The notes under the pieces: generated by a model | Databases searched by the model: none | Told to the model about the DNA's origin: nothing | Seen by the model: the letters and a program-made list of their open reading frames with translations, nothing else | In this document: piece after piece, positions 1-64,000 of the stretch | Position numbering within the stretch: position 1 is the first letter of the stretch | How the letters are laid out: each line of letters opens with the position of its first letter | NCBI GenBank assembly: GCA_030433135.1 | Contig: JAUILF010000001.1 | Coordinates: forward strand, 2,891 to 66,890 | DNA from: Bacteroidia bacterium | GTDB taxonomy: Bacteria; Bacteroidota; Bacteroidia; Chitinophagales; Saprospiraceae | Direction: 5' to 3' | DNA: 64,000 nucleotides | Made by a program: the position numbers and the translations under genes

Positions 1-3000
1 TAATTCGGCAATCACCTCCTGCACTCTGCCATATGCCTGGCTTCTGGCTTTGTCAAAGGCCTTCTGTCTGGCAACAGTACTCAGATCAATACCATCGAGA
101 TACAAGGATTGAACTTCCCATTTAGCTCTCGCATTGCAGCTAGTGGTCAGCGCTGAGAGTGAAAAATCGGCATTTTCCTTTTGCCGCAAAAGGTCAAATT
201 TCTCAATTGCCTTTTCATAAAGGGCAAGCTGATAATAAATCTGTGCCTGTCTTTCAATTACCCGGTTGGTAAGCAGTGTTAATTCATCTCGAGCCAGGGC
301 GGCATCAATTTTTGCCAACTCATTCAAATATCCCTCAGTATCACCCAGACCCATTTGTATGTGGTTCATGGTATTATCGAGGGCGATCTCAGCCTCTTCC
401 GGTACGATAAAATATCGATCCGAATCTTCACTGGTACTTGTTGAGAATCTAAAAAATGGATCCCCGTAACACTGGTAGGCACCCCAGGTATTGTATCCAG
501 GGTATCGATCGTAAATGCAACTTCTTGCTTTCCTGACTGCATCGCCAAAGTTGTCACCAGCTAACATTTGCTTATAGAATTCGCGGGCAAAATCCAGGGC
601 TGCTCCGTCATTCACTACCCAACCAGCAGCAATCACGGCCTTAACTCCGATACTGATTAACTGAGTCCCGATATTTGCTGCCAACTTGTATCGATCGCGA
701 TAATACTTCTCATGTTCATCATTTACAGCTCCAAGATGACAACAGTTGACAAAGACAAACTCCGGAACCACAGGTAACTGTTTGATATGAAATACTGAAA
801 TATAGAGTTTATTCCCTATCACCATTCCAGACTGATCCGGCGACTTCTCATTGAAGATTCCATGACCAGCCAGATGGATAATCGAATAGTTTTTGCTAAA
901 AAAGTTCTTAGTGATGGTCGCAGCATCTGACTCAATAAGTGCCGTGGTGCTATAATAATTGGAAAGGTTCTCCGCTACTTCGTGCCCCTCCTGGCGAGCC
1001 CCACGTAATTGGCCAATAAAACCTCCTAAAACTGGATCTGCTATGACCAATGCCCGCTGAGTCGCAACCCGTTTGATTTCTTTCCTGTAGTCACTCGTTG
1101 AAAGTTGTCGAATCATCCCTGTATGAATACAAAGTGGTTTGGCGTTCAAAGAGTTGTCCTGGAGCAATTCCCATGGATATGAAGCAGTATCCGTGTCAAG
1201 AATCCAGGAAAGATTTCCTTTGCGACCTAGCCTCTCCTTCATCTCATTAGGGATCAATAGTTGGAAAAGAGTCCTTGCGATGTCTTCATTCCAGTTGTTC
1301 TTTGTAGAAGCTTTCGCAATGAATAAATCGATCAGTGGAGTACTGCTGAATACCCGACCTACCTCCTGGCGTGAAGAAGAGGTAGATGCGCCAAATATCA
1401 AACTTGGGATTTCGCTGGTCTCCTGACTCCCGGGATGAAACTTGACGGTTATTCGATTCCACCATTCCGCTGATGCATCCATCGGTATTCGCTTCCACAC
1501 ACCATATTTTGTTATAATCTGCGAACTGGCGATGACAATATTGTAATTGTCGTTCTCTGTTTTGACGATGCTATTCAAGCTGTACATGCAGTTAAGGGCG
1601 CGATCAGAGTAACGCTCGATAAATTCAAGATGATCCACAGTATGATAAATGTTGCGATCGAGTTCTCTGATCTTGATGTTCGCCTGGTTGATTCCCGTAA
1701 TGATCGCCTTCATTGAACTCTCAATCGTTAAGCCACCGTATCCATTTGCCATCAGCAAAGATGAAATGCCAATTTTCTCAAATTCCTCACCGGAACCCGA
1801 AAGCTCGATCAGATAATTAAGAACACCCTGTTCAACAGATCTGGAAAGCTCCTGTGATGTCAGAAATTCGGGTTCGCCCATCCCCACAATTATAGCCCCT
1901 TTAAAATCGCTCTCTTTGGGAGATCTAAAGAAGTAATTGGTCCCAATCTCACCGGGATAAAGTCCCAAAGCATGTTTGTCGCTGAGAACTTTTCTCAGAT
2001 TCACATCAATGGCTTTCTCTGCATACAAAATCTCGTCGTTTTGGAAGTGACCTGCCAATATCGGATACTTCGCATATCTCAAATCACCCTGTACGACGGT
2101 CACGCTAAGCGGTATTTGGCTCACCTTGAACCTATCGGCCGTCTTGAGACCTAGAATTGTGTTTAAAAAACCTTGCTCTGACATATCAAAATCAATATCG
2201 GGTTCTCCCCGAAAGACTTTTTCCCGGTCGATCAAAGGCGGAGGTACCTGGCGAAGAAATTTAGTTTTACCTGTAGACAGAATTTCCTCAATGCCTTCAA
2301 ATATCTCAGGACTATTTGCCAAAGCTCCGTGAGAGATCTCAGTATAATATACGGAGTTATTATCGCGCATCCGCTGGGGTATTCCCAGTTTCCAGGATAC
2401 GCTTTGGTCACCTTCCCGGGTATAAATGAATCCCAATTCCTTCTTATCTTCGGGCTGGAAGTCTTTCAGATAATAACCAACCGGTGTCTGAGAATCCAGT
2501 CCTGCAATGTAGACCATGTTTGAATAATCCACACTGGCATCCTGGAACCAGCTATTGACCTGTGACCTGTATTTCCTGAAATCATCCAGATCTTTAGCGC
2601 TGGGTAAAGGCCAGGCTTCATCACCCATGTAGGTTCGCAGTCTTTCCCAAAGCTGGATATTCGCGTAATCTTCTTCCTCCTCGGAAGTAAGGGGGAGCAA
2701 GCCAAGAATCCCTGGGAACTTTCTAAATATTCTAAGTAATCCCTTTTTGGTATGTATGAGGTCGAGTTTGCTGACTTTATTGATAATATCGTCTCTTCCG
2801 AACAGGACCGTCAGGATGCGATGAGAACCTCCTAGTGGCGATCCGAGATAAATCAATCGAAATCCTTCCATATCGTTTAGCTTGCGCCAGGTTGAATCAT
2901 GGTTGATTATAAAGTCTCTAACAAGCACACCCCCCATTGAGTGACCTATGATCTTGATCGGCTGATTCTTTTTTGAGGCCATATCCAATAGCGCTTCCAT

Positions 3001-4842
3001 CCTCGTATTAAACTCATCCGCACACTCTCGTATAGGTATACGCCAGTCGAAAGGAAAAATAATCACATCATATTTATAGGAGAGCCAGGTGACCAACTTA
3101 TCATACGACGACTTTACTATCGAAGTAGCCTCAATCTTGTTAACTGGATTATACCGGATCTCTTTCAGTCCACCGATGACCATCCTTCCATAGTGTAGCC
3201 ATAGCTCCTTATTATTCTTCGTTAAATTAGAACCCATGATTCCGGGTAGTAATACAACAATTGGCCGTTCCCATGTCGGTAGGCTGTCATCTGGTACGAG
3301 CTCTCCGTATTCAATGGCCCGGTCCTCTTTTGGCACCTCGTATTGGTCAACTGATTTAAATCCAGGAATACTAGCGCCCTGCGCGGCCTTCATAGCCAGA
3401 TCAATGGCATCCAGAGTACTTTTGTTAAGAAAGTAATGGAAGTGAGATACTGACTTACCCTGGTCAAAAAAGTATTGAATACTTTCCTGCCGTTTAGCTC
3501 CCAGGTACATGGAATCCGTGTTCACAACAAGATCGTTGCGTCTCCAATAAAACAATTTGCCAAGAATGATGAGAAGTCCCTTTCCTGAGAAACTTGCAAT
3601 TCCGTTTCCAGATACCACGGCAAGTGCCTTACCGCCAATAGCCGCCTCTTCAGACGGATCATTCAATACCCGAATGAAAGGGGAATCCGGTATTTGAGCT
3701 TCAAGACCGGGCAACACATTCACATCACTCTTGCTGGTTACAGCTGTCATAACCAACTCAGAAAGGATATCGCCTGTTACTCCGGGAAGTAAGTTTAGGA
3801 AAGCATTCAGGACATGATCAAGCCGCCTGGAAGCCAGCTTGGTACCGGCAGCGGGACATGCTACCCGAATAAACTTCTGCACTGTTACTACCTTCTCAGT
3901 ATAGATTTTCTCCAGCTCCCCTAGCAACTTCCAATCACTGCGACCTTCTTCCTTAAGCAGATTGATGTGCTTCTCCCTGAAGCCGCGAGCGTTATTATTT
4001 TCTTCACTGTAGCGGTTGATAATATCACCAATGAGTCCTCCGCGCGAATGCGAAAGTATATGAACGATAGCCCTATCTGGCAAGAGTTCCGCCAGCCGTA
4101 TGGCGTTTTGTAAAGGGCTGTGTGTCAGCGTTCGATGTTGAAAAGCCAGTACTTTGTTCGGATAATTCTCAAACAATGTGTTCCAGACAATTGAACCTTT
4201 CAAGTCGCTAAAAGACCCAAGAGTATTAGAAAATGTACCATGAATAAAGATGAAATACGGTGCATCAGGATCATAATCCGACATCTCCTTCTCTTCGTTG
4301 GCATCGAAGATCTCAAACTCAAAGTTTGGCGAAACCTTAAACAACTCACCACCTTCTTTGATAAAATTTCTGGTTTCGAGAGCTTTCCGTATCCCGCTAT
4401 TTTCATCTTCAGGCAGATTGGTGAGCAATTGTCTGACGTCCAAAACCTCAGCTAGCTTGGTCACAGACGATTTCACCACATCTTTCTTTGCAAATAATGT
4501 CAGGAGTTTTAGCGCGATTTTCCCCACGTGGCCACGCTCTGATGCCGGACCCTCCATGGCTTCAGGAAGTGTGAAGGTCCCCCTCTGATCACCTCGATCC
4601 AGATAACCAGGTATTTCTGGATCTACCTCCGGAAATAACTCATAGATTGAGTTTTTATCCACAATCCACTGTGTACCTAGCTCATCATCCAGTGTAAGTT
4701 CAAGTAAATCATCATTGGCTGTTAAATCTATTTCGTACTGGTTGTCGACGTCGCGATTACCTGGTTCGAGGGTATAAGTAATACTACCATCAGCATTTTC
4801 GCGCTTTGTTCCATGTACCAGGAGTGTATTCAGAGGTTGCAT
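1..4842 (-). CDS. Giant multidomain protein, 3' end cut by the window edge: two alpha/beta-hydrolase (lipase-like) modules, then a CHAT (caspase-like) protease domain and a helical tail
   Basis: It is absent from the ORF track because no stop lies inside the window. The frame set by ATG 4840-4842 (MQPLNTLLVHGTKR) has no listed complete minus ORF, so it stays open to position 1 (1614 codons). Hand-translated motifs: PYFIFIHGTFSNTLGSFSDL (4201-4260); ILSHSRGGLIGD nucleophile elbow (4021-4080); IKIIGHSMGGVL second elbow (~2923-2960); CHAT dyad IIHLAGHG (~855-880) and FVFVNCCHLG (~735-765). Confidence 0.8.
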   Translation of the reverse strand, partial: MQPLNTLLVHGTKRENADGSITYTLEPGNRDVDNQYEIDLTANDDLLELTLDDELGTQWIVDKNSIYELFPEVDPEIPGYLDRGDQRGTFTLPEAMEGPASERGHVGKIALKLLTLFAKKDVVKSSVTKLAEVLDVRQLLTNLPEDENSGIRKALETRNFIKEGGELFKVSPNFEFEIFDANEEKEMSDYDPDAPYFIFIHGTFSNTLGSFSDLKGSIVWNTLFENYPNKVLAFQHRTLTHSPLQNAIRLAELLPDRAIVHILSHSRGGLIGDIINRYSEENNNARGFREKHINLLKEEGRSDWKLLGELEKIYTEKVVTVQKFIRVACPAAGTKLASRRLDHVLNAFLNLLPGVTGDILSELVMTAVTSKSDVNVLPGLEAQIPDSPFIRVLNDPSEEAAIGGKALAVVSGNGIASFSGKGLLIILGKLFYWRRNDLVVNTDSMYLGAKRQESIQYFFDQGKSVSHFHYFLNKSTLDAIDLAMKAAQGASIPGFKSVDQYEVPKEDRAIEYGELVPDDSLPTWERPIVVLLPGIMGSNLTKNNKELWLHYGRMVIGGLKEIRYNPVNKIEATSIVKSSYDKLVTWLSYKYDVIIFPFDWRIPIRECADEFNTRMEALLDMASKKNQPIKIIGHSMGGVLVRDFIINHDSTWRKLNDMEGFRLIYLGSPLGGSHRILTVLFGRDDIINKVSKLDLIHTKKGLLRIFRKFPGILGLLPLTSEEEEDYANIQLWERLRTYMGDEAWPLPSAKDLDDFRKYRSQVNSWFQDASVDYSNMVYIAGLDSQTPVGYYLKDFQPEDKKELGFIYTREGDQSVSWKLGIPQRMRDNNSVYYTEISHGALANSPEIFEGIEEILSTGKTKFLRQVPPPLIDREKVFRGEPDIDFDMSEQGFLNTILGLKTADRFKVSQIPLSVTVVQGDLRYAKYPILAGHFQNDEILYAEKAIDVNLRKVLSDKHALGLYPGEIGTNYFFRSPKESDFKGAIIVGMGEPEFLTSQELSRSVEQGVLNYLIELSGSGEEFEKIGISSLLMANGYGGLTIESSMKAIITGINQANIKIRELDRNIYHTVDHLEFIERYSDRALNCMYSLNSIVKTENDNYNIVIASSQIITKYGVWKRIPMDASAEWWNRITVKFHPGSQETSEIPSLIFGASTSSSRQEVGRVFSSTPLIDLFIAKASTKNNWNEDIARTLFQLLIPNEMKERLGRKGNLSWILDTDTASYPWELLQDNSLNAKPLCIHTGMIRQLSTSDYRKEIKRVATQRALVIADPVLGGFIGQLRGARQEGHEVAENLSNYYSTTALIESDAATITKNFFSKNYSIIHLAGHGIFNEKSPDQSGMVIGNKLYISVFHIKQLPVVPEFVFVNCCHLGAVNDEHEKYYRDRYKLAANIGTQLISIGVKAVIAAGWVVNDGAALDFAREFYKQMLAGDNFGDAVRKARSCIYDRYPGYNTWGAYQCYGDPFFRFSTSTSEDSDRYFIVPEEAEIALDNTMNHIQMGLGDTEGYLNELAKIDAALARDELTLLTNRVIERQAQIYYQLALYEKAIEKFDLLRQKENADFSLSALTTSCNARAKWEVQSLYLDGIDLSTVARQKAFDKARSQAYGRVQEVIAEL

Positions 4843-4861
4843 TCGCTTGTGTTTAATTTTT

Positions 4862-5962
4862 TCATTTTGTTTGATGCCGGGCCGCAACAATGGATTTCAA
4901 TATCGAATAGCGCGCTTCAGCCCGCAATTCGATATTGTTCTTTTCCTGTGAACTTCGCAACCAATTGACAATCTGCTGGCCTCTGGTGTTGATCAAACCA
5001 GGATTGATACATTTTGAGGAAATAATCAACTGAATCTGCGTGGTCTGCTCCCAGAGATAGTATCCAAAGGGGGTCTTTATCAGTGTAAGATCCGGAAAGC
5101 CGATAAGGTTTTTTACCTGTGACTCGGTGACATTTCCATAGACAGTGATAAAGTGAATCACTCCCCTTTTGAACCTGGAGCCACTGATTTCCCTGTGTTC
5201 GTATAAGAATGGTCTGCCGAGAGAGTTACGTGCATCAGACACAGACATATGGTCGGGTACAGCATGGTATAGGCAGATCGTATCTTCAAATATATGCTTG
5301 AACACTTTGCCAGTTAGAAGTTCGATCTCGTGGGTTCGTTGAATATAGGAGAGTTTACTCCAACTCAGTGTCTTACCGAATACCGTGTTACCGGCATCCA
5401 ATTGCTTCTTGGCGACAAAAGCCCTCTTTATAGACTCTCCAATATATCCTTCAATCAGGGTTTTAACCTCACTCTGGAGTTGTGAGACAGTATTAACGGC
5501 GATATGTTCCTGAAACTTTTCGTACCTATCTATATCTTTTTGGAATGCATCATTTTTGCTAATCTGAACCTTATTGTATTTGACACCTTTGAAGTAGTTT
5601 TTTAAGTTAATGCCAAAGGTCATGGAGGGGTGTTCCTGAACCGCACTTAAATATTCCTGATGGCAAATTCCGTTGGACTCAGCACTGGGAGCCCAGCCTG
5701 CATCACCAGCGTATAAAATGACAATAATATCGCTTTCGGCCACCTCAGCCAGACATGTGTCAAATACGTCCTGATCAAATGTTGCATTGAATCCTTCTTC
5801 ATGGACGATTACATCTATCAGAGTACTGGACAGATAACGTTCTTCTTCAAAGGTGACCCTTAAAAACTTACGAAGGTGGGACAGGGAATAATTTGAATCA
5901 TCCAGTCCTTCAAAGACCGGACTCGTACGGCTGGAGAGAAAGAGTTTTATCGGAGTGATCAT
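4862..5962 (-). CDS. DUF4062-like N-terminal domain protein, 366 aa
   Basis: Complete ORF with ATG at 5960-5962 and a 19-nt gap to the CHAT gene downstream on the same strand. The N-terminus KLFLSSRTS..EEERYL..CLAEVAESDIIVILYAGDAGW..CHQEYLSA parallels the N-terminus of the STAND protein at 10720-13851 (IFLSSTFLDMQAERDYL..CLREIDRCRPYMVVLLGDRYGW..ALEIEYG). That is the DUF4062 pattern. Confidence 0.7.
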   Translation of the reverse strand: MITPIKLFLSSRTSPVFEGLDDSNYSLSHLRKFLRVTFEEERYLSSTLIDVIVHEEGFNATFDQDVFDTCLAEVAESDIIVILYAGDAGWAPSAESNGICHQEYLSAVQEHPSMTFGINLKNYFKGVKYNKVQISKNDAFQKDIDRYEKFQEHIAVNTVSQLQSEVKTLIEGYIGESIKRAFVAKKQLDAGNTVFGKTLSWSKLSYIQRTHEIELLTGKVFKHIFEDTICLYHAVPDHMSVSDARNSLGRPFLYEHREISGSRFKRGVIHFITVYGNVTESQVKNLIGFPDLTLIKTPFGYYLWEQTTQIQLIISSKCINPGLINTRGQQIVNWLRSSQEKNNIELRAEARYSILKSIVAARHQTK

Positions 5963-6642
5963 GTTCTGACAAGGACTTTACAGGGATCAAGAAGTTACGG
6001 ATTTCCCCATTTAGATTCAAGTGGGGCAAATTCAATACTGAATTGCACTTACTTGTCTGAAATTACTACTCGATACCCTTGTCCGTGCCGACTAGTGAGA
6101 TAAACCCGAACCCTTCTCCCACTTTAACCAATTTAAGAAGCAATACCTCCCCAAAATCAGTTCCAATCCCACATCCTGTTGCCGGCAGATTGTTGAAGAA
6201 TCACTTAATTGCTGTCCCACAAAGTCCACTTTCGATATATGGCATCGCTATCAGCTACGGGAAGATGCCGATCGATCACCGATGAGTTTCTCCTTTATAA
6301 CTACCTGCTGGTAGCACGCATATGGCGCTCTAATTGCAACTTATAAGCTCAAGTGCTGGTGGCTGCCCTCTCTATGCTTGCTCATAGCTGGATTCGTGTC
6401 AGACCGATAAAATCATGCTATTACCTTTGTAACCCAGATCTTCCACTAATCCTGATCGAAATTTGCTCAAAACAAATTGCAGCAGGACCCAATTATTTTC
6501 CCTTTGATCACCCTCACCTTCGCTGGAAATTGCAAATGCTGATTTCCAGTTTTCTACATATTTTTCCATCCTATGCAACTGACCGCTATTGCTATCAATG
6601 CCCAACCATTTTTTACGTAGATTCCCTAAAACACTCAAGGGC

Positions 6643-6855
6643 CTAGTTTGTCTGAAATACGGAAGACCTACAAACTTCGTCCGAAGGAAGGATGTAGTCA
6701 CATGTCACCAAAGTCTTGTCGTCAATCATGAAACCAGTTCCAAAACTCGGATTGCCATCATGGTTCACTACAACTCTTCCAACATTGGGTGCAATCCTGA
6801 GGAACTTTCTAAGGAAGTCAATCGGAACAAATTTGTCCTTTCTGCCTATTATCAT
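6643..6855 (-). pseudogene. Remnant of a trypsin-like (S1) serine protease N-terminus
   Basis: The 70-aa ORF reads FVPIDFLRKFLRIAPNVGRVVVNHDGNPSFGTGFMIDDKTLVTCDYIL. This matches the usual ...AVcRI....GsGFli...lLlTNnHVl start of bacterial trypsin-like effector domains. The catalytic His position reads Tyr, and the frame breaks after about 70 codons. Confidence 0.3.
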
Positions 6856-6874
6856 TATGAATATTTATTCTATA

Positions 6875-7165
6875 TACCGTGCGGCGGATAGTCACTGTAG
6901 TGATCCCCTCCCAGTGCCGGTTTTTTGAAATGCAAAATTTAGGCTATTTCCTAACAATTTATTAGCATTCTTAGAGAAATTGATGTGGGACTCACTCTCT
7001 GTTCGATTCTCGAGCGCAACAAGGCCTACGTTCTCCACATTGCCTTTGCCAGACTCCTGTACCATAGGCTACCCGCCGAACGTCCAGATGTCTCACTCCA
7101 GCTGCGGAATCCTATCTTTTGTCTTCTTTGAGCCGATGCCTTGAGTGCGGATGGCATAGGACCTC
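6875..7165. repeat. Copy A of a 150-300-nt repeat family (copies A-D), directly 5' of the trypsin-like remnant
   Basis: It aligns by eye along its length with 22135-22430 and 21001-21330 and partly with 20036-20190. Shared core ctcactccagctgcggaa lies at 7092-7109. Hairpin ATGCC 7136-7140 / GGCAT 7153-7157. Confidence 0.7.
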
Positions 7166-7193
7166 ATGAGTTGTTAATTATTAACTACAGTAT

Positions 7194-7745
7194 TTAATTT
7201 ATTATTGATATGACTGAATCTTCAATCTTGCATAATTCTATTAAACTCTCCTCTTCAAATCGAACCTCGTTCTCATTTCCTTTTATGTCTAATAAACCCA
7301 TGATTGGTCGAGACTCAAAAAAACCATTTACTATTTCACCTTTTACTACTTTCGAATTAGGTAAGATTCCTCCAAAATCTCCATGAACGCAAACTATTAT
7401 GGCTTGGCCATTTGATAATCCACCTTCTTCTATTGCCTTATCAAACCTATTTTTTGTAATATTATCCTTTTGTTCCTTGAGAGCATCTGAGCTAATTAGT
7501 GTATTTGGTAGTTCAACCCTGGTCAAATGTCTAAAATGACTTCCAATTCCTAAAATTGTATCTACGCATCTTATAACTGATGAAGAAAGCAAAGCCTCTA
7601 TTTTTCCAATTTTATATTTCTTGAGATATTGTGCTATTTGTTTGGAGATATGAAATAATTTATGCTTGCCATATTCTGATAATGGTCAAAAGTTTTCTTC
7701 ATTGGCATTTTCTGCGTCGGAATGAGTAATAAAATTTTTTTTCAT
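7194..7745 (-). pseudogene. SixA/phosphoglycerate-mutase-type histidine phosphatase with an in-frame TGA
   Basis: ATG at 7743-7745 gives MKKNFITHSDAENANEENF*PLSEYGKHKLFHISKQIAQYLKKYKIGKIEALLSSSVIRCVDT. The family pattern is RHG.A....D..RPLs..G......g..l......i..Sp..Ra..T. The stop (7686-7688) falls where the conserved Arg before PLS is expected, and RHG reads THS. The ORF track only reports the part after the stop (7194-7592, TTG start). Confidence 0.45.
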
Positions 7746-7859
7746 TTAAAATTATTTTGGTGATTTTAAAATTTTCATTTTTCACTTATTGCGCATAACA
7801 GGAGTACTCGCAATAACCCTAATATCTGTTATTAAGAGCTAGATATGCAGATCTCAGCG

Positions 7860-9365
7860 AGATCATTTGGAAATTACAAATATAGTGGGTCACTGTATTG
7901 AGAGCCTCCCTGGAACCACTGAACAGAAATATGGCCGAAAATAGACTCTTTTGGGGCCTTTTCATCGTTTTTTCAGCCCTACAATGCCAATTAGAACTCC
8001 CCGTCTTTCACAGCGTGACAACTCGATTACCGTCTGGTAACCCTTATCTGCTAACAAATTGATCTTATCAATACCCAGCAAATTCCTTTGCCAGCTTGCC
8101 AGCTTCACTTAACCCGCAGGTATCATTAACCCCTTTACTAAATATATCTACTATACCTCCACCTTTCAATTTGCGTAGGTGCCACTTCCTTCATCCTAGT
8201 TCTTTGAGGGCTAGTCTATTGCTATAGCTGTCATAGGCTCCGTCAGTGTATACAGACTTCACACTACTACCTGTGATATGTTCAGTATGCTTCATGGCTG
8301 GAAGTAAATACGCATCATCACTATGAGTTGCCTTTTCCAGTAGTACATCCGTAATTAGGTTAATTTCTTCGCCCACCATTTCCGTTATATTAGAACTGTA
8401 TCCACAGATTTTCTGCTGATGAGAACCATGTCCTTTTATTCGATACGATGCATCTGGGTCATGGATTGATTGCATACTGTTTGAACTAATTTTGGCGGCG
8501 GCCTTGGGACTTACTTCAGGATCTTTTGTATGACCTTGTGAGTCATTCAAATGGTCTTGTCCATCCACTTGTTCTGCTACCTTATATTGTTCTTCAAACA
8601 TCCGCTTTAATCCAGCATGATGTGGACTATCAGCTTCGGAGTATATATTGAGCACTTTTCGTATCAGAAAACCCAGTCGTTTTACCCAATCTCTTTCTTC
8701 CTCTTTCCGCATTCCATACAAATGATTCGATACTGATTTTGACATAATATCAGCTATAAAATCTTTGTCTGCTTGCTTTATGATTCGTTTGGTTGCCTCC
8801 TCATCCAATGTTCTGTAAAACATTTGAAAGGCCTGCAAATCTTTTGCATCCGGGTCCAGGTGCCTATATTGGTTTGAATTAATTTGCTATCCATCCGGAT
8901 TTGCTTACCACCCAACTTATATTTGCTGACCTAGGATGTAGTTATAGTTCCAAACAATTTCGAGAATAGGTTTACCCCGTTTTCCTCCCAGTAGTTACTC
9001 AACCGAACTTTAAAGTCATAATACGTACTTGGAACCGGAACCTCATCATTCAGGTTCGTTAGTCCCAATGCTCTCATAATGGCTATATTGTACCGACAAT
9101 TCTCATACATCTGCTCATCAGTCCATTCCTGACCTTCCTTCAAAATAATCATGGCTACCAAGACTCTTATTGGTGCATTTGGTCGGCCAGACTGAGCATA
9201 CATCGGCTCAAACAGTGATTCATCTATTTGACTGGTTACATCTGAGTAGAATACATTGAACCAGGCATTTTCCGATACTAAATCCTCATATTTCTTGCTC
9301 CCCAGATGTTGTACCGAACCACTAAATAGATCCTGAGGTGATGATTTTGTGCTCTTCTTATACAT
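7860..9365 (-). mobile_element. Degenerate IS5/IS1182-like insertion sequence (DUF772-type transposase, frameshifted)
   Basis: ORF 8931-9365 has the DUF772 signature (YAQSGRPNAPIRVLVAMIILKEGQEWTDEQMYENCRYNIAIMRALGL). ORF 8191-8838 ends in a DDE-type ..VYTDGAYDSYSNRLALKELG. Further fragments in other frames (LLADKGYQTVIELSRCERRGV at about 7990-8080) show multiple frame breaks. An 8-bp perfect inverted repeat AAATACGA/TCGTATTT lies at 9373-9396, just upstream of the ORF. Confidence 0.55.
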
Positions 9366-9405
9366 ATTAATAAAATACGAAATATATCTCGTATTTCATT
9401 CCTCA

Positions 9406-10015
9406 TCACTGACTTTTCGGAGTGGCCTCAGCTATTCTACCATCAATGTATTCCAGATGCCTTTTAATCTTCTTGTGATTGAAATCATTCTTTAGACTAT
9501 TTTGCCCTCGTATTTTCATGGAGTCCACTGCCAGTGTTTCCCCCGCAACTAACTTCCAGTCCTTCAGCATCCTAACAAAGTACTTAGGGGCTTTTTCTAT
9601 TGGCAGGGCCATTATTAGATCGAAAATAATTAATGGTATATTGTGATGGTCTCAGACCTTTCAGAAGCCACATGACCTCTACGTCAATCTTGCAGGCCTC
9701 TGACAACTTTAAACTTGATCGGATTCGCTTACGATATCCGTACAACACAAACTTACATAGATCACTTGGATGATAGGGTATGTTTCCTTCCTTATTCAAC
9801 TCCATATTCATGAAGCCAAAATCTCCCAAAGACATGGAATCAACGAATAAATCAACAATTCTAGCCCAGCTATCAGCAGCTACCATCTCCTCCATTGAGG
9901 TCACAAACATTTGGTTGCGATCTTGCCCATCTTGATAATGCATGAATGGATGGTTTATGATGCTAAAAGATTTTTGAACTTGTGCTGGAGCCTGTGAACT
10001 CCAAACTAACAGCAT
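9406..10015 (-). mobile_element. IS1182-family transposase N-terminal fragment (frameshifted, interrupted)
   Basis: ORF 9584-10015 reads YQDGQDRNQMFVTSMEEMVAADSWARIVDLFVDSMSLGDFGF..GNIPYHPSDLCKFVLYGYRKRIRSSLKLSEACKIDVEVMWLLKGLRPSQYTINYFR, which is the IS1182 N-terminal pattern. It continues in another frame in ORF 9406-9612 (LVAGETLAVDSMKIRGQNS..RHLEYIDGRI) and then stops at the neighbouring IS. Confidence 0.55.
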
Positions 10016-10149
10016 AGCAAATGTTACTTTAGTGAATATTTTCTTAAGACTTCACCTTTAAAAAGTCAACATTGTGTCCAACGTACACCATAAAGTTTCG
10101 GCTGACCGGATGGGAAGCTGGACATCTCATGGGCTGTTGCGCTTAGTCT

Positions 10150-20190: not shown

Positions 20191-20201
20191 TCTTCGGCAC
20201 A

Positions 20202-20907
20202 TTACTGGCTGAATCGCTCCACATTGGCCCCCTGAAATAAGTATTCCTTTGGTAGATAGACATCGGGTAGAATAGTCTGATTCCTTAGTCTTTCGTTGTT
20301 TTCCAAATCGCAGCCCTTCAGATCTTTCTTATACATAACTTGATGGTCTTTATCCATTGAATTTAAAAACTATAGACCTTCCAGCTTCTAACAAAGAAAC
20401 GAGATTATATGCTTCCAGAAGTTCCCTGGTCAACTTCGAGGCCAAGTTGGGATTACAGTAGAAAAAAGTTATTACAAAATGGATGTAGGTCTTGATGGTA
20501 CACAAATTACAGTGCTTCTGTTCCATCCAGTGAGTCTGAATGGGTTTTTTGGTCTCTGCCAGAATGGCACTTTCGATTTGCTTTCCCTGGCTACTGGGGT
20601 TCCCTTGAAGCTTACTTTCATCCAGTAAGGTGACCTTCCGGCAGAGATGTTTCAATTGCGGACTTACCGTCAATTCAGAAATATAAAGGTATCTCCCGGG
20701 TCTCGACCACCTTTCCATATCCAATTGTAGCAAATGATCTTTTGATCGTTGATTATAAGGAAAATCCAAGGTCAACGGACTCTGGCCTGGGTGTACAAAT
20801 CTTTCCAATGCGATGGCCGGCAACTCCATGTTGGTAGGATGTGTCAATCTAAATATAGTAAAAACGCAACAAAAACTTACATCCAGATACGCTATTATCC
20901 ATTCCAT
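20202..20907 (-). CDS. Hypothetical protein, possibly frameshifted (185-aa ORF 20350-20907 plus overlapping 52-aa ORF 20202-20357); weak LRR-like periodicity
   Basis: The 185-aa ORF ends ..FKFNG* and overlaps the ATG of a 52-aa ORF (MDKDHQVMYKKDLKGCDLENNERLRNQTILPDVYL...) in the sequence aATGGATAA. There is no clear family motif. Repeat copy B precedes it. Confidence 0.3.
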
Positions 20908-21000
20908 TTCAATTGTAAAACGTTGTCACTTTCGATCACAAGACAAGGATATCTGAACGTTTTGGATGTTGTCCCTTCCCACTCACAGTTTAGCCTGGTC

Positions 21001-21330
21001 ATACCGATTTGTCGCGGAAGTTAGGATCTTGGTGGGTCACAGGTAAGTTTACCGGAATGTGTTATGTCTTGAAAAAGGCCAATCATCCTACTGTAAGTGA
21101 GCGATTGATTCAGGAATATAGAGAGTCCTTGCTTGGGGAAGATCACTATGAGGGCTCACCAGTTCGTTCGATACTCTTGCGCAGAAAGGCCCACATTTTC
21201 CACTTTGCCTCTGGCAATTTCCCCGACCGTAGGCTATCCACCGAACATCCAGATGCCTCACTCCAGGTGCGAAATTAGAACTTTCTTTATAAACCCGATG
21301 CTTTAAAGGCATGGAATCTGAACGACCGGC
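21001..21330. repeat. Copy B of the A-D repeat family, 5' of ORF 20350-20907
   Basis: Core ctcactccaggtgcgaaa at 21257-21274. Hairpin ATGC 21298-21301 / GCAT 21309-21312 with a short loop. Confidence 0.65.
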
Positions 21331-21388
21331 TACCAACCGTACTTAGTGCATGCGGAATGTGGATAGCCACCTGTTCTTGCAGACAGAC

Positions 21389-22120
21389 TTACTTTCCTTT
21401 CCCTGATACTAGATAGTCCAGTGCTGCTTCTACTCTTTCAATATTTTTCATCAATGGAACATCTGAGTTTCGTTTTAAAGCGTTCAGTATCTTTCTTGTC
21501 CTCTCAGCATCACCGATTCGCAGTTTTTGTGAATAAACCAATTCTGCAATGGCATTTGTAACACATCCTTTTGTGAAATTACTATTTATTTCTCCGGTTG
21601 ACGATTCAATTAAGTCTAAATCGCCAAATTTGGGAATTTCCTGAATTCTCTTACTTAACCCACAAATTATCCCATCAGAGATCAAAGGTAAAAATTCTTT
21701 TAATGCATCTGGGTACTGAATAATATTTTCCGAAATGCTTTTCGCAATCTCATTTTTCATCCTCAACCTTGAGGTTGTTGCTTCAATATCGTCACACCTT
21801 GAAAATTTCTCATCAAGCTCCCTAATTTTTTCAATTAAATCAAAATTTGATTTCGCCTTGATTTTTGATTCATCTAATTGATCCAATAGCCCAATGACAC
21901 CCAGTAACCCCTCATTTATTGAATTCAACTCGCTTTTATATTCCCTATTACTTATAACACCTTTCATTTTATCTGCCTTCAAAGCATTATATCTTGAAGA
22001 AATTAGGATTATTTCCTTGCTAAAGCTCAAGAGGAATTTATTTGAAATATCTAATAATATCTTTATTGCCTCTTCTGATTTTCCTTTTAAAATTAGGACT
22101 TTTAGTACTTCCTTCTTCAT
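21389..22120 (-). CDS. Stand-alone EAD11-like (effector-associated domain) protein, 243 aa
   Basis: I place the start at ATG 22118-22120 (MKKEVLKVLILKGKSEEAIKILLDISNK...). The track ORF extends to 22360, but that extension lies inside repeat copy C. The N-terminal roughly 85 aa (LILKGKSEEAI..IILISSRYNALKADKMKGVISNREYKSELNSINEGLLGVIGLLDQL) matches the EAD11-type helical hairpin and aligns with residues 402-478 of the ROCO protein. The C-terminal roughly 150 aa are unassigned and helical. Confidence 0.75.
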   Translation of the reverse strand: MKKEVLKVLILKGKSEEAIKILLDISNKFLLSFSKEIILISSRYNALKADKMKGVISNREYKSELNSINEGLLGVIGLLDQLDESKIKAKSNFDLIEKIRELDEKFSRCDDIEATTSRLRMKNEIAKSISENIIQYPDALKEFLPLISDGIICGLSKRIQEIPKFGDLDLIESSTGEINSNFTKGCVTNAIAELVYSQKLRIGDAERTRKILNALKRNSDVPLMKNIERVEAALDYLVSGKGK

Positions 22121-22134
22121 ATGATTTTCTTGCT

Positions 22135-22430
22135 TGCCTGCAACGTGAGGCCAGTTGTCTGTGATTGATCCCCACAGTGCCGGCTCTTTTGATATGCAAA
22201 ACCTATTAGGATCGGTCAACAATTTACAAACATTCTGGGATAGATCACTACGGGACTTGGTCGCCATTCGATTCCCCTGCGCTCCAGGGCTCCGGTTTCC
22301 ACATTGCTTTTGCCAGATTCCTGGACCGTAGACAACCCGCTGCACGTTCAGATGCCTCACTCCAGCTGCGGAACCCTATCTTTAGTCTTCTTTGAGCCGA
22401 CGCTCTGAGTGCAGATGGCGTCTGAACGGT
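22135..22430. repeat. Copy C of the A-D repeat family, 5' of the EAD11-like gene
   Basis: Core ctcactccagctgcggaa at 22356-22373. Hairpin GACGC 22399-22403 / GCGTC 22418-22422. Confidence 0.7.
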
Positions 22431-22481
22431 CTGTGTAGATGGCGTGGCGGGCTTCTGCCCGCCATGAACAGCTACACTATG

Positions 22482-23149
22482 TTGACTAAATCGCCTATCG
22501 GCGATGGCTGGCTTTATTGCAGATAATTTCGGAACTCAAGAGTTTTCAACCACAAAAATTCAGAGTTATGAAAATGCACGAAAAAAAAGCCAGACCATCA
22601 TCGACAGAGCAAAGCTTGAAGTTAGTGGTTTTCAGGCGATGTATGAGCGATTGGACCAGAAAATTGTTTTGGGTGGATTATCTAAGTCTACTCTTAACAA
22701 CTGCGGTAGGTGTCTAGCCAAAATCAGTATATTTTGGCATTCCTGCACACTTACTGGAAGAAGAACAGATCAATGGTTATTTGCAGTCTATTCTAACCAG
22801 CCACAAGCCATCCAGGAGCTACTTTAAACATACTGTCTATAGCCTGAGAATTCTATTCTGGGTATTTGGTAGAGAAGATAAAGCGTTGCGTTTACCAGGT
22901 TGGAAGCGACATAGCCCTTTGCCAGTGGTCTTGCGTCAGAGGAGTGCAAACGACTATTCAAGTCAGGCAATGTGCGAAAGCATCGGGTTATGTTGAGTTT
23001 GATCTATTCTGCTAGACTGAGGTGTAAAGAAGTACGTAATCTAAAGTGGAGTGATCTGGATTTTGATCGTAGGGTCATACATATTCTAAAGATCAAGTAC
23101 AATGAAGACAGGTATGTGCCTTTGAGTGATGTGATGGCTAAAGGTCTAC
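22482..23149 (+). pseudogene. Truncated, multiply frameshifted copy of the tyrosine recombinase found intact-ish at 25797-26695
   Basis: Nucleotide homology to 25711-26380 starts at ttga(c/a)ctaaatcgcctatcggcgatggctggc. The protein is split over ORFs 22504-22827, 22781-22996 and 22972-23172. Homology ends at 23149, exactly at the stop codon of the convergent caspase-TIR gene. Confidence 0.7.
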
Positions 23150-24393
23150 TATCTGGTGGGAGGAATGGTTGACTCAGGATCCTGTAATTTCTCAGTTGGA
23201 TCCTTTACTGGCTTATTCGCAATGGATGTGGGTTTTCTAATACGTAATTTACGGATATGATCGATCAGGTTATCAATTTCGGTCTCTGTTGTGGTCATAT
23301 CGAAAATAACGCGGTTAATGTGACCGAATTTGTTTTCGAACATACCTGGCAGCCTGATTTCCTCAACCATGATCGGCAGAATAGGAATTCCATGTGCGTC
23401 TGCAGTTTCTATCTCCCACATTGCAACTTTGGAATAAATAATCTCTGCATCGATCACGAAGATCATGACCCGAGCGTTTTTGATCACTCGCTCCAACTGA
23501 TACTTCCAGTCATCACCAATGCGAAGTTTTTCTGTATCGACAAATGTCGTTATCCCCTTGTCACGGAGTTTCTCGGACAATTGATTGACCAATACTTTCT
23601 GAGTCCTTCTATAACTTATAAATACGGGTTTCGGAGATTCAAAGATGCTTATATCCCTGGATACGTTCCACTCCCATTTTTGCGGGTCGCGTGGTGTTAA
23701 TGGGTCTTCTTTCACTTCGTCAATGATATAGCTGAATAATTCAGAAAATGTAATTCTACCGTCTCGGTCAGCATCGATATAGTCGCTGGTCAAACCTGTG
23801 ACGATAATATTGGTGAAGACACCACCCTTCTCGTTCTCCATGGTGGTTTCGTCCTCATCGCATGCGGTCAAAGCATATAGCCCTTTTGGAACACCCCGTA
23901 CATTATTGAAAAATGCACCGCTGTGACAGCAGTCAGCAACCACTATGAAGTTTCGACAAGCGGATTTTCTGAATTGAGACAAAATAAACTCTGTCTCCAG
24001 ACATGTGGCATCAAGGTACTTAGAATCCGAATCAGAGAAAATCAGGTATAAGGATCGATGCTCACCCAACAAACCATGGCCAGAGTAATAAAAGAAGATG
24101 ACGTCATTTTCTTTGGCCTTCCGGCATACCTCGGAAATTTGCTTTCGCGCCTCAACGAACTGTGGGTTAAGCAGTGTCGACACGACAAAATCACTTCGGT
24201 CCCTGTCATTAAGAAGGTCGCTAAAGCGCTGCACGTCAACAGAAACCGTGTTGAGCCTTCCGATTTGGGGGTCATCAAATTCTTCGACACCGATCAGCAG
24301 TGCATATTTATTCTGTACCGGTACGCTCGGTTTGTCTTTTAAGGCTAAACCCATGACGTTCGAATTTGTACTTAAATTAGCCAAAACCCACAT
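23149..24393 (-). CDS. Caspase (peptidase C14-like) - TIR fusion protein, 414 aa
   Basis: The caspase dyad motifs are intact: VIFFYYSGHG and FIVVADCCHSG. The C-terminal TIR reads PVFISYRRTQKVLVNQLSEKLRDKGITTFVDTEKLRIGDDW..ARVMIFVIDAEIIYSKVAMWEIE. An alternative start lies at Met14 (24354). Confidence 0.85.
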   Translation of the reverse strand: MWVLANLSTNSNVMGLALKDKPSVPVQNKYALLIGVEEFDDPQIGRLNTVSVDVQRFSDLLNDRDRSDFVVSTLLNPQFVEARKQISEVCRKAKENDVIFFYYSGHGLLGEHRSLYLIFSDSDSKYLDATCLETEFILSQFRKSACRNFIVVADCCHSGAFFNNVRGVPKGLYALTACDEDETTMENEKGGVFTNIIVTGLTSDYIDADRDGRITFSELFSYIIDEVKEDPLTPRDPQKWEWNVSRDISIFESPKPVFISYRRTQKVLVNQLSEKLRDKGITTFVDTEKLRIGDDWKYQLERVIKNARVMIFVIDAEIIYSKVAMWEIETADAHGIPILPIMVEEIRLPGMFENKFGHINRVIFDMTTTETEIDNLIDHIRKLRIRKPTSIANKPVKDPTEKLQDPESTIPPTR

Positions 24394-24572
24394 AAAATTC
24401 CATTTCAGCAGTTTGAAATTAGATATTCTTGAGGCTTGCCCCCTTCAGAGTAGTGGATGTTGATAAACATTCAGGTTTCGAGTACTCGGGATGACCCCTC
24501 TTATTTAGGTGGATAACATGCGTTTTATTCATTTGCATGCGAACAAAAGTCAACACATGGGAAAACTAAAGT

Positions 24573-24840
24573 GAGTGGATCAAGTCAAGACAATCATAAG
24601 GATCAACCTGGCAACGAAGAAAGTAAAAACCACTGCCAGGCGACTACATGTATCAAAGAACACGATTAAGCTTTATCTGAATCTTCACAGGGCATCGTGA
24701 AGAGAACTGGAGCAACTCCTCCATCTAAGCGAGGCAGAGTTTGAGCACATCATGTATGGACAGCCATGTGATCAAAATCGCGAGCATCAATTTGACAGCA
24801 GCATCAGGAGAAAATCAAAACATGTACCTTACATTTGTAA
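24573..24840 (+). pseudogene. Scar of an IS21-like transposase N-terminal HTH
   Basis: Hand translation gives VDQVKTIIRINLATKKVKTTARRLHVSKNTIKLYLNLHRAS*, then ..LEQLLHLSEAEFEHIMYGQP in another frame. This resembles the IstA-type start (..IARqLgISkNTVkkYL...ll.l.d.el). There is no downstream catalytic region. Confidence 0.35.
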
Positions 24841-25048
24841 ACCGTGAGTTATACACAAGGGATCGCTACCTGGGTCAATAACCCGGATTGAGGGAATCAG
24901 GGGGCAACACATTCGGAATACGCAGTTGTTGTATGAAGCGGTCATATTTTATAGACCTTACTCTTATTGCCTTCTTTCTGCTTAAGTCTATTATTAGCCA
25001 CAAGTCTATCAGCAGCTTGGTAGCAATTTGGGAAATCCTTTAATTCCA

Positions 25049-25636
25049 TTATGGCTTTACTTTTGTTTTATTCGAAATCGGTTGGGACCTTTTGTCAAAC
25101 GCCTGATCAATATAGAATTCAGGATTAACAGTGAAGTCGCCCCATTTTACTAGCACACAATATCTATCATCTTCACTCCAAGAACATTTACCAAATGCAG
25201 GGATATAGTAATTGTGGCTAAACTCTCTTATAACAGTTGAATCGATTATTCCAACATAGTTGTGGGTTCCACCACATGCAGGGCAATTATACGAACCTTG
25301 ATAAATGGAATCGTACATGGAAGGAAGTACTATTCCAAGAATACCATTTTTTGTATTATTTACACCATTGTAAAGAGATGCCTGAAGCTCTTTCTTAATG
25401 TATCTTTGTTCGTGAGACCCAAGATTCTCCGAACTTCTTGAACCTATTAAAAAAATTGTAACTGTTGAGTTAGATAAATAGTCTCCTCTAATTTTTCGCA
25501 TAATGTAATCATCATCCCAAGAGATGATTGGTTCATCTAAGGATTTGTCAATCATATCAATGTCCATTTCATCACGAATATGATTTTTATAGGCAATGCC
25601 TTCTGTTTTAAAACTTATGAAGCATTTGTGTGCCAT
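25049..25636 (-). CDS. ThsB-like / DUF1863-type TIR-like domain protein, 195 aa
   Basis: KCFISFKTEGIAYKNHI...DDDYIMRKIRGDYLSNSTVTIFLIGSRSSEN..HEQRYIKKELQASL matches the MTH538/ThsB TIR-like pattern (cFISF..eD......i......D.s..........I...I..ssV.ivLIG..T.....V..EI..sl). Confidence 0.8.
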   Translation of the reverse strand: MAHKCFISFKTEGIAYKNHIRDEMDIDMIDKSLDEPIISWDDDYIMRKIRGDYLSNSTVTIFLIGSRSSENLGSHEQRYIKKELQASLYNGVNNTKNGILGIVLPSMYDSIYQGSYNCPACGGTHNYVGIIDSTVIREFSHNYYIPAFGKCSWSEDDRYCVLVKWGDFTVNPEFYIDQAFDKRSQPISNKTKVKP

Positions 25637-25796
25637 AGTGTTCGTTTTAGGTTGCTGACAACAGTTTGGCTATGCGCAGTGTCCCGAAGGGCATTGCGTA
25701 TAGGTTTTGTTGAACTAAATCGCCTATCGGCGATGGCTGGCTTTATTGCAGATAATTTCGGAACTCAAGAGTTTTCAACCACAAAAATTCAGAGTT

Positions 25797-26695
25797 ATGA
25801 AAAATGCAAGAAGAAAAAGCCAGACCATCATCGACAAAGCAAAGCTTGAAGTTAGCGGTTTTCAAGCGATGTATGAGCGATTGGAACAGAAAGTTGTTTT
25901 GGGTGGATTATCCGAGTCTACCCTGAACAACTATGGCAGGTGTATAGCCAAGATCAGTGTACATTTTGGTATTCCTGCACACTTACTGGAGGAAGAACAG
26001 ATCAATGGTTATTTGCAGTCTCTTCTAACCAGCCACCAGCCATCCAGGAGCTACTTTAAACATACCGTCTATGGGCTGAGATTTCTATTCCGGGTATTTG
26101 GTAGAGAAGATAAAGCGTTGCGTTTACCTAGTTTGAAGCGACATAGCCCTTTGCCAGTGGTCTTGAGTAAGATGGAGTGCAAACGACTATTCAAGTCAGG
26201 CAATGTGCTAAAGCATCGGGTTATGTTGAGTTTGATTTATTCTGCTGGACTGAGGTGTAAAGAAGTGCGTAATCTAAAGTGGAGTGATCTGGATTTTGAT
26301 CGTAAGGTCATACATATTCGAAAGACTAAGTACAATAAAGACAGGTATGTCCCTTTGAGTGATGTGATGGTTAAAGGTCTACAAAAGTATAGAGAGGCCT
26401 GTAATCCAAAGGATTATGTCTTCAATGGCAAGGCCATTGGCAGTAAACTGAGTGCAAGAGGAGTCCAATGGGCGATCAAGCAAGCTGTGAAGCGCTCTGG
26501 CATCAAAAAGGATATTACTGTGCATACCTTCGTCACTCATACGCCACTCATTTACTGGAGTTTGGCGTGGACATAGACACCGTACGGAAACTGTTGGGAC
26601 ATGCTCATTTAAGTACTACTATTGTCTATCTACATGTTGCCAGATTAGAGAGTACGGAAGCATTTAGTCCGATAGATCGATTATACCCGGTCTAG
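25797..26695 (+). pseudogene. Tyrosine recombinase (phage-integrase family) of the kind paired with IS91-family transposases; one frameshift
   Basis: The likely start is ATG 25797 (MKNARRKSQTIIDKAK). ORF 25746-26576 ends ..[15 protein letters not shown], while ORF 26468-26695 in another frame carries the expected continuation [37 protein letters not shown] (R-H-R-Y box II). The frame break is near 26530. Confidence 0.8.
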
Positions 26696-26698
26696 CAA

Positions 26699-27679
26699 GT
26701 GATCAAGTCCGATGCCATTGGCCGGATCATATCCGGTCAGTTGCCCCTTATATTGAGCAGGTTAAATAGTCACCAGATAAGACACCTGCAAGCCATACGT
26801 TCATGTCGTACACCGGCATTGGGTGGGCATATTTATATCTGTAGCCATTGTCATAAAACCCACAAGCGTTATCATTCTTGCCGCAACCGTCATTGTCCAC
26901 AATGTCAGAAGACTCAGAAGTATCAGTGGATCCAAGCTCAGGAAGCAAAAGTTCTACCCTGTCCCTATTTTCATCTGGTCTTTACTATTCCCCATCAGCT
27001 TAATGACCTCAACCTGGCATTTTCACGGCCCCTGTATTCTATTTTGTTTCGTGCTGCCTGGGAAACATTGGATTCGTTTGGGTGGAACCACAAATATCTG
27101 GGTGCCCAACTTGGTGCCACCATGATACTGCATACATGGGGTTCCAATTTATCCTACCATCCTCATTTACACTGTATCGTTCCAGGTGGAAGAGTAACGA
27201 TAAAAGGCAAGTGGCGTCAAGCCGAAACGAAAGGTAAGTACCTGTTTCCAGCCAAAGCAATGAGCATAGTGTTTCGAGGTAAATACATCTATTATCTAAA
27301 AGAATTCATGGAAGTCTCTGGAATGTGTCTCGATTCACTTCAAGATCAACTCTATACGCACAAGTGGACTGTTTATGCAAAACGCGCTCCCAAGACTCAC
27401 CATAATCTCATTCATTACCTGGCAAGGTATACACACCAAATTGCCATATCACCAAAACGTATTTCCTCTTTCGACAATCAATCTGTGACTTTTCGCCTAT
27501 ACCGACTATTGCCATCAGAATCAGAAAAAAGTAATGCAGCTATCTGCATGGGAATTTGTACGACGTTTTGCTCAGCATATTTTACACCATGGCTTTACTA
27601 CAATTCGAACATTATGGAAGCCTTAGCTCTCAATGGCAAAAAGATCTTTACCCTAACATATCTCCACCTTAGTCTTTAG
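26699..27679 (+). mobile_element. IS91-family (Y2 rolling-circle) transposase gene, C-terminally frameshifted/degenerate
   Basis: GTG start 26699, 3 nt after the recombinase stop. The Zn-binding N-terminus is CRTPALGGHIYICSHCHKTHKRYHSCRNRHCPQCQ. The core is PYFHLVFTIP, ILHTWGSNLSYHPHLHCIVPGG and YLARYTHQIAIS. After about 27520 the expected ..EFVRRFAQHIL..GF..IR.. continues in a different frame. Confidence 0.75.
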
Positions 27680-27788
27680 ATTCCAAATATTAATTGCTTT
27701 TTCTCTAGTCTGACAGAGCCGAGCGATTCCGTTCAACAGAGGATTCAATAATGGGTCCGATGGACCACTTGAATCCTTAATTATTATA
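27673..27788. repeat. Copy E1 of a ~115-bp repeat, between the IS91 transposase stop and the stop of the convergent TIR-TM gene
   Basis: About 80% identical by eye to 30144-30257 (shared tctttagattccaa...gacagagccgagcgattccgttcaa...ggtccgatg(g/a)accact.gaatcc.taattatta). The ends are imperfectly inverted (TTTAGATTCCAA / TTGAATCCTTAA). Confidence 0.7.
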
Positions 27789-27793
27789 TGCCG

Positions 27794-29041
27794 TTATTGA
27801 ATTACACCTTGCCATTTCTTTCTTAGTTCAATGTTTTTTTCGATTATTGACTCCCTTAATTGTATAAATGATTCGTCAAGAAGTAGTATGTTCTTTGCGA
27901 AGAGAGAGTTGTAGTTAATCAGAATCTTACTGACACGTCCTCTGTTTCTTAACCAAGAATCGAATCCTAAATAGGATTTGTCCTTTGTCAGTTCATTTAA
28001 TTGATACAAAATGTACTTTTCAATTATTCTGTCACATTGAGCTATATTATCTATGTACTTAATTGAAATAGAATCAGGAATATTTAGATTTTGTGCCTTT
28101 ATCAACTCTAATATTGCATTGTTCGACTGTTTCAGAGAATCAGACAAACTGCCTATCTCTTTGTCAAGTCTTATCGAAAGATCCAAATCAGATGGCAAAA
28201 CTTTCATGGATGCTGCGGATACTTTTGTCGCTATATCCTTCAGTAATTTTGTTTGATTCTCAAATTCGGTACTGATTGATGAATTAAAATTGACAAATTC
28301 ATTATGTGAAAATAATATTTTTTCCCTTTGAAACGTCGCAGTAATGATCATCAGAACTGTAACTGAAAAGGCAAGGGTTCTTAATGTATTTCTAGATCTA
28401 TCTATAACCCGTTCAATTGGACTTTGCAAAAGGTTGTCTCCTTTTAGTTTACTCAATCTGTATTTTTTTATCTGATCAGGGAATACATTATAAATCAGAA
28501 ACCATAATATTGGACTCAGCGAAAGCCCTACGAGAATGATATCAAGAAGCCTGTTGAATTTACTGAAGCCTAACTGAATCGTTAAATATAGAATTGAAAC
28601 CGCAGAAATCAAGGGCACTAAAAGAAGAGTTCTGAATTCGGACGATGACGATTTTTTTAACCGTTTTAGTATTAATTCTACGAGAGGATCGGAGCCAAGA
28701 TTGTAATTCCAAAAGGTTCTTTTATCGATTGCATTAGGCAAAGGACTTTCATCTAATTTAACTGGAATGATTCCCTCTTTACTTGAATTCCCGGTCAAAG
28801 CAGCATCAAGTTCAATCTTTGTATATTCAGTTAAATAGTTTTCAGAATGGATGATAACGACAATTGTTGAATTACTATATATGGTTTGAAGTTTACTTTT
28901 AAGTTCAGTTCCCAGTGTTTCCTCTTGTTTGTGAATGTAGTGGTACACTTTAAGATTCCTGTTCTCAAGTCTTGTATAGACTTCTTTAGCATATAAGTAG
29001 TCATCTGTTGAAAATGATATCGCTACATCAAATGTTTTCAT
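27794..29041 (-). CDS. TIR - transmembrane - coiled-coil protein, 415 aa
   Basis: The N-terminal TIR is FDVAISFSTDDYLYAKEVYTRLENRNLKVYHY..TIVVIIHSENYLTEYTKIELD. There are three hydrophobic helices (LLLVPLISAVSILYLTIQLGF, IILVGLSLSPILWFLIYNVF, LRTLAFSVTVLMIITATF), followed by about 170 helical aa. Confidence 0.8.
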   Translation of the reverse strand: MKTFDVAISFSTDDYLYAKEVYTRLENRNLKVYHYIHKQEETLGTELKSKLQTIYSNSTIVVIIHSENYLTEYTKIELDAALTGNSSKEGIIPVKLDESPLPNAIDKRTFWNYNLGSDPLVELILKRLKKSSSSEFRTLLLVPLISAVSILYLTIQLGFSKFNRLLDIILVGLSLSPILWFLIYNVFPDQIKKYRLSKLKGDNLLQSPIERVIDRSRNTLRTLAFSVTVLMIITATFQREKILFSHNEFVNFNSSISTEFENQTKLLKDIATKVSAASMKVLPSDLDLSIRLDKEIGSLSDSLKQSNNAILELIKAQNLNIPDSISIKYIDNIAQCDRIIEKYILYQLNELTKDKSYLGFDSWLRNRGRVSKILINYNSLFAKNILLLDESFIQLRESIIEKNIELRKKWQGVIQ

Positions 29042-29303
29042 TATTCTTAATAGCAGTTTAACGAGAGTCTGTGCAATAACACCTGATCATTCTTTCATTC
29101 TTCAAATAGGAGTCAACGAGATACACTGTACAGGATTCGGTTCGATTTAAAGATAGGGTTTACTACGGTGCAACAGAGGGTAATTGTACAATAAATATGG
29201 AGAATATACTTGAGTCCCAAAATAGAAACAATTCGACTTTGATTGGCCACCAACCAAAAGTTACTGACCTTTTCGTCACTTTTTATATTGTCCATCTTTG
29301 GCT

Positions 29304-29570
29304 TTATTCATTATCAGTCAATCTTCTAAAATCTTCATCACTCCATAGGTCCTTGAAATCTTCATCTTCGCTTGCCATCAATTTGTATGAAGTGTCTATA
29401 TCAATACACCTACTGAGATTCGCTAAACATTCCTTCTTTTGAGACAACAAAGAATAAACACAAGCCTTATTATAGTAAGCCATGGCGTCCTTCGGGTCGA
29501 TTTCTATTGCCTTGTCGTAGTTATCTATTGCCTTTCGGTATTCCTTTAATTCAGAATAGGCATGGCCTCA
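29304..29570 (-). pseudogene. 3' fragment of a TPR-repeat gene
   Basis: Hand translation gives ..AYSELKEYRKAIDNYDKAIEIDPKDAMAYYNKACVYSLLSQKKECLANLSRCIDIDTSYKLMASEDEDFKDLWSDEDFRRLTDNE* (stop 29304-29306). Upstream the frame is closed by stops near 29572. Confidence 0.45.
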
Positions 29571-30143
29571 ATTTAACAAACTTAATACAACTTACCCAGT
29601 TCTGATCTGCGTTTGCCAATATGACGTGATGGCAGCCTGTTAGCTGCAGCTTGAATCCTCTCTAGACCTCAATGCTAATGAAAGAGGTATTGTCCCTTAA
29701 AACTCTGCTTTCTCTTTCTCTCTTGGAAAGCAAATAATTTTGAGAAAATCCTTGAATTTGAAGCCCATAAACCGTGGGTAAGGGAGTTGTTAGTCCCGGT
29801 CAGGTAGGCTTTAAGAGGATAATTAATCCGTTATCGAAACGTCCTGCATCATTTTCCTGTTTTGTGTTTTTGACATATTTATAGAGGATTCTATCCATAA
29901 TTATCGTTTCTGCAAGGTTCCTATTTTTCCTCGGAGAATTAAACCAGAGAATATCCCACTCCCCCATTTTAGAATCTTCCTTTTAAAGGTACGTTGATTT
30001 CTTTGCCATAAACTATCAAACGGTAGGTGGAGTATTCCGGCAACAAGACGCGTCAAAACTTTTATATAGCTTTGTATTCTTACATCAATACCCAATGCTT
30101 CCTGTTGTAGATTGGTAATCTTTCCGTGAGGAGAAACTCTTGA

Positions 30144-30257
30144 TCTTTAGATTCCAATTACTAATTGCCTACACTAGGATGACAGAGCCGAGCGATTCCG
30201 TTCAAAAGAGTACTGTATGATAGGTCCGATGAACCACTGTGAATCCATAATTATTAG
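30144..30257. repeat. Copy E2 of the ~115-bp repeat, flush against the 3' end of the pentapeptide-repeat gene
   Basis: See E1. It ends 10 nt before the stop codon at 30268-30270. Confidence 0.7.
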
Positions 30258-30267
30258 AGTTTCGTCT

Positions 30268-31248
30268 TTATTTATCTTTATTAAGATAATCATCAACTGG
30301 TGAAATTATTAATTCATCAAAATTCTCTGTTAACTGCTTTTCCGATCTGTAACGTTCGATATTCAAGAACCAAGGAAATCTTTTAAAGAAGTCAAGCATT
30401 CCATGTTCAAAGTCGGATTCGTGAATAATGGGAAGAACTGGAACAGAAGGTAAGTCAGGAACAAATCCTCTAAGTTCTTGTAAAATACTTTTAGCATTAG
30501 TCAAATCTGCAATTACAAATCGTGACATTCTTGCTAGGAGTCCTACTGTTTCGTCTACTGTTCTGTCAGGGTTTTTAAAATCAAATACTATAGGGATGAA
30601 ATTTTTTCTCCGAACTATTGACCTTATTGAATCTATGATTTTTTTTTGCTTTGGCTGGAACCTACCAAGAATCAATACAACCTTTTGATTTATAGTGTTT
30701 ATCTGTTTTGTCAACTTTTCGCTAGATATTAAATTATAAATGAATTGAGCCAATTCAATATCATCTAAGGTAATAGTTGATTGAGTTGGAGAAGTAATAA
30801 CAAGATTTCTCTGAATTGCACCATCTAATTTGGTTTTCCATACAGAACTTCCAAATACTTGAGATTCACTGAGATTTGAATGGGATAAATTGGAGAGAAC
30901 AAACTTACAACCTTTCAAATTTGAATTTTGCATATTCGAATTTGAAAGGTTGCATGCCTTCAGCATACAGTCATTAAAATAAGAGCCTTCAAGATTAGAA
31001 TTTGAAAAATCTGTTTCAAGGAAATAAATATGTGAAAAGATTGAGTTTGATAAGTTTGCATCGTTGAAGTTGATTCTCCATAGCTGACATTCATATTTAT
31101 TCCCATTTGTATCATAGGAATATTTTTTCTCAATTGTTGTAAAGTCAAATCCTTGAAGGTCAATAATTTTTTTAGGATATACCTTTCTCCAATTATTCCA
31201 ATAATCTACACCTTTTTTGAGTATCTCAATTTGATCTTGGTTTGCCAT
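30268..31248 (-). CDS. Pentapeptide-repeat protein with a conserved C-terminal Rossmann/TIR-like domain, 326 aa
   Basis: The N-terminus IEILKKGVDYWNNWRKVYPKKIIDLQG is followed by A(D/N)LxX-type repeats (NDANLSNSIF, TDFSNSNLEGSYF, CNLSNSNMQNSNLKGCKF, SNLSHSNLSES). The C-terminus is VVLILGRFQPKQKKIIDSIRSIVRRKNFIPIVFDFKNPDRTVDETVGLLARMSRFVIADLTNAKSILQEL. I recall this architecture from cyanobacterial/Bacteroidota pentapeptide proteins. The fold assignment is inference. Confidence 0.85.
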   Translation of the reverse strand: MANQDQIEILKKGVDYWNNWRKVYPKKIIDLQGFDFTTIEKKYSYDTNGNKYECQLWRINFNDANLSNSIFSHIYFLETDFSNSNLEGSYFNDCMLKACNLSNSNMQNSNLKGCKFVLSNLSHSNLSESQVFGSSVWKTKLDGAIQRNLVITSPTQSTITLDDIELAQFIYNLISSEKLTKQINTINQKVVLILGRFQPKQKKIIDSIRSIVRRKNFIPIVFDFKNPDRTVDETVGLLARMSRFVIADLTNAKSILQELRGFVPDLPSVPVLPIIHESDFEHGMLDFFKRFPWFLNIERYRSEKQLTENFDELIISPVDDYLNKDK

Positions 31249-31390
31249 TCGTAACTACTTCTGATATTTTATGACTGCTAACGCTTCGGCTACAAGCGTC
31301 TGTATTGGCTAGCAATCTAAAGCCTATAAACTTCTTGTTAGCACTCGCAATTTAACAAATTTAATACGATTATTCCAGTTCATAACTGCG

Positions 31391-32032
31391 TTAGCCAATA
31401 TGAAGTCTTGGTAGACTGTTATGGCTCTCCGTTGGTATCTCAATGAACCGATCATTTTCGATCCATGCATAAGGTGGAAAATTGATCGTACCATCACCAT
31501 AATAATAATCAAACCCCCTGGCCAAAGGACCACCGTTGACGGGTTTGCTCCAATCAATATCTTCAGGAAAATACAGGGTAGAACTCTCCTTCTTCACACC
31601 CGATGTGTCAGTGAAAGCCCAATTCCATCCCAAATGCCATTTTCCAATACAGGCTGTATGATATCCTTCGTCTTTCAAGAGTTGAGGTAACGTGATATCC
31701 GACTCCCTAAAAAATGGACCACCAAAAACACCCACTATGCTATGTTGTCTCCGCCAATGATAGGTTCCTGTTAGCAAGGCAAATCGACTCGGAGAACAAA
31801 TACCGGATGAACTGTGTGCATCGGTAAATCTCATTCCCTCAGCAGCGAGACCATCTAAGTAAGGTGTTGGAATTCTGGAATGGGGATTCAGACAATTGAG
31901 GTCGCCATACCCCATGTCATCAGCATAAATAATCACAATATTAGGTAATGGCTGTTCTGATCTACTACAGCCGGAAAATAATAGCACCGTCAGGAAGCAC
32001 CATATAATATTATTGCAGCCGTTGTTACTCAA
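31391..32032 (-). pseudogene. 5' fragment of an arylsulfatase-type sulfatase gene (lipoprotein signal + catalytic N-terminal half only)
   Basis: LLFSGCS lipobox, [11 protein letters not shown], the formylglycine motif CSPSR, and IGKWHLG. The ORF stops after 213 aa, whereas family members are typically more than 450 aa. Confidence 0.7.
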
Positions 32033-32810
32033 AAATGAAATTATTACAATAATTAGCCATGTCGTTTACATCCTGAAATGTATCAAAAGTAAACTCATCC
32101 AGGGCCCGGACTTCTTCACCATGAATAAACTGCCCTTTGTAACCCAGGTCCCGCAACCATTCAATCACCTCATTTACGCGATCTTCACCGATGTGTCTGG
32201 CCTCAATTTCGACTAATATTTTGGGTTTATGACTTTTCAAATAATTCACACCTCCCTTGAAGACGTTCAGCTCATTGCCCTCCACATCAATTTTCAGCAA
32301 CACAGGTTTGATGGATGTCCGGGAGATATAATTATCCAGGCTCTCCAGTTCGATAGTTTCTACTCTGTTGATTTCAGCCTCCGGATTTTTATCCAGTATA
32401 GTGGCACCTGGTGATGAATCCTGTTTGATGGCATTTACCGGAATGTACAATGTGGCGGAACCCGGCTTATCTGAGATTCCATATGGTTCGACGATTACAT
32501 TGCTCCATTTTAAAGACTCTGTCAGTCCCTTGAGGTAATTGTAAAGGACCTTTTGAGGTTCAAATCCGACTACTAACCCTTTTTTACCAACAATTTGTCT
32601 GATTTTATTCAGGTATCCTCCCTTATGTGCGCCGATATCAAACACGACATCACCCTTCTGAACCGAATCCTCAATGTACTTTATTCCACCGGGGTCTTTC
32701 CTGGTCTTGTAACTATGGGTTCTATACCAGATCTTGAGTCTTTCCAACATAGGTGATGGTTCTGCGTTGCCAATTGGATTTCGCCCATGAAGGTACCCAA
32801 ATGTACTCAA
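32025..32810 (-). CDS. FkbM-family SAM-dependent methyltransferase
   Basis: [16 protein letters not shown]...[16 protein letters not shown]...SATLYIP is the typical FkbM pattern. There is an 8-nt overlap with the sulfatase fragment start. Confidence 0.75.
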
Positions 32811-32880
32811 ACAACCGAATTACTATAACCCGCTCAATTGCTGGGAAACTGTGCATGTTCAATGCCGGTTACCATTTAAA

Positions 32881-33534
32881 TCAGCCCGAAAACCTGTGTA
32901 AGATCCCATCCACATCAAAATCCATGAAACTGTCAATTGTGTAATCTGCTATCTCAAAACAGGAATCCCTGCTGCCATTGGTAAATGCAACAACTGTCAT
33001 ACCGGCATTCTTTGCGGCAAGTATGCCTGAATAGGAATCCTCGAATACCACACAGTCTTGTGTGTCGATGCCCAATCTCCTTGCCGCATTGAGATAGATA
33101 TCCGGTTGAGGTTTCCCTTTTCTTTCAAATTCAGCAGATAAGATCACATCAAAAAAATGCAACATGTCCATTTTCTTCAGGACTGTCGGAATAATTTTTT
33201 GTGGCGAGTTTGTTGCCAGTCCCAGCTTAAAGCCTGCATCCTTTATGCTTTTGATGAAGGTTCGAACCCCGGGTATCTCACAGGGTTCGGTTTCAATAAA
33301 GTCGATGACTCTGGATACGACCATCTCTTCCACTTCACTGTACTTCGTTCCTTCCCAGGGCTGTTTATTGAACCAATAATCAGTCACTTCCGAGGTAGTC
33401 ATTGATTTTGTGATGGCAGCTTCTGCATGAGTTACATGTACTCCCAGGGCTGTAAAAACTTCGTATTCAGCCTGACTCCAAAATGACTCAGAGTCAACCA
33501 GGACGCCATCCATGCCAAAAATCAGGGCCTTCAC
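32881..33534 (-). CDS. HAD-superfamily hydrolase (beta-phosphoglucomutase-like subfamily IA), motif I variant
   Basis: GTG start. Motif I reads LIFGMDGVLVDSE (Gly where the nucleophile Asp is expected), motif II LATNS, and motif III/IV KGKPQPDIY..VVFEDSYSGILAAKNAGM. Confidence 0.8.
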   Translation of the reverse strand: MKALIFGMDGVLVDSESFWSQAEYEVFTALGVHVTHAEAAITKSMTTSEVTDYWFNKQPWEGTKYSEVEEMVVSRVIDFIETEPCEIPGVRTFIKSIKDAGFKLGLATNSPQKIIPTVLKKMDMLHFFDVILSAEFERKGKPQPDIYLNAARRLGIDTQDCVVFEDSYSGILAAKNAGMTVVAFTNGSRDSCFEIADYTIDSFMDFDVDGILHRFSG

Positions 33535-33716
33535 GTTTTCTATTTAATTTCTTATTGCAAGGGTTCCTGATTTCGCTAACAGCAGGATGTTTCTATGTAG
33601 AACCACTGTTTTAAAATCACACTTTTACAGTTTAACCTAATTACCAGCCTCATCGCCTGTGGTTGAAATCTTGAGACCTCAAGTTACCCTTTTCTCCTGA
33701 TTGAAAACTTTGTTAT

Positions 33717-34211
33717 CTAATTTGAGGAATGCAAACCTATCCTGTTGCCTTCTGAATCAGAAAACAAAGCAAAAAATCCACTTTCGTCAGCGTGCTGAGT
33801 CTTGGGTGCCAAGATTTTACCCCCATTTCCTTCCACACGATCCAGAATGATTTGCAGATCATCTCCTCCATGGAGATATATAGTAACTCCCTGAGACGAA
33901 GGTTCATATCCCTCTCCCTTAACAATTACTCCCGTTACCATTTGGTCCTGGTAGGGCAAAACCCCCATCTCCATGCCGGGCATTTCAAACTTTTCGATCT
34001 CTATTTCCAGAATTTTTTCATAAAAAGAAATAGCCCTGGAAATATCAGTGGCCGGGATTTCGAACATGGCAATGTAACTGGACATATCCATAGATGTAAT
34101 ATTTAAATACTCTGTGGTTTCGTTAGGATGTGATCGATTGCTTATCAAAGTATCAACATAAGCACCTACAAGCAGGATAGTTAGCATCGTAATACCGGAC
34201 ACTCTTAGCAT
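33717..34211 (-). CDS. VOC/glyoxalase-bleomycin-resistance family protein with an N-terminal hydrophobic segment
   Basis: MFEIPATDISRAISFYEKILEIEIEKFEMPGMEMGVL...GVTIYLHGGDDLQIILDRVEGNGGKILAPKT...GFFALFSDSEGNRIGLHS. Confidence 0.7.
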   Translation of the reverse strand: MLRVSGITMLTILLVGAYVDTLISNRSHPNETTEYLNITSMDMSSYIAMFEIPATDISRAISFYEKILEIEIEKFEMPGMEMGVLPYQDQMVTGVIVKGEGYEPSSQGVTIYLHGGDDLQIILDRVEGNGGKILAPKTQHADESGFFALFSDSEGNRIGLHSSN

Positions 34212-34289
34212 AATGACATTTTAAGTGAAAGGTATTACGGCCGATTGATCGAAAATTGTAAAAATGCGACAACACCGTCTTGGCAAAAT

Positions 34290-34610
34290 ACAAGCGATGC
34301 ACAGGCCAAATTGCATTATCTAAGTATGAGCAACGGGTCGGTTCGGGTCCCTCGTATTTTGTACGCAGCTGGGAACAGGTGGGTTTTTGCCAGTCCTGGT
34401 CTAACATTCTTAATGCTCTTTCCAAAAAAGCTAAGTGAACTGATAGCTTTAGACTTCATTATGATCTCAAACGGGGCCTCCACCATCATTTATGAATTTT
34501 TCAGTAAATCCCGGACAAACCGCATTGACTTTGAAATGGGTATGTCGAAGTTCATATGCCAAATGAATAGTATACATATAAACTGCTTAATATCAGTTCC
34601 CTGGTTATTA
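34290..34610 (-). pseudogene. Scar of a short-chain dehydrogenase/reductase C-terminal half
   Basis: Hand translation of the minus strand around 34465-34600 gives YTIHLAYELRHTHFKVNAVCPGFTEKFINDGGGPV* (SDR pattern ..LA.EL..t.IkVNAV.PGf..Td). The remainder is in other frames, and no N-terminal Rossmann half is present. Confidence 0.35.
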
Positions 34611-34789
34611 TTATACGCTGATCGTCTATTTTTCAACAATACAATTGTATCTTATACAAATAGTTAAAAAGACTACGGCCTTCCATATGACATAAAATGC
34701 ATGACTCGAACCTCAAGTTTGGCATATCCCTGACCTTATCTCCTCCATCTTTGAGATGCAAAAAATTGTTAATCAATCAATAGCGAACC

Positions 34790-35230
34790 ATGGCAAACGT
34801 AAAAATTATCCTGATTGTGGACACAGCACGCATATTCAAGGCGGCGGATAAGAAATCGAAGAAAAGCATTGATGCTTGTTGCTCTTTTGTGGACAACACC
34901 AAATATATAGGACCTCCTGGTGACCCCGAAAAATATGAGACTTTTGTGGAGCAAGGTCAGATCGTAGAATGGTCTGCTGTAGCCAAAGATCCCCACACCT
35001 GCGATTGTGTATCCGTCGATTCCATAGCACATGAAATGGGATCTGGTAGCACAGATCTCTTTGGCAGCCCGGTTTTGATAGGTAGTGGAGGCGTTATCCG
35101 GGCTACGGTTCTAGCCCAGGAAACCACGGGATCTTCCGAGACGTACACCCTTCGTTTTACTGTTATCAGAAACCGTGATGGATTTACCGAGGCATTTTCG
35201 ATCGATCCCAAGCTGGGTATTAATAATTGA
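34790..35230 (+). CDS. PixA/AidA-like inclusion-body family protein (tentative), 146 aa
   Basis: Complete ORF. MANVKIILIVDTARIF.., ..VEQGQIVEWSAVAKD.., YTLRFTVIRNRDG..FSIDPKLGINN resembles the PixA/AidA pattern (IdiLvViDt..I ; vGD.I.Wr ; y.f.F.i....G...dP.I.i). The stop overlaps the start of the cyclase gene. Confidence 0.55.
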   Translation: MANVKIILIVDTARIFKAADKKSKKSIDACCSFVDNTKYIGPPGDPEKYETFVEQGQIVEWSAVAKDPHTCDCVSVDSIAHEMGSGSTDLFGSPVLIGSGGVIRATVLAQETTGSSETYTLRFTVIRNRDGFTEAFSIDPKLGINN

Positions 35231-37080
35231 CCCTGATTGAAGTGCATCGTTGGCCACTTTCTGGTTTCTTCCCGGTACTATTCTCTATTTGTTTGACCGC
35301 AGCGTTAGCTCAGGACCAACGGGTAGCAGACAGCCTAAAGGTCATATATGCTGAAGGAAACTATTCGGATGAACAAGCACTCGAATTGCTTCGTGCCCTG
35401 GCATTCAATGAAAGAAGCGACCTCCAACAGGCAGAAGCATTCGCTGAGTCGCTTCTGGAGATCGCTGTAGAAAAGAACGATCTCCTTTACCAATATCGGG
35501 GTCATCTACAAAAAGGTCAAATTAAACTACAGCAAGGTGATTTAGAACTGGCTCTTGAAGACTTCTTCAGAAGTCTGGATGCGGCGAAAAGAGCAGACTA
35601 TCAACCTGGTGTAGGAGCTGCCCATAGCAGCATTGCCGATATTTATTCAATCAATGGCAATAGCAGTAATGCGGTGCAATACTATAATCTGGCCATCGAC
35701 ATTTTACGAAATAATGCTGATACTCTCACTCTGGCCTCGGTACTGCTCAATGCTGGCGAAGAGTATTTTCGTTCAGGCACTCTTGACTCAGCCTCGACAT
35801 ATTTTGCAGAATCAAAGTCACTGTTTGAAAAGCTTGATTATCCCATTGGGATCGCCTATAACATGGGAAATTCCGGAATGGTGTATGCGGAAGAAGGCAG
35901 GGATGATGATGCCAAGGAAGCCATCAATGATGCAATCACCATTTTGGAGGAATTAGAAGATTATTATGCGATCTCGGATTATCTCACCTATGTGTCTGAC
36001 ATATACTTTAAGCAAAAGGATCTCTCATCTGCCATTGAGTATGCTCAAAGAAGCCTGTCCCTCTCCCAGAAGTATGGTTTAAAGGAGCAAATCAGCAAAG
36101 CCAATCAGAAATTGGCGACTTACTATGAATACATTGGCGATCAAAACCGTGCATATAGTTATTTCAAAGCCCACATCCATTTTCGGGATAGTGTGAATAA
36201 TATTCAATCGGTCCAGCAAATGGCCGATATGCGAACCCAATTTGAAGTCTCACAAAAACAAATCGAAGTAGATCTTCTCAATCAACAAAAGAAGACACAA
36301 CAAGTCGTTGTCCTGGCTACCAGCCTGGCACTGTTTCTTATCGCACTGCTGGCCTTTGGACTCTATAAGCGTTACCTCTACATTAATCGCACGAAAAAAA
36401 TTATTGAAATAGAACGCAATCGATCGGATGCACTCCTTCTGAATATACTCCCGCAGGAAACAGCCAAAGAATTGAAATCCAGGGGAAAAGTGCAGGCCAA
36501 AAAATTTGACTTGGTGAGTGTCTTGTTTACCGATTTTAAAGGATTTACGCAACTGGCTGAAAAATTACCCCCCGAACTACTCGTAGAGAATCTCGATCTG
36601 TACTTTACAAAATTTGACGACATTGTTGTCAGACATGGACTGGAAAAAATCAAGACTATCGGAGACGCCTATATGTGTGTCAGTGGTCTCCCGGATCCCG
36701 TAATGGATCATGCTCATCGCGCCCTTCTTGCCGCTTTTGATATGATCGACGTTGTCGCTGAAATGCAATCAAAAATCACATCTCATACACCCCTTGAAAT
36801 CCGAGTAGGCATAAATAGTGGACCCGTTGTTGCCGGGGTGGTCGGAAGCAAGAAATTCGCTTACGACATCTGGGGAGATACGGTCAATATAGCATCGAGA
36901 ATGGAATCCAATTCGGAGCCGGGAAGAATAAATATTTCAGAGCATACCTACCAAATGGTGAAAGATATCTTTCCCTGCACCTATCGTGGTGAAATTGTTG
37001 TGAAAAACCGTGGCGCATTGAGAATGTATTTTGCTGAAAGATCCTCGAAAATGAATGCAGTCAGAACAATTAACATTTAG
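35227..37080 (+). CDS. Signal peptide - TPR repeats - TM helix - class III adenylate/guanylate cyclase
   Basis: TTG (35227) or GTG (35242) start. Leader FFPVLFSICLTAALAQDQ, then TPR-like repeats (GAAHSSIADIYSINGNSSNAVQYYNLAIDI etc.) and the TM segment VVVLATSLALFLIALLAFGLY. Cyclase motifs are VSVLFTDFKGFT, KTIGDAYMCVSGLP, RVGINSGPVVAGVVG and IWGDTVNIASRMES. Confidence 0.85.
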   Translation: MTLIEVHRWPLSGFFPVLFSICLTAALAQDQRVADSLKVIYAEGNYSDEQALELLRALAFNERSDLQQAEAFAESLLEIAVEKNDLLYQYRGHLQKGQIKLQQGDLELALEDFFRSLDAAKRADYQPGVGAAHSSIADIYSINGNSSNAVQYYNLAIDILRNNADTLTLASVLLNAGEEYFRSGTLDSASTYFAESKSLFEKLDYPIGIAYNMGNSGMVYAEEGRDDDAKEAINDAITILEELEDYYAISDYLTYVSDIYFKQKDLSSAIEYAQRSLSLSQKYGLKEQISKANQKLATYYEYIGDQNRAYSYFKAHIHFRDSVNNIQSVQQMADMRTQFEVSQKQIEVDLLNQQKKTQQVVVLATSLALFLIALLAFGLYKRYLYINRTKKIIEIERNRSDALLLNILPQETAKELKSRGKVQAKKFDLVSVLFTDFKGFTQLAEKLPPELLVENLDLYFTKFDDIVVRHGLEKIKTIGDAYMCVSGLPDPVMDHAHRALLAAFDMIDVVAEMQSKITSHTPLEIRVGINSGPVVAGVVGSKKFAYDIWGDTVNIASRMESNSEPGRINISEHTYQMVKDIFPCTYRGEIVVKNRGALRMYFAERSSKMNAVRTINI

Positions 37081-37169
37081 TCGCGATATACATAATGTTC
37101 TGTTCGCGTCTCTGAATATTGACATTCCCGCCTGCCAAAGTCTTGTATCATACACAGGAGCCATCTATT

Positions 37170-37196
37170 AACGGATTTTAGTTTCCGTTTTTTTTG
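37170..37196 (+). terminator. Candidate rho-independent terminator of the cyclase gene
   Basis: AACGGA (37170-37175) / TCCGTT (37184-37189) forms a stem, followed by a run of T (37190-37196). It lies about 90 nt after the stop. The stem is only 6 bp. Confidence 0.45.
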
Positions 37197-37426
37197 TTGG
37201 GCTTACGGTCCGGCTGCATGCGCTGTCCAGCCAAGTTCTGTGTTAAGATTCTAAATCTTGATCTTTAATCATGGTATTTCAATGTATCCCACATCTATGC
37301 AATTCGAAGGTGGGATGGCATCATGCAGCCTGTTGGCTGTAGGCTCTTATTTTCGCAGAATCCTTCTATTTCCTATTTCTTCCCTTCTCCTCTTTTGGTC
37401 TGGTCCTGATTGGCAAATCCCCATAT

Positions 37427-38806
37427 CTATCTCAATATTTTTCCCTCTTTCCGGTATTCTTTTCGAATGCCGTCAATTATATCGGCCATGTCAATCATAT
37501 GATTCGACCGGTCCATTGCTCTCAGGCAACAAAACTGAACGACATTCATGATCTCTGCTCCTGTGAGATCATATTTCTGTGCAATACTGTTGATTTGACC
37601 ATTCACATGTAAGGTCACTTTCTTTGGAAACGCCTTTTTCCAGATCAGTAAGCGCTCAGCCGGGGTCGGAGACGGGAAATGAATGACGGATTGAAACCGG
37701 CGCACAAAGGCATCATCGATATTCGATTTGAAATTAGATGCCAGAATGACGAGTCCATTATAATCTTCGACACGCTGGAGGAGGTAAGACACCTCCTGAT
37801 TGGCATATTTATCATGAGCGTCCCTGACATTCGTTCTCTTTCCAAAAAGTGCATCAGCCTCATCAAAGAATAATATCCAATCTTTATTCTCAGCTTTCGC
37901 AAATAAATTGGCCAGATTCTTTTCTGTTTCTCCAATAAATTTGGAAACAACCATTGATAAGTCAATTTTATACACATCTCTTCCCATATATTTAGCCAAC
38001 AAGCTGGCAGTCATGGTTTTACCTGTCCCCGGTGGCCCGTGAAATAACACACGATAACCAGGCTTTAGTTTTTTCCTCATGTCCCAGTCTTCCAATACCT
38101 GATTGCCGTGCTTTAGCCAGAGTTTGAGTTCAGCCACCTGTTCCATAGTTTCAGGATTCAACACTAAATCATCCCATTCAAACGCTGTTTCAACAAGTTG
38201 AGCCGGAAAACGCAGGCTGAACTGCGGCCTGGTCATTTTCCCTCGTGTCAATAGATCAACCAGTTCTGTTGATATGATCAATTGACCACTCATTCGTGGC
38301 TCACCCTCTTCAGGCTCATTCAACCAGACAATGCGGGATTTCACCAGAAATGCATCTTGATCGAACAAGTTTTGCACACTGGCCCGCTGCACGAAATCCG
38401 TACCACACAACAAAAACATCACGGTTTCTCCGGTTGGCAGAAATCCCCGGAAGTTTTTTCCCCTGGTCCCACCAAGCTGAGGAAAATCTCCGGAAGTTTT
38501 CAGGTACTCCTGCATCAAATTTCCCAGGAATTCGGGATAGATATGTGGCACCAGAGCAAGTATAAGCACCAGACGCTCAGCTGTTGAGAATTCGTTCTGC
38601 ACCACGAATTTTGCATAGAAGTTTGAAGCCATTTCCACTGCAGGCGGATCAAAAGAAAATGAATCTTTTGCTTTTTGGAAATGCGATTCCAGCCGGTATT
38701 GAATACACTGTCGCAACCAGCCAAGCTCCCGGCGGATAAATTGATCAAGACTCAGGAAGTATTCGTGGTTCATAGGACCAGATTTTAATGATTGAGTTGT
38801 TTTCAT
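37427..38806 (-). CDS. AAA+ ATPase, Afp15/Pvc15-like eCIS ATPase
   Basis: VLFHGPPGTGKTMTASLLA (Walker A), ILFFDEADALFGKR (Walker B), and LVILASNFKSNIDDAFVRRF (sensor/Arg finger region), with a ~230-aa N-terminal domain. The start overlaps the stop of the upstream DUF4157 gene (TAATG at 38804-38808). Confidence 0.85.
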   Translation of the reverse strand: MKTTQSLKSGPMNHEYFLSLDQFIRRELGWLRQCIQYRLESHFQKAKDSFSFDPPAVEMASNFYAKFVVQNEFSTAERLVLILALVPHIYPEFLGNLMQEYLKTSGDFPQLGGTRGKNFRGFLPTGETVMFLLCGTDFVQRASVQNLFDQDAFLVKSRIVWLNEPEEGEPRMSGQLIISTELVDLLTRGKMTRPQFSLRFPAQLVETAFEWDDLVLNPETMEQVAELKLWLKHGNQVLEDWDMRKKLKPGYRVLFHGPPGTGKTMTASLLAKYMGRDVYKIDLSMVVSKFIGETEKNLANLFAKAENKDWILFFDEADALFGKRTNVRDAHDKYANQEVSYLLQRVEDYNGLVILASNFKSNIDDAFVRRFQSVIHFPSPTPAERLLIWKKAFPKKVTLHVNGQINSIAQKYDLTGAEIMNVVQFCCLRAMDRSNHMIDMADIIDGIRKEYRKEGKILR

Positions 38807-40092
38807 TAGGCATGAGCCTGACCGGGATCCGGCATTCCCGGATCGGGCTGTCTTCTGCGACGGGGCTCGCTTAAGTCGATATCTACGATGCTACAAGACC
38901 CTGAGGAATCAATTTGAAGGCCTCCTGTCCAGCTCATCATCATTACGGGGATTGGACCAAGCTGGTCAAATAGCCGGGCTCGAACAAAATAGGCGCCACG
39001 GTTTGGTTCCAGTTCAAACCTGGCAATGACTTTGACCTTCTTTCTATCTCCATTGGGTCTGGTAAATTCATATTGAAATATCAGGCGACCATTTGGATTC
39101 GGAAGCTCAATCTTTGTTTCAACTAAATTGGCCGGAACAGCATTTGTAACATGATTGCCGTAATTCGCTTTGATAAAGTGGAAGGCATGTTGACTTACCC
39201 ATTCACTCACCACTTCATTCAGGTTATTGCAGGCTGACAAATTGGTGACATAGCCAAGTTGACCGGTTACCGGTTGTGCTGGTTGGGTCTCCTCTTGCCG
39301 GTTGATTTGTACATCGCCCAGATTGTTGACAGGCGTCTGCTGTACTACATGGGTCAATTCATGTGCCAGCAACCGTTGACCTGCCCCTGTTTCGGGGTTG
39401 TATTTTCCCTGATTAAAATAGATGTGATTTCCAGTGGTAAACGCCTGTGCATGCAACTTTTGATTCATCGATACTGCTTCATCATCGGTGTGAATATTCA
39501 CCTGCGCAAAATCCTTTCCAAATGCTGACTCCATTTGCTTTCGCACCCTGGTTGACATCTTTTTGCCTCGATTTTTTTTCTTCCTCAGTTGCTTTGACAA
39601 GCCCTTTTTCGAAGGTGTCGAATGCCCCCGGGTACTCTTTTGTTGAATTGCCTGATTTTCTTCCTCCTCCCTGGGTTTTTGTTCATTTGGCTCATGCATA
39701 GCTTGCACCGGTTCTTGATTTTCTTCCTCCTTTTGTGTCTCGTCAGCTTGTTCCTGGATAAGTTTATCCTTTTCCATCCGGTCCTCAGCCGTTGTCAATT
39801 TCTCATCTTCAGCCGGGGTGGCCAACGAGGTTCTCTGAATTGAAGAGATCTCTTTTTCCTGAACAGAAGGTGTTTCATGATTAGACCGGTTTACTACGGC
39901 GTTGGCAACCGAATCCGCCTCTTTCTCATAGCGATCACCCGGCTGGCCTACGGTCAGTTTGGTTTGGAAAAAGGATTCATCCTGCTTCTCTTCTTCCTTT
40001 TGCTCCATCTTCTGGAAGAAAGGAGATTCCTTTTGTTCTCCCGGCTGTTGGTTTTTGAGTCTTCTTGACTTAGGATTACTTTTGAATGACAT
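38806..40092 (-). CDS. DUF4157 (zincin-like 'eCIS core') domain protein, 428 aa, with unassigned C-terminal domain
   Basis: KLTVGQPGDRYEKEADSVANAVV, then ESAFGKDFAQVNIHTDDEAVSMNQKLHAQAFTTGNHIYFNQGKYNPETGAGQRLLAHELTHVVQQ (HExxH at nt about 39335-39375). The linker is charged and low-complexity. The C-terminal roughly 170 aa look beta-rich. Confidence 0.85.
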   Translation of the reverse strand: MSFKSNPKSRRLKNQQPGEQKESPFFQKMEQKEEEKQDESFFQTKLTVGQPGDRYEKEADSVANAVVNRSNHETPSVQEKEISSIQRTSLATPAEDEKLTTAEDRMEKDKLIQEQADETQKEEENQEPVQAMHEPNEQKPREEEENQAIQQKSTRGHSTPSKKGLSKQLRKKKNRGKKMSTRVRKQMESAFGKDFAQVNIHTDDEAVSMNQKLHAQAFTTGNHIYFNQGKYNPETGAGQRLLAHELTHVVQQTPVNNLGDVQINRQEETQPAQPVTGQLGYVTNLSACNNLNEVVSEWVSQHAFHFIKANYGNHVTNAVPANLVETKIELPNPNGRLIFQYEFTRPNGDRKKVKVIARFELEPNRGAYFVRARLFDQLGPIPVMMMSWTGGLQIDSSGSCSIVDIDLSEPRRRRQPDPGMPDPGQAHA

Positions 40093-40110
40093 TTTTGTGA
40101 ATTTGCGTAG

Positions 40111-40722
40111 TTAAGGAATCTGATTATCCACTTTTTCAATAAATATCCGGTCAATCGATCTTAGAGACTCTTTATTCCTGAGCTCATCCGCCTTTATTTT
40201 GATCATCGTATTCAATTCTGCTCTATCAGGATTTTCTTTGAGTTCTTGTTCGGCTTTTGCTATTTCCATTATTGATCTATTCTTGGCAAGTAGTTCACTA
40301 TCTGGTTTTTGCATCTCCAACTTTTGGATCAGAGAATCAGCTTCATTGAATTGGTTGAGAACAATATGGGCTTCCAGTAATACATTTGCTTGATAAAATG
40401 AGCGAAGCGGTCTGCTTTCCAACCGTTCAACTTCCTCCTTCACACCCTCTTTCAGGTCCTCATTTTCAGGTTGATCTGCCAACTGGGTAATCTTTGTTTC
40501 AAAACTTAGGATATCTTTCATAAATGAAAAGGACTGAATGGAAGGGTATCCGATGAATACCAGTGGTAGTAGAAAATATAACCCATATTTCCATTCAATC
40601 GGGCCTTTTTTCACTTGATATATGAAGGCCCAAAGAGCAACAAAAAAGAGAATAATGCCCAATATCATGAGGATGAGCTCATGAGTATACATGGTCTGGA
40701 AAAATTGAGAAATTGAGTTCAT
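40111..40722 (-). CDS. Membrane protein, 2 N-terminal TM helices + helical (TPR-like) cytoplasmic part, 203 aa
   Basis: LILMILGIILFFVALWAFIY and GLYFLLPLVFIGYPSIQSF. The start overlaps the ParA stop by 4 nt. Confidence 0.65.
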   Translation of the reverse strand: MNSISQFFQTMYTHELILMILGIILFFVALWAFIYQVKKGPIEWKYGLYFLLPLVFIGYPSIQSFSFMKDILSFETKITQLADQPENEDLKEGVKEEVERLESRPLRSFYQANVLLEAHIVLNQFNEADSLIQKLEMQKPDSELLAKNRSIMEIAKAEQELKENPDRAELNTMIKIKADELRNKESLRSIDRIFIEKVDNQIP

Positions 40723-41492
40723 TTTATTCTATTGTCATATTTGGTGAGGAATTCCTGCGCGAGATTCGTATAGTCTGTAGCTCCATTCGATTTCATTTCG
40801 TATGAGAAAATATCCTTTCCCTTTTCCTGTGCCATGGCCAGGGCAATATTGGTCCGGATAGAAGTTTGAAACAATGTACCCGGAAATTCCTGCTTGATTT
40901 GCTCTTTGACCTGTTGGTGCATTGTTTTGCGTCTGTCAAATTTCGTCAGCACGATTCCCATGATATCTAATTGTAGATTCAACGACCGTTTTAATTTACG
41001 CACATGTTCCAAAAAGCTCAACAATCCCTTGAAGTGTAAAAACTCGGCTTGCATAGGCAGTACAATGGAATCACTGGCGTGCAGTGCATTTACGGTAAGC
41101 ATATTGATCGCAGGGGGGCAATCAATTAAAATAAAGTCATATGTTGTAATGAGCGGGTGCAACAAACTTTGCAAAATTCTTTCGCGGCCATAAATATTGA
41201 CCAATTCCAATTCGGCTCCAGCCAATTCTATTGACGATGGCAATAAGTCTAAACCAGCATTTTTGATGATTGAATCTTGCACATTGACATTCTGGCCATT
41301 CGCCATGGCCATGATCAGGTGATATATACTTTTTTGTGGTTCCATTTCCCCTAATCCATGAGTCAGGCTTGCCTGCGGGTCAAGATCTATGAGTAAGACG
41401 CTTTTGCCAAGCCTGGCAAGTGCTGCTCCCAGGTTGATCGTGGTCGTTGTTTTACCCGATCCACCTTTTTGTATGGCTATAGAGATAATCAT
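40719..41492 (-). CDS. ParA/Soj/MinD-family deviant Walker A ATPase (orphan, no ParB)
   Basis: MIISIAIQKGGSGKTTTTINLGAALARLGKSVLLIDLDPQASLT and FILIDCPP. There are 4-nt start/stop overlaps on both sides. Confidence 0.85.
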   Translation of the reverse strand: MIISIAIQKGGSGKTTTTINLGAALARLGKSVLLIDLDPQASLTHGLGEMEPQKSIYHLIMAMANGQNVNVQDSIIKNAGLDLLPSSIELAGAELELVNIYGRERILQSLLHPLITTYDFILIDCPPAINMLTVNALHASDSIVLPMQAEFLHFKGLLSFLEHVRKLKRSLNLQLDIMGIVLTKFDRRKTMHQQVKEQIKQEFPGTLFQTSIRTNIALAMAQEKGKDIFSYEMKSNGATDYTNLAQEFLTKYDNRIK

Positions 41493-42175
41493 GATTTCGA
41501 GAGCATTGACTGATACCGACTGATGTATTTTTGAAAATCAGTTTCCGGAAAAATCTTTGGAACCATGTCTAACAATTGACTTAAATATTCTCTTTGCAAT
41601 TTAAACTCAATATCATTCAGGTTGATTTTACAATACAGATATTGCCATGGAATTGCTCCCCTAAAATCCAAAAGTGTAAGAAAATAATCGTGAATATCAA
41701 TTTCCATTTTGAAGCATTCTCCCCCTCTTGATCCATCGTAGAGCCAAATTTCGGGCTCTTGATGATTTTCCATAATCCGAAATGCACTCAAAATTCCATC
41801 CCCAAATTGCGGATGTTCATCGAATGGCTTTAGAGCTTGTATCAATTCTTTTAAGTTCCCTGGCATGGAATCATTGGATAGCATGTGCTCGAGAAAGAAA
41901 ATGTCAATCACATTATTAAGATGAAATTCTCCACTAAGTCCAGGATCAGCACTATTTGGGTATATCCAGGCAAGTCCAAAATTCCCAAGTAGATCAAAGT
42001 ATTTTGAAAAAGCAGGATAGTAATCTATTCCATTTTGTTCTTCTAAGAAAACAAATTCCTCTTTAGCAATGGTTGGTTCTGTATATACCAGATGATTCAT
42101 TTCCCTAAGAATCTCTACCCTTTGTTTTTGCTTTTCATCTCGAATCATTTTGTCAAACGCTAATTGTAAGTCCAT
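41489..42175 (-). CDS. Hypothetical protein, 228 aa; candidate immunity protein for the upstream toxin
   Basis: Complete ORF that starts 10 nt after the stop of the 1764-aa toxin gene. It is acidic and has no signal peptide. The call is positional only. Confidence 0.6.
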   Translation of the reverse strand: MDLQLAFDKMIRDEKQKQRVEILREMNHLVYTEPTIAKEEFVFLEEQNGIDYYPAFSKYFDLLGNFGLAWIYPNSADPGLSGEFHLNNVIDIFFLEHMLSNDSMPGNLKELIQALKPFDEHPQFGDGILSAFRIMENHQEPEIWLYDGSRGGECFKMEIDIHDYFLTLLDFRGAIPWQYLYCKINLNDIEFKLQREYLSQLLDMVPKIFPETDFQKYISRYQSMLSKS

Positions 42176-42185
42176 TTTTCTTTTG

Positions 42186-45100
42186 TTAAAATGAGATTGA
42201 TCCTTGTTGATACAAAAGTCGTAGTTCGACGATTCGAGGTGTGGTAATAGACGAAAATCTTGATCTAATTCGTGCTAAACGTGTTGTCAAGTCTGTTATA
42301 CTCCGATAATCTCCATTATGCCGCCTTTCTGAGGTAATGACCTCCGCAAAGCTTTGGTCGAAGATCGGACTGAGGCCTTCAATCATGATTCGACCAGCCG
42401 AATTCATATTCACAACCTGTGGTCCACCGGACAGATCCGGAGGCTCCGGGTTACGAGAATGTCGTCCTCCAATTGAAACATTGTCCATTCTGAATCCAGA
42501 CCGTTTTTTCCGCCAACTATCATTTTCATAAGCATATGGCCCCCACTCCATTGTTATTGAGTTTATGTAGTCTCCGTGTGGTGATGAGTGATAGCTTATC
42601 CGAACGTCGTACCAAATCACCTTATCATGATTAACCGCTCCCTGTGCATGTCGCTCGATTTGATAGTAGAATTCAGTATTCAATGCGCTCCTTGCTGGAG
42701 TCAGGTTGGAATCCAGAGCTGGTCCACCTAGCATCTCTGTTAATAAATGCATTTTAACCCACCTCTCGCCCCTACCTGTTCTAAATTCAATTGGTAAAGC
42801 GGACCAACCAGGTAAAGTCCGACCGGAATTACTACTGGCTGGTGATCCACCTGTTGTCCTCCCTTGTTTCAAATACTCAACTTCAAAACTAGAAGCCTTC
42901 CTATTATTTCGAAAGTTTGGCTTCACCAAGGGTGGTGGTTCAGGTGGAGGAATTTTTACTTCGGCAACCTGACCATTCATTCTTTGAATAGTTGGCGGAT
43001 CTCCTGAAGAGATTGGCATAGTATGTACCCTGATCTTTGCAACTTTAAGTCTGGGGCTCATTTCACCCATGATATTCCAATCATTTTCATGGCTGTCCCA
43101 TTGCGATTCAAGTTCTTTGTATTTATACCGTTGTTTGTAATCTGAGAATATTCTGTCTAAATCCCGCTTATTGAGTTGAGATCGATCAAAACCCTCCTCG
43201 ATTCTTCTCTCAATTGCCTTCTTGCCCTTGCCCCATCGTCTTCTTCTGTTCATTAATACCCTTCCTACATCTTCACCAACTGATCGTGCTACCGGATTCA
43301 GCCCAAATCTGCGACGTGCATATAAGTGCCAGTATCCATCTTCATCATGATCACGAACTCTTAATCCTAATGTTGGTAAGCGGTCCGCAACAGTCCTAAA
43401 GGGTGCAATTGATCCTACAAACATGTTATCAGCAGCTCTCCGCGTAACACCCTCATATTGATTGTTAATTGGAGCCATGCGGGTAGCTACAGCTGTTTTA
43501 AACGCCAACCATTGTGCCCGATCTGCCGCCGCTCCACGGATGGCACGCATCACCCAGGCAATGAAATCGTCAACCAGCTTTTTAAAGTCATCGAACAACT
43601 CGCCAAATCTCCTTCCAAACCTTCGGAACAGATCTCCAACGGCTTTGATCGCATCATCCAATAGGGCTCTTGCCTTCGTGAGCAACCCACTAGCCGCACT
43701 TCTTACTCCACTTCTTATCGCATTCATTGCATTGCGCAGCCAACTGATCCCACTGGCCAATTTACTGAGCAGGGCGCCAATGCCTTTGGTCAGTAATACC
43801 TCAAACACAATTCGGCCAATTATTTCCCCGATATAAAATGCCAGATCATAATTATTGAGATTCAGAATCTTGCCAAAGAGCGACTCGGCGAATTTGCGGC
43901 CCCACTCTTCCGTTTTCCCGGCGGCGGATGAAGCTTTTTCTTCAATCCACCCGATTATGATCTCAGGTGCATTCTGTAAAAATTCAGTGACCCGTTCAAC
44001 AAAAGAATCAATATCCAGCAACTCTTCAATACGTTGTGAGATATTTTGCACCCTTTCCCGGATCTGTTGAATGAAGCTTAAATCAGGAACCAAATCCCGT
44101 AAGAAATTGATGATTCCAGTCAGGATATTTGGAATATTGATCGTCAGGCTTACAACTCCCGTGACCAAATCAACAGCTTGTTTGACAAATCCGGAGATCA
44201 TGCCCATGAGGTATCCGCCATAGGTTTGCGGATCCACAAGGAAGGTCAGCATTTTTTCCATCATTCGGATTTTTTCATCCGCCGAATATTCATCCAGGCG
44301 ATCTAAAAAGGCCGTTGCACCAGACTTAAATACATTCCAAATGGATCCGATGATACCGGCTGGTTTGAAATAATCCAGTGCTCCTCGTGCCAGTCCGATG
44401 ATATAGTCTATCGCTGCAATTTTGAGATCGTCTGGCAATACTTCCCAGGCTAGTCGAGCCATGAGAGCAACCGCATAAACAGGCCAGAAATAAGGATTTG
44501 CAAACAAAATAACCAGACCCGTAATGAAAGAGATAATCGGTCGTAAGCATTCCCAAAGCTTTGAAAGAAGATTACTCGCAGAAGATAACACGGCATCGAA
44601 CTCCTCCCGAATGCTCGCCACGAATTTGTCGAATTCCTCTTTAATTTGATGAAATACCGTTCGTAAATCACCGATGACCGTGCGGATTGCCTCAATCATT
44701 TCAATAATTCCGAGCGAATTGAAAAATTCCGTAACCGCCTCAGACAGCTGTGATATCGTAGTCGTGATCCATTCAATTGCGGGTGCCAGAAGTGATTTCA
44801 GGGTTTGAAGACCTTCCTGCAATAACGGCAGGATCTCGTTCGCAAAATACTCCTTGAGCTGGATCAACGTCTCCCATCCTTTCCAATTCGTGGCGATCCA
44901 TCTCAACGCATTCCATATATGTGGGGCTGCCTGATATAACAGAATTATTGGACCAAAGGGACTGATCAATAACAAGATTCCTCCAATTTTTCGCAGTGGT
45001 CCAAGAATGGGTTGAATATAGGTCTTAATTTCACCCCAAACGGTAGCAGCAATTTCCTTCAGCGCGTTCCAAATCGATGAAGCTGACTCTTGTAAAATGC

Positions 45101-47480
45101 CAAGTTGTGTTTTAATCCAGTTCCAGATGTCAGCCAAAGTTTCCCGAATTGGTGCTGTCACTTCCCAAATCCAATTGGCCGTTGATTTCAGCCATGCCCA
45201 GGCATCCCCGGCAAATTCCTGAATTGCTTCCCAGGCGGGTTTTCCATAACTATCCCAGAAGGCCGATACATAACGTGCTACAATTTGAACACGGCTCTTG
45301 ATCTCATCGAATGCCGGACCTAATAAATCTGATAGGAACTCGACCAGGGCGTCAATTTGCTGGTAGAAATCGCCGCATTCCTCCTCAATCGTCTCGCGCC
45401 ATTCTTTTAGCTTTTCCTTCGAATTGGCGAAGATGTTCTTTATTTTCTGGGCCAGTTCTCCATTTTGGATTTGTTTCTTTATTCCAGCAAATAAGGTGGC
45501 GATTTCCTCAACAATTTTTTCCTTTAGTTTCTCAGATAAACCTCCGGTCAGTAAGTCCCAAAGACCCGGTGCGACCCGGTCAAGCGCCAATCGAATGCCT
45601 TCCTGGGTCAATTCAGAAATGTCCTCGCCAACTTCCTCTGCAAATTCAACACCCTGATCGATCAATTCTCCGGCTGTTGCTGCAGCAGATGACAACCCTT
45701 CCCGACCAACTGAGATGGCCCCTTCACCCAGGCTAATCAGGTCATCCAGAAGGGACGGTTGTACAATTTCGTCATTTGATTTTTGCTTGATTGTTGCACC
45801 CTGCTGCACCGTATGAGTCAACTCGTGAGCCAGAAGATGCTGACCATCCTGAGCTTGCGGGTTGTATTTACCTTCATTGAAGTAGATGTCATTCCCGTGG
45901 GTGAAGGCTTGCGCATTCAGATCTTGATTCATCTGTACAGCTCTCGCATCTGTATGAATGCGAACCTCGCTGAAATCTTTTCCAAAAGCAGACTCCATTC
46001 CGGTTCGCGTATCCACATCCATAGGTGATCCCAGACCCTTTGCGCGATTCAGTTTGCCTTCGAGATCAGCTGACTGATTAGGTGATTTACCAGAAACTCT
46101 GGGTTGGATGACTTTCTCGTTGCCGGTGAATGCGGTCAGAAATCCGGCAAATTGACTCCTTGGTCTGGATCTTTCTACTACCTCACTGAAATTGCCGCTA
46201 TTGCCGTCAATGGATTCGATCGTATCGCCATGAACAGCTTTAATAATGCAATGATGCTGTTTCTCTTCAAAATATCCAATATCACCAGGTTGTGGATTTT
46301 CGGTTGGTTCCAAAGTGCCTTCATCTTTAACACCCCTGCCCGGCTTCCAATATCCCAAATCTATACCGGCCTTCTTGATACAATAAACAGCGAAGATGCC
46401 ACACCAGTGAGGGAATTCCTTAACGTACCTGACTTGTTCGATCACGGGGTCTGGCCACGCATCATTTGCAGCCAAATGAAAAATTTCCAGGAGATGCTTA
46501 GCCCCGACTCTGCGACCCGAACCATCGTCTTTGCTGGCCTCTATCTTTTCGACCATACCTTTGGCAATCTCTACGATCCTGTTTCTCCGGTTGCTTTCGT
46601 TGGTGCCACCTCCCACAAGTTGTATAGACGGAGATCGTTTGAACAGTATTGGATATTCTGTCTTTTCCATTTCCTTAGTTCTCCGTTGGATGGAAGAAAT
46701 AGAATTGATTACCAGCTTTGGCTGAACAGAGGACTTGCTGGTTGAATCGCTATCCCGGGCGAGCTTTTGCACAACCGTATCAGCGACGACATCTGCTTCT
46801 TTTTCATATGGATCATTGGGCTGACCAATGGTTAACTTTTTCTGTACTGCTGTATGGTTTTTCTCTTTTTCTTCGCATTTGCTGCACTTTTGTTGGATGT
46901 GTTCATCTTCATCCCCAATATCGTAGATGGCACTGCGTTGAAGGGAATCATCTTCTTGTTGTTCTTCATCCGATTCCTGATCATTCTCAATTTTTGCAAC
47001 TCTTTGTACCGTTGAAGTTGCCAAAGGTGTCAGAAGATCTGCCGGGGCCGAATTGGCGGCAATGGCAGATGAGTCTGCGGCCATAATTGAATTTGTTCCC
47101 GGAGGGTCATTTAAAGTATCGACAACATTTGACTCGATTTTTGATTTGGCCTGTATTTCCGGGGTGTCTTCGGGAGCTTTTTCGTCATCTTGCTTCTGGA
47201 TATCTGTTTGAGTCTTTTCCTGATCACTTTCGAAGATGGGTTTGGGTTGGATTGTCTCGTTTTCTTCCTCAGCTTCACAAGAGCTACATTTGGTTTGAAT
47301 AGTATTGTCTTTACCCTCAGAAATGCCCATTGTAATCAATTCCTCTGGAAAAAACTGAGCATCACAATAATGTCCTTGCTGTGAGAAGAAATAGCTTTGT
47401 GAATGAACAGAGTCAAAAAACGCTGAACCATTCTGTTTAGATTGATAAGTAGTGGTCTTATTTGATTTAGAAGCACGCAA
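42186..47480 (-). CDS. Giant eCIS-associated toxin, 1764 aa: CHAP/NlpC-P60-like - DUF4157 - Trp-rich helical/TM region - C-terminal beta-beta-alpha-Me nuclease-like domain
   Basis: TTG start.
- CHAP-like module: FPHWCGIFAVYCIKKAG ... GDIGYFEEKQHHCIIKAV..IESIDGNSG (nt about 46160-46430).
- DUF4157: ESAFGKDFSEVRIHTD...LLAHELTHTVQQ (nt about 45800-46000).
- Hydrophobic segments: IGGILLLISPFGPIILLY and IISFITGLVILFANPYFWPVYAVALMARLAW.
- C-terminal motif: WVKMHLLTEMLGGPALDSNLTPARSALNTEFYYQIE (nt about 42650-42770). This resembles the [RK].HL....LGG.....NL.P.....N......E motif of EssD/NucA-type nucleases. Confidence 0.85.
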   Translation of the reverse strand: MRASKSNKTTTYQSKQNGSAFFDSVHSQSYFFSQQGHYCDAQFFPEELITMGISEGKDNTIQTKCSSCEAEEENETIQPKPIFESDQEKTQTDIQKQDDEKAPEDTPEIQAKSKIESNVVDTLNDPPGTNSIMAADSSAIAANSAPADLLTPLATSTVQRVAKIENDQESDEEQQEDDSLQRSAIYDIGDEDEHIQQKCSKCEEKEKNHTAVQKKLTIGQPNDPYEKEADVVADTVVQKLARDSDSTSKSSVQPKLVINSISSIQRRTKEMEKTEYPILFKRSPSIQLVGGGTNESNRRNRIVEIAKGMVEKIEASKDDGSGRRVGAKHLLEIFHLAANDAWPDPVIEQVRYVKEFPHWCGIFAVYCIKKAGIDLGYWKPGRGVKDEGTLEPTENPQPGDIGYFEEKQHHCIIKAVHGDTIESIDGNSGNFSEVVERSRPRSQFAGFLTAFTGNEKVIQPRVSGKSPNQSADLEGKLNRAKGLGSPMDVDTRTGMESAFGKDFSEVRIHTDARAVQMNQDLNAQAFTHGNDIYFNEGKYNPQAQDGQHLLAHELTHTVQQGATIKQKSNDEIVQPSLLDDLISLGEGAISVGREGLSSAAATAGELIDQGVEFAEEVGEDISELTQEGIRLALDRVAPGLWDLLTGGLSEKLKEKIVEEIATLFAGIKKQIQNGELAQKIKNIFANSKEKLKEWRETIEEECGDFYQQIDALVEFLSDLLGPAFDEIKSRVQIVARYVSAFWDSYGKPAWEAIQEFAGDAWAWLKSTANWIWEVTAPIRETLADIWNWIKTQLGILQESASSIWNALKEIAATVWGEIKTYIQPILGPLRKIGGILLLISPFGPIILLYQAAPHIWNALRWIATNWKGWETLIQLKEYFANEILPLLQEGLQTLKSLLAPAIEWITTTISQLSEAVTEFFNSLGIIEMIEAIRTVIGDLRTVFHQIKEEFDKFVASIREEFDAVLSSASNLLSKLWECLRPIISFITGLVILFANPYFWPVYAVALMARLAWEVLPDDLKIAAIDYIIGLARGALDYFKPAGIIGSIWNVFKSGATAFLDRLDEYSADEKIRMMEKMLTFLVDPQTYGGYLMGMISGFVKQAVDLVTGVVSLTINIPNILTGIINFLRDLVPDLSFIQQIRERVQNISQRIEELLDIDSFVERVTEFLQNAPEIIIGWIEEKASSAAGKTEEWGRKFAESLFGKILNLNNYDLAFYIGEIIGRIVFEVLLTKGIGALLSKLASGISWLRNAMNAIRSGVRSAASGLLTKARALLDDAIKAVGDLFRRFGRRFGELFDDFKKLVDDFIAWVMRAIRGAAADRAQWLAFKTAVATRMAPINNQYEGVTRRAADNMFVGSIAPFRTVADRLPTLGLRVRDHDEDGYWHLYARRRFGLNPVARSVGEDVGRVLMNRRRRWGKGKKAIERRIEEGFDRSQLNKRDLDRIFSDYKQRYKYKELESQWDSHENDWNIMGEMSPRLKVAKIRVHTMPISSGDPPTIQRMNGQVAEVKIPPPEPPPLVKPNFRNNRKASSFEVEYLKQGRTTGGSPASSNSGRTLPGWSALPIEFRTGRGERWVKMHLLTEMLGGPALDSNLTPARSALNTEFYYQIERHAQGAVNHDKVIWYDVRISYHSSPHGDYINSITMEWGPYAYENDSWRKKRSGFRMDNVSIGGRHSRNPEPPDLSGGPQVVNMNSAGRIMIEGLSPIFDQSFAEVITSERRHNGDYRSITDLTTRLARIRSRFSSITTPRIVELRLLYQQGSISF

Positions 47481-47508
47481 AAATCAATGATTTATAATCA
47501 ACAAATTG

Positions 47509-50500
47509 TTACTTTTCTTTTGCCAATGGAATATGCCCTTTCAAGAGCTTGTTTCTGAAATATTGTTGTAAATTTTGAACCCGCATTAGCAGTTCATCGT
47601 CAGTAATTTGATTGGTAATCCAGAGATACTCTAGTTCATCGAGTCTAGTCTCGATTACTCCGTTATAAAAACTGTGATCTCCCCTGTGAAGTGATCTTTT
47701 TCCTGCACCAGGTATATCTCGGGTCTTGGGAAGAAAAATACCATTGTTAGCATCATTAATATTCCAATGACGCTGGAATTGGCGTCGAATGAACTGTATA
47801 ACTTTATGATTCCTTTGCTCAAAAGGTATAATGTGGTGTGCTTCCCAACCTTCAACCTTCGTTGGTGGATCTCCCAAATTTTTTCTGAGGTTATGTGCTG
47901 GATCCTTGGTTTCTCCTCTTCTTCCAAAAGATTTAATGGATATTCCATCAGTATCACCAAAGGTATAGCACAAAACATCGTCGGAATGCCTACACCATGT
48001 ATTCGATTTTTTTGTTTTTCTCCAAGTGTGGTTGTTAAACGAAATTTCTTCCGTGTAATAAGGGTCATCTTTCAAAGGTCGTTTAACACCTCCAGCTTTT
48101 GCCAGTTCCAGCTCCAAACGAGCTTCTTCTATGTTCAACTTCGGCGACTCCAAGCTCTTGGTGTGAGCAAGAAAATCATCTTCAGATTTAAATTTCTTAT
48201 TGAGTTGTCTATAAATCATTTCACCAGCCGCCACTTCATCTCCCTGTTGGATTAATTTGTTTAGTTCTGTTTCCGGTAAATTTCGATACGGACGATTTGT
48301 TGCTTTCTGCATTGCAGAAATTCGTCCTTTATTTACAGATTCCAATAACTGCTTAGTTCCATCCTCCAGATCATGTGAGACGCCATCGTTAATATACCTC
48401 TGGTTTTCACTTTGACACTGTTTCCATTTTTTTCTCAGAGCTTTTACCGATGTAAATCCTACGCCCGTTACCAACCTTCCAATGCCGTAAAGACTTGCTG
48501 CCAGATTTACTTGATTAAGTATTACCAGAAACTTTGGACCATATTTTGGAAAAGTTTTAATGATCCAGGATTTGTGCTCATTGATGATGGTAGTTAATAT
48601 CCCAATTGCCGCGGCAATTCGATCCGCCCAAATTACTGTCTTGGCAAACCATCCTGCCCCCTTAACTGCCCAGCCTCCAAGACCTCCAATTGCCAACGAA
48701 GAAACTTCACCAATCTTTGTGATTGTGCTTGTTTTCGTTAAGTTGGAATAAAGAATTAAACCAGATGCAGGTATATATTGTATGACCTCACCTTCATCAT
48801 ACAGTTTTACACCAACAAGTTGATTGGGATCAAGACGTATTTCATATGAACAGGGATCGCCATATTTACTTAGAGCTTGAATTTCTCTTCTAAATTTATT
48901 TGTACCACATACTCGCCTTGGATAATCAACAGCAATTTGACCATCTATCCACTTAGCACTCAAGGGTGCGTCATCAAGTACAGTTATGCCCATCTGTCGC
49001 AAAGGAAAAATTGGTGGATCCTTGGATTGATTAAGGAGGTCCTGAATAGGCATACTTCTCATTTTCGCGTGTAATATGGCAATAGAGCCCTCTTCGTCAT
49101 CATCAGATATCCAATCCGTAGACATGGCCTTAAACATTCGATCGATCAATTCAAGTCCGCCTTGCTTCAAAAACTTATCTATGTACGTAAAGTTTGTCGA
49201 CTTGGAAGGATTGACATACTTACTTGCAGGCTTGATAAACTCATAGGAGACCTCATCTCTATCACCTGAATCCAGTTTGTTTAATATGGCCAGTATTGTG
49301 GTGAAATAGGCTGGGCTAGATTTTGCCAACTTGAACAGATAATACCCTAGCCCTGATTCATCCAGCGTTCCAGCCCAAGAAGTAAACTCATCTATAATCT
49401 TGTTTTCTAGGTTAATTCCTTTTTGAGAAGCTATTAGCTTTTGAGCAAGAAGCAACCCCGGTATCCAAATGAATTGATTGGCTTTAAAACTCACTTTCTT
49501 CCAACTACCATCCAAGTTGTATCCTAAGTTCACCTCCGCTAGCACATTTACAAAATGTCGTAAATCGATGCCATCTATTATATACGGTTTATAGAATTTT
49601 TCTGCAATTGAAATGGCATAACCTGAAATACCTGATTCAATCCTATGAAGTTTGGCATCAGGGTCTGGAAGTCCTGTAGAGATATAATTTTTAGCTACAT
49701 AGCCAATATTGCCAAGTTCCGATTTCACTTTATACCAATCTCCAGGCAAATCGGAATATATCTTAAGTTTGGAATTGAATGGGAGTTGCTCAATAATATT
49801 TTCTTGATTGCCCGTAGTAGTTTCAGACCTTAATTTTAGTTTAGGCGATTTGTCCCATTTGACGACTCCTAACCTTTGCCCATCTTTCGCAAATTTTGAT
49901 TTAGTTTGATCAACAATCTCTTGTTGGGCTTGTTTATCTTTTTCATATTTCCTGGACTGATATGGAGCTTGTTTGGCATATCTGAACTCCCATCCTCCTG
50001 CACCCGGCAACATTTGCACAGTCCTACCTGAATCCCCTCCTCCCTGCTGAACCACGTGAGTCAATTCATGAGCCAGCAATCGTTTTCCCTCCTGGCTGTT
50101 TGAATTGTACTGACCCGTATTGAAATAAATATCCGAACCATGCGTAAATGCACGCGCCTTCAATTCGTGATTCATGGCTGATGATGTACTATCGGTGTGG
50201 ATTCGCACATGTGAAAAATCACGACCAAAACCACTTTCCATCTCCGACCTTGTTTGCCCGGACAATTGCTCACCCTTACCCCGCTGTTGATTCAGCTTTG
50301 CTGACAAGTGGTCGCTCGCGGGATTTGATCCACTCCGGGAGGCTTTTTGCTGAATTGATTCCTGATCCAATTCTGCATCGCAAACAGCGCATTTCTGTTG
50401 AATACTTCCTTGATCCCGGTCATCTTCATCCGATGCGAAAATCGGTTTTCTCCTTAATGGATTCCCTGTGGTTTCGTCCCGAACTACTTCCTCTTCTTCT

Positions 50501-50820
50501 TCCTTGCATTTCTCACACTTTCGTTGCAACGGTGAAATGGATGGCTGTGGGTTGACTCCGCGATAAGCAGGTGACGAAACCCGGTCCACAATTAGCTCAG
50601 CAGTACGATCTGCTTCTTGTTCATACTTGTCATCGGCTCTACCAATTTGAAGTTTCGGTTGAACCGTATTACCTGAAAAAAAAGATGACCGGCCTTTCGG
50701 TTGATAATCACCGGAATTGAAAAATGCACGATTCGATTCCTGGCCAAAAAAATCTTGATCTTTTTGGTCTGCTTGATGCTGCTGGGCAGCTGAGGTATAC
50801 CAGGAATAATAGTAGTGCAT
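47509..50820 (-). CDS. eCIS-associated toxin, 1103 aa: DUF4157 - SH3b-like - large middle region with TM-like segments - C-terminal AHH (HNH/EndoVII-fold) nuclease
   Basis: DUF4157 reads ESGFGRDFSHVRIHTD...LLAHELTHVVQQ (nt about 50045-50250). The SH3-like part is LKLRSETTTGNQENIIEQLPFNSKLKIYSDLPGDWYKVKSELGNIGYVAKNYI. The AHH motif is GWEAHHIIPFEQ...NNGIFLP...HRGDH (nt about 47700-47860). Confidence 0.85.
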   Translation of the reverse strand: MHYYYSWYTSAAQQHQADQKDQDFFGQESNRAFFNSGDYQPKGRSSFFSGNTVQPKLQIGRADDKYEQEADRTAELIVDRVSSPAYRGVNPQPSISPLQRKCEKCKEEEEEVVRDETTGNPLRRKPIFASDEDDRDQGSIQQKCAVCDAELDQESIQQKASRSGSNPASDHLSAKLNQQRGKGEQLSGQTRSEMESGFGRDFSHVRIHTDSTSSAMNHELKARAFTHGSDIYFNTGQYNSNSQEGKRLLAHELTHVVQQGGGDSGRTVQMLPGAGGWEFRYAKQAPYQSRKYEKDKQAQQEIVDQTKSKFAKDGQRLGVVKWDKSPKLKLRSETTTGNQENIIEQLPFNSKLKIYSDLPGDWYKVKSELGNIGYVAKNYISTGLPDPDAKLHRIESGISGYAISIAEKFYKPYIIDGIDLRHFVNVLAEVNLGYNLDGSWKKVSFKANQFIWIPGLLLAQKLIASQKGINLENKIIDEFTSWAGTLDESGLGYYLFKLAKSSPAYFTTILAILNKLDSGDRDEVSYEFIKPASKYVNPSKSTNFTYIDKFLKQGGLELIDRMFKAMSTDWISDDDEEGSIAILHAKMRSMPIQDLLNQSKDPPIFPLRQMGITVLDDAPLSAKWIDGQIAVDYPRRVCGTNKFRREIQALSKYGDPCSYEIRLDPNQLVGVKLYDEGEVIQYIPASGLILYSNLTKTSTITKIGEVSSLAIGGLGGWAVKGAGWFAKTVIWADRIAAAIGILTTIINEHKSWIIKTFPKYGPKFLVILNQVNLAASLYGIGRLVTGVGFTSVKALRKKWKQCQSENQRYINDGVSHDLEDGTKQLLESVNKGRISAMQKATNRPYRNLPETELNKLIQQGDEVAAGEMIYRQLNKKFKSEDDFLAHTKSLESPKLNIEEARLELELAKAGGVKRPLKDDPYYTEEISFNNHTWRKTKKSNTWCRHSDDVLCYTFGDTDGISIKSFGRRGETKDPAHNLRKNLGDPPTKVEGWEAHHIIPFEQRNHKVIQFIRRQFQRHWNINDANNGIFLPKTRDIPGAGKRSLHRGDHSFYNGVIETRLDELEYLWITNQITDDELLMRVQNLQQYFRNKLLKGHIPLAKEK

Positions 50821-50985
50821 ACCGAATCACTCAATTGACATCATTTTCACAAAGACGATCGCGATCAGTAAAACGCTAACCCACTCCACTGAAGGCAACC
50901 GTTATCATCAATGTGAAATATATTAGCTAATCGTTTTAATCAGGTCTTCTATCTGTACATGATCTTGTTTCATAACCTTTTATTT

Positions 50986-52539
50986 TTACACCCAATTCAC
51001 CCATAATACATCTTCCATCCACGGCAAATGAACAATACTGAGATTCCAGGGTAATTGATCTAGTAGGATATCGATAGTTTTTCGCTCAATTGTAATATTC
51101 CATCGTGATTCGTGGCGCACCAGCTTACCTTCACGTTGTAAAAAGCCTTCTTGCAAACTCGTATTACTCACCTGACCGAGTGCGCCCCAGTTCCGAACAA
51201 CAGCTTGTAACAGATGATCGGCCTCCTCCAAAACTGCGGGTTCCAGGTCTAAAAACCGGTCTACAGGTTGATGGATCGGTAATCCACAAATCACTTTCTG
51301 CAATACCAATTGACTTTCCGGAGGGTGTATTTGTTGTGTTGCCAGGTAATGTAATGTATGCACTGCCGAAACGCGACAGGCATGGGACTTAAATTGCTGA
51401 TTTTCAATATATCCCTGGTATTGCCAAAATCTCAACAAATAAGGATGCAATAAAACAATACCTGCATTGTTGATATGCCATTGATCCTGGCTGGAGTCTT
51501 CCTTCGATTCCGAATCAATACCCTTGTCTGATGACTCGTCCAACTTATGGGGCATTGCATTACTTGTTTGATCTTCATCTTCCGGTAATGGTTGAATCCT
51601 GACCTTTGGCCCTTGCAGATCATTATTCTCGATTTCTCCAGATTCATGGGTTTCAGGGAATTGTGCACCTTTGGCAGAATCAATTATAAGATCCATACCC
51701 TTTTGCCGAACCAATTCAAAGACCTGGCGCACTAGCGGTTGGGTAGACCTTAAACCAGTAGTAAGCAAGATTTTGTGGTCTCCCTGAATTTGATTGATCC
51801 AGGCTATTACAACCTGCATTGCGTGTTCTTGCCAATTCGATTTTTGAATTCTCCCGATTGATGCAAAAACAGCTTCCCAAAATTGAAATTGTAATGTTTG
51901 CAGATAAGCTACAAAGGGGGCTTTAGTGTCAACCTTTTGGCACTCCGTTTCCGTAAAGGTCATCCATTGCTCCAGAAAGTCAGCCAAAACATCGACATCA
52001 TGATTCACAATCTGCCTGACAACATCCCAAAGAAAGGAAGGAGAGAATTGTAAAATGAGTCTCTCCCGAGCTACATGGTTTGTTTGAAGGCAGGTTTTGA
52101 GTTTAAATTTGGCGGTAGGATTTGTGGTCAACCATTCGATCAGGAGCGATTCTTCAAATTCATATTGAAGCGAATTCCTTCCTGTTACAGTGCCATGGGT
52201 AAGAAATTCGATCCAACTTGTAAAGTAGTTTCCCTGGATATTTACCTGTTGAATCGTGTATGAATCCATTGCGGATTGCACCTGTTCTCTCAATTTTTGA
52301 GAAAACATGCGCATGAAGTGTTCCTTTCCGAGTTGATCCAATTGTACAGTTCCCAAATCAATTTCCAGGTGATCAATACAAGTCACGAATTCTTTCTGAC
52401 TTACCTGGTCAAAAATTACCTCCATCTGATGCTTCAGGTCAGCCCAGAATATTTGACTAAATCGGTCCTCAATCTGATTGACATCTTGTCGACTGGCCAG
52501 ATCCAATTGAATCGTACTATTTTCAATGTAATGGATCAT
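50986..52539 (-). CDS. Afp14/Pvc14-like contractile-injection-system tape-measure protein (tentative), 517 aa
   Basis: N-terminal IEDRFSQIFWADLKHQMEVIFDQV..EFVTCIDHLEIDLGTVQLDQL and C-terminal INNAGIVLLHPYLLRFWQ...RVSAVHTLHYLATQQ..PESQLVLQKVICGLP match the pattern I recall for eCIS tape-measure proteins. Its position between baseplate and cargo genes fits. Confidence 0.6.
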   Translation of the reverse strand: MIHYIENSTIQLDLASRQDVNQIEDRFSQIFWADLKHQMEVIFDQVSQKEFVTCIDHLEIDLGTVQLDQLGKEHFMRMFSQKLREQVQSAMDSYTIQQVNIQGNYFTSWIEFLTHGTVTGRNSLQYEFEESLLIEWLTTNPTAKFKLKTCLQTNHVARERLILQFSPSFLWDVVRQIVNHDVDVLADFLEQWMTFTETECQKVDTKAPFVAYLQTLQFQFWEAVFASIGRIQKSNWQEHAMQVVIAWINQIQGDHKILLTTGLRSTQPLVRQVFELVRQKGMDLIIDSAKGAQFPETHESGEIENNDLQGPKVRIQPLPEDEDQTSNAMPHKLDESSDKGIDSESKEDSSQDQWHINNAGIVLLHPYLLRFWQYQGYIENQQFKSHACRVSAVHTLHYLATQQIHPPESQLVLQKVICGLPIHQPVDRFLDLEPAVLEEADHLLQAVVRNWGALGQVSNTSLQEGFLQREGKLVRHESRWNITIERKTIDILLDQLPWNLSIVHLPWMEDVLWVNWV

Positions 52540-55500
52540 TTCTGATTCATTTTTCGCAGTAGGACATAGAACTTTTCAGCAGAACCGGATGGTAGCAATT
52601 TGGCCAACTCAGGATAATTCCAGCTTTGCAACAAATCAGATGTTGTCACACCAGCCTGCTCTATCTGAGCAAAAATTTCCTGGAGCTCGTTCTTATAGAT
52701 GACGCGATCCGGGTTGTCTATGACGAATTGGTCCAAACTCGCACAAATCACATGTGCCAACAACGATTTATATTCCTCTTCTTTTTTAGAATTCTTTCGC
52801 AAACCATATTGTAGGATCATTTGAACCACAGCTTGCAGATTCTGCAAACCAGGATTGGTATCGACATGAAACTTCGCCAATTCAAAAGTCCGGTTTCCAA
52901 TCGACCCGCCCAACAATTCAATCTTTTCTCGGTATCTTGATTTACGTGACCGAAGTGCCCGGTCTTTCTCCATTTCTCGATCGCCAGGCATGTCTGATTG
53001 ATCAACCTTAATCGCAATTTCGGGTGACTTTTTAAGAACTCCTGGTAATTGAATATCTGTGCTGATCGAATGAACCAACTCCATATTTTGTTTCCATTCT
53101 TTAATCGGTAAGGACAGCGACCTGCTATGACCTGGGATCGCCTGAAGTAATGGATTCAGTACATGTTTTCTTTCGGGAGTTGAGTGATAATAGAAATTGT
53201 AGAGCTTGGCCTGATTTATGGTGACAACTGCTTCTCCATTCGCCCTGCAACCTGGATCAGGATGATCTCCGGATTCATAAAATTCACAATCTGTAAGGCC
53301 CGATAACGCATGGATCAAATCACATTTTGCATTGGATTCGGGGCAAAGGGAAGCACCCCGGTGATACCGTAACCATCGCTTGTACTTCCTTTCAAAATCG
53401 CATAATTGTTTGGGATTGATCCAATTGATATCCAGATAAATATGAGCAGGAGCTTCGCGCAGTAATATTTGTTCGTACATCCGGCGCATTTCCTTTTGAT
53501 TCAAAGGTTTCGACCAACAGGGTAGAACCACACTTACCCTAAATGAGTAGGGATCGGCACCGGGCATGTATCTAGATTGAACGGCGTTGGCATTCTCCTG
53601 ACAGGGATCCTGACTGGTTTCATCCTCCACTGGTAACTCACAGTGGCAATCCGGATCATTTTGCATTAGACACTGGCAATCGAGTGGTTCCGTATGGTCA
53701 GGCCGCAGGAGAATATGTTCTACAATATGCATGCCTACCGGATACATGAGTTCCTTCGTTTTATTCAGTTGAGCTTGCATTTGCTTATCGCGCTCATAAC
53801 ACACCGGGTGTATTGCCAGGATCTGATCCGGATCAACAAACGAAAATGAATATGGCCCACAGTCGCGATCACTGCAAGATCGATATCTTGTCCGATCTTT
53901 GCTTGACGATATCAGACGATCTAAATCGGCCCGGGCATCGGCTAGAGTTTCATATAGTCTTGTATTCATCCAGATGATTACACCCCGAACTGGATAATCC
54001 TGCTCTTCCTCATGGCATGGATTACAGGGCCGGTCGTCAATTTTGAGATCGTTGGTCATGCTTTCACAGTATACCTGAAATCCGATACCCTCTTTTTCTT
54101 GCACAAATGGGAAATGCTTTGCGATCTGGACCAATTTTTTGATCGAAAATGGACCATGATGAACCAGGATTGGATTTACCGCTGAAGAATGACCATCAAG
54201 GTGATAATCATGTAATTGAATGCCTTGATCTGTCTCGGCATAAAACCGTTCTTCTCTGGCATAAGCCATCATCTCCAGCAATTTATCCTGACCAATCTGT
54301 TCGGCCTCAGCTGCGGTACCATGATCGCTCTGACCTTCCCAAATTGTCTCTCCCTGGATTGTTAAAATGAAAATATATGAGGCACCAACCTGTTTTGACT
54401 CCACTAAAAAATCAATCACAAGCGGGTTTGAACATTGTTGGTATACCTCACGGATTGCCACATCCCTGCCTTCAGGATGGTCATATTGACGTGGATGTTT
54501 CGCAATGTCATATTGAGAAGTGGTTATATAAAACGAACTGCAGTATTCGGGATTTTGTGTGACCTGCCGGCAAAAAGCATCTTCCCGGCAAGCAGCCTCC
54601 AGAAGTAAATCAAGTCCTGACCATGCCTCATCCTCTGATTGAAATCTTTGATTACTTTCCAGCAGGATATTCCATAGAGCAATCTGATGGCAACAATTCT
54701 CCTGGTCTAGATAAGGTCTCCCGTTCCCCTTGTATTGCAACAATGGCAGGAAATTTTTGAATGATTCCCATGCCTCTGCGATGGTGTTCCAACTTCTCCA
54801 ACTTGTCCAATGTACTTTGCATTCCTCATTTAGCTCGTTGGATATCAGGTGGAAATAATAGCTGAATGTATAGTTTGACTGGCATCCGTTTGATACAGCC
54901 TGGTCTTTATGTAATTTTTTAAGCCGGATCGGATAACTACAAGCCCAGTGAATGATCCGGGCCAATCCAAATTTGGTGCGAGTTTCAGCAGGAATCCAAG
55001 CAATTGGTTCATCCCCGGAAATGCAAATTGTGTTTTTGGTTTTTTCAGGTCGGGCTAAACGAATAACCCCCGGATAGTTCTCTTGTTTTGAGGCCTGCTC
55101 CAGCACTTCCAGATACTGAGCGGTAAAAGCTTCCCGCGCCTGTTCCTGTGAAGCATATCCTTGCCAACTCACAAAGTAAATGTCACCAGTACAAGAGTCT
55201 TTCAGTACAAAGTGAAAAAGTAAATCGATTTTAATGATCGCTTCACTTCCCATGCAAATTTGAGCAAACTGATAGCCATCCTTACTTGCTTTCAAGATTT
55301 CACGTAGCCGGGTGGTGTACGAATGATCCATTTTCTCATAGCATGCGCAAGGATCGTATGCTACAGGTTCGTTTTTATCGAGAACACGGTATACAAACTT
55401 TCCAGCCTTACTCTGCTCAGATTCCTTTACGAACGCTTCAAGATTTTTCGAGGTAATCATGCCCGTCCAATACCTGTATTCATCCGACGCTACATGAATT

Positions 55501-58500
55501 TGTTCCCGGGATATTTTGGGATTCTGCCTGGAGAGATAGATACTTTCTCTTGATTTCTTGTCTCTAATTTCCAGGCGTGGTTGTTTTCCATTCTTTTTGT
55601 GAATGATTTCAAGCCCGGATCGATCTGATAAGTATTTTTTGGCGTGTCGAATAGCCAGGTGTTTTGATGAGAAATCTAAGACGCTTTCGAAAAGTGGGTG
55701 TTCGCCGTCATCGACGTTCGTTAGCCAGATATTGTATTTATATCGATGTTCTTGTTGCCTGATTCGAATGGAGCATGTAAACCGATCCAGAAATGACTTG
55801 ATTTCAGATACATATTTTTTTGCTTGCTCCGTCGTCTCAAAGTTTTTTGGGGTTGTCCCAATACACTGGTTTTTCTTGACTAACTCGACCCGGAAAGATC
55901 CATGATTTTCCACAACTTGAAGCGATTCTTCCTTTGCATAGGTTTTCAGGGCTTCCAGGAAAGCTTTCTCCGCTGAGCGAATCGCTGTCAAATAGCTCGT
56001 TGGTTGCAATAAAGTCTGGCCGTTCTGATTTTCAACTGAATACTGATATTGCTCCTGGAAGGAAAGAGGCATATTGGATCTTTCAAATTGAGAAAGTACT
56101 TGCCTGGCAATCAATTCATTCTCCCCCTTGCTGGCATATGTGTTTGGGTGAGAAGCCACAAACTGCCCTTGTTTGGTTCTGATCAGGAAACTATAATCGA
56201 GATTTGCCTCATCGCCAGTTGTAAAAATTTCTAACTGGCCAGAATTCCCGAGATCAGTGAGAAGACCTAAAATTGCATCCGCAGGACTTTTGAAAAGCCG
56301 GTAGCTGAAGAGAACTTTGCCTTCAGATTCTCCGTCGGGCCAGCAGTATGCAAATGCCTTTTGCGATACGTCAACATGCACATTTTTCTTTAAGCGAATG
56401 GATTGATGCAAGTTTTCCATCCACTTTAAGGCATGTTTCTCATTTTCATAAACCGGTGATTCGGCACAAATTTGACCGGTACCGTCAATCAACCTGATGT
56501 AGTATCCCTTTTCGCATTTCTGTATTTCAAGGTTCATTTGATTACTTCCCTGATCCCGGGCCTCATCTGCTGCGCGCTTCGCTTTTCGCCGGTCTTCATA
56601 CATAAATTTTGATGACAACAAAATCTGACGGTTATCCCGGATATGCCATCTATACCCCTTTGATTTTTCGACGATAAACCGTTTCTGAAACGATGCGATT
56701 TCTTCCCTGATCGCTTCAGCTCCCAGGATATCCTCTTTGCTTCCTTGCATCCATTGAACCTGTGCAAGTTTAATGTCTTGTTTACCCAGAAGATAAGAAT
56801 CGTGAGTGCCACTTGCATCTTGAAGCTCCCATTGCCTCTCTCCCAGAGAAAGAAAATCTGAGATTGTATGAGCCGGGCGATCATATCGTACTTCACTGGT
56901 TATTTCAAAGCGATTGAATCTATCTTTCCAGGTCCAAATGAAAGTAGGGTCCTTTATAATGCAGTATTCCTGAATTTTTTCAAACTGGTAATATTTTCCT
57001 TTTACTACTCCAGATGGTAGAAGTTGGGGTCGTTTGGTTCTGGATTTAAATCGAGATGTGATTTGTTTGTGAAAATCAGACTGGGCGGTATTGGCTTTCT
57101 CTTCACTGATAAACTTAGTTGGATAACGAGCCAATACCTGTTTCTTTTGATCAATTAATTCCAGGTGATACTGGTACTTACTCACATAGATATCTTTTTC
57201 GGATATTTCCTGTTGGAATCTACTTTTCCAAATTGTCAAATCCTGATCCCGGCTTTGTGCTGTGTCATATCGGATACAGGACGAAAATGAAACATGGTCC
57301 ATTTGAATGCGAAATCCATAACTGTCTTTCGACTCATCATAAAATAACGAATACCCTTTGTCTCTCTCTGAACCGAGAAGCAATCTGTCTAACGCCAGAA
57401 CTGCTTCGTCGCGACTATCGAATGTCACATCACTGCGCAGCAAGCTATTTCCCTGTTGATCTGGAATCATGATGCGAAATTCGTCCTGGTACTCGTGAAT
57501 CTCGAAGTTGCACAAATCAGTCTTTACCAGGTTGGTACCCGATATAGCAGCAATACGCCGTTCAAATCCACTCATGTTTTCGGTATTCCAAACCGGTTTG
57601 CAGATATTAAATCCTTTGCCCCTGTCACGGCTAATCTGGGGGTAGTGGCTGAGGTAGTTTGCTTTATTTTCAGCCAATTGCCTTTGGTCGGTTTGAAGTG
57701 CAAAATGCAGCAAGGCATAATCCGCAAATTTTTCCGAGAACCTGGCCAATAAGTGGTCAAGAAACTGATTACGCCTGCGAACATATTGAGACCGGTCTTC
57801 AAGCATTTGCTGCAGATAATCCAGATAATATCCTGCAGGTTCCACAATTTCAAAAGTGAATTTTGGCGGATGGGAATCAGGAAAATTCGAGGTTCGGTAA
57901 GCCTTTATTTGCGTACCTATAAATGAAAGGGATTCAGCTGCTGCCAGAGCTTCATTTTTTGTCGAATATGTGGTTTTACTGTAAATCAGAAAATCTGGAA
58001 TCCGCGATTTCATCACGAAAAAAAATCCACACTTTGCCTGACAGATTTGGGATTCAATCTGATCCTGAATGAATTCACGTTGTAACTGTTTCAGGACGGC
58101 ATTTCGCTCCCCGGTGGAATCAAAGTAATATTCGGTGTAATTTAAATCGATATCTGAGCGATCTTGCAAATAATCGAGTTCCAGGGATGTATTTCGATTT
58201 GCTTCGATCAGAATGGCAACTACTTTTCCGGTTTGCCAAACTAGCTCAGGGCCATCTGATTGGTCCTTTTTAAAAAAACGGATGATCTTCTCCGCTTGAG
58301 GAAGGTCTTCTAATGGTTGTACGAAATAGGTGTGTTGGTCTTCCATGGCACGGTCCCTATCCGGCCGGTATGAAAACAAATGACGAATATGCCCGAGCTG
58401 GCTGAGGTATGAACTTAGAAGAGCATCAAAAAATACCAGGTAGCCTTGTAATTGGAGAGCCTGTGATTTTCTCGCGGTGCTGGCACTATCAGGTAGACCT

Positions 58501-59867
58501 CCTTCTCTGATTCCATAAACACGCGGTAGATCATTTTGAATGGAATAGTGTTGACCCAAATTTTCCCGTAATTGGCCGTATTGAATCGGAATATCGAGAT
58601 CTATGGGGTTTGTATACCTGGAGCGGCGGCTGGAAAGGCTTAATTGCAGTAATCTCATTTCAACCTTGTCCCTGTCGACCTGTTGCGGGATACCGCTTTT
58701 CGTGAAAATAATCGTGGAATGCGCAAAACATAGTTTGGGAATATGGTCTTTAAGCAATGGCAGTATCCAATCAGCACAATATCCCTGATTATCACAAAAG
58801 TTTTGGTGGTTAAGACTATTATAAAGCTCCTGACCATTTTGATCATATGCCGACAACACCAGATCTGAAACCCGTATGATCCCTTCACCAAGTTGCATCA
58901 GGACCCCGTAGAGGTCCGATAAATGAATTTCCTTTCTCCTGGGAATATGAGAGAGTTGTTCTGTATCGATAAATCCATAGCTGTCCATTGTATAGGGTCT
59001 ACCTGAATAGGCAGATTCAATCGAGTGATCTTTCAGATATTCTGATAAGGTATAGTAATTTACCTGTGGCGAAAGGAAGAGGTCTACTGCTTCTATGATT
59101 TGAAAAAATAATTCCACCGGATCGGCTGTTTCGGCGATTTCTATTTCTGTGCAAATACCAATTTTCTGTTCACACAAGACCGAAATTGATGTGAAATCTT
59201 CGGCCAGATTTCGATGTTTAAAAAGAGTGGATTTGACTTGTTTGACAATTGCTTCTTCCTTCCCCTTAGCAGCAGTATCTTGTGAATTCAGGCAAAATCG
59301 ATTTTCCCAATCGATTTCAATACTCACTTTATACAGTCCGTTTAGCGTTATTTCATGATCGCATTCTGAATGTTGTATACATGACAGGGAGGAATGAGCC
59401 GGGTGCCCATGTGTATGAAAAATCACATCATCATCGGAATCCGATTGAGGCGGACTCGGGCAGCATGCGTATAAGGTATGGTCCCGGTCGATTTCAAGCC
59501 AGGCATTACGAACAGATGGAACATCCATGAGCAATTTTCGATAATCAAGGATGGTTACCGGATTGCAGGTTAAGATCTGAGCAGGTGTAAAGAAATTATC
59601 TTCTTCCTCGTCCTCGGGTTTAGCCAGGATTTGTTCGATAGGCAATTTTGTTCTGTAACCCAGATCTAAAAGGGCGTAGCAAATCAGTTCCAGTAAGGTA
59701 ACACCCGGGTCGTGTACATTATGGTCAGTCCAGATCTTACCCGCCAGTTTTCCAATATGTTCCAGGCCGGTTCGACGTAGCTCCTCAAAATCAAAATGGG
59801 CATGATCAAAAGTAGGATCCTTTTGTAAAATGACTTTGCTATCTCCAAACTTGGTTGTCTCTGACAT
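52536..59867 (-). CDS. Afp12/Pvc12-like baseplate protein expanded to 2443 aa by an internal array of YegP/DUF1508-like modules
   Basis: The N-terminus IWTDHNVHDPGVTLLELICYALLDLGYRTKLPIEQIL is the conserved start of eCIS/phage baseplate wedge proteins downstream of the J-like protein. There is a 4-nt overlap with the next gene. Residues about 575-2000 hold at least 15 repeats of a beta-hairpin + helix module (see finding). Confidence 0.65.
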   Translation of the reverse strand: MSETTKFGDSKVILQKDPTFDHAHFDFEELRRTGLEHIGKLAGKIWTDHNVHDPGVTLLELICYALLDLGYRTKLPIEQILAKPEDEEEDNFFTPAQILTCNPVTILDYRKLLMDVPSVRNAWLEIDRDHTLYACCPSPPQSDSDDDVIFHTHGHPAHSSLSCIQHSECDHEITLNGLYKVSIEIDWENRFCLNSQDTAAKGKEEAIVKQVKSTLFKHRNLAEDFTSISVLCEQKIGICTEIEIAETADPVELFFQIIEAVDLFLSPQVNYYTLSEYLKDHSIESAYSGRPYTMDSYGFIDTEQLSHIPRRKEIHLSDLYGVLMQLGEGIIRVSDLVLSAYDQNGQELYNSLNHQNFCDNQGYCADWILPLLKDHIPKLCFAHSTIIFTKSGIPQQVDRDKVEMRLLQLSLSSRRSRYTNPIDLDIPIQYGQLRENLGQHYSIQNDLPRVYGIREGGLPDSASTARKSQALQLQGYLVFFDALLSSYLSQLGHIRHLFSYRPDRDRAMEDQHTYFVQPLEDLPQAEKIIRFFKKDQSDGPELVWQTGKVVAILIEANRNTSLELDYLQDRSDIDLNYTEYYFDSTGERNAVLKQLQREFIQDQIESQICQAKCGFFFVMKSRIPDFLIYSKTTYSTKNEALAAAESLSFIGTQIKAYRTSNFPDSHPPKFTFEIVEPAGYYLDYLQQMLEDRSQYVRRRNQFLDHLLARFSEKFADYALLHFALQTDQRQLAENKANYLSHYPQISRDRGKGFNICKPVWNTENMSGFERRIAAISGTNLVKTDLCNFEIHEYQDEFRIMIPDQQGNSLLRSDVTFDSRDEAVLALDRLLLGSERDKGYSLFYDESKDSYGFRIQMDHVSFSSCIRYDTAQSRDQDLTIWKSRFQQEISEKDIYVSKYQYHLELIDQKKQVLARYPTKFISEEKANTAQSDFHKQITSRFKSRTKRPQLLPSGVVKGKYYQFEKIQEYCIIKDPTFIWTWKDRFNRFEITSEVRYDRPAHTISDFLSLGERQWELQDASGTHDSYLLGKQDIKLAQVQWMQGSKEDILGAEAIREEIASFQKRFIVEKSKGYRWHIRDNRQILLSSKFMYEDRRKAKRAADEARDQGSNQMNLEIQKCEKGYYIRLIDGTGQICAESPVYENEKHALKWMENLHQSIRLKKNVHVDVSQKAFAYCWPDGESEGKVLFSYRLFKSPADAILGLLTDLGNSGQLEIFTTGDEANLDYSFLIRTKQGQFVASHPNTYASKGENELIARQVLSQFERSNMPLSFQEQYQYSVENQNGQTLLQPTSYLTAIRSAEKAFLEALKTYAKEESLQVVENHGSFRVELVKKNQCIGTTPKNFETTEQAKKYVSEIKSFLDRFTCSIRIRQQEHRYKYNIWLTNVDDGEHPLFESVLDFSSKHLAIRHAKKYLSDRSGLEIIHKKNGKQPRLEIRDKKSRESIYLSRQNPKISREQIHVASDEYRYWTGMITSKNLEAFVKESEQSKAGKFVYRVLDKNEPVAYDPCACYEKMDHSYTTRLREILKASKDGYQFAQICMGSEAIIKIDLLFHFVLKDSCTGDIYFVSWQGYASQEQAREAFTAQYLEVLEQASKQENYPGVIRLARPEKTKNTICISGDEPIAWIPAETRTKFGLARIIHWACSYPIRLKKLHKDQAVSNGCQSNYTFSYYFHLISNELNEECKVHWTSWRSWNTIAEAWESFKNFLPLLQYKGNGRPYLDQENCCHQIALWNILLESNQRFQSEDEAWSGLDLLLEAACREDAFCRQVTQNPEYCSSFYITTSQYDIAKHPRQYDHPEGRDVAIREVYQQCSNPLVIDFLVESKQVGASYIFILTIQGETIWEGQSDHGTAAEAEQIGQDKLLEMMAYAREERFYAETDQGIQLHDYHLDGHSSAVNPILVHHGPFSIKKLVQIAKHFPFVQEKEGIGFQVYCESMTNDLKIDDRPCNPCHEEEQDYPVRGVIIWMNTRLYETLADARADLDRLISSSKDRTRYRSCSDRDCGPYSFSFVDPDQILAIHPVCYERDKQMQAQLNKTKELMYPVGMHIVEHILLRPDHTEPLDCQCLMQNDPDCHCELPVEDETSQDPCQENANAVQSRYMPGADPYSFRVSVVLPCWSKPLNQKEMRRMYEQILLREAPAHIYLDINWINPKQLCDFERKYKRWLRYHRGASLCPESNAKCDLIHALSGLTDCEFYESGDHPDPGCRANGEAVVTINQAKLYNFYYHSTPERKHVLNPLLQAIPGHSRSLSLPIKEWKQNMELVHSISTDIQLPGVLKKSPEIAIKVDQSDMPGDREMEKDRALRSRKSRYREKIELLGGSIGNRTFELAKFHVDTNPGLQNLQAVVQMILQYGLRKNSKKEEEYKSLLAHVICASLDQFVIDNPDRVIYKNELQEIFAQIEQAGVTTSDLLQSWNYPELAKLLPSGSAEKFYVLLRKMNQK

Positions 59868-59881
59868 AATGGTTCTTTTGA

Positions 59882-62800
59882 TTACTGGCTACATCGCAAT
59901 TGTCTTTTCAGGCTGTATTCATTTTCACAATGCCCATTCCGGGATTCACAGTACGAATCGCAATGCTGGATATGATCGATAAGAATGTCTCCAGCGGTTA
60001 AGATGGAGCGTATTGTTTTGGGGTCAATCCGCGACCGGCTTTGCACGATTTGTCCCGGTTCTAAACAGACTTTTTCATCCTGATGAGTCATCTCAAGTTC
60101 ACAAATGAAATCGACGTAGTACAATTTTTCAATGTAGGTAGCCAGATCCGATTGATGAATGCTTTTACCCAATTCGAGCCGGGGTGAGTCCTGGCCATTT
60201 AACCAGGGAGACAGGAATTGCCGGATATCAGATTGCAGCTGTTGTTTGAAGAAATTCAGGTTCGTGATGTTTTTCTGAAATTGAATGGTTATTTCCACGT
60301 CGATTTTCTCGTACCGCGGGTTGACTACAGTGAGGTGAATAAATGGAGAAATCCGGGATGTTATCCATTCCTTGATTTCCTGAAGCAGACTCAATGGTAA
60401 TTTGGGCTCGAGAAGCTGACCGGATTTCAGCTTTTCCAGGTCGGGGATAACAACCACCATTACGAAGCCGGGTGCAACGCCAAGATCCTTGCTGAATCCC
60501 TTCGCTGACAGTGCTAACGAATGAGGCACGGCCAATACCTTTTTTACCTCTTCAAATCGATCAAGGATCAGGTATTCATAATCCCAGGATTGTATACCCC
60601 GGTCCTTATGACGTAGATGTTCACTGATCCGTTGGAAGAGGTTAATAGACTGTTCTTCCAATTTGCCGTGAAAAGAGGGATAGGGTTGTTGAATCTTTTT
60701 AATTTTTGCATCCGCAACTGCTAATTTGGAGATCTTTCCACCTTCCAGAAGCATGGATAATCGACTTTGAGGCCGGTTTGCCTGATAAGTTACCTTTGCC
60801 GCCTGCGTATGAATGTCGATTGTCTCACATATGGCTGCAACATGCTCCCGGGCCTGGATTCTGATCCAGCTTTTCTGATCGGGCATGATCGTAAAACCCT
60901 GATCAGACATGTCCTCCGGTACTGCGACCTTCACAATGCCCGACCGGGTAAGGCCCATTGTCGCATCCTCAACAATCTCAAAGCCCGGTCGAAGTTCAAA
61001 CCAATTATTTTGCTTTAAATAGTACCAATTCAATTGAGCCTTCGGGCATTCAGAATCAGCCGTAGCTTCGGCCAATTGAAATAAAAGATGTAAACCTGCC
61101 CCGGGTGTGAGCGATTCAAATCCGAGATATAATGAACCTTCATTATCGATATAGTTGAGCAAAGTTGGACTAGCTTCCAGGGACTCCTCCCGATGTGAGT
61201 TATCAAATGGATAAAGGTGAAAAAATTGAATATCACTGATTGATGCTTTAGCAGTGTAATCTAGAGACAGATCTTTGATAATCGGCGTCCATGGTTCATT
61301 GGGGATAAGTACCTCTTTATCGCCAAATAAACTTTTGAATACATCTATTGGGTTGACTTTAAATGCATCTATGATTTTACTTTTTAAATCGTCCGTAATG
61401 ACATCAAAATCAAATAGATCAAGTACTCCTTCACTAGTAGCTGTTCCATTGAAAAACTCTTCGGCAGCTTTTTTTAAATCTCCAATATCAGCGCCTGCAT
61501 CAAAAGTAAAATCGGTAAAATCTATGCTCGAAACCAGATCACTAAAATCAATATCGGTAAAAAATGACTTTATTTCTTCTAGTAGAATATTGGCTTTGGC
61601 CAGTACATCTTTTAATATTTGCTCAGCTTCGTCATTATCTGGATTATTCAATAAGGCATTCTCTATAACTTCCTTGATATGAACAATGAGATTCCCAAAA
61701 TGCTGGAATACGTCTTCAACCCCCTGTTCAATAAGTCCACCAATGTTTCCCAAAAAAATGCCTAGATCGAATACATGAGGACTTCCGCTCTCCAAATAAA
61801 TGGCTCCGTCAATGAGGTCGGGATAGCGCCCAAATGCCATCATTTGACGTCCCAGAACAAAAGCATAGTCCTTATGCAGAAAATCTTGATTGATTAGCGT
61901 GATTTTGAGAAAACCATTTCTTGTATTCACATCAAATTGGAGAAGAGGTATATTGATGGAATCACAAAACCGTCCGGGCATCTGATCGAGCATGTATACC
62001 GTTTCAAACTGAGAATCACAGCAACCCATAAGAGAGTTATCATCTGCAAATAACTGGTGATCCAATTTTTGATTGATCCATTGCCCGTTCACGATTTCGC
62101 GAATGTTTACCACGAAACCGCCTTTGTCAAGACCATCTTTTTTATATGCAGCATAATATTTGCCGAAATCCGCGGGTAAGTCTTTCCAGTTTATCTTTAC
62201 CCACACATTTGTCCAGTCCTTACAAAAAACCTCATTTGATCCCAAATAAAAGTTCGGACCAACCAGGTTTGGAGGATCTGGTGCTTCCATTGAAGTGACC
62301 ACAGTAAAGTCGATGACGTCAGGTCGTGTACCAAACGGATAAATGTCGCTATTCACATCTTGCAAACTCTGCTCATTTTGAACCACAACATTCTTAAAAT
62401 CACAAACTTTGACGTCGATGCATACATCCGCAATTTTGAGGTTTCTGAAATAGTGATACAATGAGATGTGCAGTTCTTCCTCGTCCCGGCACCGTTCTAT
62501 CGAACAGCATGGGTCATACTGATGGCTTGTCACGGGAATCCGGATATTTGGATCCAAAATCAACTGAACAGCTGGCATTTCCGTATCCAATGACTCCTGG
62601 AGTGCCTCTGAATTAAAAAAGGTGACCGGGTCAAATTCACGGGGTAAATTGATCGTTATGGTTAGCTCATAATCAGTTCCATCAACGCATGCACATTTGT
62701 CTTGTGGCGCTCCAAAGCTGATCGTTACATCATCTGGATTTACCGGTAACCATCCCTGTTCACCGGAAAAAGAAATGGTAAATGCCTTTGTTTTAGTAAA

Positions 62801-64000
62801 GACTTTTTCGGCAATAGCCAGGTCATCCGAATTTGATATCCCATTTTCCAGCTCATCCTCAGCTACGGCGCGATTCCGCGAAGGGGTCAGGAAATCCAGG
62901 CCGTCTTGCGATATATCCAACTCAATTGCCTGTTGCATTTCCTGATCACCAATGAAAAAATAGGTCCGGTCGATGGCGTCAGTGAAATTCTGATCGTCCA
63001 GCTTCGGTTCACCACAGTCCTGTATATCAAATTTGTTGAGGCAGAATGTGAGTGTTACTGTTCTTTCACCTTCCTGCAACAAAAGAACCGGGGATGCCAG
63101 GACTACTCCTATCCGTGCCGCAGGATGGAAATTGGGAATGGAGCTAACCTCAGGATTTTTCAGTTTTTCTTCCGGGATATATTTACTCTCCTTAGATCCC
63201 AGAGTATACCAACTTGCTGATTGTCCCTTGTAACCAATACCATCTGCTGTATTGGCCTTTGGGGCCATGTACACTCCCTCGATAAAATCGCATAAATCAG
63301 AATTTTCAGAACAATCAGTTGTGTTGCCATTCTTGTTTCCTTCAATCCGGTTGAGGTACATTGATCTGAAGTCCGTGATTTTGGCATGATCGATAACCAG
63401 ATCCTCATTAAGCTGGTAGAGAATATCCTCGTCATCGAGATCTTTACCATTTTTGAGTTTGCCTTTGTCTTTTTGGAGTAAATAGTTCTTCAGGTTCTTC
63501 TGAATTTCAAACAAAACATGTACTTCATCCGGCCTTTCTTTTCGTGCCTTGATGTTAAGAATTTGCGTATAAAAAAACTCAAGATGGTTCGTACTTAGGG
63601 CGTTCAAATCGCCTTGAAATTGTTTATACAACTTCAACACTGCGATCATCAGGGCGATATGTGGCGGATGTTTTTCCTGATCAATTTCGGCCAGTGGTAT
63701 CAGGCTCTCCTCGAAATAATGAATTGACTTTTTTGCAAGCTCTCTTTGTGCATTCAGGAATGTTTTTGCCTCCTCAGACAATTTCTGAGTGATGTGCATC
63801 AGCCGGTTGTTTTGCCCTGGGATGTCGGCAATTTTTGTGCTGGTTCCTGGTGGATCTGATTGATGATCCAATATCCAGAGGGACCTGTACTTGATCTTTG
63901 TCAAGTCAAAAGATTGCAAACAGTACCAGGATGACACATCATTGAAGAATTGGATAAATCGATTAAACGATGGGGCCAGATTGGCAATAATACCTTGTTC
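59882..64000 (-). CDS. Afp11-like baseplate J/gp6-type protein, 5' end beyond the window (>1372 aa)
   Basis: The track start (63937) is a GTG. The frame stays open to position 64000 (EQGIIANLAPSFNRFIQFFNDVSSWYC...), so the gene probably starts outside the window. PHIALMIAVLKLYKQFQGDLNALSTNHLEFFYTQILNIKARKERPDEVHVLFE matches the conserved N-terminal region of eCIS baseplate J-like proteins. The gap to the Afp12-like gene is 14 nt. Confidence 0.6.
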   Translation of the reverse strand, partial: EQGIIANLAPSFNRFIQFFNDVSSWYCLQSFDLTKIKYRSLWILDHQSDPPGTSTKIADIPGQNNRLMHITQKLSEEAKTFLNAQRELAKKSIHYFEESLIPLAEIDQEKHPPHIALMIAVLKLYKQFQGDLNALSTNHLEFFYTQILNIKARKERPDEVHVLFEIQKNLKNYLLQKDKGKLKNGKDLDDEDILYQLNEDLVIDHAKITDFRSMYLNRIEGNKNGNTTDCSENSDLCDFIEGVYMAPKANTADGIGYKGQSASWYTLGSKESKYIPEEKLKNPEVSSIPNFHPAARIGVVLASPVLLLQEGERTVTLTFCLNKFDIQDCGEPKLDDQNFTDAIDRTYFFIGDQEMQQAIELDISQDGLDFLTPSRNRAVAEDELENGISNSDDLAIAEKVFTKTKAFTISFSGEQGWLPVNPDDVTISFGAPQDKCACVDGTDYELTITINLPREFDPVTFFNSEALQESLDTEMPAVQLILDPNIRIPVTSHQYDPCCSIERCRDEEELHISLYHYFRNLKIADVCIDVKVCDFKNVVVQNEQSLQDVNSDIYPFGTRPDVIDFTVVTSMEAPDPPNLVGPNFYLGSNEVFCKDWTNVWVKINWKDLPADFGKYYAAYKKDGLDKGGFVVNIREIVNGQWINQKLDHQLFADDNSLMGCCDSQFETVYMLDQMPGRFCDSINIPLLQFDVNTRNGFLKITLINQDFLHKDYAFVLGRQMMAFGRYPDLIDGAIYLESGSPHVFDLGIFLGNIGGLIEQGVEDVFQHFGNLIVHIKEVIENALLNNPDNDEAEQILKDVLAKANILLEEIKSFFTDIDFSDLVSSIDFTDFTFDAGADIGDLKKAAEEFFNGTATSEGVLDLFDFDVITDDLKSKIIDAFKVNPIDVFKSLFGDKEVLIPNEPWTPIIKDLSLDYTAKASISDIQFFHLYPFDNSHREESLEASPTLLNYIDNEGSLYLGFESLTPGAGLHLLFQLAEATADSECPKAQLNWYYLKQNNWFELRPGFEIVEDATMGLTRSGIVKVAVPEDMSDQGFTIMPDQKSWIRIQAREHVAAICETIDIHTQAAKVTYQANRPQSRLSMLLEGGKISKLAVADAKIKKIQQPYPSFHGKLEEQSINLFQRISEHLRHKDRGIQSWDYEYLILDRFEEVKKVLAVPHSLALSAKGFSKDLGVAPGFVMVVVIPDLEKLKSGQLLEPKLPLSLLQEIKEWITSRISPFIHLTVVNPRYEKIDVEITIQFQKNITNLNFFKQQLQSDIRQFLSPWLNGQDSPRLELGKSIHQSDLATYIEKLYYVDFICELEMTHQDEKVCLEPGQIVQSRSRIDPKTIRSILTAGDILIDHIQHCDSYCESRNGHCENEYSLKRQLRCSQ

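What the first reader, a model, noticed from the sequence alone, without database searches (positions are those of the whole stretch)
53870..58100. About 15-20 tandem YegP/DUF1508-like modules inserted in the Afp12-like baseplate protein
Between a conserved baseplate N-terminal region (about residues 1-560) and a Cys-rich C-terminal region (about 2000-2443), the 2443-aa protein repeats a roughly 40-residue core every 50-100 residues. The core is two short strands with alternating aromatic/hydrophobic residues around a G/N turn, followed by [YF].[ST]..[ED]A......[LIF].

Examples (residue numbers):
- 613 CGFFFVMKSRIPDFLIYSKTTYSTKNEALAAAESLSFI
- 795 DEFRIMIPDQQGNSLLRSDVTFDSRDEAVLALDRLL
- 897 KYQYHLELIDQKKQVLARYPTKFISEEKANTAQSDFHKQI
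- 1070 KGYRWHIRDNRQILLSSKFMYEDRRKAKRAADEAR
- 1120 KGYYIRLIDGTGQICAESPVYENEKHALKWMENLHQSI
- 1224 DYSFLIRTKQGQFVASHPNTYASKGENELIARQVLSQF
- 1323 GSFRVELVKKNQCIGTTPKNFETTEQAKKYVSEIKSFL
- 1375 RYKYNIWLTNVDDGEHPLFESVLDFSSKHLAIRHAKKYL
- 1549 LLFHFVLKDSCTGDIYFVSWQGYASQEQAREAFTAQYLEVL
- 1666 YTFSYYFHLISNE..VHWTSWRSWNTIAEAWESFKNFLPLL
- 1829 ASYIFILTIQGETIWEGQSDHGTAAEAEQIGQDKLLEMMAYA
- 1960 RGVIIWMNTRLYETLADARADLDRLISS

This is the grammar of the small YegP/DUF1508 domain (y.F.L.a.NGe.i..S..Y.sk..a..gI.sv). No separate tail-fibre (Afp13-like) gene lies between this gene and the tape-measure gene. The bead-string may therefore act as the fibre or spacer, or as a target-binding array.
Basis: seen in the sequence. 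Interest (0 to 1): 0.7.

Follow-up and report, generated by a model that had tools for sequence, protein, structure and literature searches.

The report
Giant baseplate protein with ~23 YegP-like modules
A 2443-residue baseplate protein of a phage-tail-like injection machine carries about 23 tandem copies of a small YegP/DUF1508-type domain; this is a greatly enlarged version of a side arm already seen in a cyanobacterial machine, it is common in Bacteroidota, and what the arm touches is still unknown.

Summary
The ORF at window 52536-59867 (-) is a Cis12/Afp12 baseplate protein, with E 8.6e-125 to Anabaena All3315 and 6.6e-83 to Algoriphagus Alg12. Its middle consists of about 22-23 diverged beta-beta-beta-alpha units of ~50 aa, plus two variant modules.

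- **Repeat signal.** Pairwise similarity between units is at noise level. At profile level the repeat is clear: 48% of unit-unit comparisons reach P<1e-3, against 0 of 364 unit-control comparisons.
- **YegP/DUF1508 assignment, four independent lines.**
  - A unit profile hits E. coli YegP at E 8.8e-8.
  - An AlphaFold2 model (pLDDT 88) matches YegP and SO3888 by Foldseek at probability 1.0.
  - The same profile retrieves canonical Pfam DUF1508 arrays.
  - Several homologues carry PF07411.
- **Position.** The main array occupies the same insertion point as the "Cis12 extension" of the thylakoid-anchored CIS, which forms the wide connector to the membrane. That extension has ~10 such units, and Alg12 has ~2.
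- **Fibre gene.** None lies next to the gene, and this holds in about 70 of 75 related loci.
- **Distribution.** The family occurs in 425 species genomes, nearly all Bacteroidota, with 7-26 units.

The function is inferred, not shown: six peripheral baseplate arms that contact a surface. The finding is a new variant of a known kind.

The parts
52536..59867 (-). Cis12/Afp12-like baseplate wedge protein, 2443 aa
   Evidence: phmmer against PDB: All3315 (7b5h_AD) E 8.6e-125, Algo12 (7aeb_A) 6.6e-83, Pvc12 2.2e-24, Afp12 6.8e-18. 603 homologues at E<1e-5.
58278..59867 (-). N-terminal conserved core (residues 1-530), the gp6-like part plus the start of the gp7-like part
   Evidence: Residues 17-529 align to All3315 11-503 and Alg12 18-473. 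This is the most conserved part of the family.
57831..58277 (-). Insertion site A (residues 531-679): unit U02 (609-660) and a weak possible unit U01 (about 545-603)
   Evidence: All3315 runs from residue 503 almost directly to 506 across this point, so this insertion is absent there. U02 has 15 hhalign partners at P<1e-3; U01 has 5.
57498..57830 (-). Conserved helical core segment (residues 680-790; RRNQFLDHLLARFSEKF...SRDRGKGFN...SGFERRI); not a repeat
   Evidence: Aligns to All3315 506-605 and Alg12 493-590. Contains many invariant columns.
53721..57497 (-). Insertion site B (residues 791-2049, 147 kDa): main array of about 21 DUF1508/YegP-like units (U03-U26) plus two variant modules
   Evidence: hhalign network; unit HMM; AF2 beta-beta-beta-alpha pattern. 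Unit profile against PDB: All3315 E 2.9e-36 with about 10 stretches, YegP 2k8e E 8.8e-8. Foldseek: 7b5h_AD E 1.6e-10, 2k8e and 2k49 at probability 1.0.
55602..56672 (-). Most regular stretch: seven units in strict tandem (U08-U14, residues 1066-1422, spacing 49-53 aa). Includes the only Pfam DUF1508 hit (residues 1068-1106).
   Evidence: Pfam PF07411 E 0.0012, 19.1 bits. AF2 pLDDT 87.7, pTM 0.63.
54912..55064 (-). Variant module V18 (residues 1602-1652)
   Evidence: Matches only V23 by hhalign (P 9e-8) and no canonical unit. AF2 gives short strands, one helix, then a strand.
54117..54242 (-). Variant module V23 (residues 1876-1917)
   Evidence: hhalign partner of V18 only. AF2 gives beta-beta-beta plus a short helix.
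53988..54053 (-). Cys/acidic loop (residues 1939-1960) inserted in the hairpin of unit U24/25 (1921-1997)
   Evidence: AF2 pLDDT <50 at model residues 516-535, flanked by a hairpin and by a strand plus helix. Family consensus reads GYxFxLY...PCxC...WxSxxxYxTxxEA.
53268..53720 (-). Conserved Cys-rich C-terminal baseplate domain (residues 2050-2200)
   Evidence: Aligns to All3315 1163-1294, Alg12 734-830 and Pvc12 817-883. 10 Cys in 151 aa. Invariant C2066, C2076, C2182.
52539..53267 (-). C-terminal tail (residues 2201-2443): variable linker followed by a conserved helical end domain
   Evidence: Identity 0.08-0.10 with gaps at 2201-2300, then conserved columns R2308, Y2312, D2379, W2416. No family match.
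59882..63937 (-). Cis11/Afp11-like baseplate protein (1351 aa), immediately upstream
   Evidence: PDB: All3317 E 2.1e-127, Alg11 7.5e-80, Pvc11, Afp11.
50986..52539 (-). Tape-measure protein (Cis14). Its start overlaps the Cis12 stop by 4 bp, so no fibre gene lies between them.
   Evidence: PF19268 CIS_TMP E 3.4e-101. ORF coordinates.

Best explanation
**Shown**
- The ORF is the Cis12/Afp12 wedge protein of a contractile injection system.
- At the insertion point where Algoriphagus Alg12 has about 2 small domains and Anabaena Cis12 about 10, this protein has about 21. One or two more sit at a second site.
- Each domain is a ~50-aa beta-beta-beta-alpha module of the DUF1508/YegP (UPF0339) type.
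- The duplications are ancient. There is no similarity at DNA level and none pairwise between units. Each unit has its own orthologue in related proteins.

**Inferred**
- The baseplate holds six Cis11-Cis12 wedges. The chain leaves the core after residue ~790 and returns to it at the conserved C-terminal domain (~2050). The 147-kDa array should therefore form six large arms on the lateral, gp7-like face of the baseplate, an enlarged version of the 'wide connector' of the thylakoid-anchored CIS.
- The arms are most likely fixed-architecture structural limbs that set the distance to a surface and make contact with it. That surface could be the target cell or the producer's own membrane. They would pass the contact signal to the wedge, as fibres do elsewhere.
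- They are less likely to be hypervariable receptor binders.
For: - **Homology and shared insertion point:**
- **Repeat is real at profile level:**
- **DUF1508/YegP identity:**
  - Unit profile against PDB gives YegP E 8.8e-8, UPF0339 6q2z E 1e-3, and All3315 E 2.9e-36 with about 10 stretches.
  - AF2 pLDDT 87.7. Foldseek then gives 7b5h_AD E 1.6e-10 and 2k8e/2k49 at probability 1.0.
  - The unit profile retrieves proteins that Pfam scores as DUF1508 at E 1e-64 to 9e-74.
  - PF07411 is precomputed on 7 of the 120 listed homologues.
- **Peripheral location and membrane contact of the homologous extension:** PMC8894136. The gp7-like part of Alg12 lies on the lateral surface and is described there as a hotspot for re-engineering: PMC8894135.
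- **Defined rather than floppy arrangement:**
  - pTM 0.63-0.66 for multi-unit models.
  - Column occupancy of about 0.9 across 34 homologues.
  - Constant length (2340-2401 aa), and array conservation of 0.4-0.7 against 0.42-0.85 for the core, in 14 Aquimarina species.
- **No adjacent fibre gene:** in the window and in about 70 of 75 related loci.
Against: - No experiment or structure exists for this family. I could not inspect model coordinates, so the rod, hairpin or compact shape of the array is not established.
- Pfam's own threshold for DUF1508 is not reached by this protein (19.1 against 22 bits). Only 4 of 115 single units hit DUF1508 at E<0.1.
- Foldseek on the second model is weak (7b5h_AD probability 0.66, YegP 0.16).
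- The protein has no transmembrane segment and no strong cationic amphipathic helix inside the array, so direct membrane insertion is not indicated.
- The operon upstream of Cis11 is outside the window.
Confidence: 0.6

Rival explanations
1. Fibre substitute. The six DUF1508 arms are the receptor-binding organ of a fibre-less eCIS, and individual units or the distal part bind target-surface ligands.
For: - No Afp13- or Alg19-type gene lies at the canonical position in the window or in about 70 of 75 related loci.
- No fibre-like Pfam or NCBIfam match is found in any operon gene visible in the window.
- Unit number differs between clades, from 7 to 26.
- Some blocks are variable: Aquimarina positions 1701-1800 and query 951-1050 and 1801-1950.
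Against: - Four related loci have a Peptidase_S74 fibre-like gene as well as a giant Cis12.
- Within Aquimarina the array is constant in length and almost as conserved as the core.
- No ligand-binding function is known for DUF1508.
- The upstream part of the operon and the rest of the genome were not seen.
Confidence: 0.25
2. Self-anchoring. The system works like the thylakoid-anchored CIS or a T6SS subtype iv. The six arms hold the baseplate against the producer's own inner membrane or an envelope complex.
For: - The homologous Anabaena extension forms the wide connector to the thylakoid membrane (PMC8894136).
- In Aureispira (Saprospiraceae), the T6SSiv baseplate contacts the inner membrane through six unassigned anchoring densities plus the cage (bioRxiv 10.1101/2024.01.29.577165).
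- The closest relatives of the window protein are from Saprospiraceae and other Bacteroidota.
Against: - There is no transmembrane or clear membrane-binding segment.
- In Anabaena, sfGFP-Cis12 alone was cytoplasmic in E. coli, and anchoring depended on the Cis13 transmembrane helix.
- The locus encodes eCIS_core (DUF4157) toxins. That domain is toxin-associated in CIS loci (PMC12210884 abstract), but this does not decide the mode of action.
- I did not check whether Aureispira Cis12 carries the array.
Confidence: 0.2
3. Docking or lattice scaffold. The array is a platform that binds other proteins, such as a separately encoded fibre or the large eCIS_core effectors. Alternatively it mediates lateral contacts between neighbouring particles, as proposed for the gp7-like part in MAC arrays and T6SSiv.
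For: - Xu et al. propose that the gp7-like part mediates superstructures and fibre binding (PMC8894135).
- Alg12 domain VI loops and the Alg12 C-terminal loop bind the Alg19 fibre (bioRxiv 10.1101/2025.10.08.681156).
- Single DUF1508 domains form homodimers and tandem ones form pseudo-dimers (bioRxiv 10.1101/2024.11.21.623966), a property suited to self-association.
- The array coexists with a fibre-like gene in four loci.
Against: - No partner has been identified.
- Tandem DUF1508-Ubl proteins were monomeric in solution.
- There is no co-variation evidence.
Confidence: 0.15
4. No real repeat. The pattern is a by-eye selection of amphipathic strand-helix stretches in a large alpha/beta protein.
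For: - Pairwise self-comparison is at the level of shuffled sequence.
- There is no DNA repeat.
- The whole-protein Pfam hit is below threshold.
Against: - Profile-profile contrast of 48% against 0%.
- Leave-query-out HMM.
- AF2 periodic fold.
- Matches to YegP and All3315.
- Retrieval of canonical DUF1508 arrays.
Confidence: 0.01

Closest known systems
Cis12 (All3315) of the thylakoid-anchored CIS of Anabaena sp. PCC 7120 (PDB 7B5H; Weiss et al. 2022, PMC8894136)
   Same: - Homologous N core (E 8.6e-125), helical segment and C-terminal domain.
- Insertion at the same point, made of the same unit: the unit profile finds about 10 stretches at 634-1166, E 2.9e-36.
- The AF2 model superposes on the solved chain at E 1.6e-10.
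- This extension forms the peripheral 'wide connector'.
   Different: - About 10 units and 1335 aa there, against about 21 at this site here plus a second insertion site, 2443 aa in all.
- Anabaena has a Cis13 fibre with a transmembrane helix and a Cis19 crown. No counterpart was seen in the window.
- A text search of that paper for 'repeat' found no description of the extension as a repeat array. No held paper contains both 'DUF1508' and 'contractile'.
Alg12 of AlgoCIS (Algoriphagus machipongonensis; PDB 7AEB, 9WSZ; PMC8894135 and bioRxiv 10.1101/2025.10.08.681156)
   Same: - Same family (E 6.6e-83).
- Gp6-like plus gp7-like organisation.
- One clear unit at 608-641 and a weak one at 697-726, at the same site.
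- The lateral gp7-like part is flagged there as an evolutionary hotspot.
   Different: - 933 aa with about 2 units.
- It binds a separate trimeric fibre, Alg19.
- By its locus-tag number (ALPR1_12705, inside cluster ALPR1_12680-12765) I infer that alg19 lies inside the cluster, probably next to alg12. I did not check this.
- In the window no gene separates Cis12 from the tape-measure gene.
YegP / UPF0339 / Pfam DUF1508 (PDB 2K8E, 2K49, 6Q2Z)
   Same: - Same ~48-aa beta-beta-beta-alpha module by profile (E 8.8e-8) and by fold (probability 1.0, TM 0.58-0.62 on the target).
- The unit consensus y.F.l.d..Ge.l..S..Y.s...A....i matches the DUF1508 grammar.
   Different: - YegP is a ~110-aa cytoplasmic stress-induced protein with two units. 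Here 20 or more units are embedded in a structural baseplate protein.
- The units are too diverged for Pfam's threshold in this protein.
Free-standing long DUF1508 arrays, for example DUF7139 + DUF1508 x 11-13 proteins of about 940-975 aa
   Same: They are retrieved by the Cis12 unit profile at E 1e-55 to 1e-63, and Pfam scores them as DUF1508 at E down to 9e-74. Long arrays of this domain therefore exist elsewhere. 'Extended arrays' are also mentioned in bioRxiv 10.1101/2024.11.21.623966.
   Different: - A different host protein with no baseplate domains.
- Function unknown. Genomic context was not examined.
Phage T4 gp7 and Afp12/Pvc12 (PDB 6RAO, 6J0N)
   Same: - Same wedge role, with a homologous N core and C-terminal domain.
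- The peripheral part is the attachment region for fibres (knowledge of the T4, AFP and PVC baseplates, as summarised).
   Different: - Afp12 and Pvc12 are about 950-965 aa, and the unit profile finds no DUF1508 stretch in them at E<=1.
- AFP and PVC have Afp13/Pvc13 fibres.

Membership tests
Cis12/Afp12 baseplate wedge protein | N-terminal gp6-like core homologous to solved Cis12, Alg12, Pvc12 and Afp12 | tested here: met
   phmmer against PDB: E 8.6e-125, 6.6e-83, 2.2e-24 and 6.8e-18.
Cis12/Afp12 baseplate wedge protein | Conserved C-terminal domain (GMH.VEHILLRP ... DPYSF ... EAPAH) | tested here: met
   Aligns to All3315 1163-1294, Alg12 734-830, SalCis12 and Pvc12.
Cis12/Afp12 baseplate wedge protein | Gene sits between Cis11 and the tape-measure gene in a CIS operon | tested here: met
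   Cis11 homologue upstream and CIS_TMP downstream. Same order, with gp25, PAAR, VgrG and tube genes, in homologous loci.
Cis12/Afp12 baseplate wedge protein | Forms a heterodimeric wedge with Cis11, six per baseplate | not testable with these tools
   Needs a particle structure or a multimer prediction with coordinates.
DUF1508 / YegP (UPF0339) | Reaches the Pfam PF07411 gathering score | tested here: not met
   - Whole protein scores 19.1 bits against a cut-off of 22.
- 4 of 115 single units hit at E<0.1, best 2.6e-5.
- 7 of the 120 listed homologues do carry PF07411.
DUF1508 / YegP (UPF0339) | Significant profile-level sequence relationship to bona fide members | tested here: met
   - Unit profile hits YegP 2k8e at E 8.8e-8 (two stretches) and 6q2z at E 1e-3.
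- It also retrieves proteins with PF07411 at E 1e-64 to 9e-74.
DUF1508 / YegP (UPF0339) | Same fold: ~50-aa module of three strands and one helix | tested here: met
   AF2 pLDDT 87.7 with seven beta-beta-beta-alpha units. Foldseek gives 2k8e and 2k49 at probability 1.0, TMt 0.58 and 0.62.
DUF1508 / YegP (UPF0339) | Units pair into symmetric (pseudo-)dimers | not testable with these tools
   Model coordinates and PAE are not available. pTM 0.63-0.66 hints at fixed inter-unit packing.
tCIS-type Cis12 extension ('wide connector') | Insertion at the same point of the Cis12 chain, built of the same unit | tested here: met
   Flanking segments align on both sides. About 10 unit matches at All3315 634-1166. 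Foldseek E 1.6e-10 over 337 columns.
tCIS-type Cis12 extension ('wide connector') | Projects from the baseplate periphery and contacts a membrane | not testable with these tools
   Known only for Anabaena. No transmembrane segment here.
tCIS-type Cis12 extension ('wide connector') | Co-occurs with a Cis13 transmembrane fibre and a Cis19 crown | tested here: inconclusive
   No such gene lies next to Cis12, and no other fibre-like family was found in the operon genes seen. The upstream operon is outside the window.
Tail fibre (Afp13 / Alg19 / phage fibre) | Recognisable fibre domains: shoulder, coiled coil or beta-helix, Ig-like, or S74 chaperone | tested here: not met
   No such Pfam or NCBIfam match in the protein. 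The fold is a DUF1508 array.

The most novel reading that the evidence does not exclude
A large clade of Bacteroidota contractile injection systems has dispensed with separate tail fibres. Instead it uses six arms built into the Cis12 wedge protein as its target-sensing and trigger organ. Each arm is a chain of 7-26 YegP/DUF1508 modules. This would give the long-orphan DUF1508 domain its first defined role, as a modular building block for surface-contact limbs.
Probability: 0.25. Interest if true: 0.75.

Novelty: new variant of a known kind. Interest (0 to 1): 0.55.

Why it matters
- **Engineering.** Target recognition is the part of eCIS biology that engineering depends on, and so far it is understood only for systems with separate fibres.
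- **Scale.** This family is found in 425 species-representative genomes, almost all Bacteroidota. It puts 90-150 kDa of extra protein on each of the six wedges, usually with no fibre gene adjacent.
- **A testable proposal.** Recognising the extra mass as an array of DUF1508/YegP modules gives a domain-level model for the poorly resolved periphery of the Anabaena tCIS baseplate and of Alg12. It links three solved systems as one expansion series of 2, 10 and more than 20 units. It also suggests what the six unassigned anchoring densities of Saprospiraceae T6SSiv could be.
- **A context for an orphan domain.** DUF1508 has had solved structures since 2008 but has no known function. This gives it a structural setting.

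Tried and rejected
**Led nowhere**
- Pairwise self-comparison of 50-aa windows with phmmer gave no signal above shuffles. Both were replaced by per-unit homologue profiles and a leave-query-out HMM.
- The first all-against-all hhalign run timed out.
- The exact-sequence look-up of the protein's contig found no record, so the region upstream of the window could not be read.
- NCBIfam and Pfam found nothing for the 228-aa and 203-aa operon ORFs.
- Foldseek on the 636-residue second model was weak.
- Tandem Repeats Finder found no DNA repeat.
- The hydropathy and hydrophobic-moment scan found no membrane segment.
- A literature search found no paper containing both 'DUF1508' and 'contractile'.

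**Considered and rejected**
- Recent duplication or a slippage array. The units are ancient and each has its own orthologue in related proteins.
- A cyanobacterial origin for the window, which I considered because pentapeptide-repeat and TPR-cyclase genes lie nearby. All 80 listed relatives but one are Bacteroidota (the exception is a Thiothrix-labelled MAG), and none is cyanobacterial.
- A strict 'array replaces fibre' rule. Four loci have both.

Full report
**What is at the coordinates.** The finding lies inside one ORF, window 52536-59867 on the minus strand, 2443 aa. The stated range 53870-58100 corresponds to residues ~590-1999.

**The surrounding genes form a contractile-injection-system operon on the minus strand.**
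- Upstream is a 1351-aa Cis11/Afp11 homologue (All3317 E 2.1e-127, Alg11 7.5e-80).
- Next comes the 2443-aa protein.
- A tape-measure protein follows (PF19268, E 3.4e-101). Its start overlaps the stop of the 2443-aa ORF by 4 bp.
- Two large eCIS_core (DUF4157) proteins follow, one with an AHH nuclease domain and one with an Endonuclease_NS_2 domain.
- Then come two small ORFs with no family match, with a ParA-like ATPase between them, then a third eCIS_core protein and an AAA+ ATPase.

The 2443-aa protein is a Cis12/Afp12 homologue: All3315 E 8.6e-125, Algo12 6.6e-83, Pvc12 2.2e-24, Afp12 6.8e-18.

**Is the repeat real?**
- On the single sequence it is not demonstrable. phmmer of 50-aa windows against the protein gives scores no better than shuffled sequence. 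Tandem Repeats Finder sees nothing at DNA level. Pfam on the whole protein gives a single sub-threshold DUF1508 hit at residues 1068-1106 (E 0.0012, 19.1 bits against a cut-off of 22).
- The protein has 603 homologues at E<1e-5, of 1800-2900 aa. In a MAFFT alignment of 34 of them the middle region aligns column for column, with occupancy ~0.9 and identity 8-36%.
- I defined 26 candidate units of ~47 aa, cut the corresponding sub-alignments, and compared them with each other and with 14 control windows from the N- and C-terminal regions using hhalign.
  - 156 of 325 unit-unit pairs (48%) reach P<1e-3, and 125 reach P<1e-4.
  - None of 364 unit-control pairs reaches P<1e-3.
  - The only control-control pair that does is a pair of overlapping windows.
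  - Of the 26 candidates, 23 have at least five partners at P<1e-3, with best-partner probabilities of 77-98%.
  - Two candidates, 1602-1652 and 1876-1917, match only each other (P 9e-8). I call them variant modules.
- A unit HMM built from five homologues without any query sequence finds 17 units in the query above the maximum of 50 shuffles. With the query included it finds 20.

**Structure.**
- AlphaFold2 on residues 1060-1430 with a 24-sequence alignment gives pLDDT 87.7 and pTM 0.63. It shows seven successive beta-beta-beta-alpha modules of ~50 aa.
- Residues 1425-2060 give pLDDT 78 and pTM 0.66, with nine more canonical modules and the two variants.
- The model shows that my candidates U24 and U25 are one module. 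It is split by a disordered Cys/acidic loop at residues 1939-1960.
- The total is therefore about 21 canonical units at 791-2049 and one or two more at 545-660.
- In the most regular run (1066-1422) the spacing is 49-53 aa.

**Are the units YegP/DUF1508? Four independent lines say yes.**
1. A profile of 115 unit sequences searched against all PDB sequences finds E. coli YegP (2k8e) at E 8.8e-8 with both of its repeats. It also finds the UPF0339 protein 6q2z at E 1e-3.
2. YegP 2k8e and SO3888 2k49 follow at probability 1.0 (TM on the target 0.58 and 0.62). Nothing else exceeds probability 0.3.
3. The same profile, searched exhaustively against 1.84 billion representative proteins, retrieves 1025 proteins at E<=1e-3. 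Besides the giant Cis12 proteins (10-26 stretches, up to 2981 aa), these include a class of ~900-1100-aa proteins. Pfam scores these as canonical DUF1508 arrays (PF07411 E 1e-64 to 9e-74), and many carry an N-terminal DUF7139.
4. Seven of the 120 listed homologues carry a precomputed PF07411 hit, and two of them are named 'YegP (UPF0339 family)' by JGI.

Against formal membership, this protein does not reach Pfam's gathering score. Only 4 of 115 isolated units hit DUF1508 at E<0.1. I conclude that the units are a divergent branch of DUF1508.

**Architecture relative to solved systems.**
- Residues 17-529 align with All3315 11-503 and Alg12 18-473.
- Residues 680-790, a conserved helical segment, align with All3315 506-605 and Alg12 493-590. 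The first unit after it (U03) aligns with the first unit of All3315 and with Alg12 ~608-641.
- Residues 2045-2195 align with All3315 1163-1294, Alg12 734-830 and Pvc12 817-883.
- The main array (791-2049) therefore occupies exactly the site of the 'Cis12 extension' of the thylakoid-anchored CIS (aa 610-1100 in Weiss et al.). The unit profile finds about ten units there, at 634-1166, with E 2.9e-36.
- According to that paper, the extension forms the 'wide connector' between baseplate and thylakoid membrane and could be modelled only partly. A text search of it for 'repeat' found no description of a repeat array. No held paper contains both 'DUF1508' and 'contractile'.
- Alg12 has about two units at this site. 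[quoted passage not shown]
- The segment 531-679, with unit U02 and a weak U01, is a second insertion that All3315 lacks.

**Distribution and variation.**
- A scan of one genome per species found 425 genomes encoding relatives. The 80 best are almost all Bacteroidota: Saprospiraceae, Chitinophagaceae, Aquimarina and other Flavobacteriaceae, Cyclobacteriaceae, Pontibacter, Spirosoma and Pedobacter. Best-segment identity to the window protein is 26-43%. The source organism is therefore not in that set and is probably a Bacteroidota MAG.
- Unit number tracks protein length (r 0.61):

| Protein length | Units found |
|---|---|
| ~1790 aa | 7-8 |
| ~2150-2200 aa | mostly 10-13 |
| 2400-2950 aa | mostly 14-22 (range 11-22) |

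- The maximum seen is 26 stretches, in a 2981-aa protein.
- Within one genus the array is stable. Fourteen Aquimarina proteins are 2340-2401 aa long. Their arrays are conserved at 0.4-0.7 mean column identity, against 0.42-0.85 for the core. Only one gap-rich variable block (positions ~1701-1800) and a variable C-terminal linker stand out.

**The fibre question.**
- In the window no gene separates Cis11, Cis12 and the tape-measure gene.
- None of the downstream operon proteins has a fibre-like family match.
- Two homologous loci show the order tube, plug, tube-initiator, VgrG, PAAR, gp25, Cis11, Cis12, TMP, effectors.
- In about 70 of 75 loci the distance from the Cis12 C-terminal domain to the TMP match leaves no room for another gene. 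In a dozen of these the distance is 1.3-2.3 kb only because the TMP match is partial.
- Four loci (L037, L051, L053, L069; Saprospiraceae, Lewinellaceae and an unclassified Bacteroidota MAG) have a ~600-aa protein between Cis11 and Cis12. Three of them (L051, L053, L069) also have another large gene between Cis12 and TMP and still carry a giant Cis12; L037 is a short contig on which Cis12 is cut off. Pfam scanning of the L053 copy found a Peptidase_S74 domain. Array and fibre-like gene are therefore not mutually exclusive.
- The part of the operon upstream of Cis11 is outside the window, and the contig look-up found no record.

**How it most likely works.**
- Shown: the identity of the host protein, the identity and number of the modules, their insertion point, and their conservation pattern.
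- Inferred: the chain leaves the wedge core and returns to it, and the wedge is present six times. The 147-kDa array should therefore form six large lateral arms, as the shorter homologous extension does in Anabaena.
- The one-to-one orthology of units, the constant length within a genus and pTM values of 0.63-0.66 argue for a fixed architecture. They argue against both a floppy bead string and a hypervariable binder.
- The protein has no transmembrane segment.
- I therefore favour structural limbs that set the distance to a surface, contact it, and feed into the wedge.
- Open sub-hypotheses are:
  - contact with the target, replacing fibres;
  - contact with the producer's own membrane, as in tCIS or the six anchoring densities of the Aureispira T6SSiv;
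  - a docking or lattice role.
- DUF1508 itself has no known function. Single domains form homodimers and tandem ones form pseudo-dimers, and a Whirly/PC4-like topology has been suggested.

**Novelty and verdict.**
- A Cis12 extension was already known and partly solved.
- New here are three points: its identification as a DUF1508/YegP array, the series 2, ~10 and more than 20 units across Alg12, All3315 and this family, and the size and spread of the giant form in Bacteroidota.
- I file this as a new variant of a known kind, with moderate interest.
The domain assignment and the gene-context statement are supported. The functional reading remains open.

Noticed in passing
window 54912-55064 and 54117-54242 (residues 1602-1652 and 1876-1917): Two modules inside the array match each other (hhalign P 9e-8) but none of the canonical units. 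They share a motif of the form P.A.IP ... L...A..[YF]P[IF]. They may be a second repeat type or capping/linker elements.
   Followed up: partly
window 52539-53267 (residues 2201-2443): After the conserved C-terminal baseplate domain comes a variable linker, which is long and Lys/Pro-rich in several homologues. A conserved ~130-aa helical end domain follows (R2308, Y2312, D2379 and W2416 are invariant). It has no family match. In Alg12 the C-terminal loop is the fibre-binding site.
   Followed up: partly
window 53268-53720 (residues 2050-2200): The C-terminal domain is Cys-rich (10 of 151 residues) with invariant cysteines C2066, C2076 and C2182, and further CxC / PCxC motifs occur in the last units. 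This is unusual for a protein assembled in the cytoplasm and may indicate a metal site.
   Followed up: no
window 38806-50820 (-): Three eCIS_core (DUF4157) proteins lie downstream of the tape-measure gene: 1103 aa with SH3 and AHH nuclease domains, 1764 aa with Endonuclease_NS_2, and 428 aa. A ParA/MinD-like ATPase (40719-41492) and two ORFs with no family match (228 and 203 aa) lie between them. The ATPase is an odd passenger in a CIS operon.
   Followed up: partly
window 4862-29041: A dense cluster of conflict-system genes: DUF4062-STAND NTPase, LRR-EAD11-Roc-COR-TIR (1342 aa), an EAD11 protein, caspase-TIR, a ThsB-like TIR and another TIR protein. It is interrupted by a tyrosine recombinase and an IS91-family transposase (25746-27679).
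   Followed up: no
window 59882-63937 (-): The Cis11 homologue is 1351 aa, and only residues ~873-1337 match solved Cis11/Alg11/Afp11. The N-terminal ~870 aa have no Pfam match. In tCIS and AlgoCIS the extra Cis11 domains form the spike cage.
   Followed up: no
L053 8103-9917 and 17530-22680; also L037, L051, L069: A small clade (Saprospiraceae, Lewinellaceae and an unclassified Bacteroidota MAG) has a ~600-aa protein between Cis11 and Cis12; in the L053 copy a Peptidase_S74 domain was found. L051, L053 and L069 also have a large protein of unknown family (1716 aa in L053) between Cis12 and the tape-measure gene, and keep a giant Cis12.
   Followed up: partly
proteins P0157, P0163, P0165: A separate family of ~940-975-aa proteins combines an N-terminal DUF7139 with 11-13 canonical DUF1508 units. 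Others combine DUF1508 arrays with DUF11 or a weak, sub-threshold SPOR match. Long DUF1508 arrays therefore occur outside injection systems.
   Followed up: partly
L036 (contig CAXYXW010000012.1): One relative sits in a MAG labelled Thiothrix (Gammaproteobacteria) among otherwise Bacteroidota carriers. This could be horizontal transfer or a binning error.
   Followed up: no
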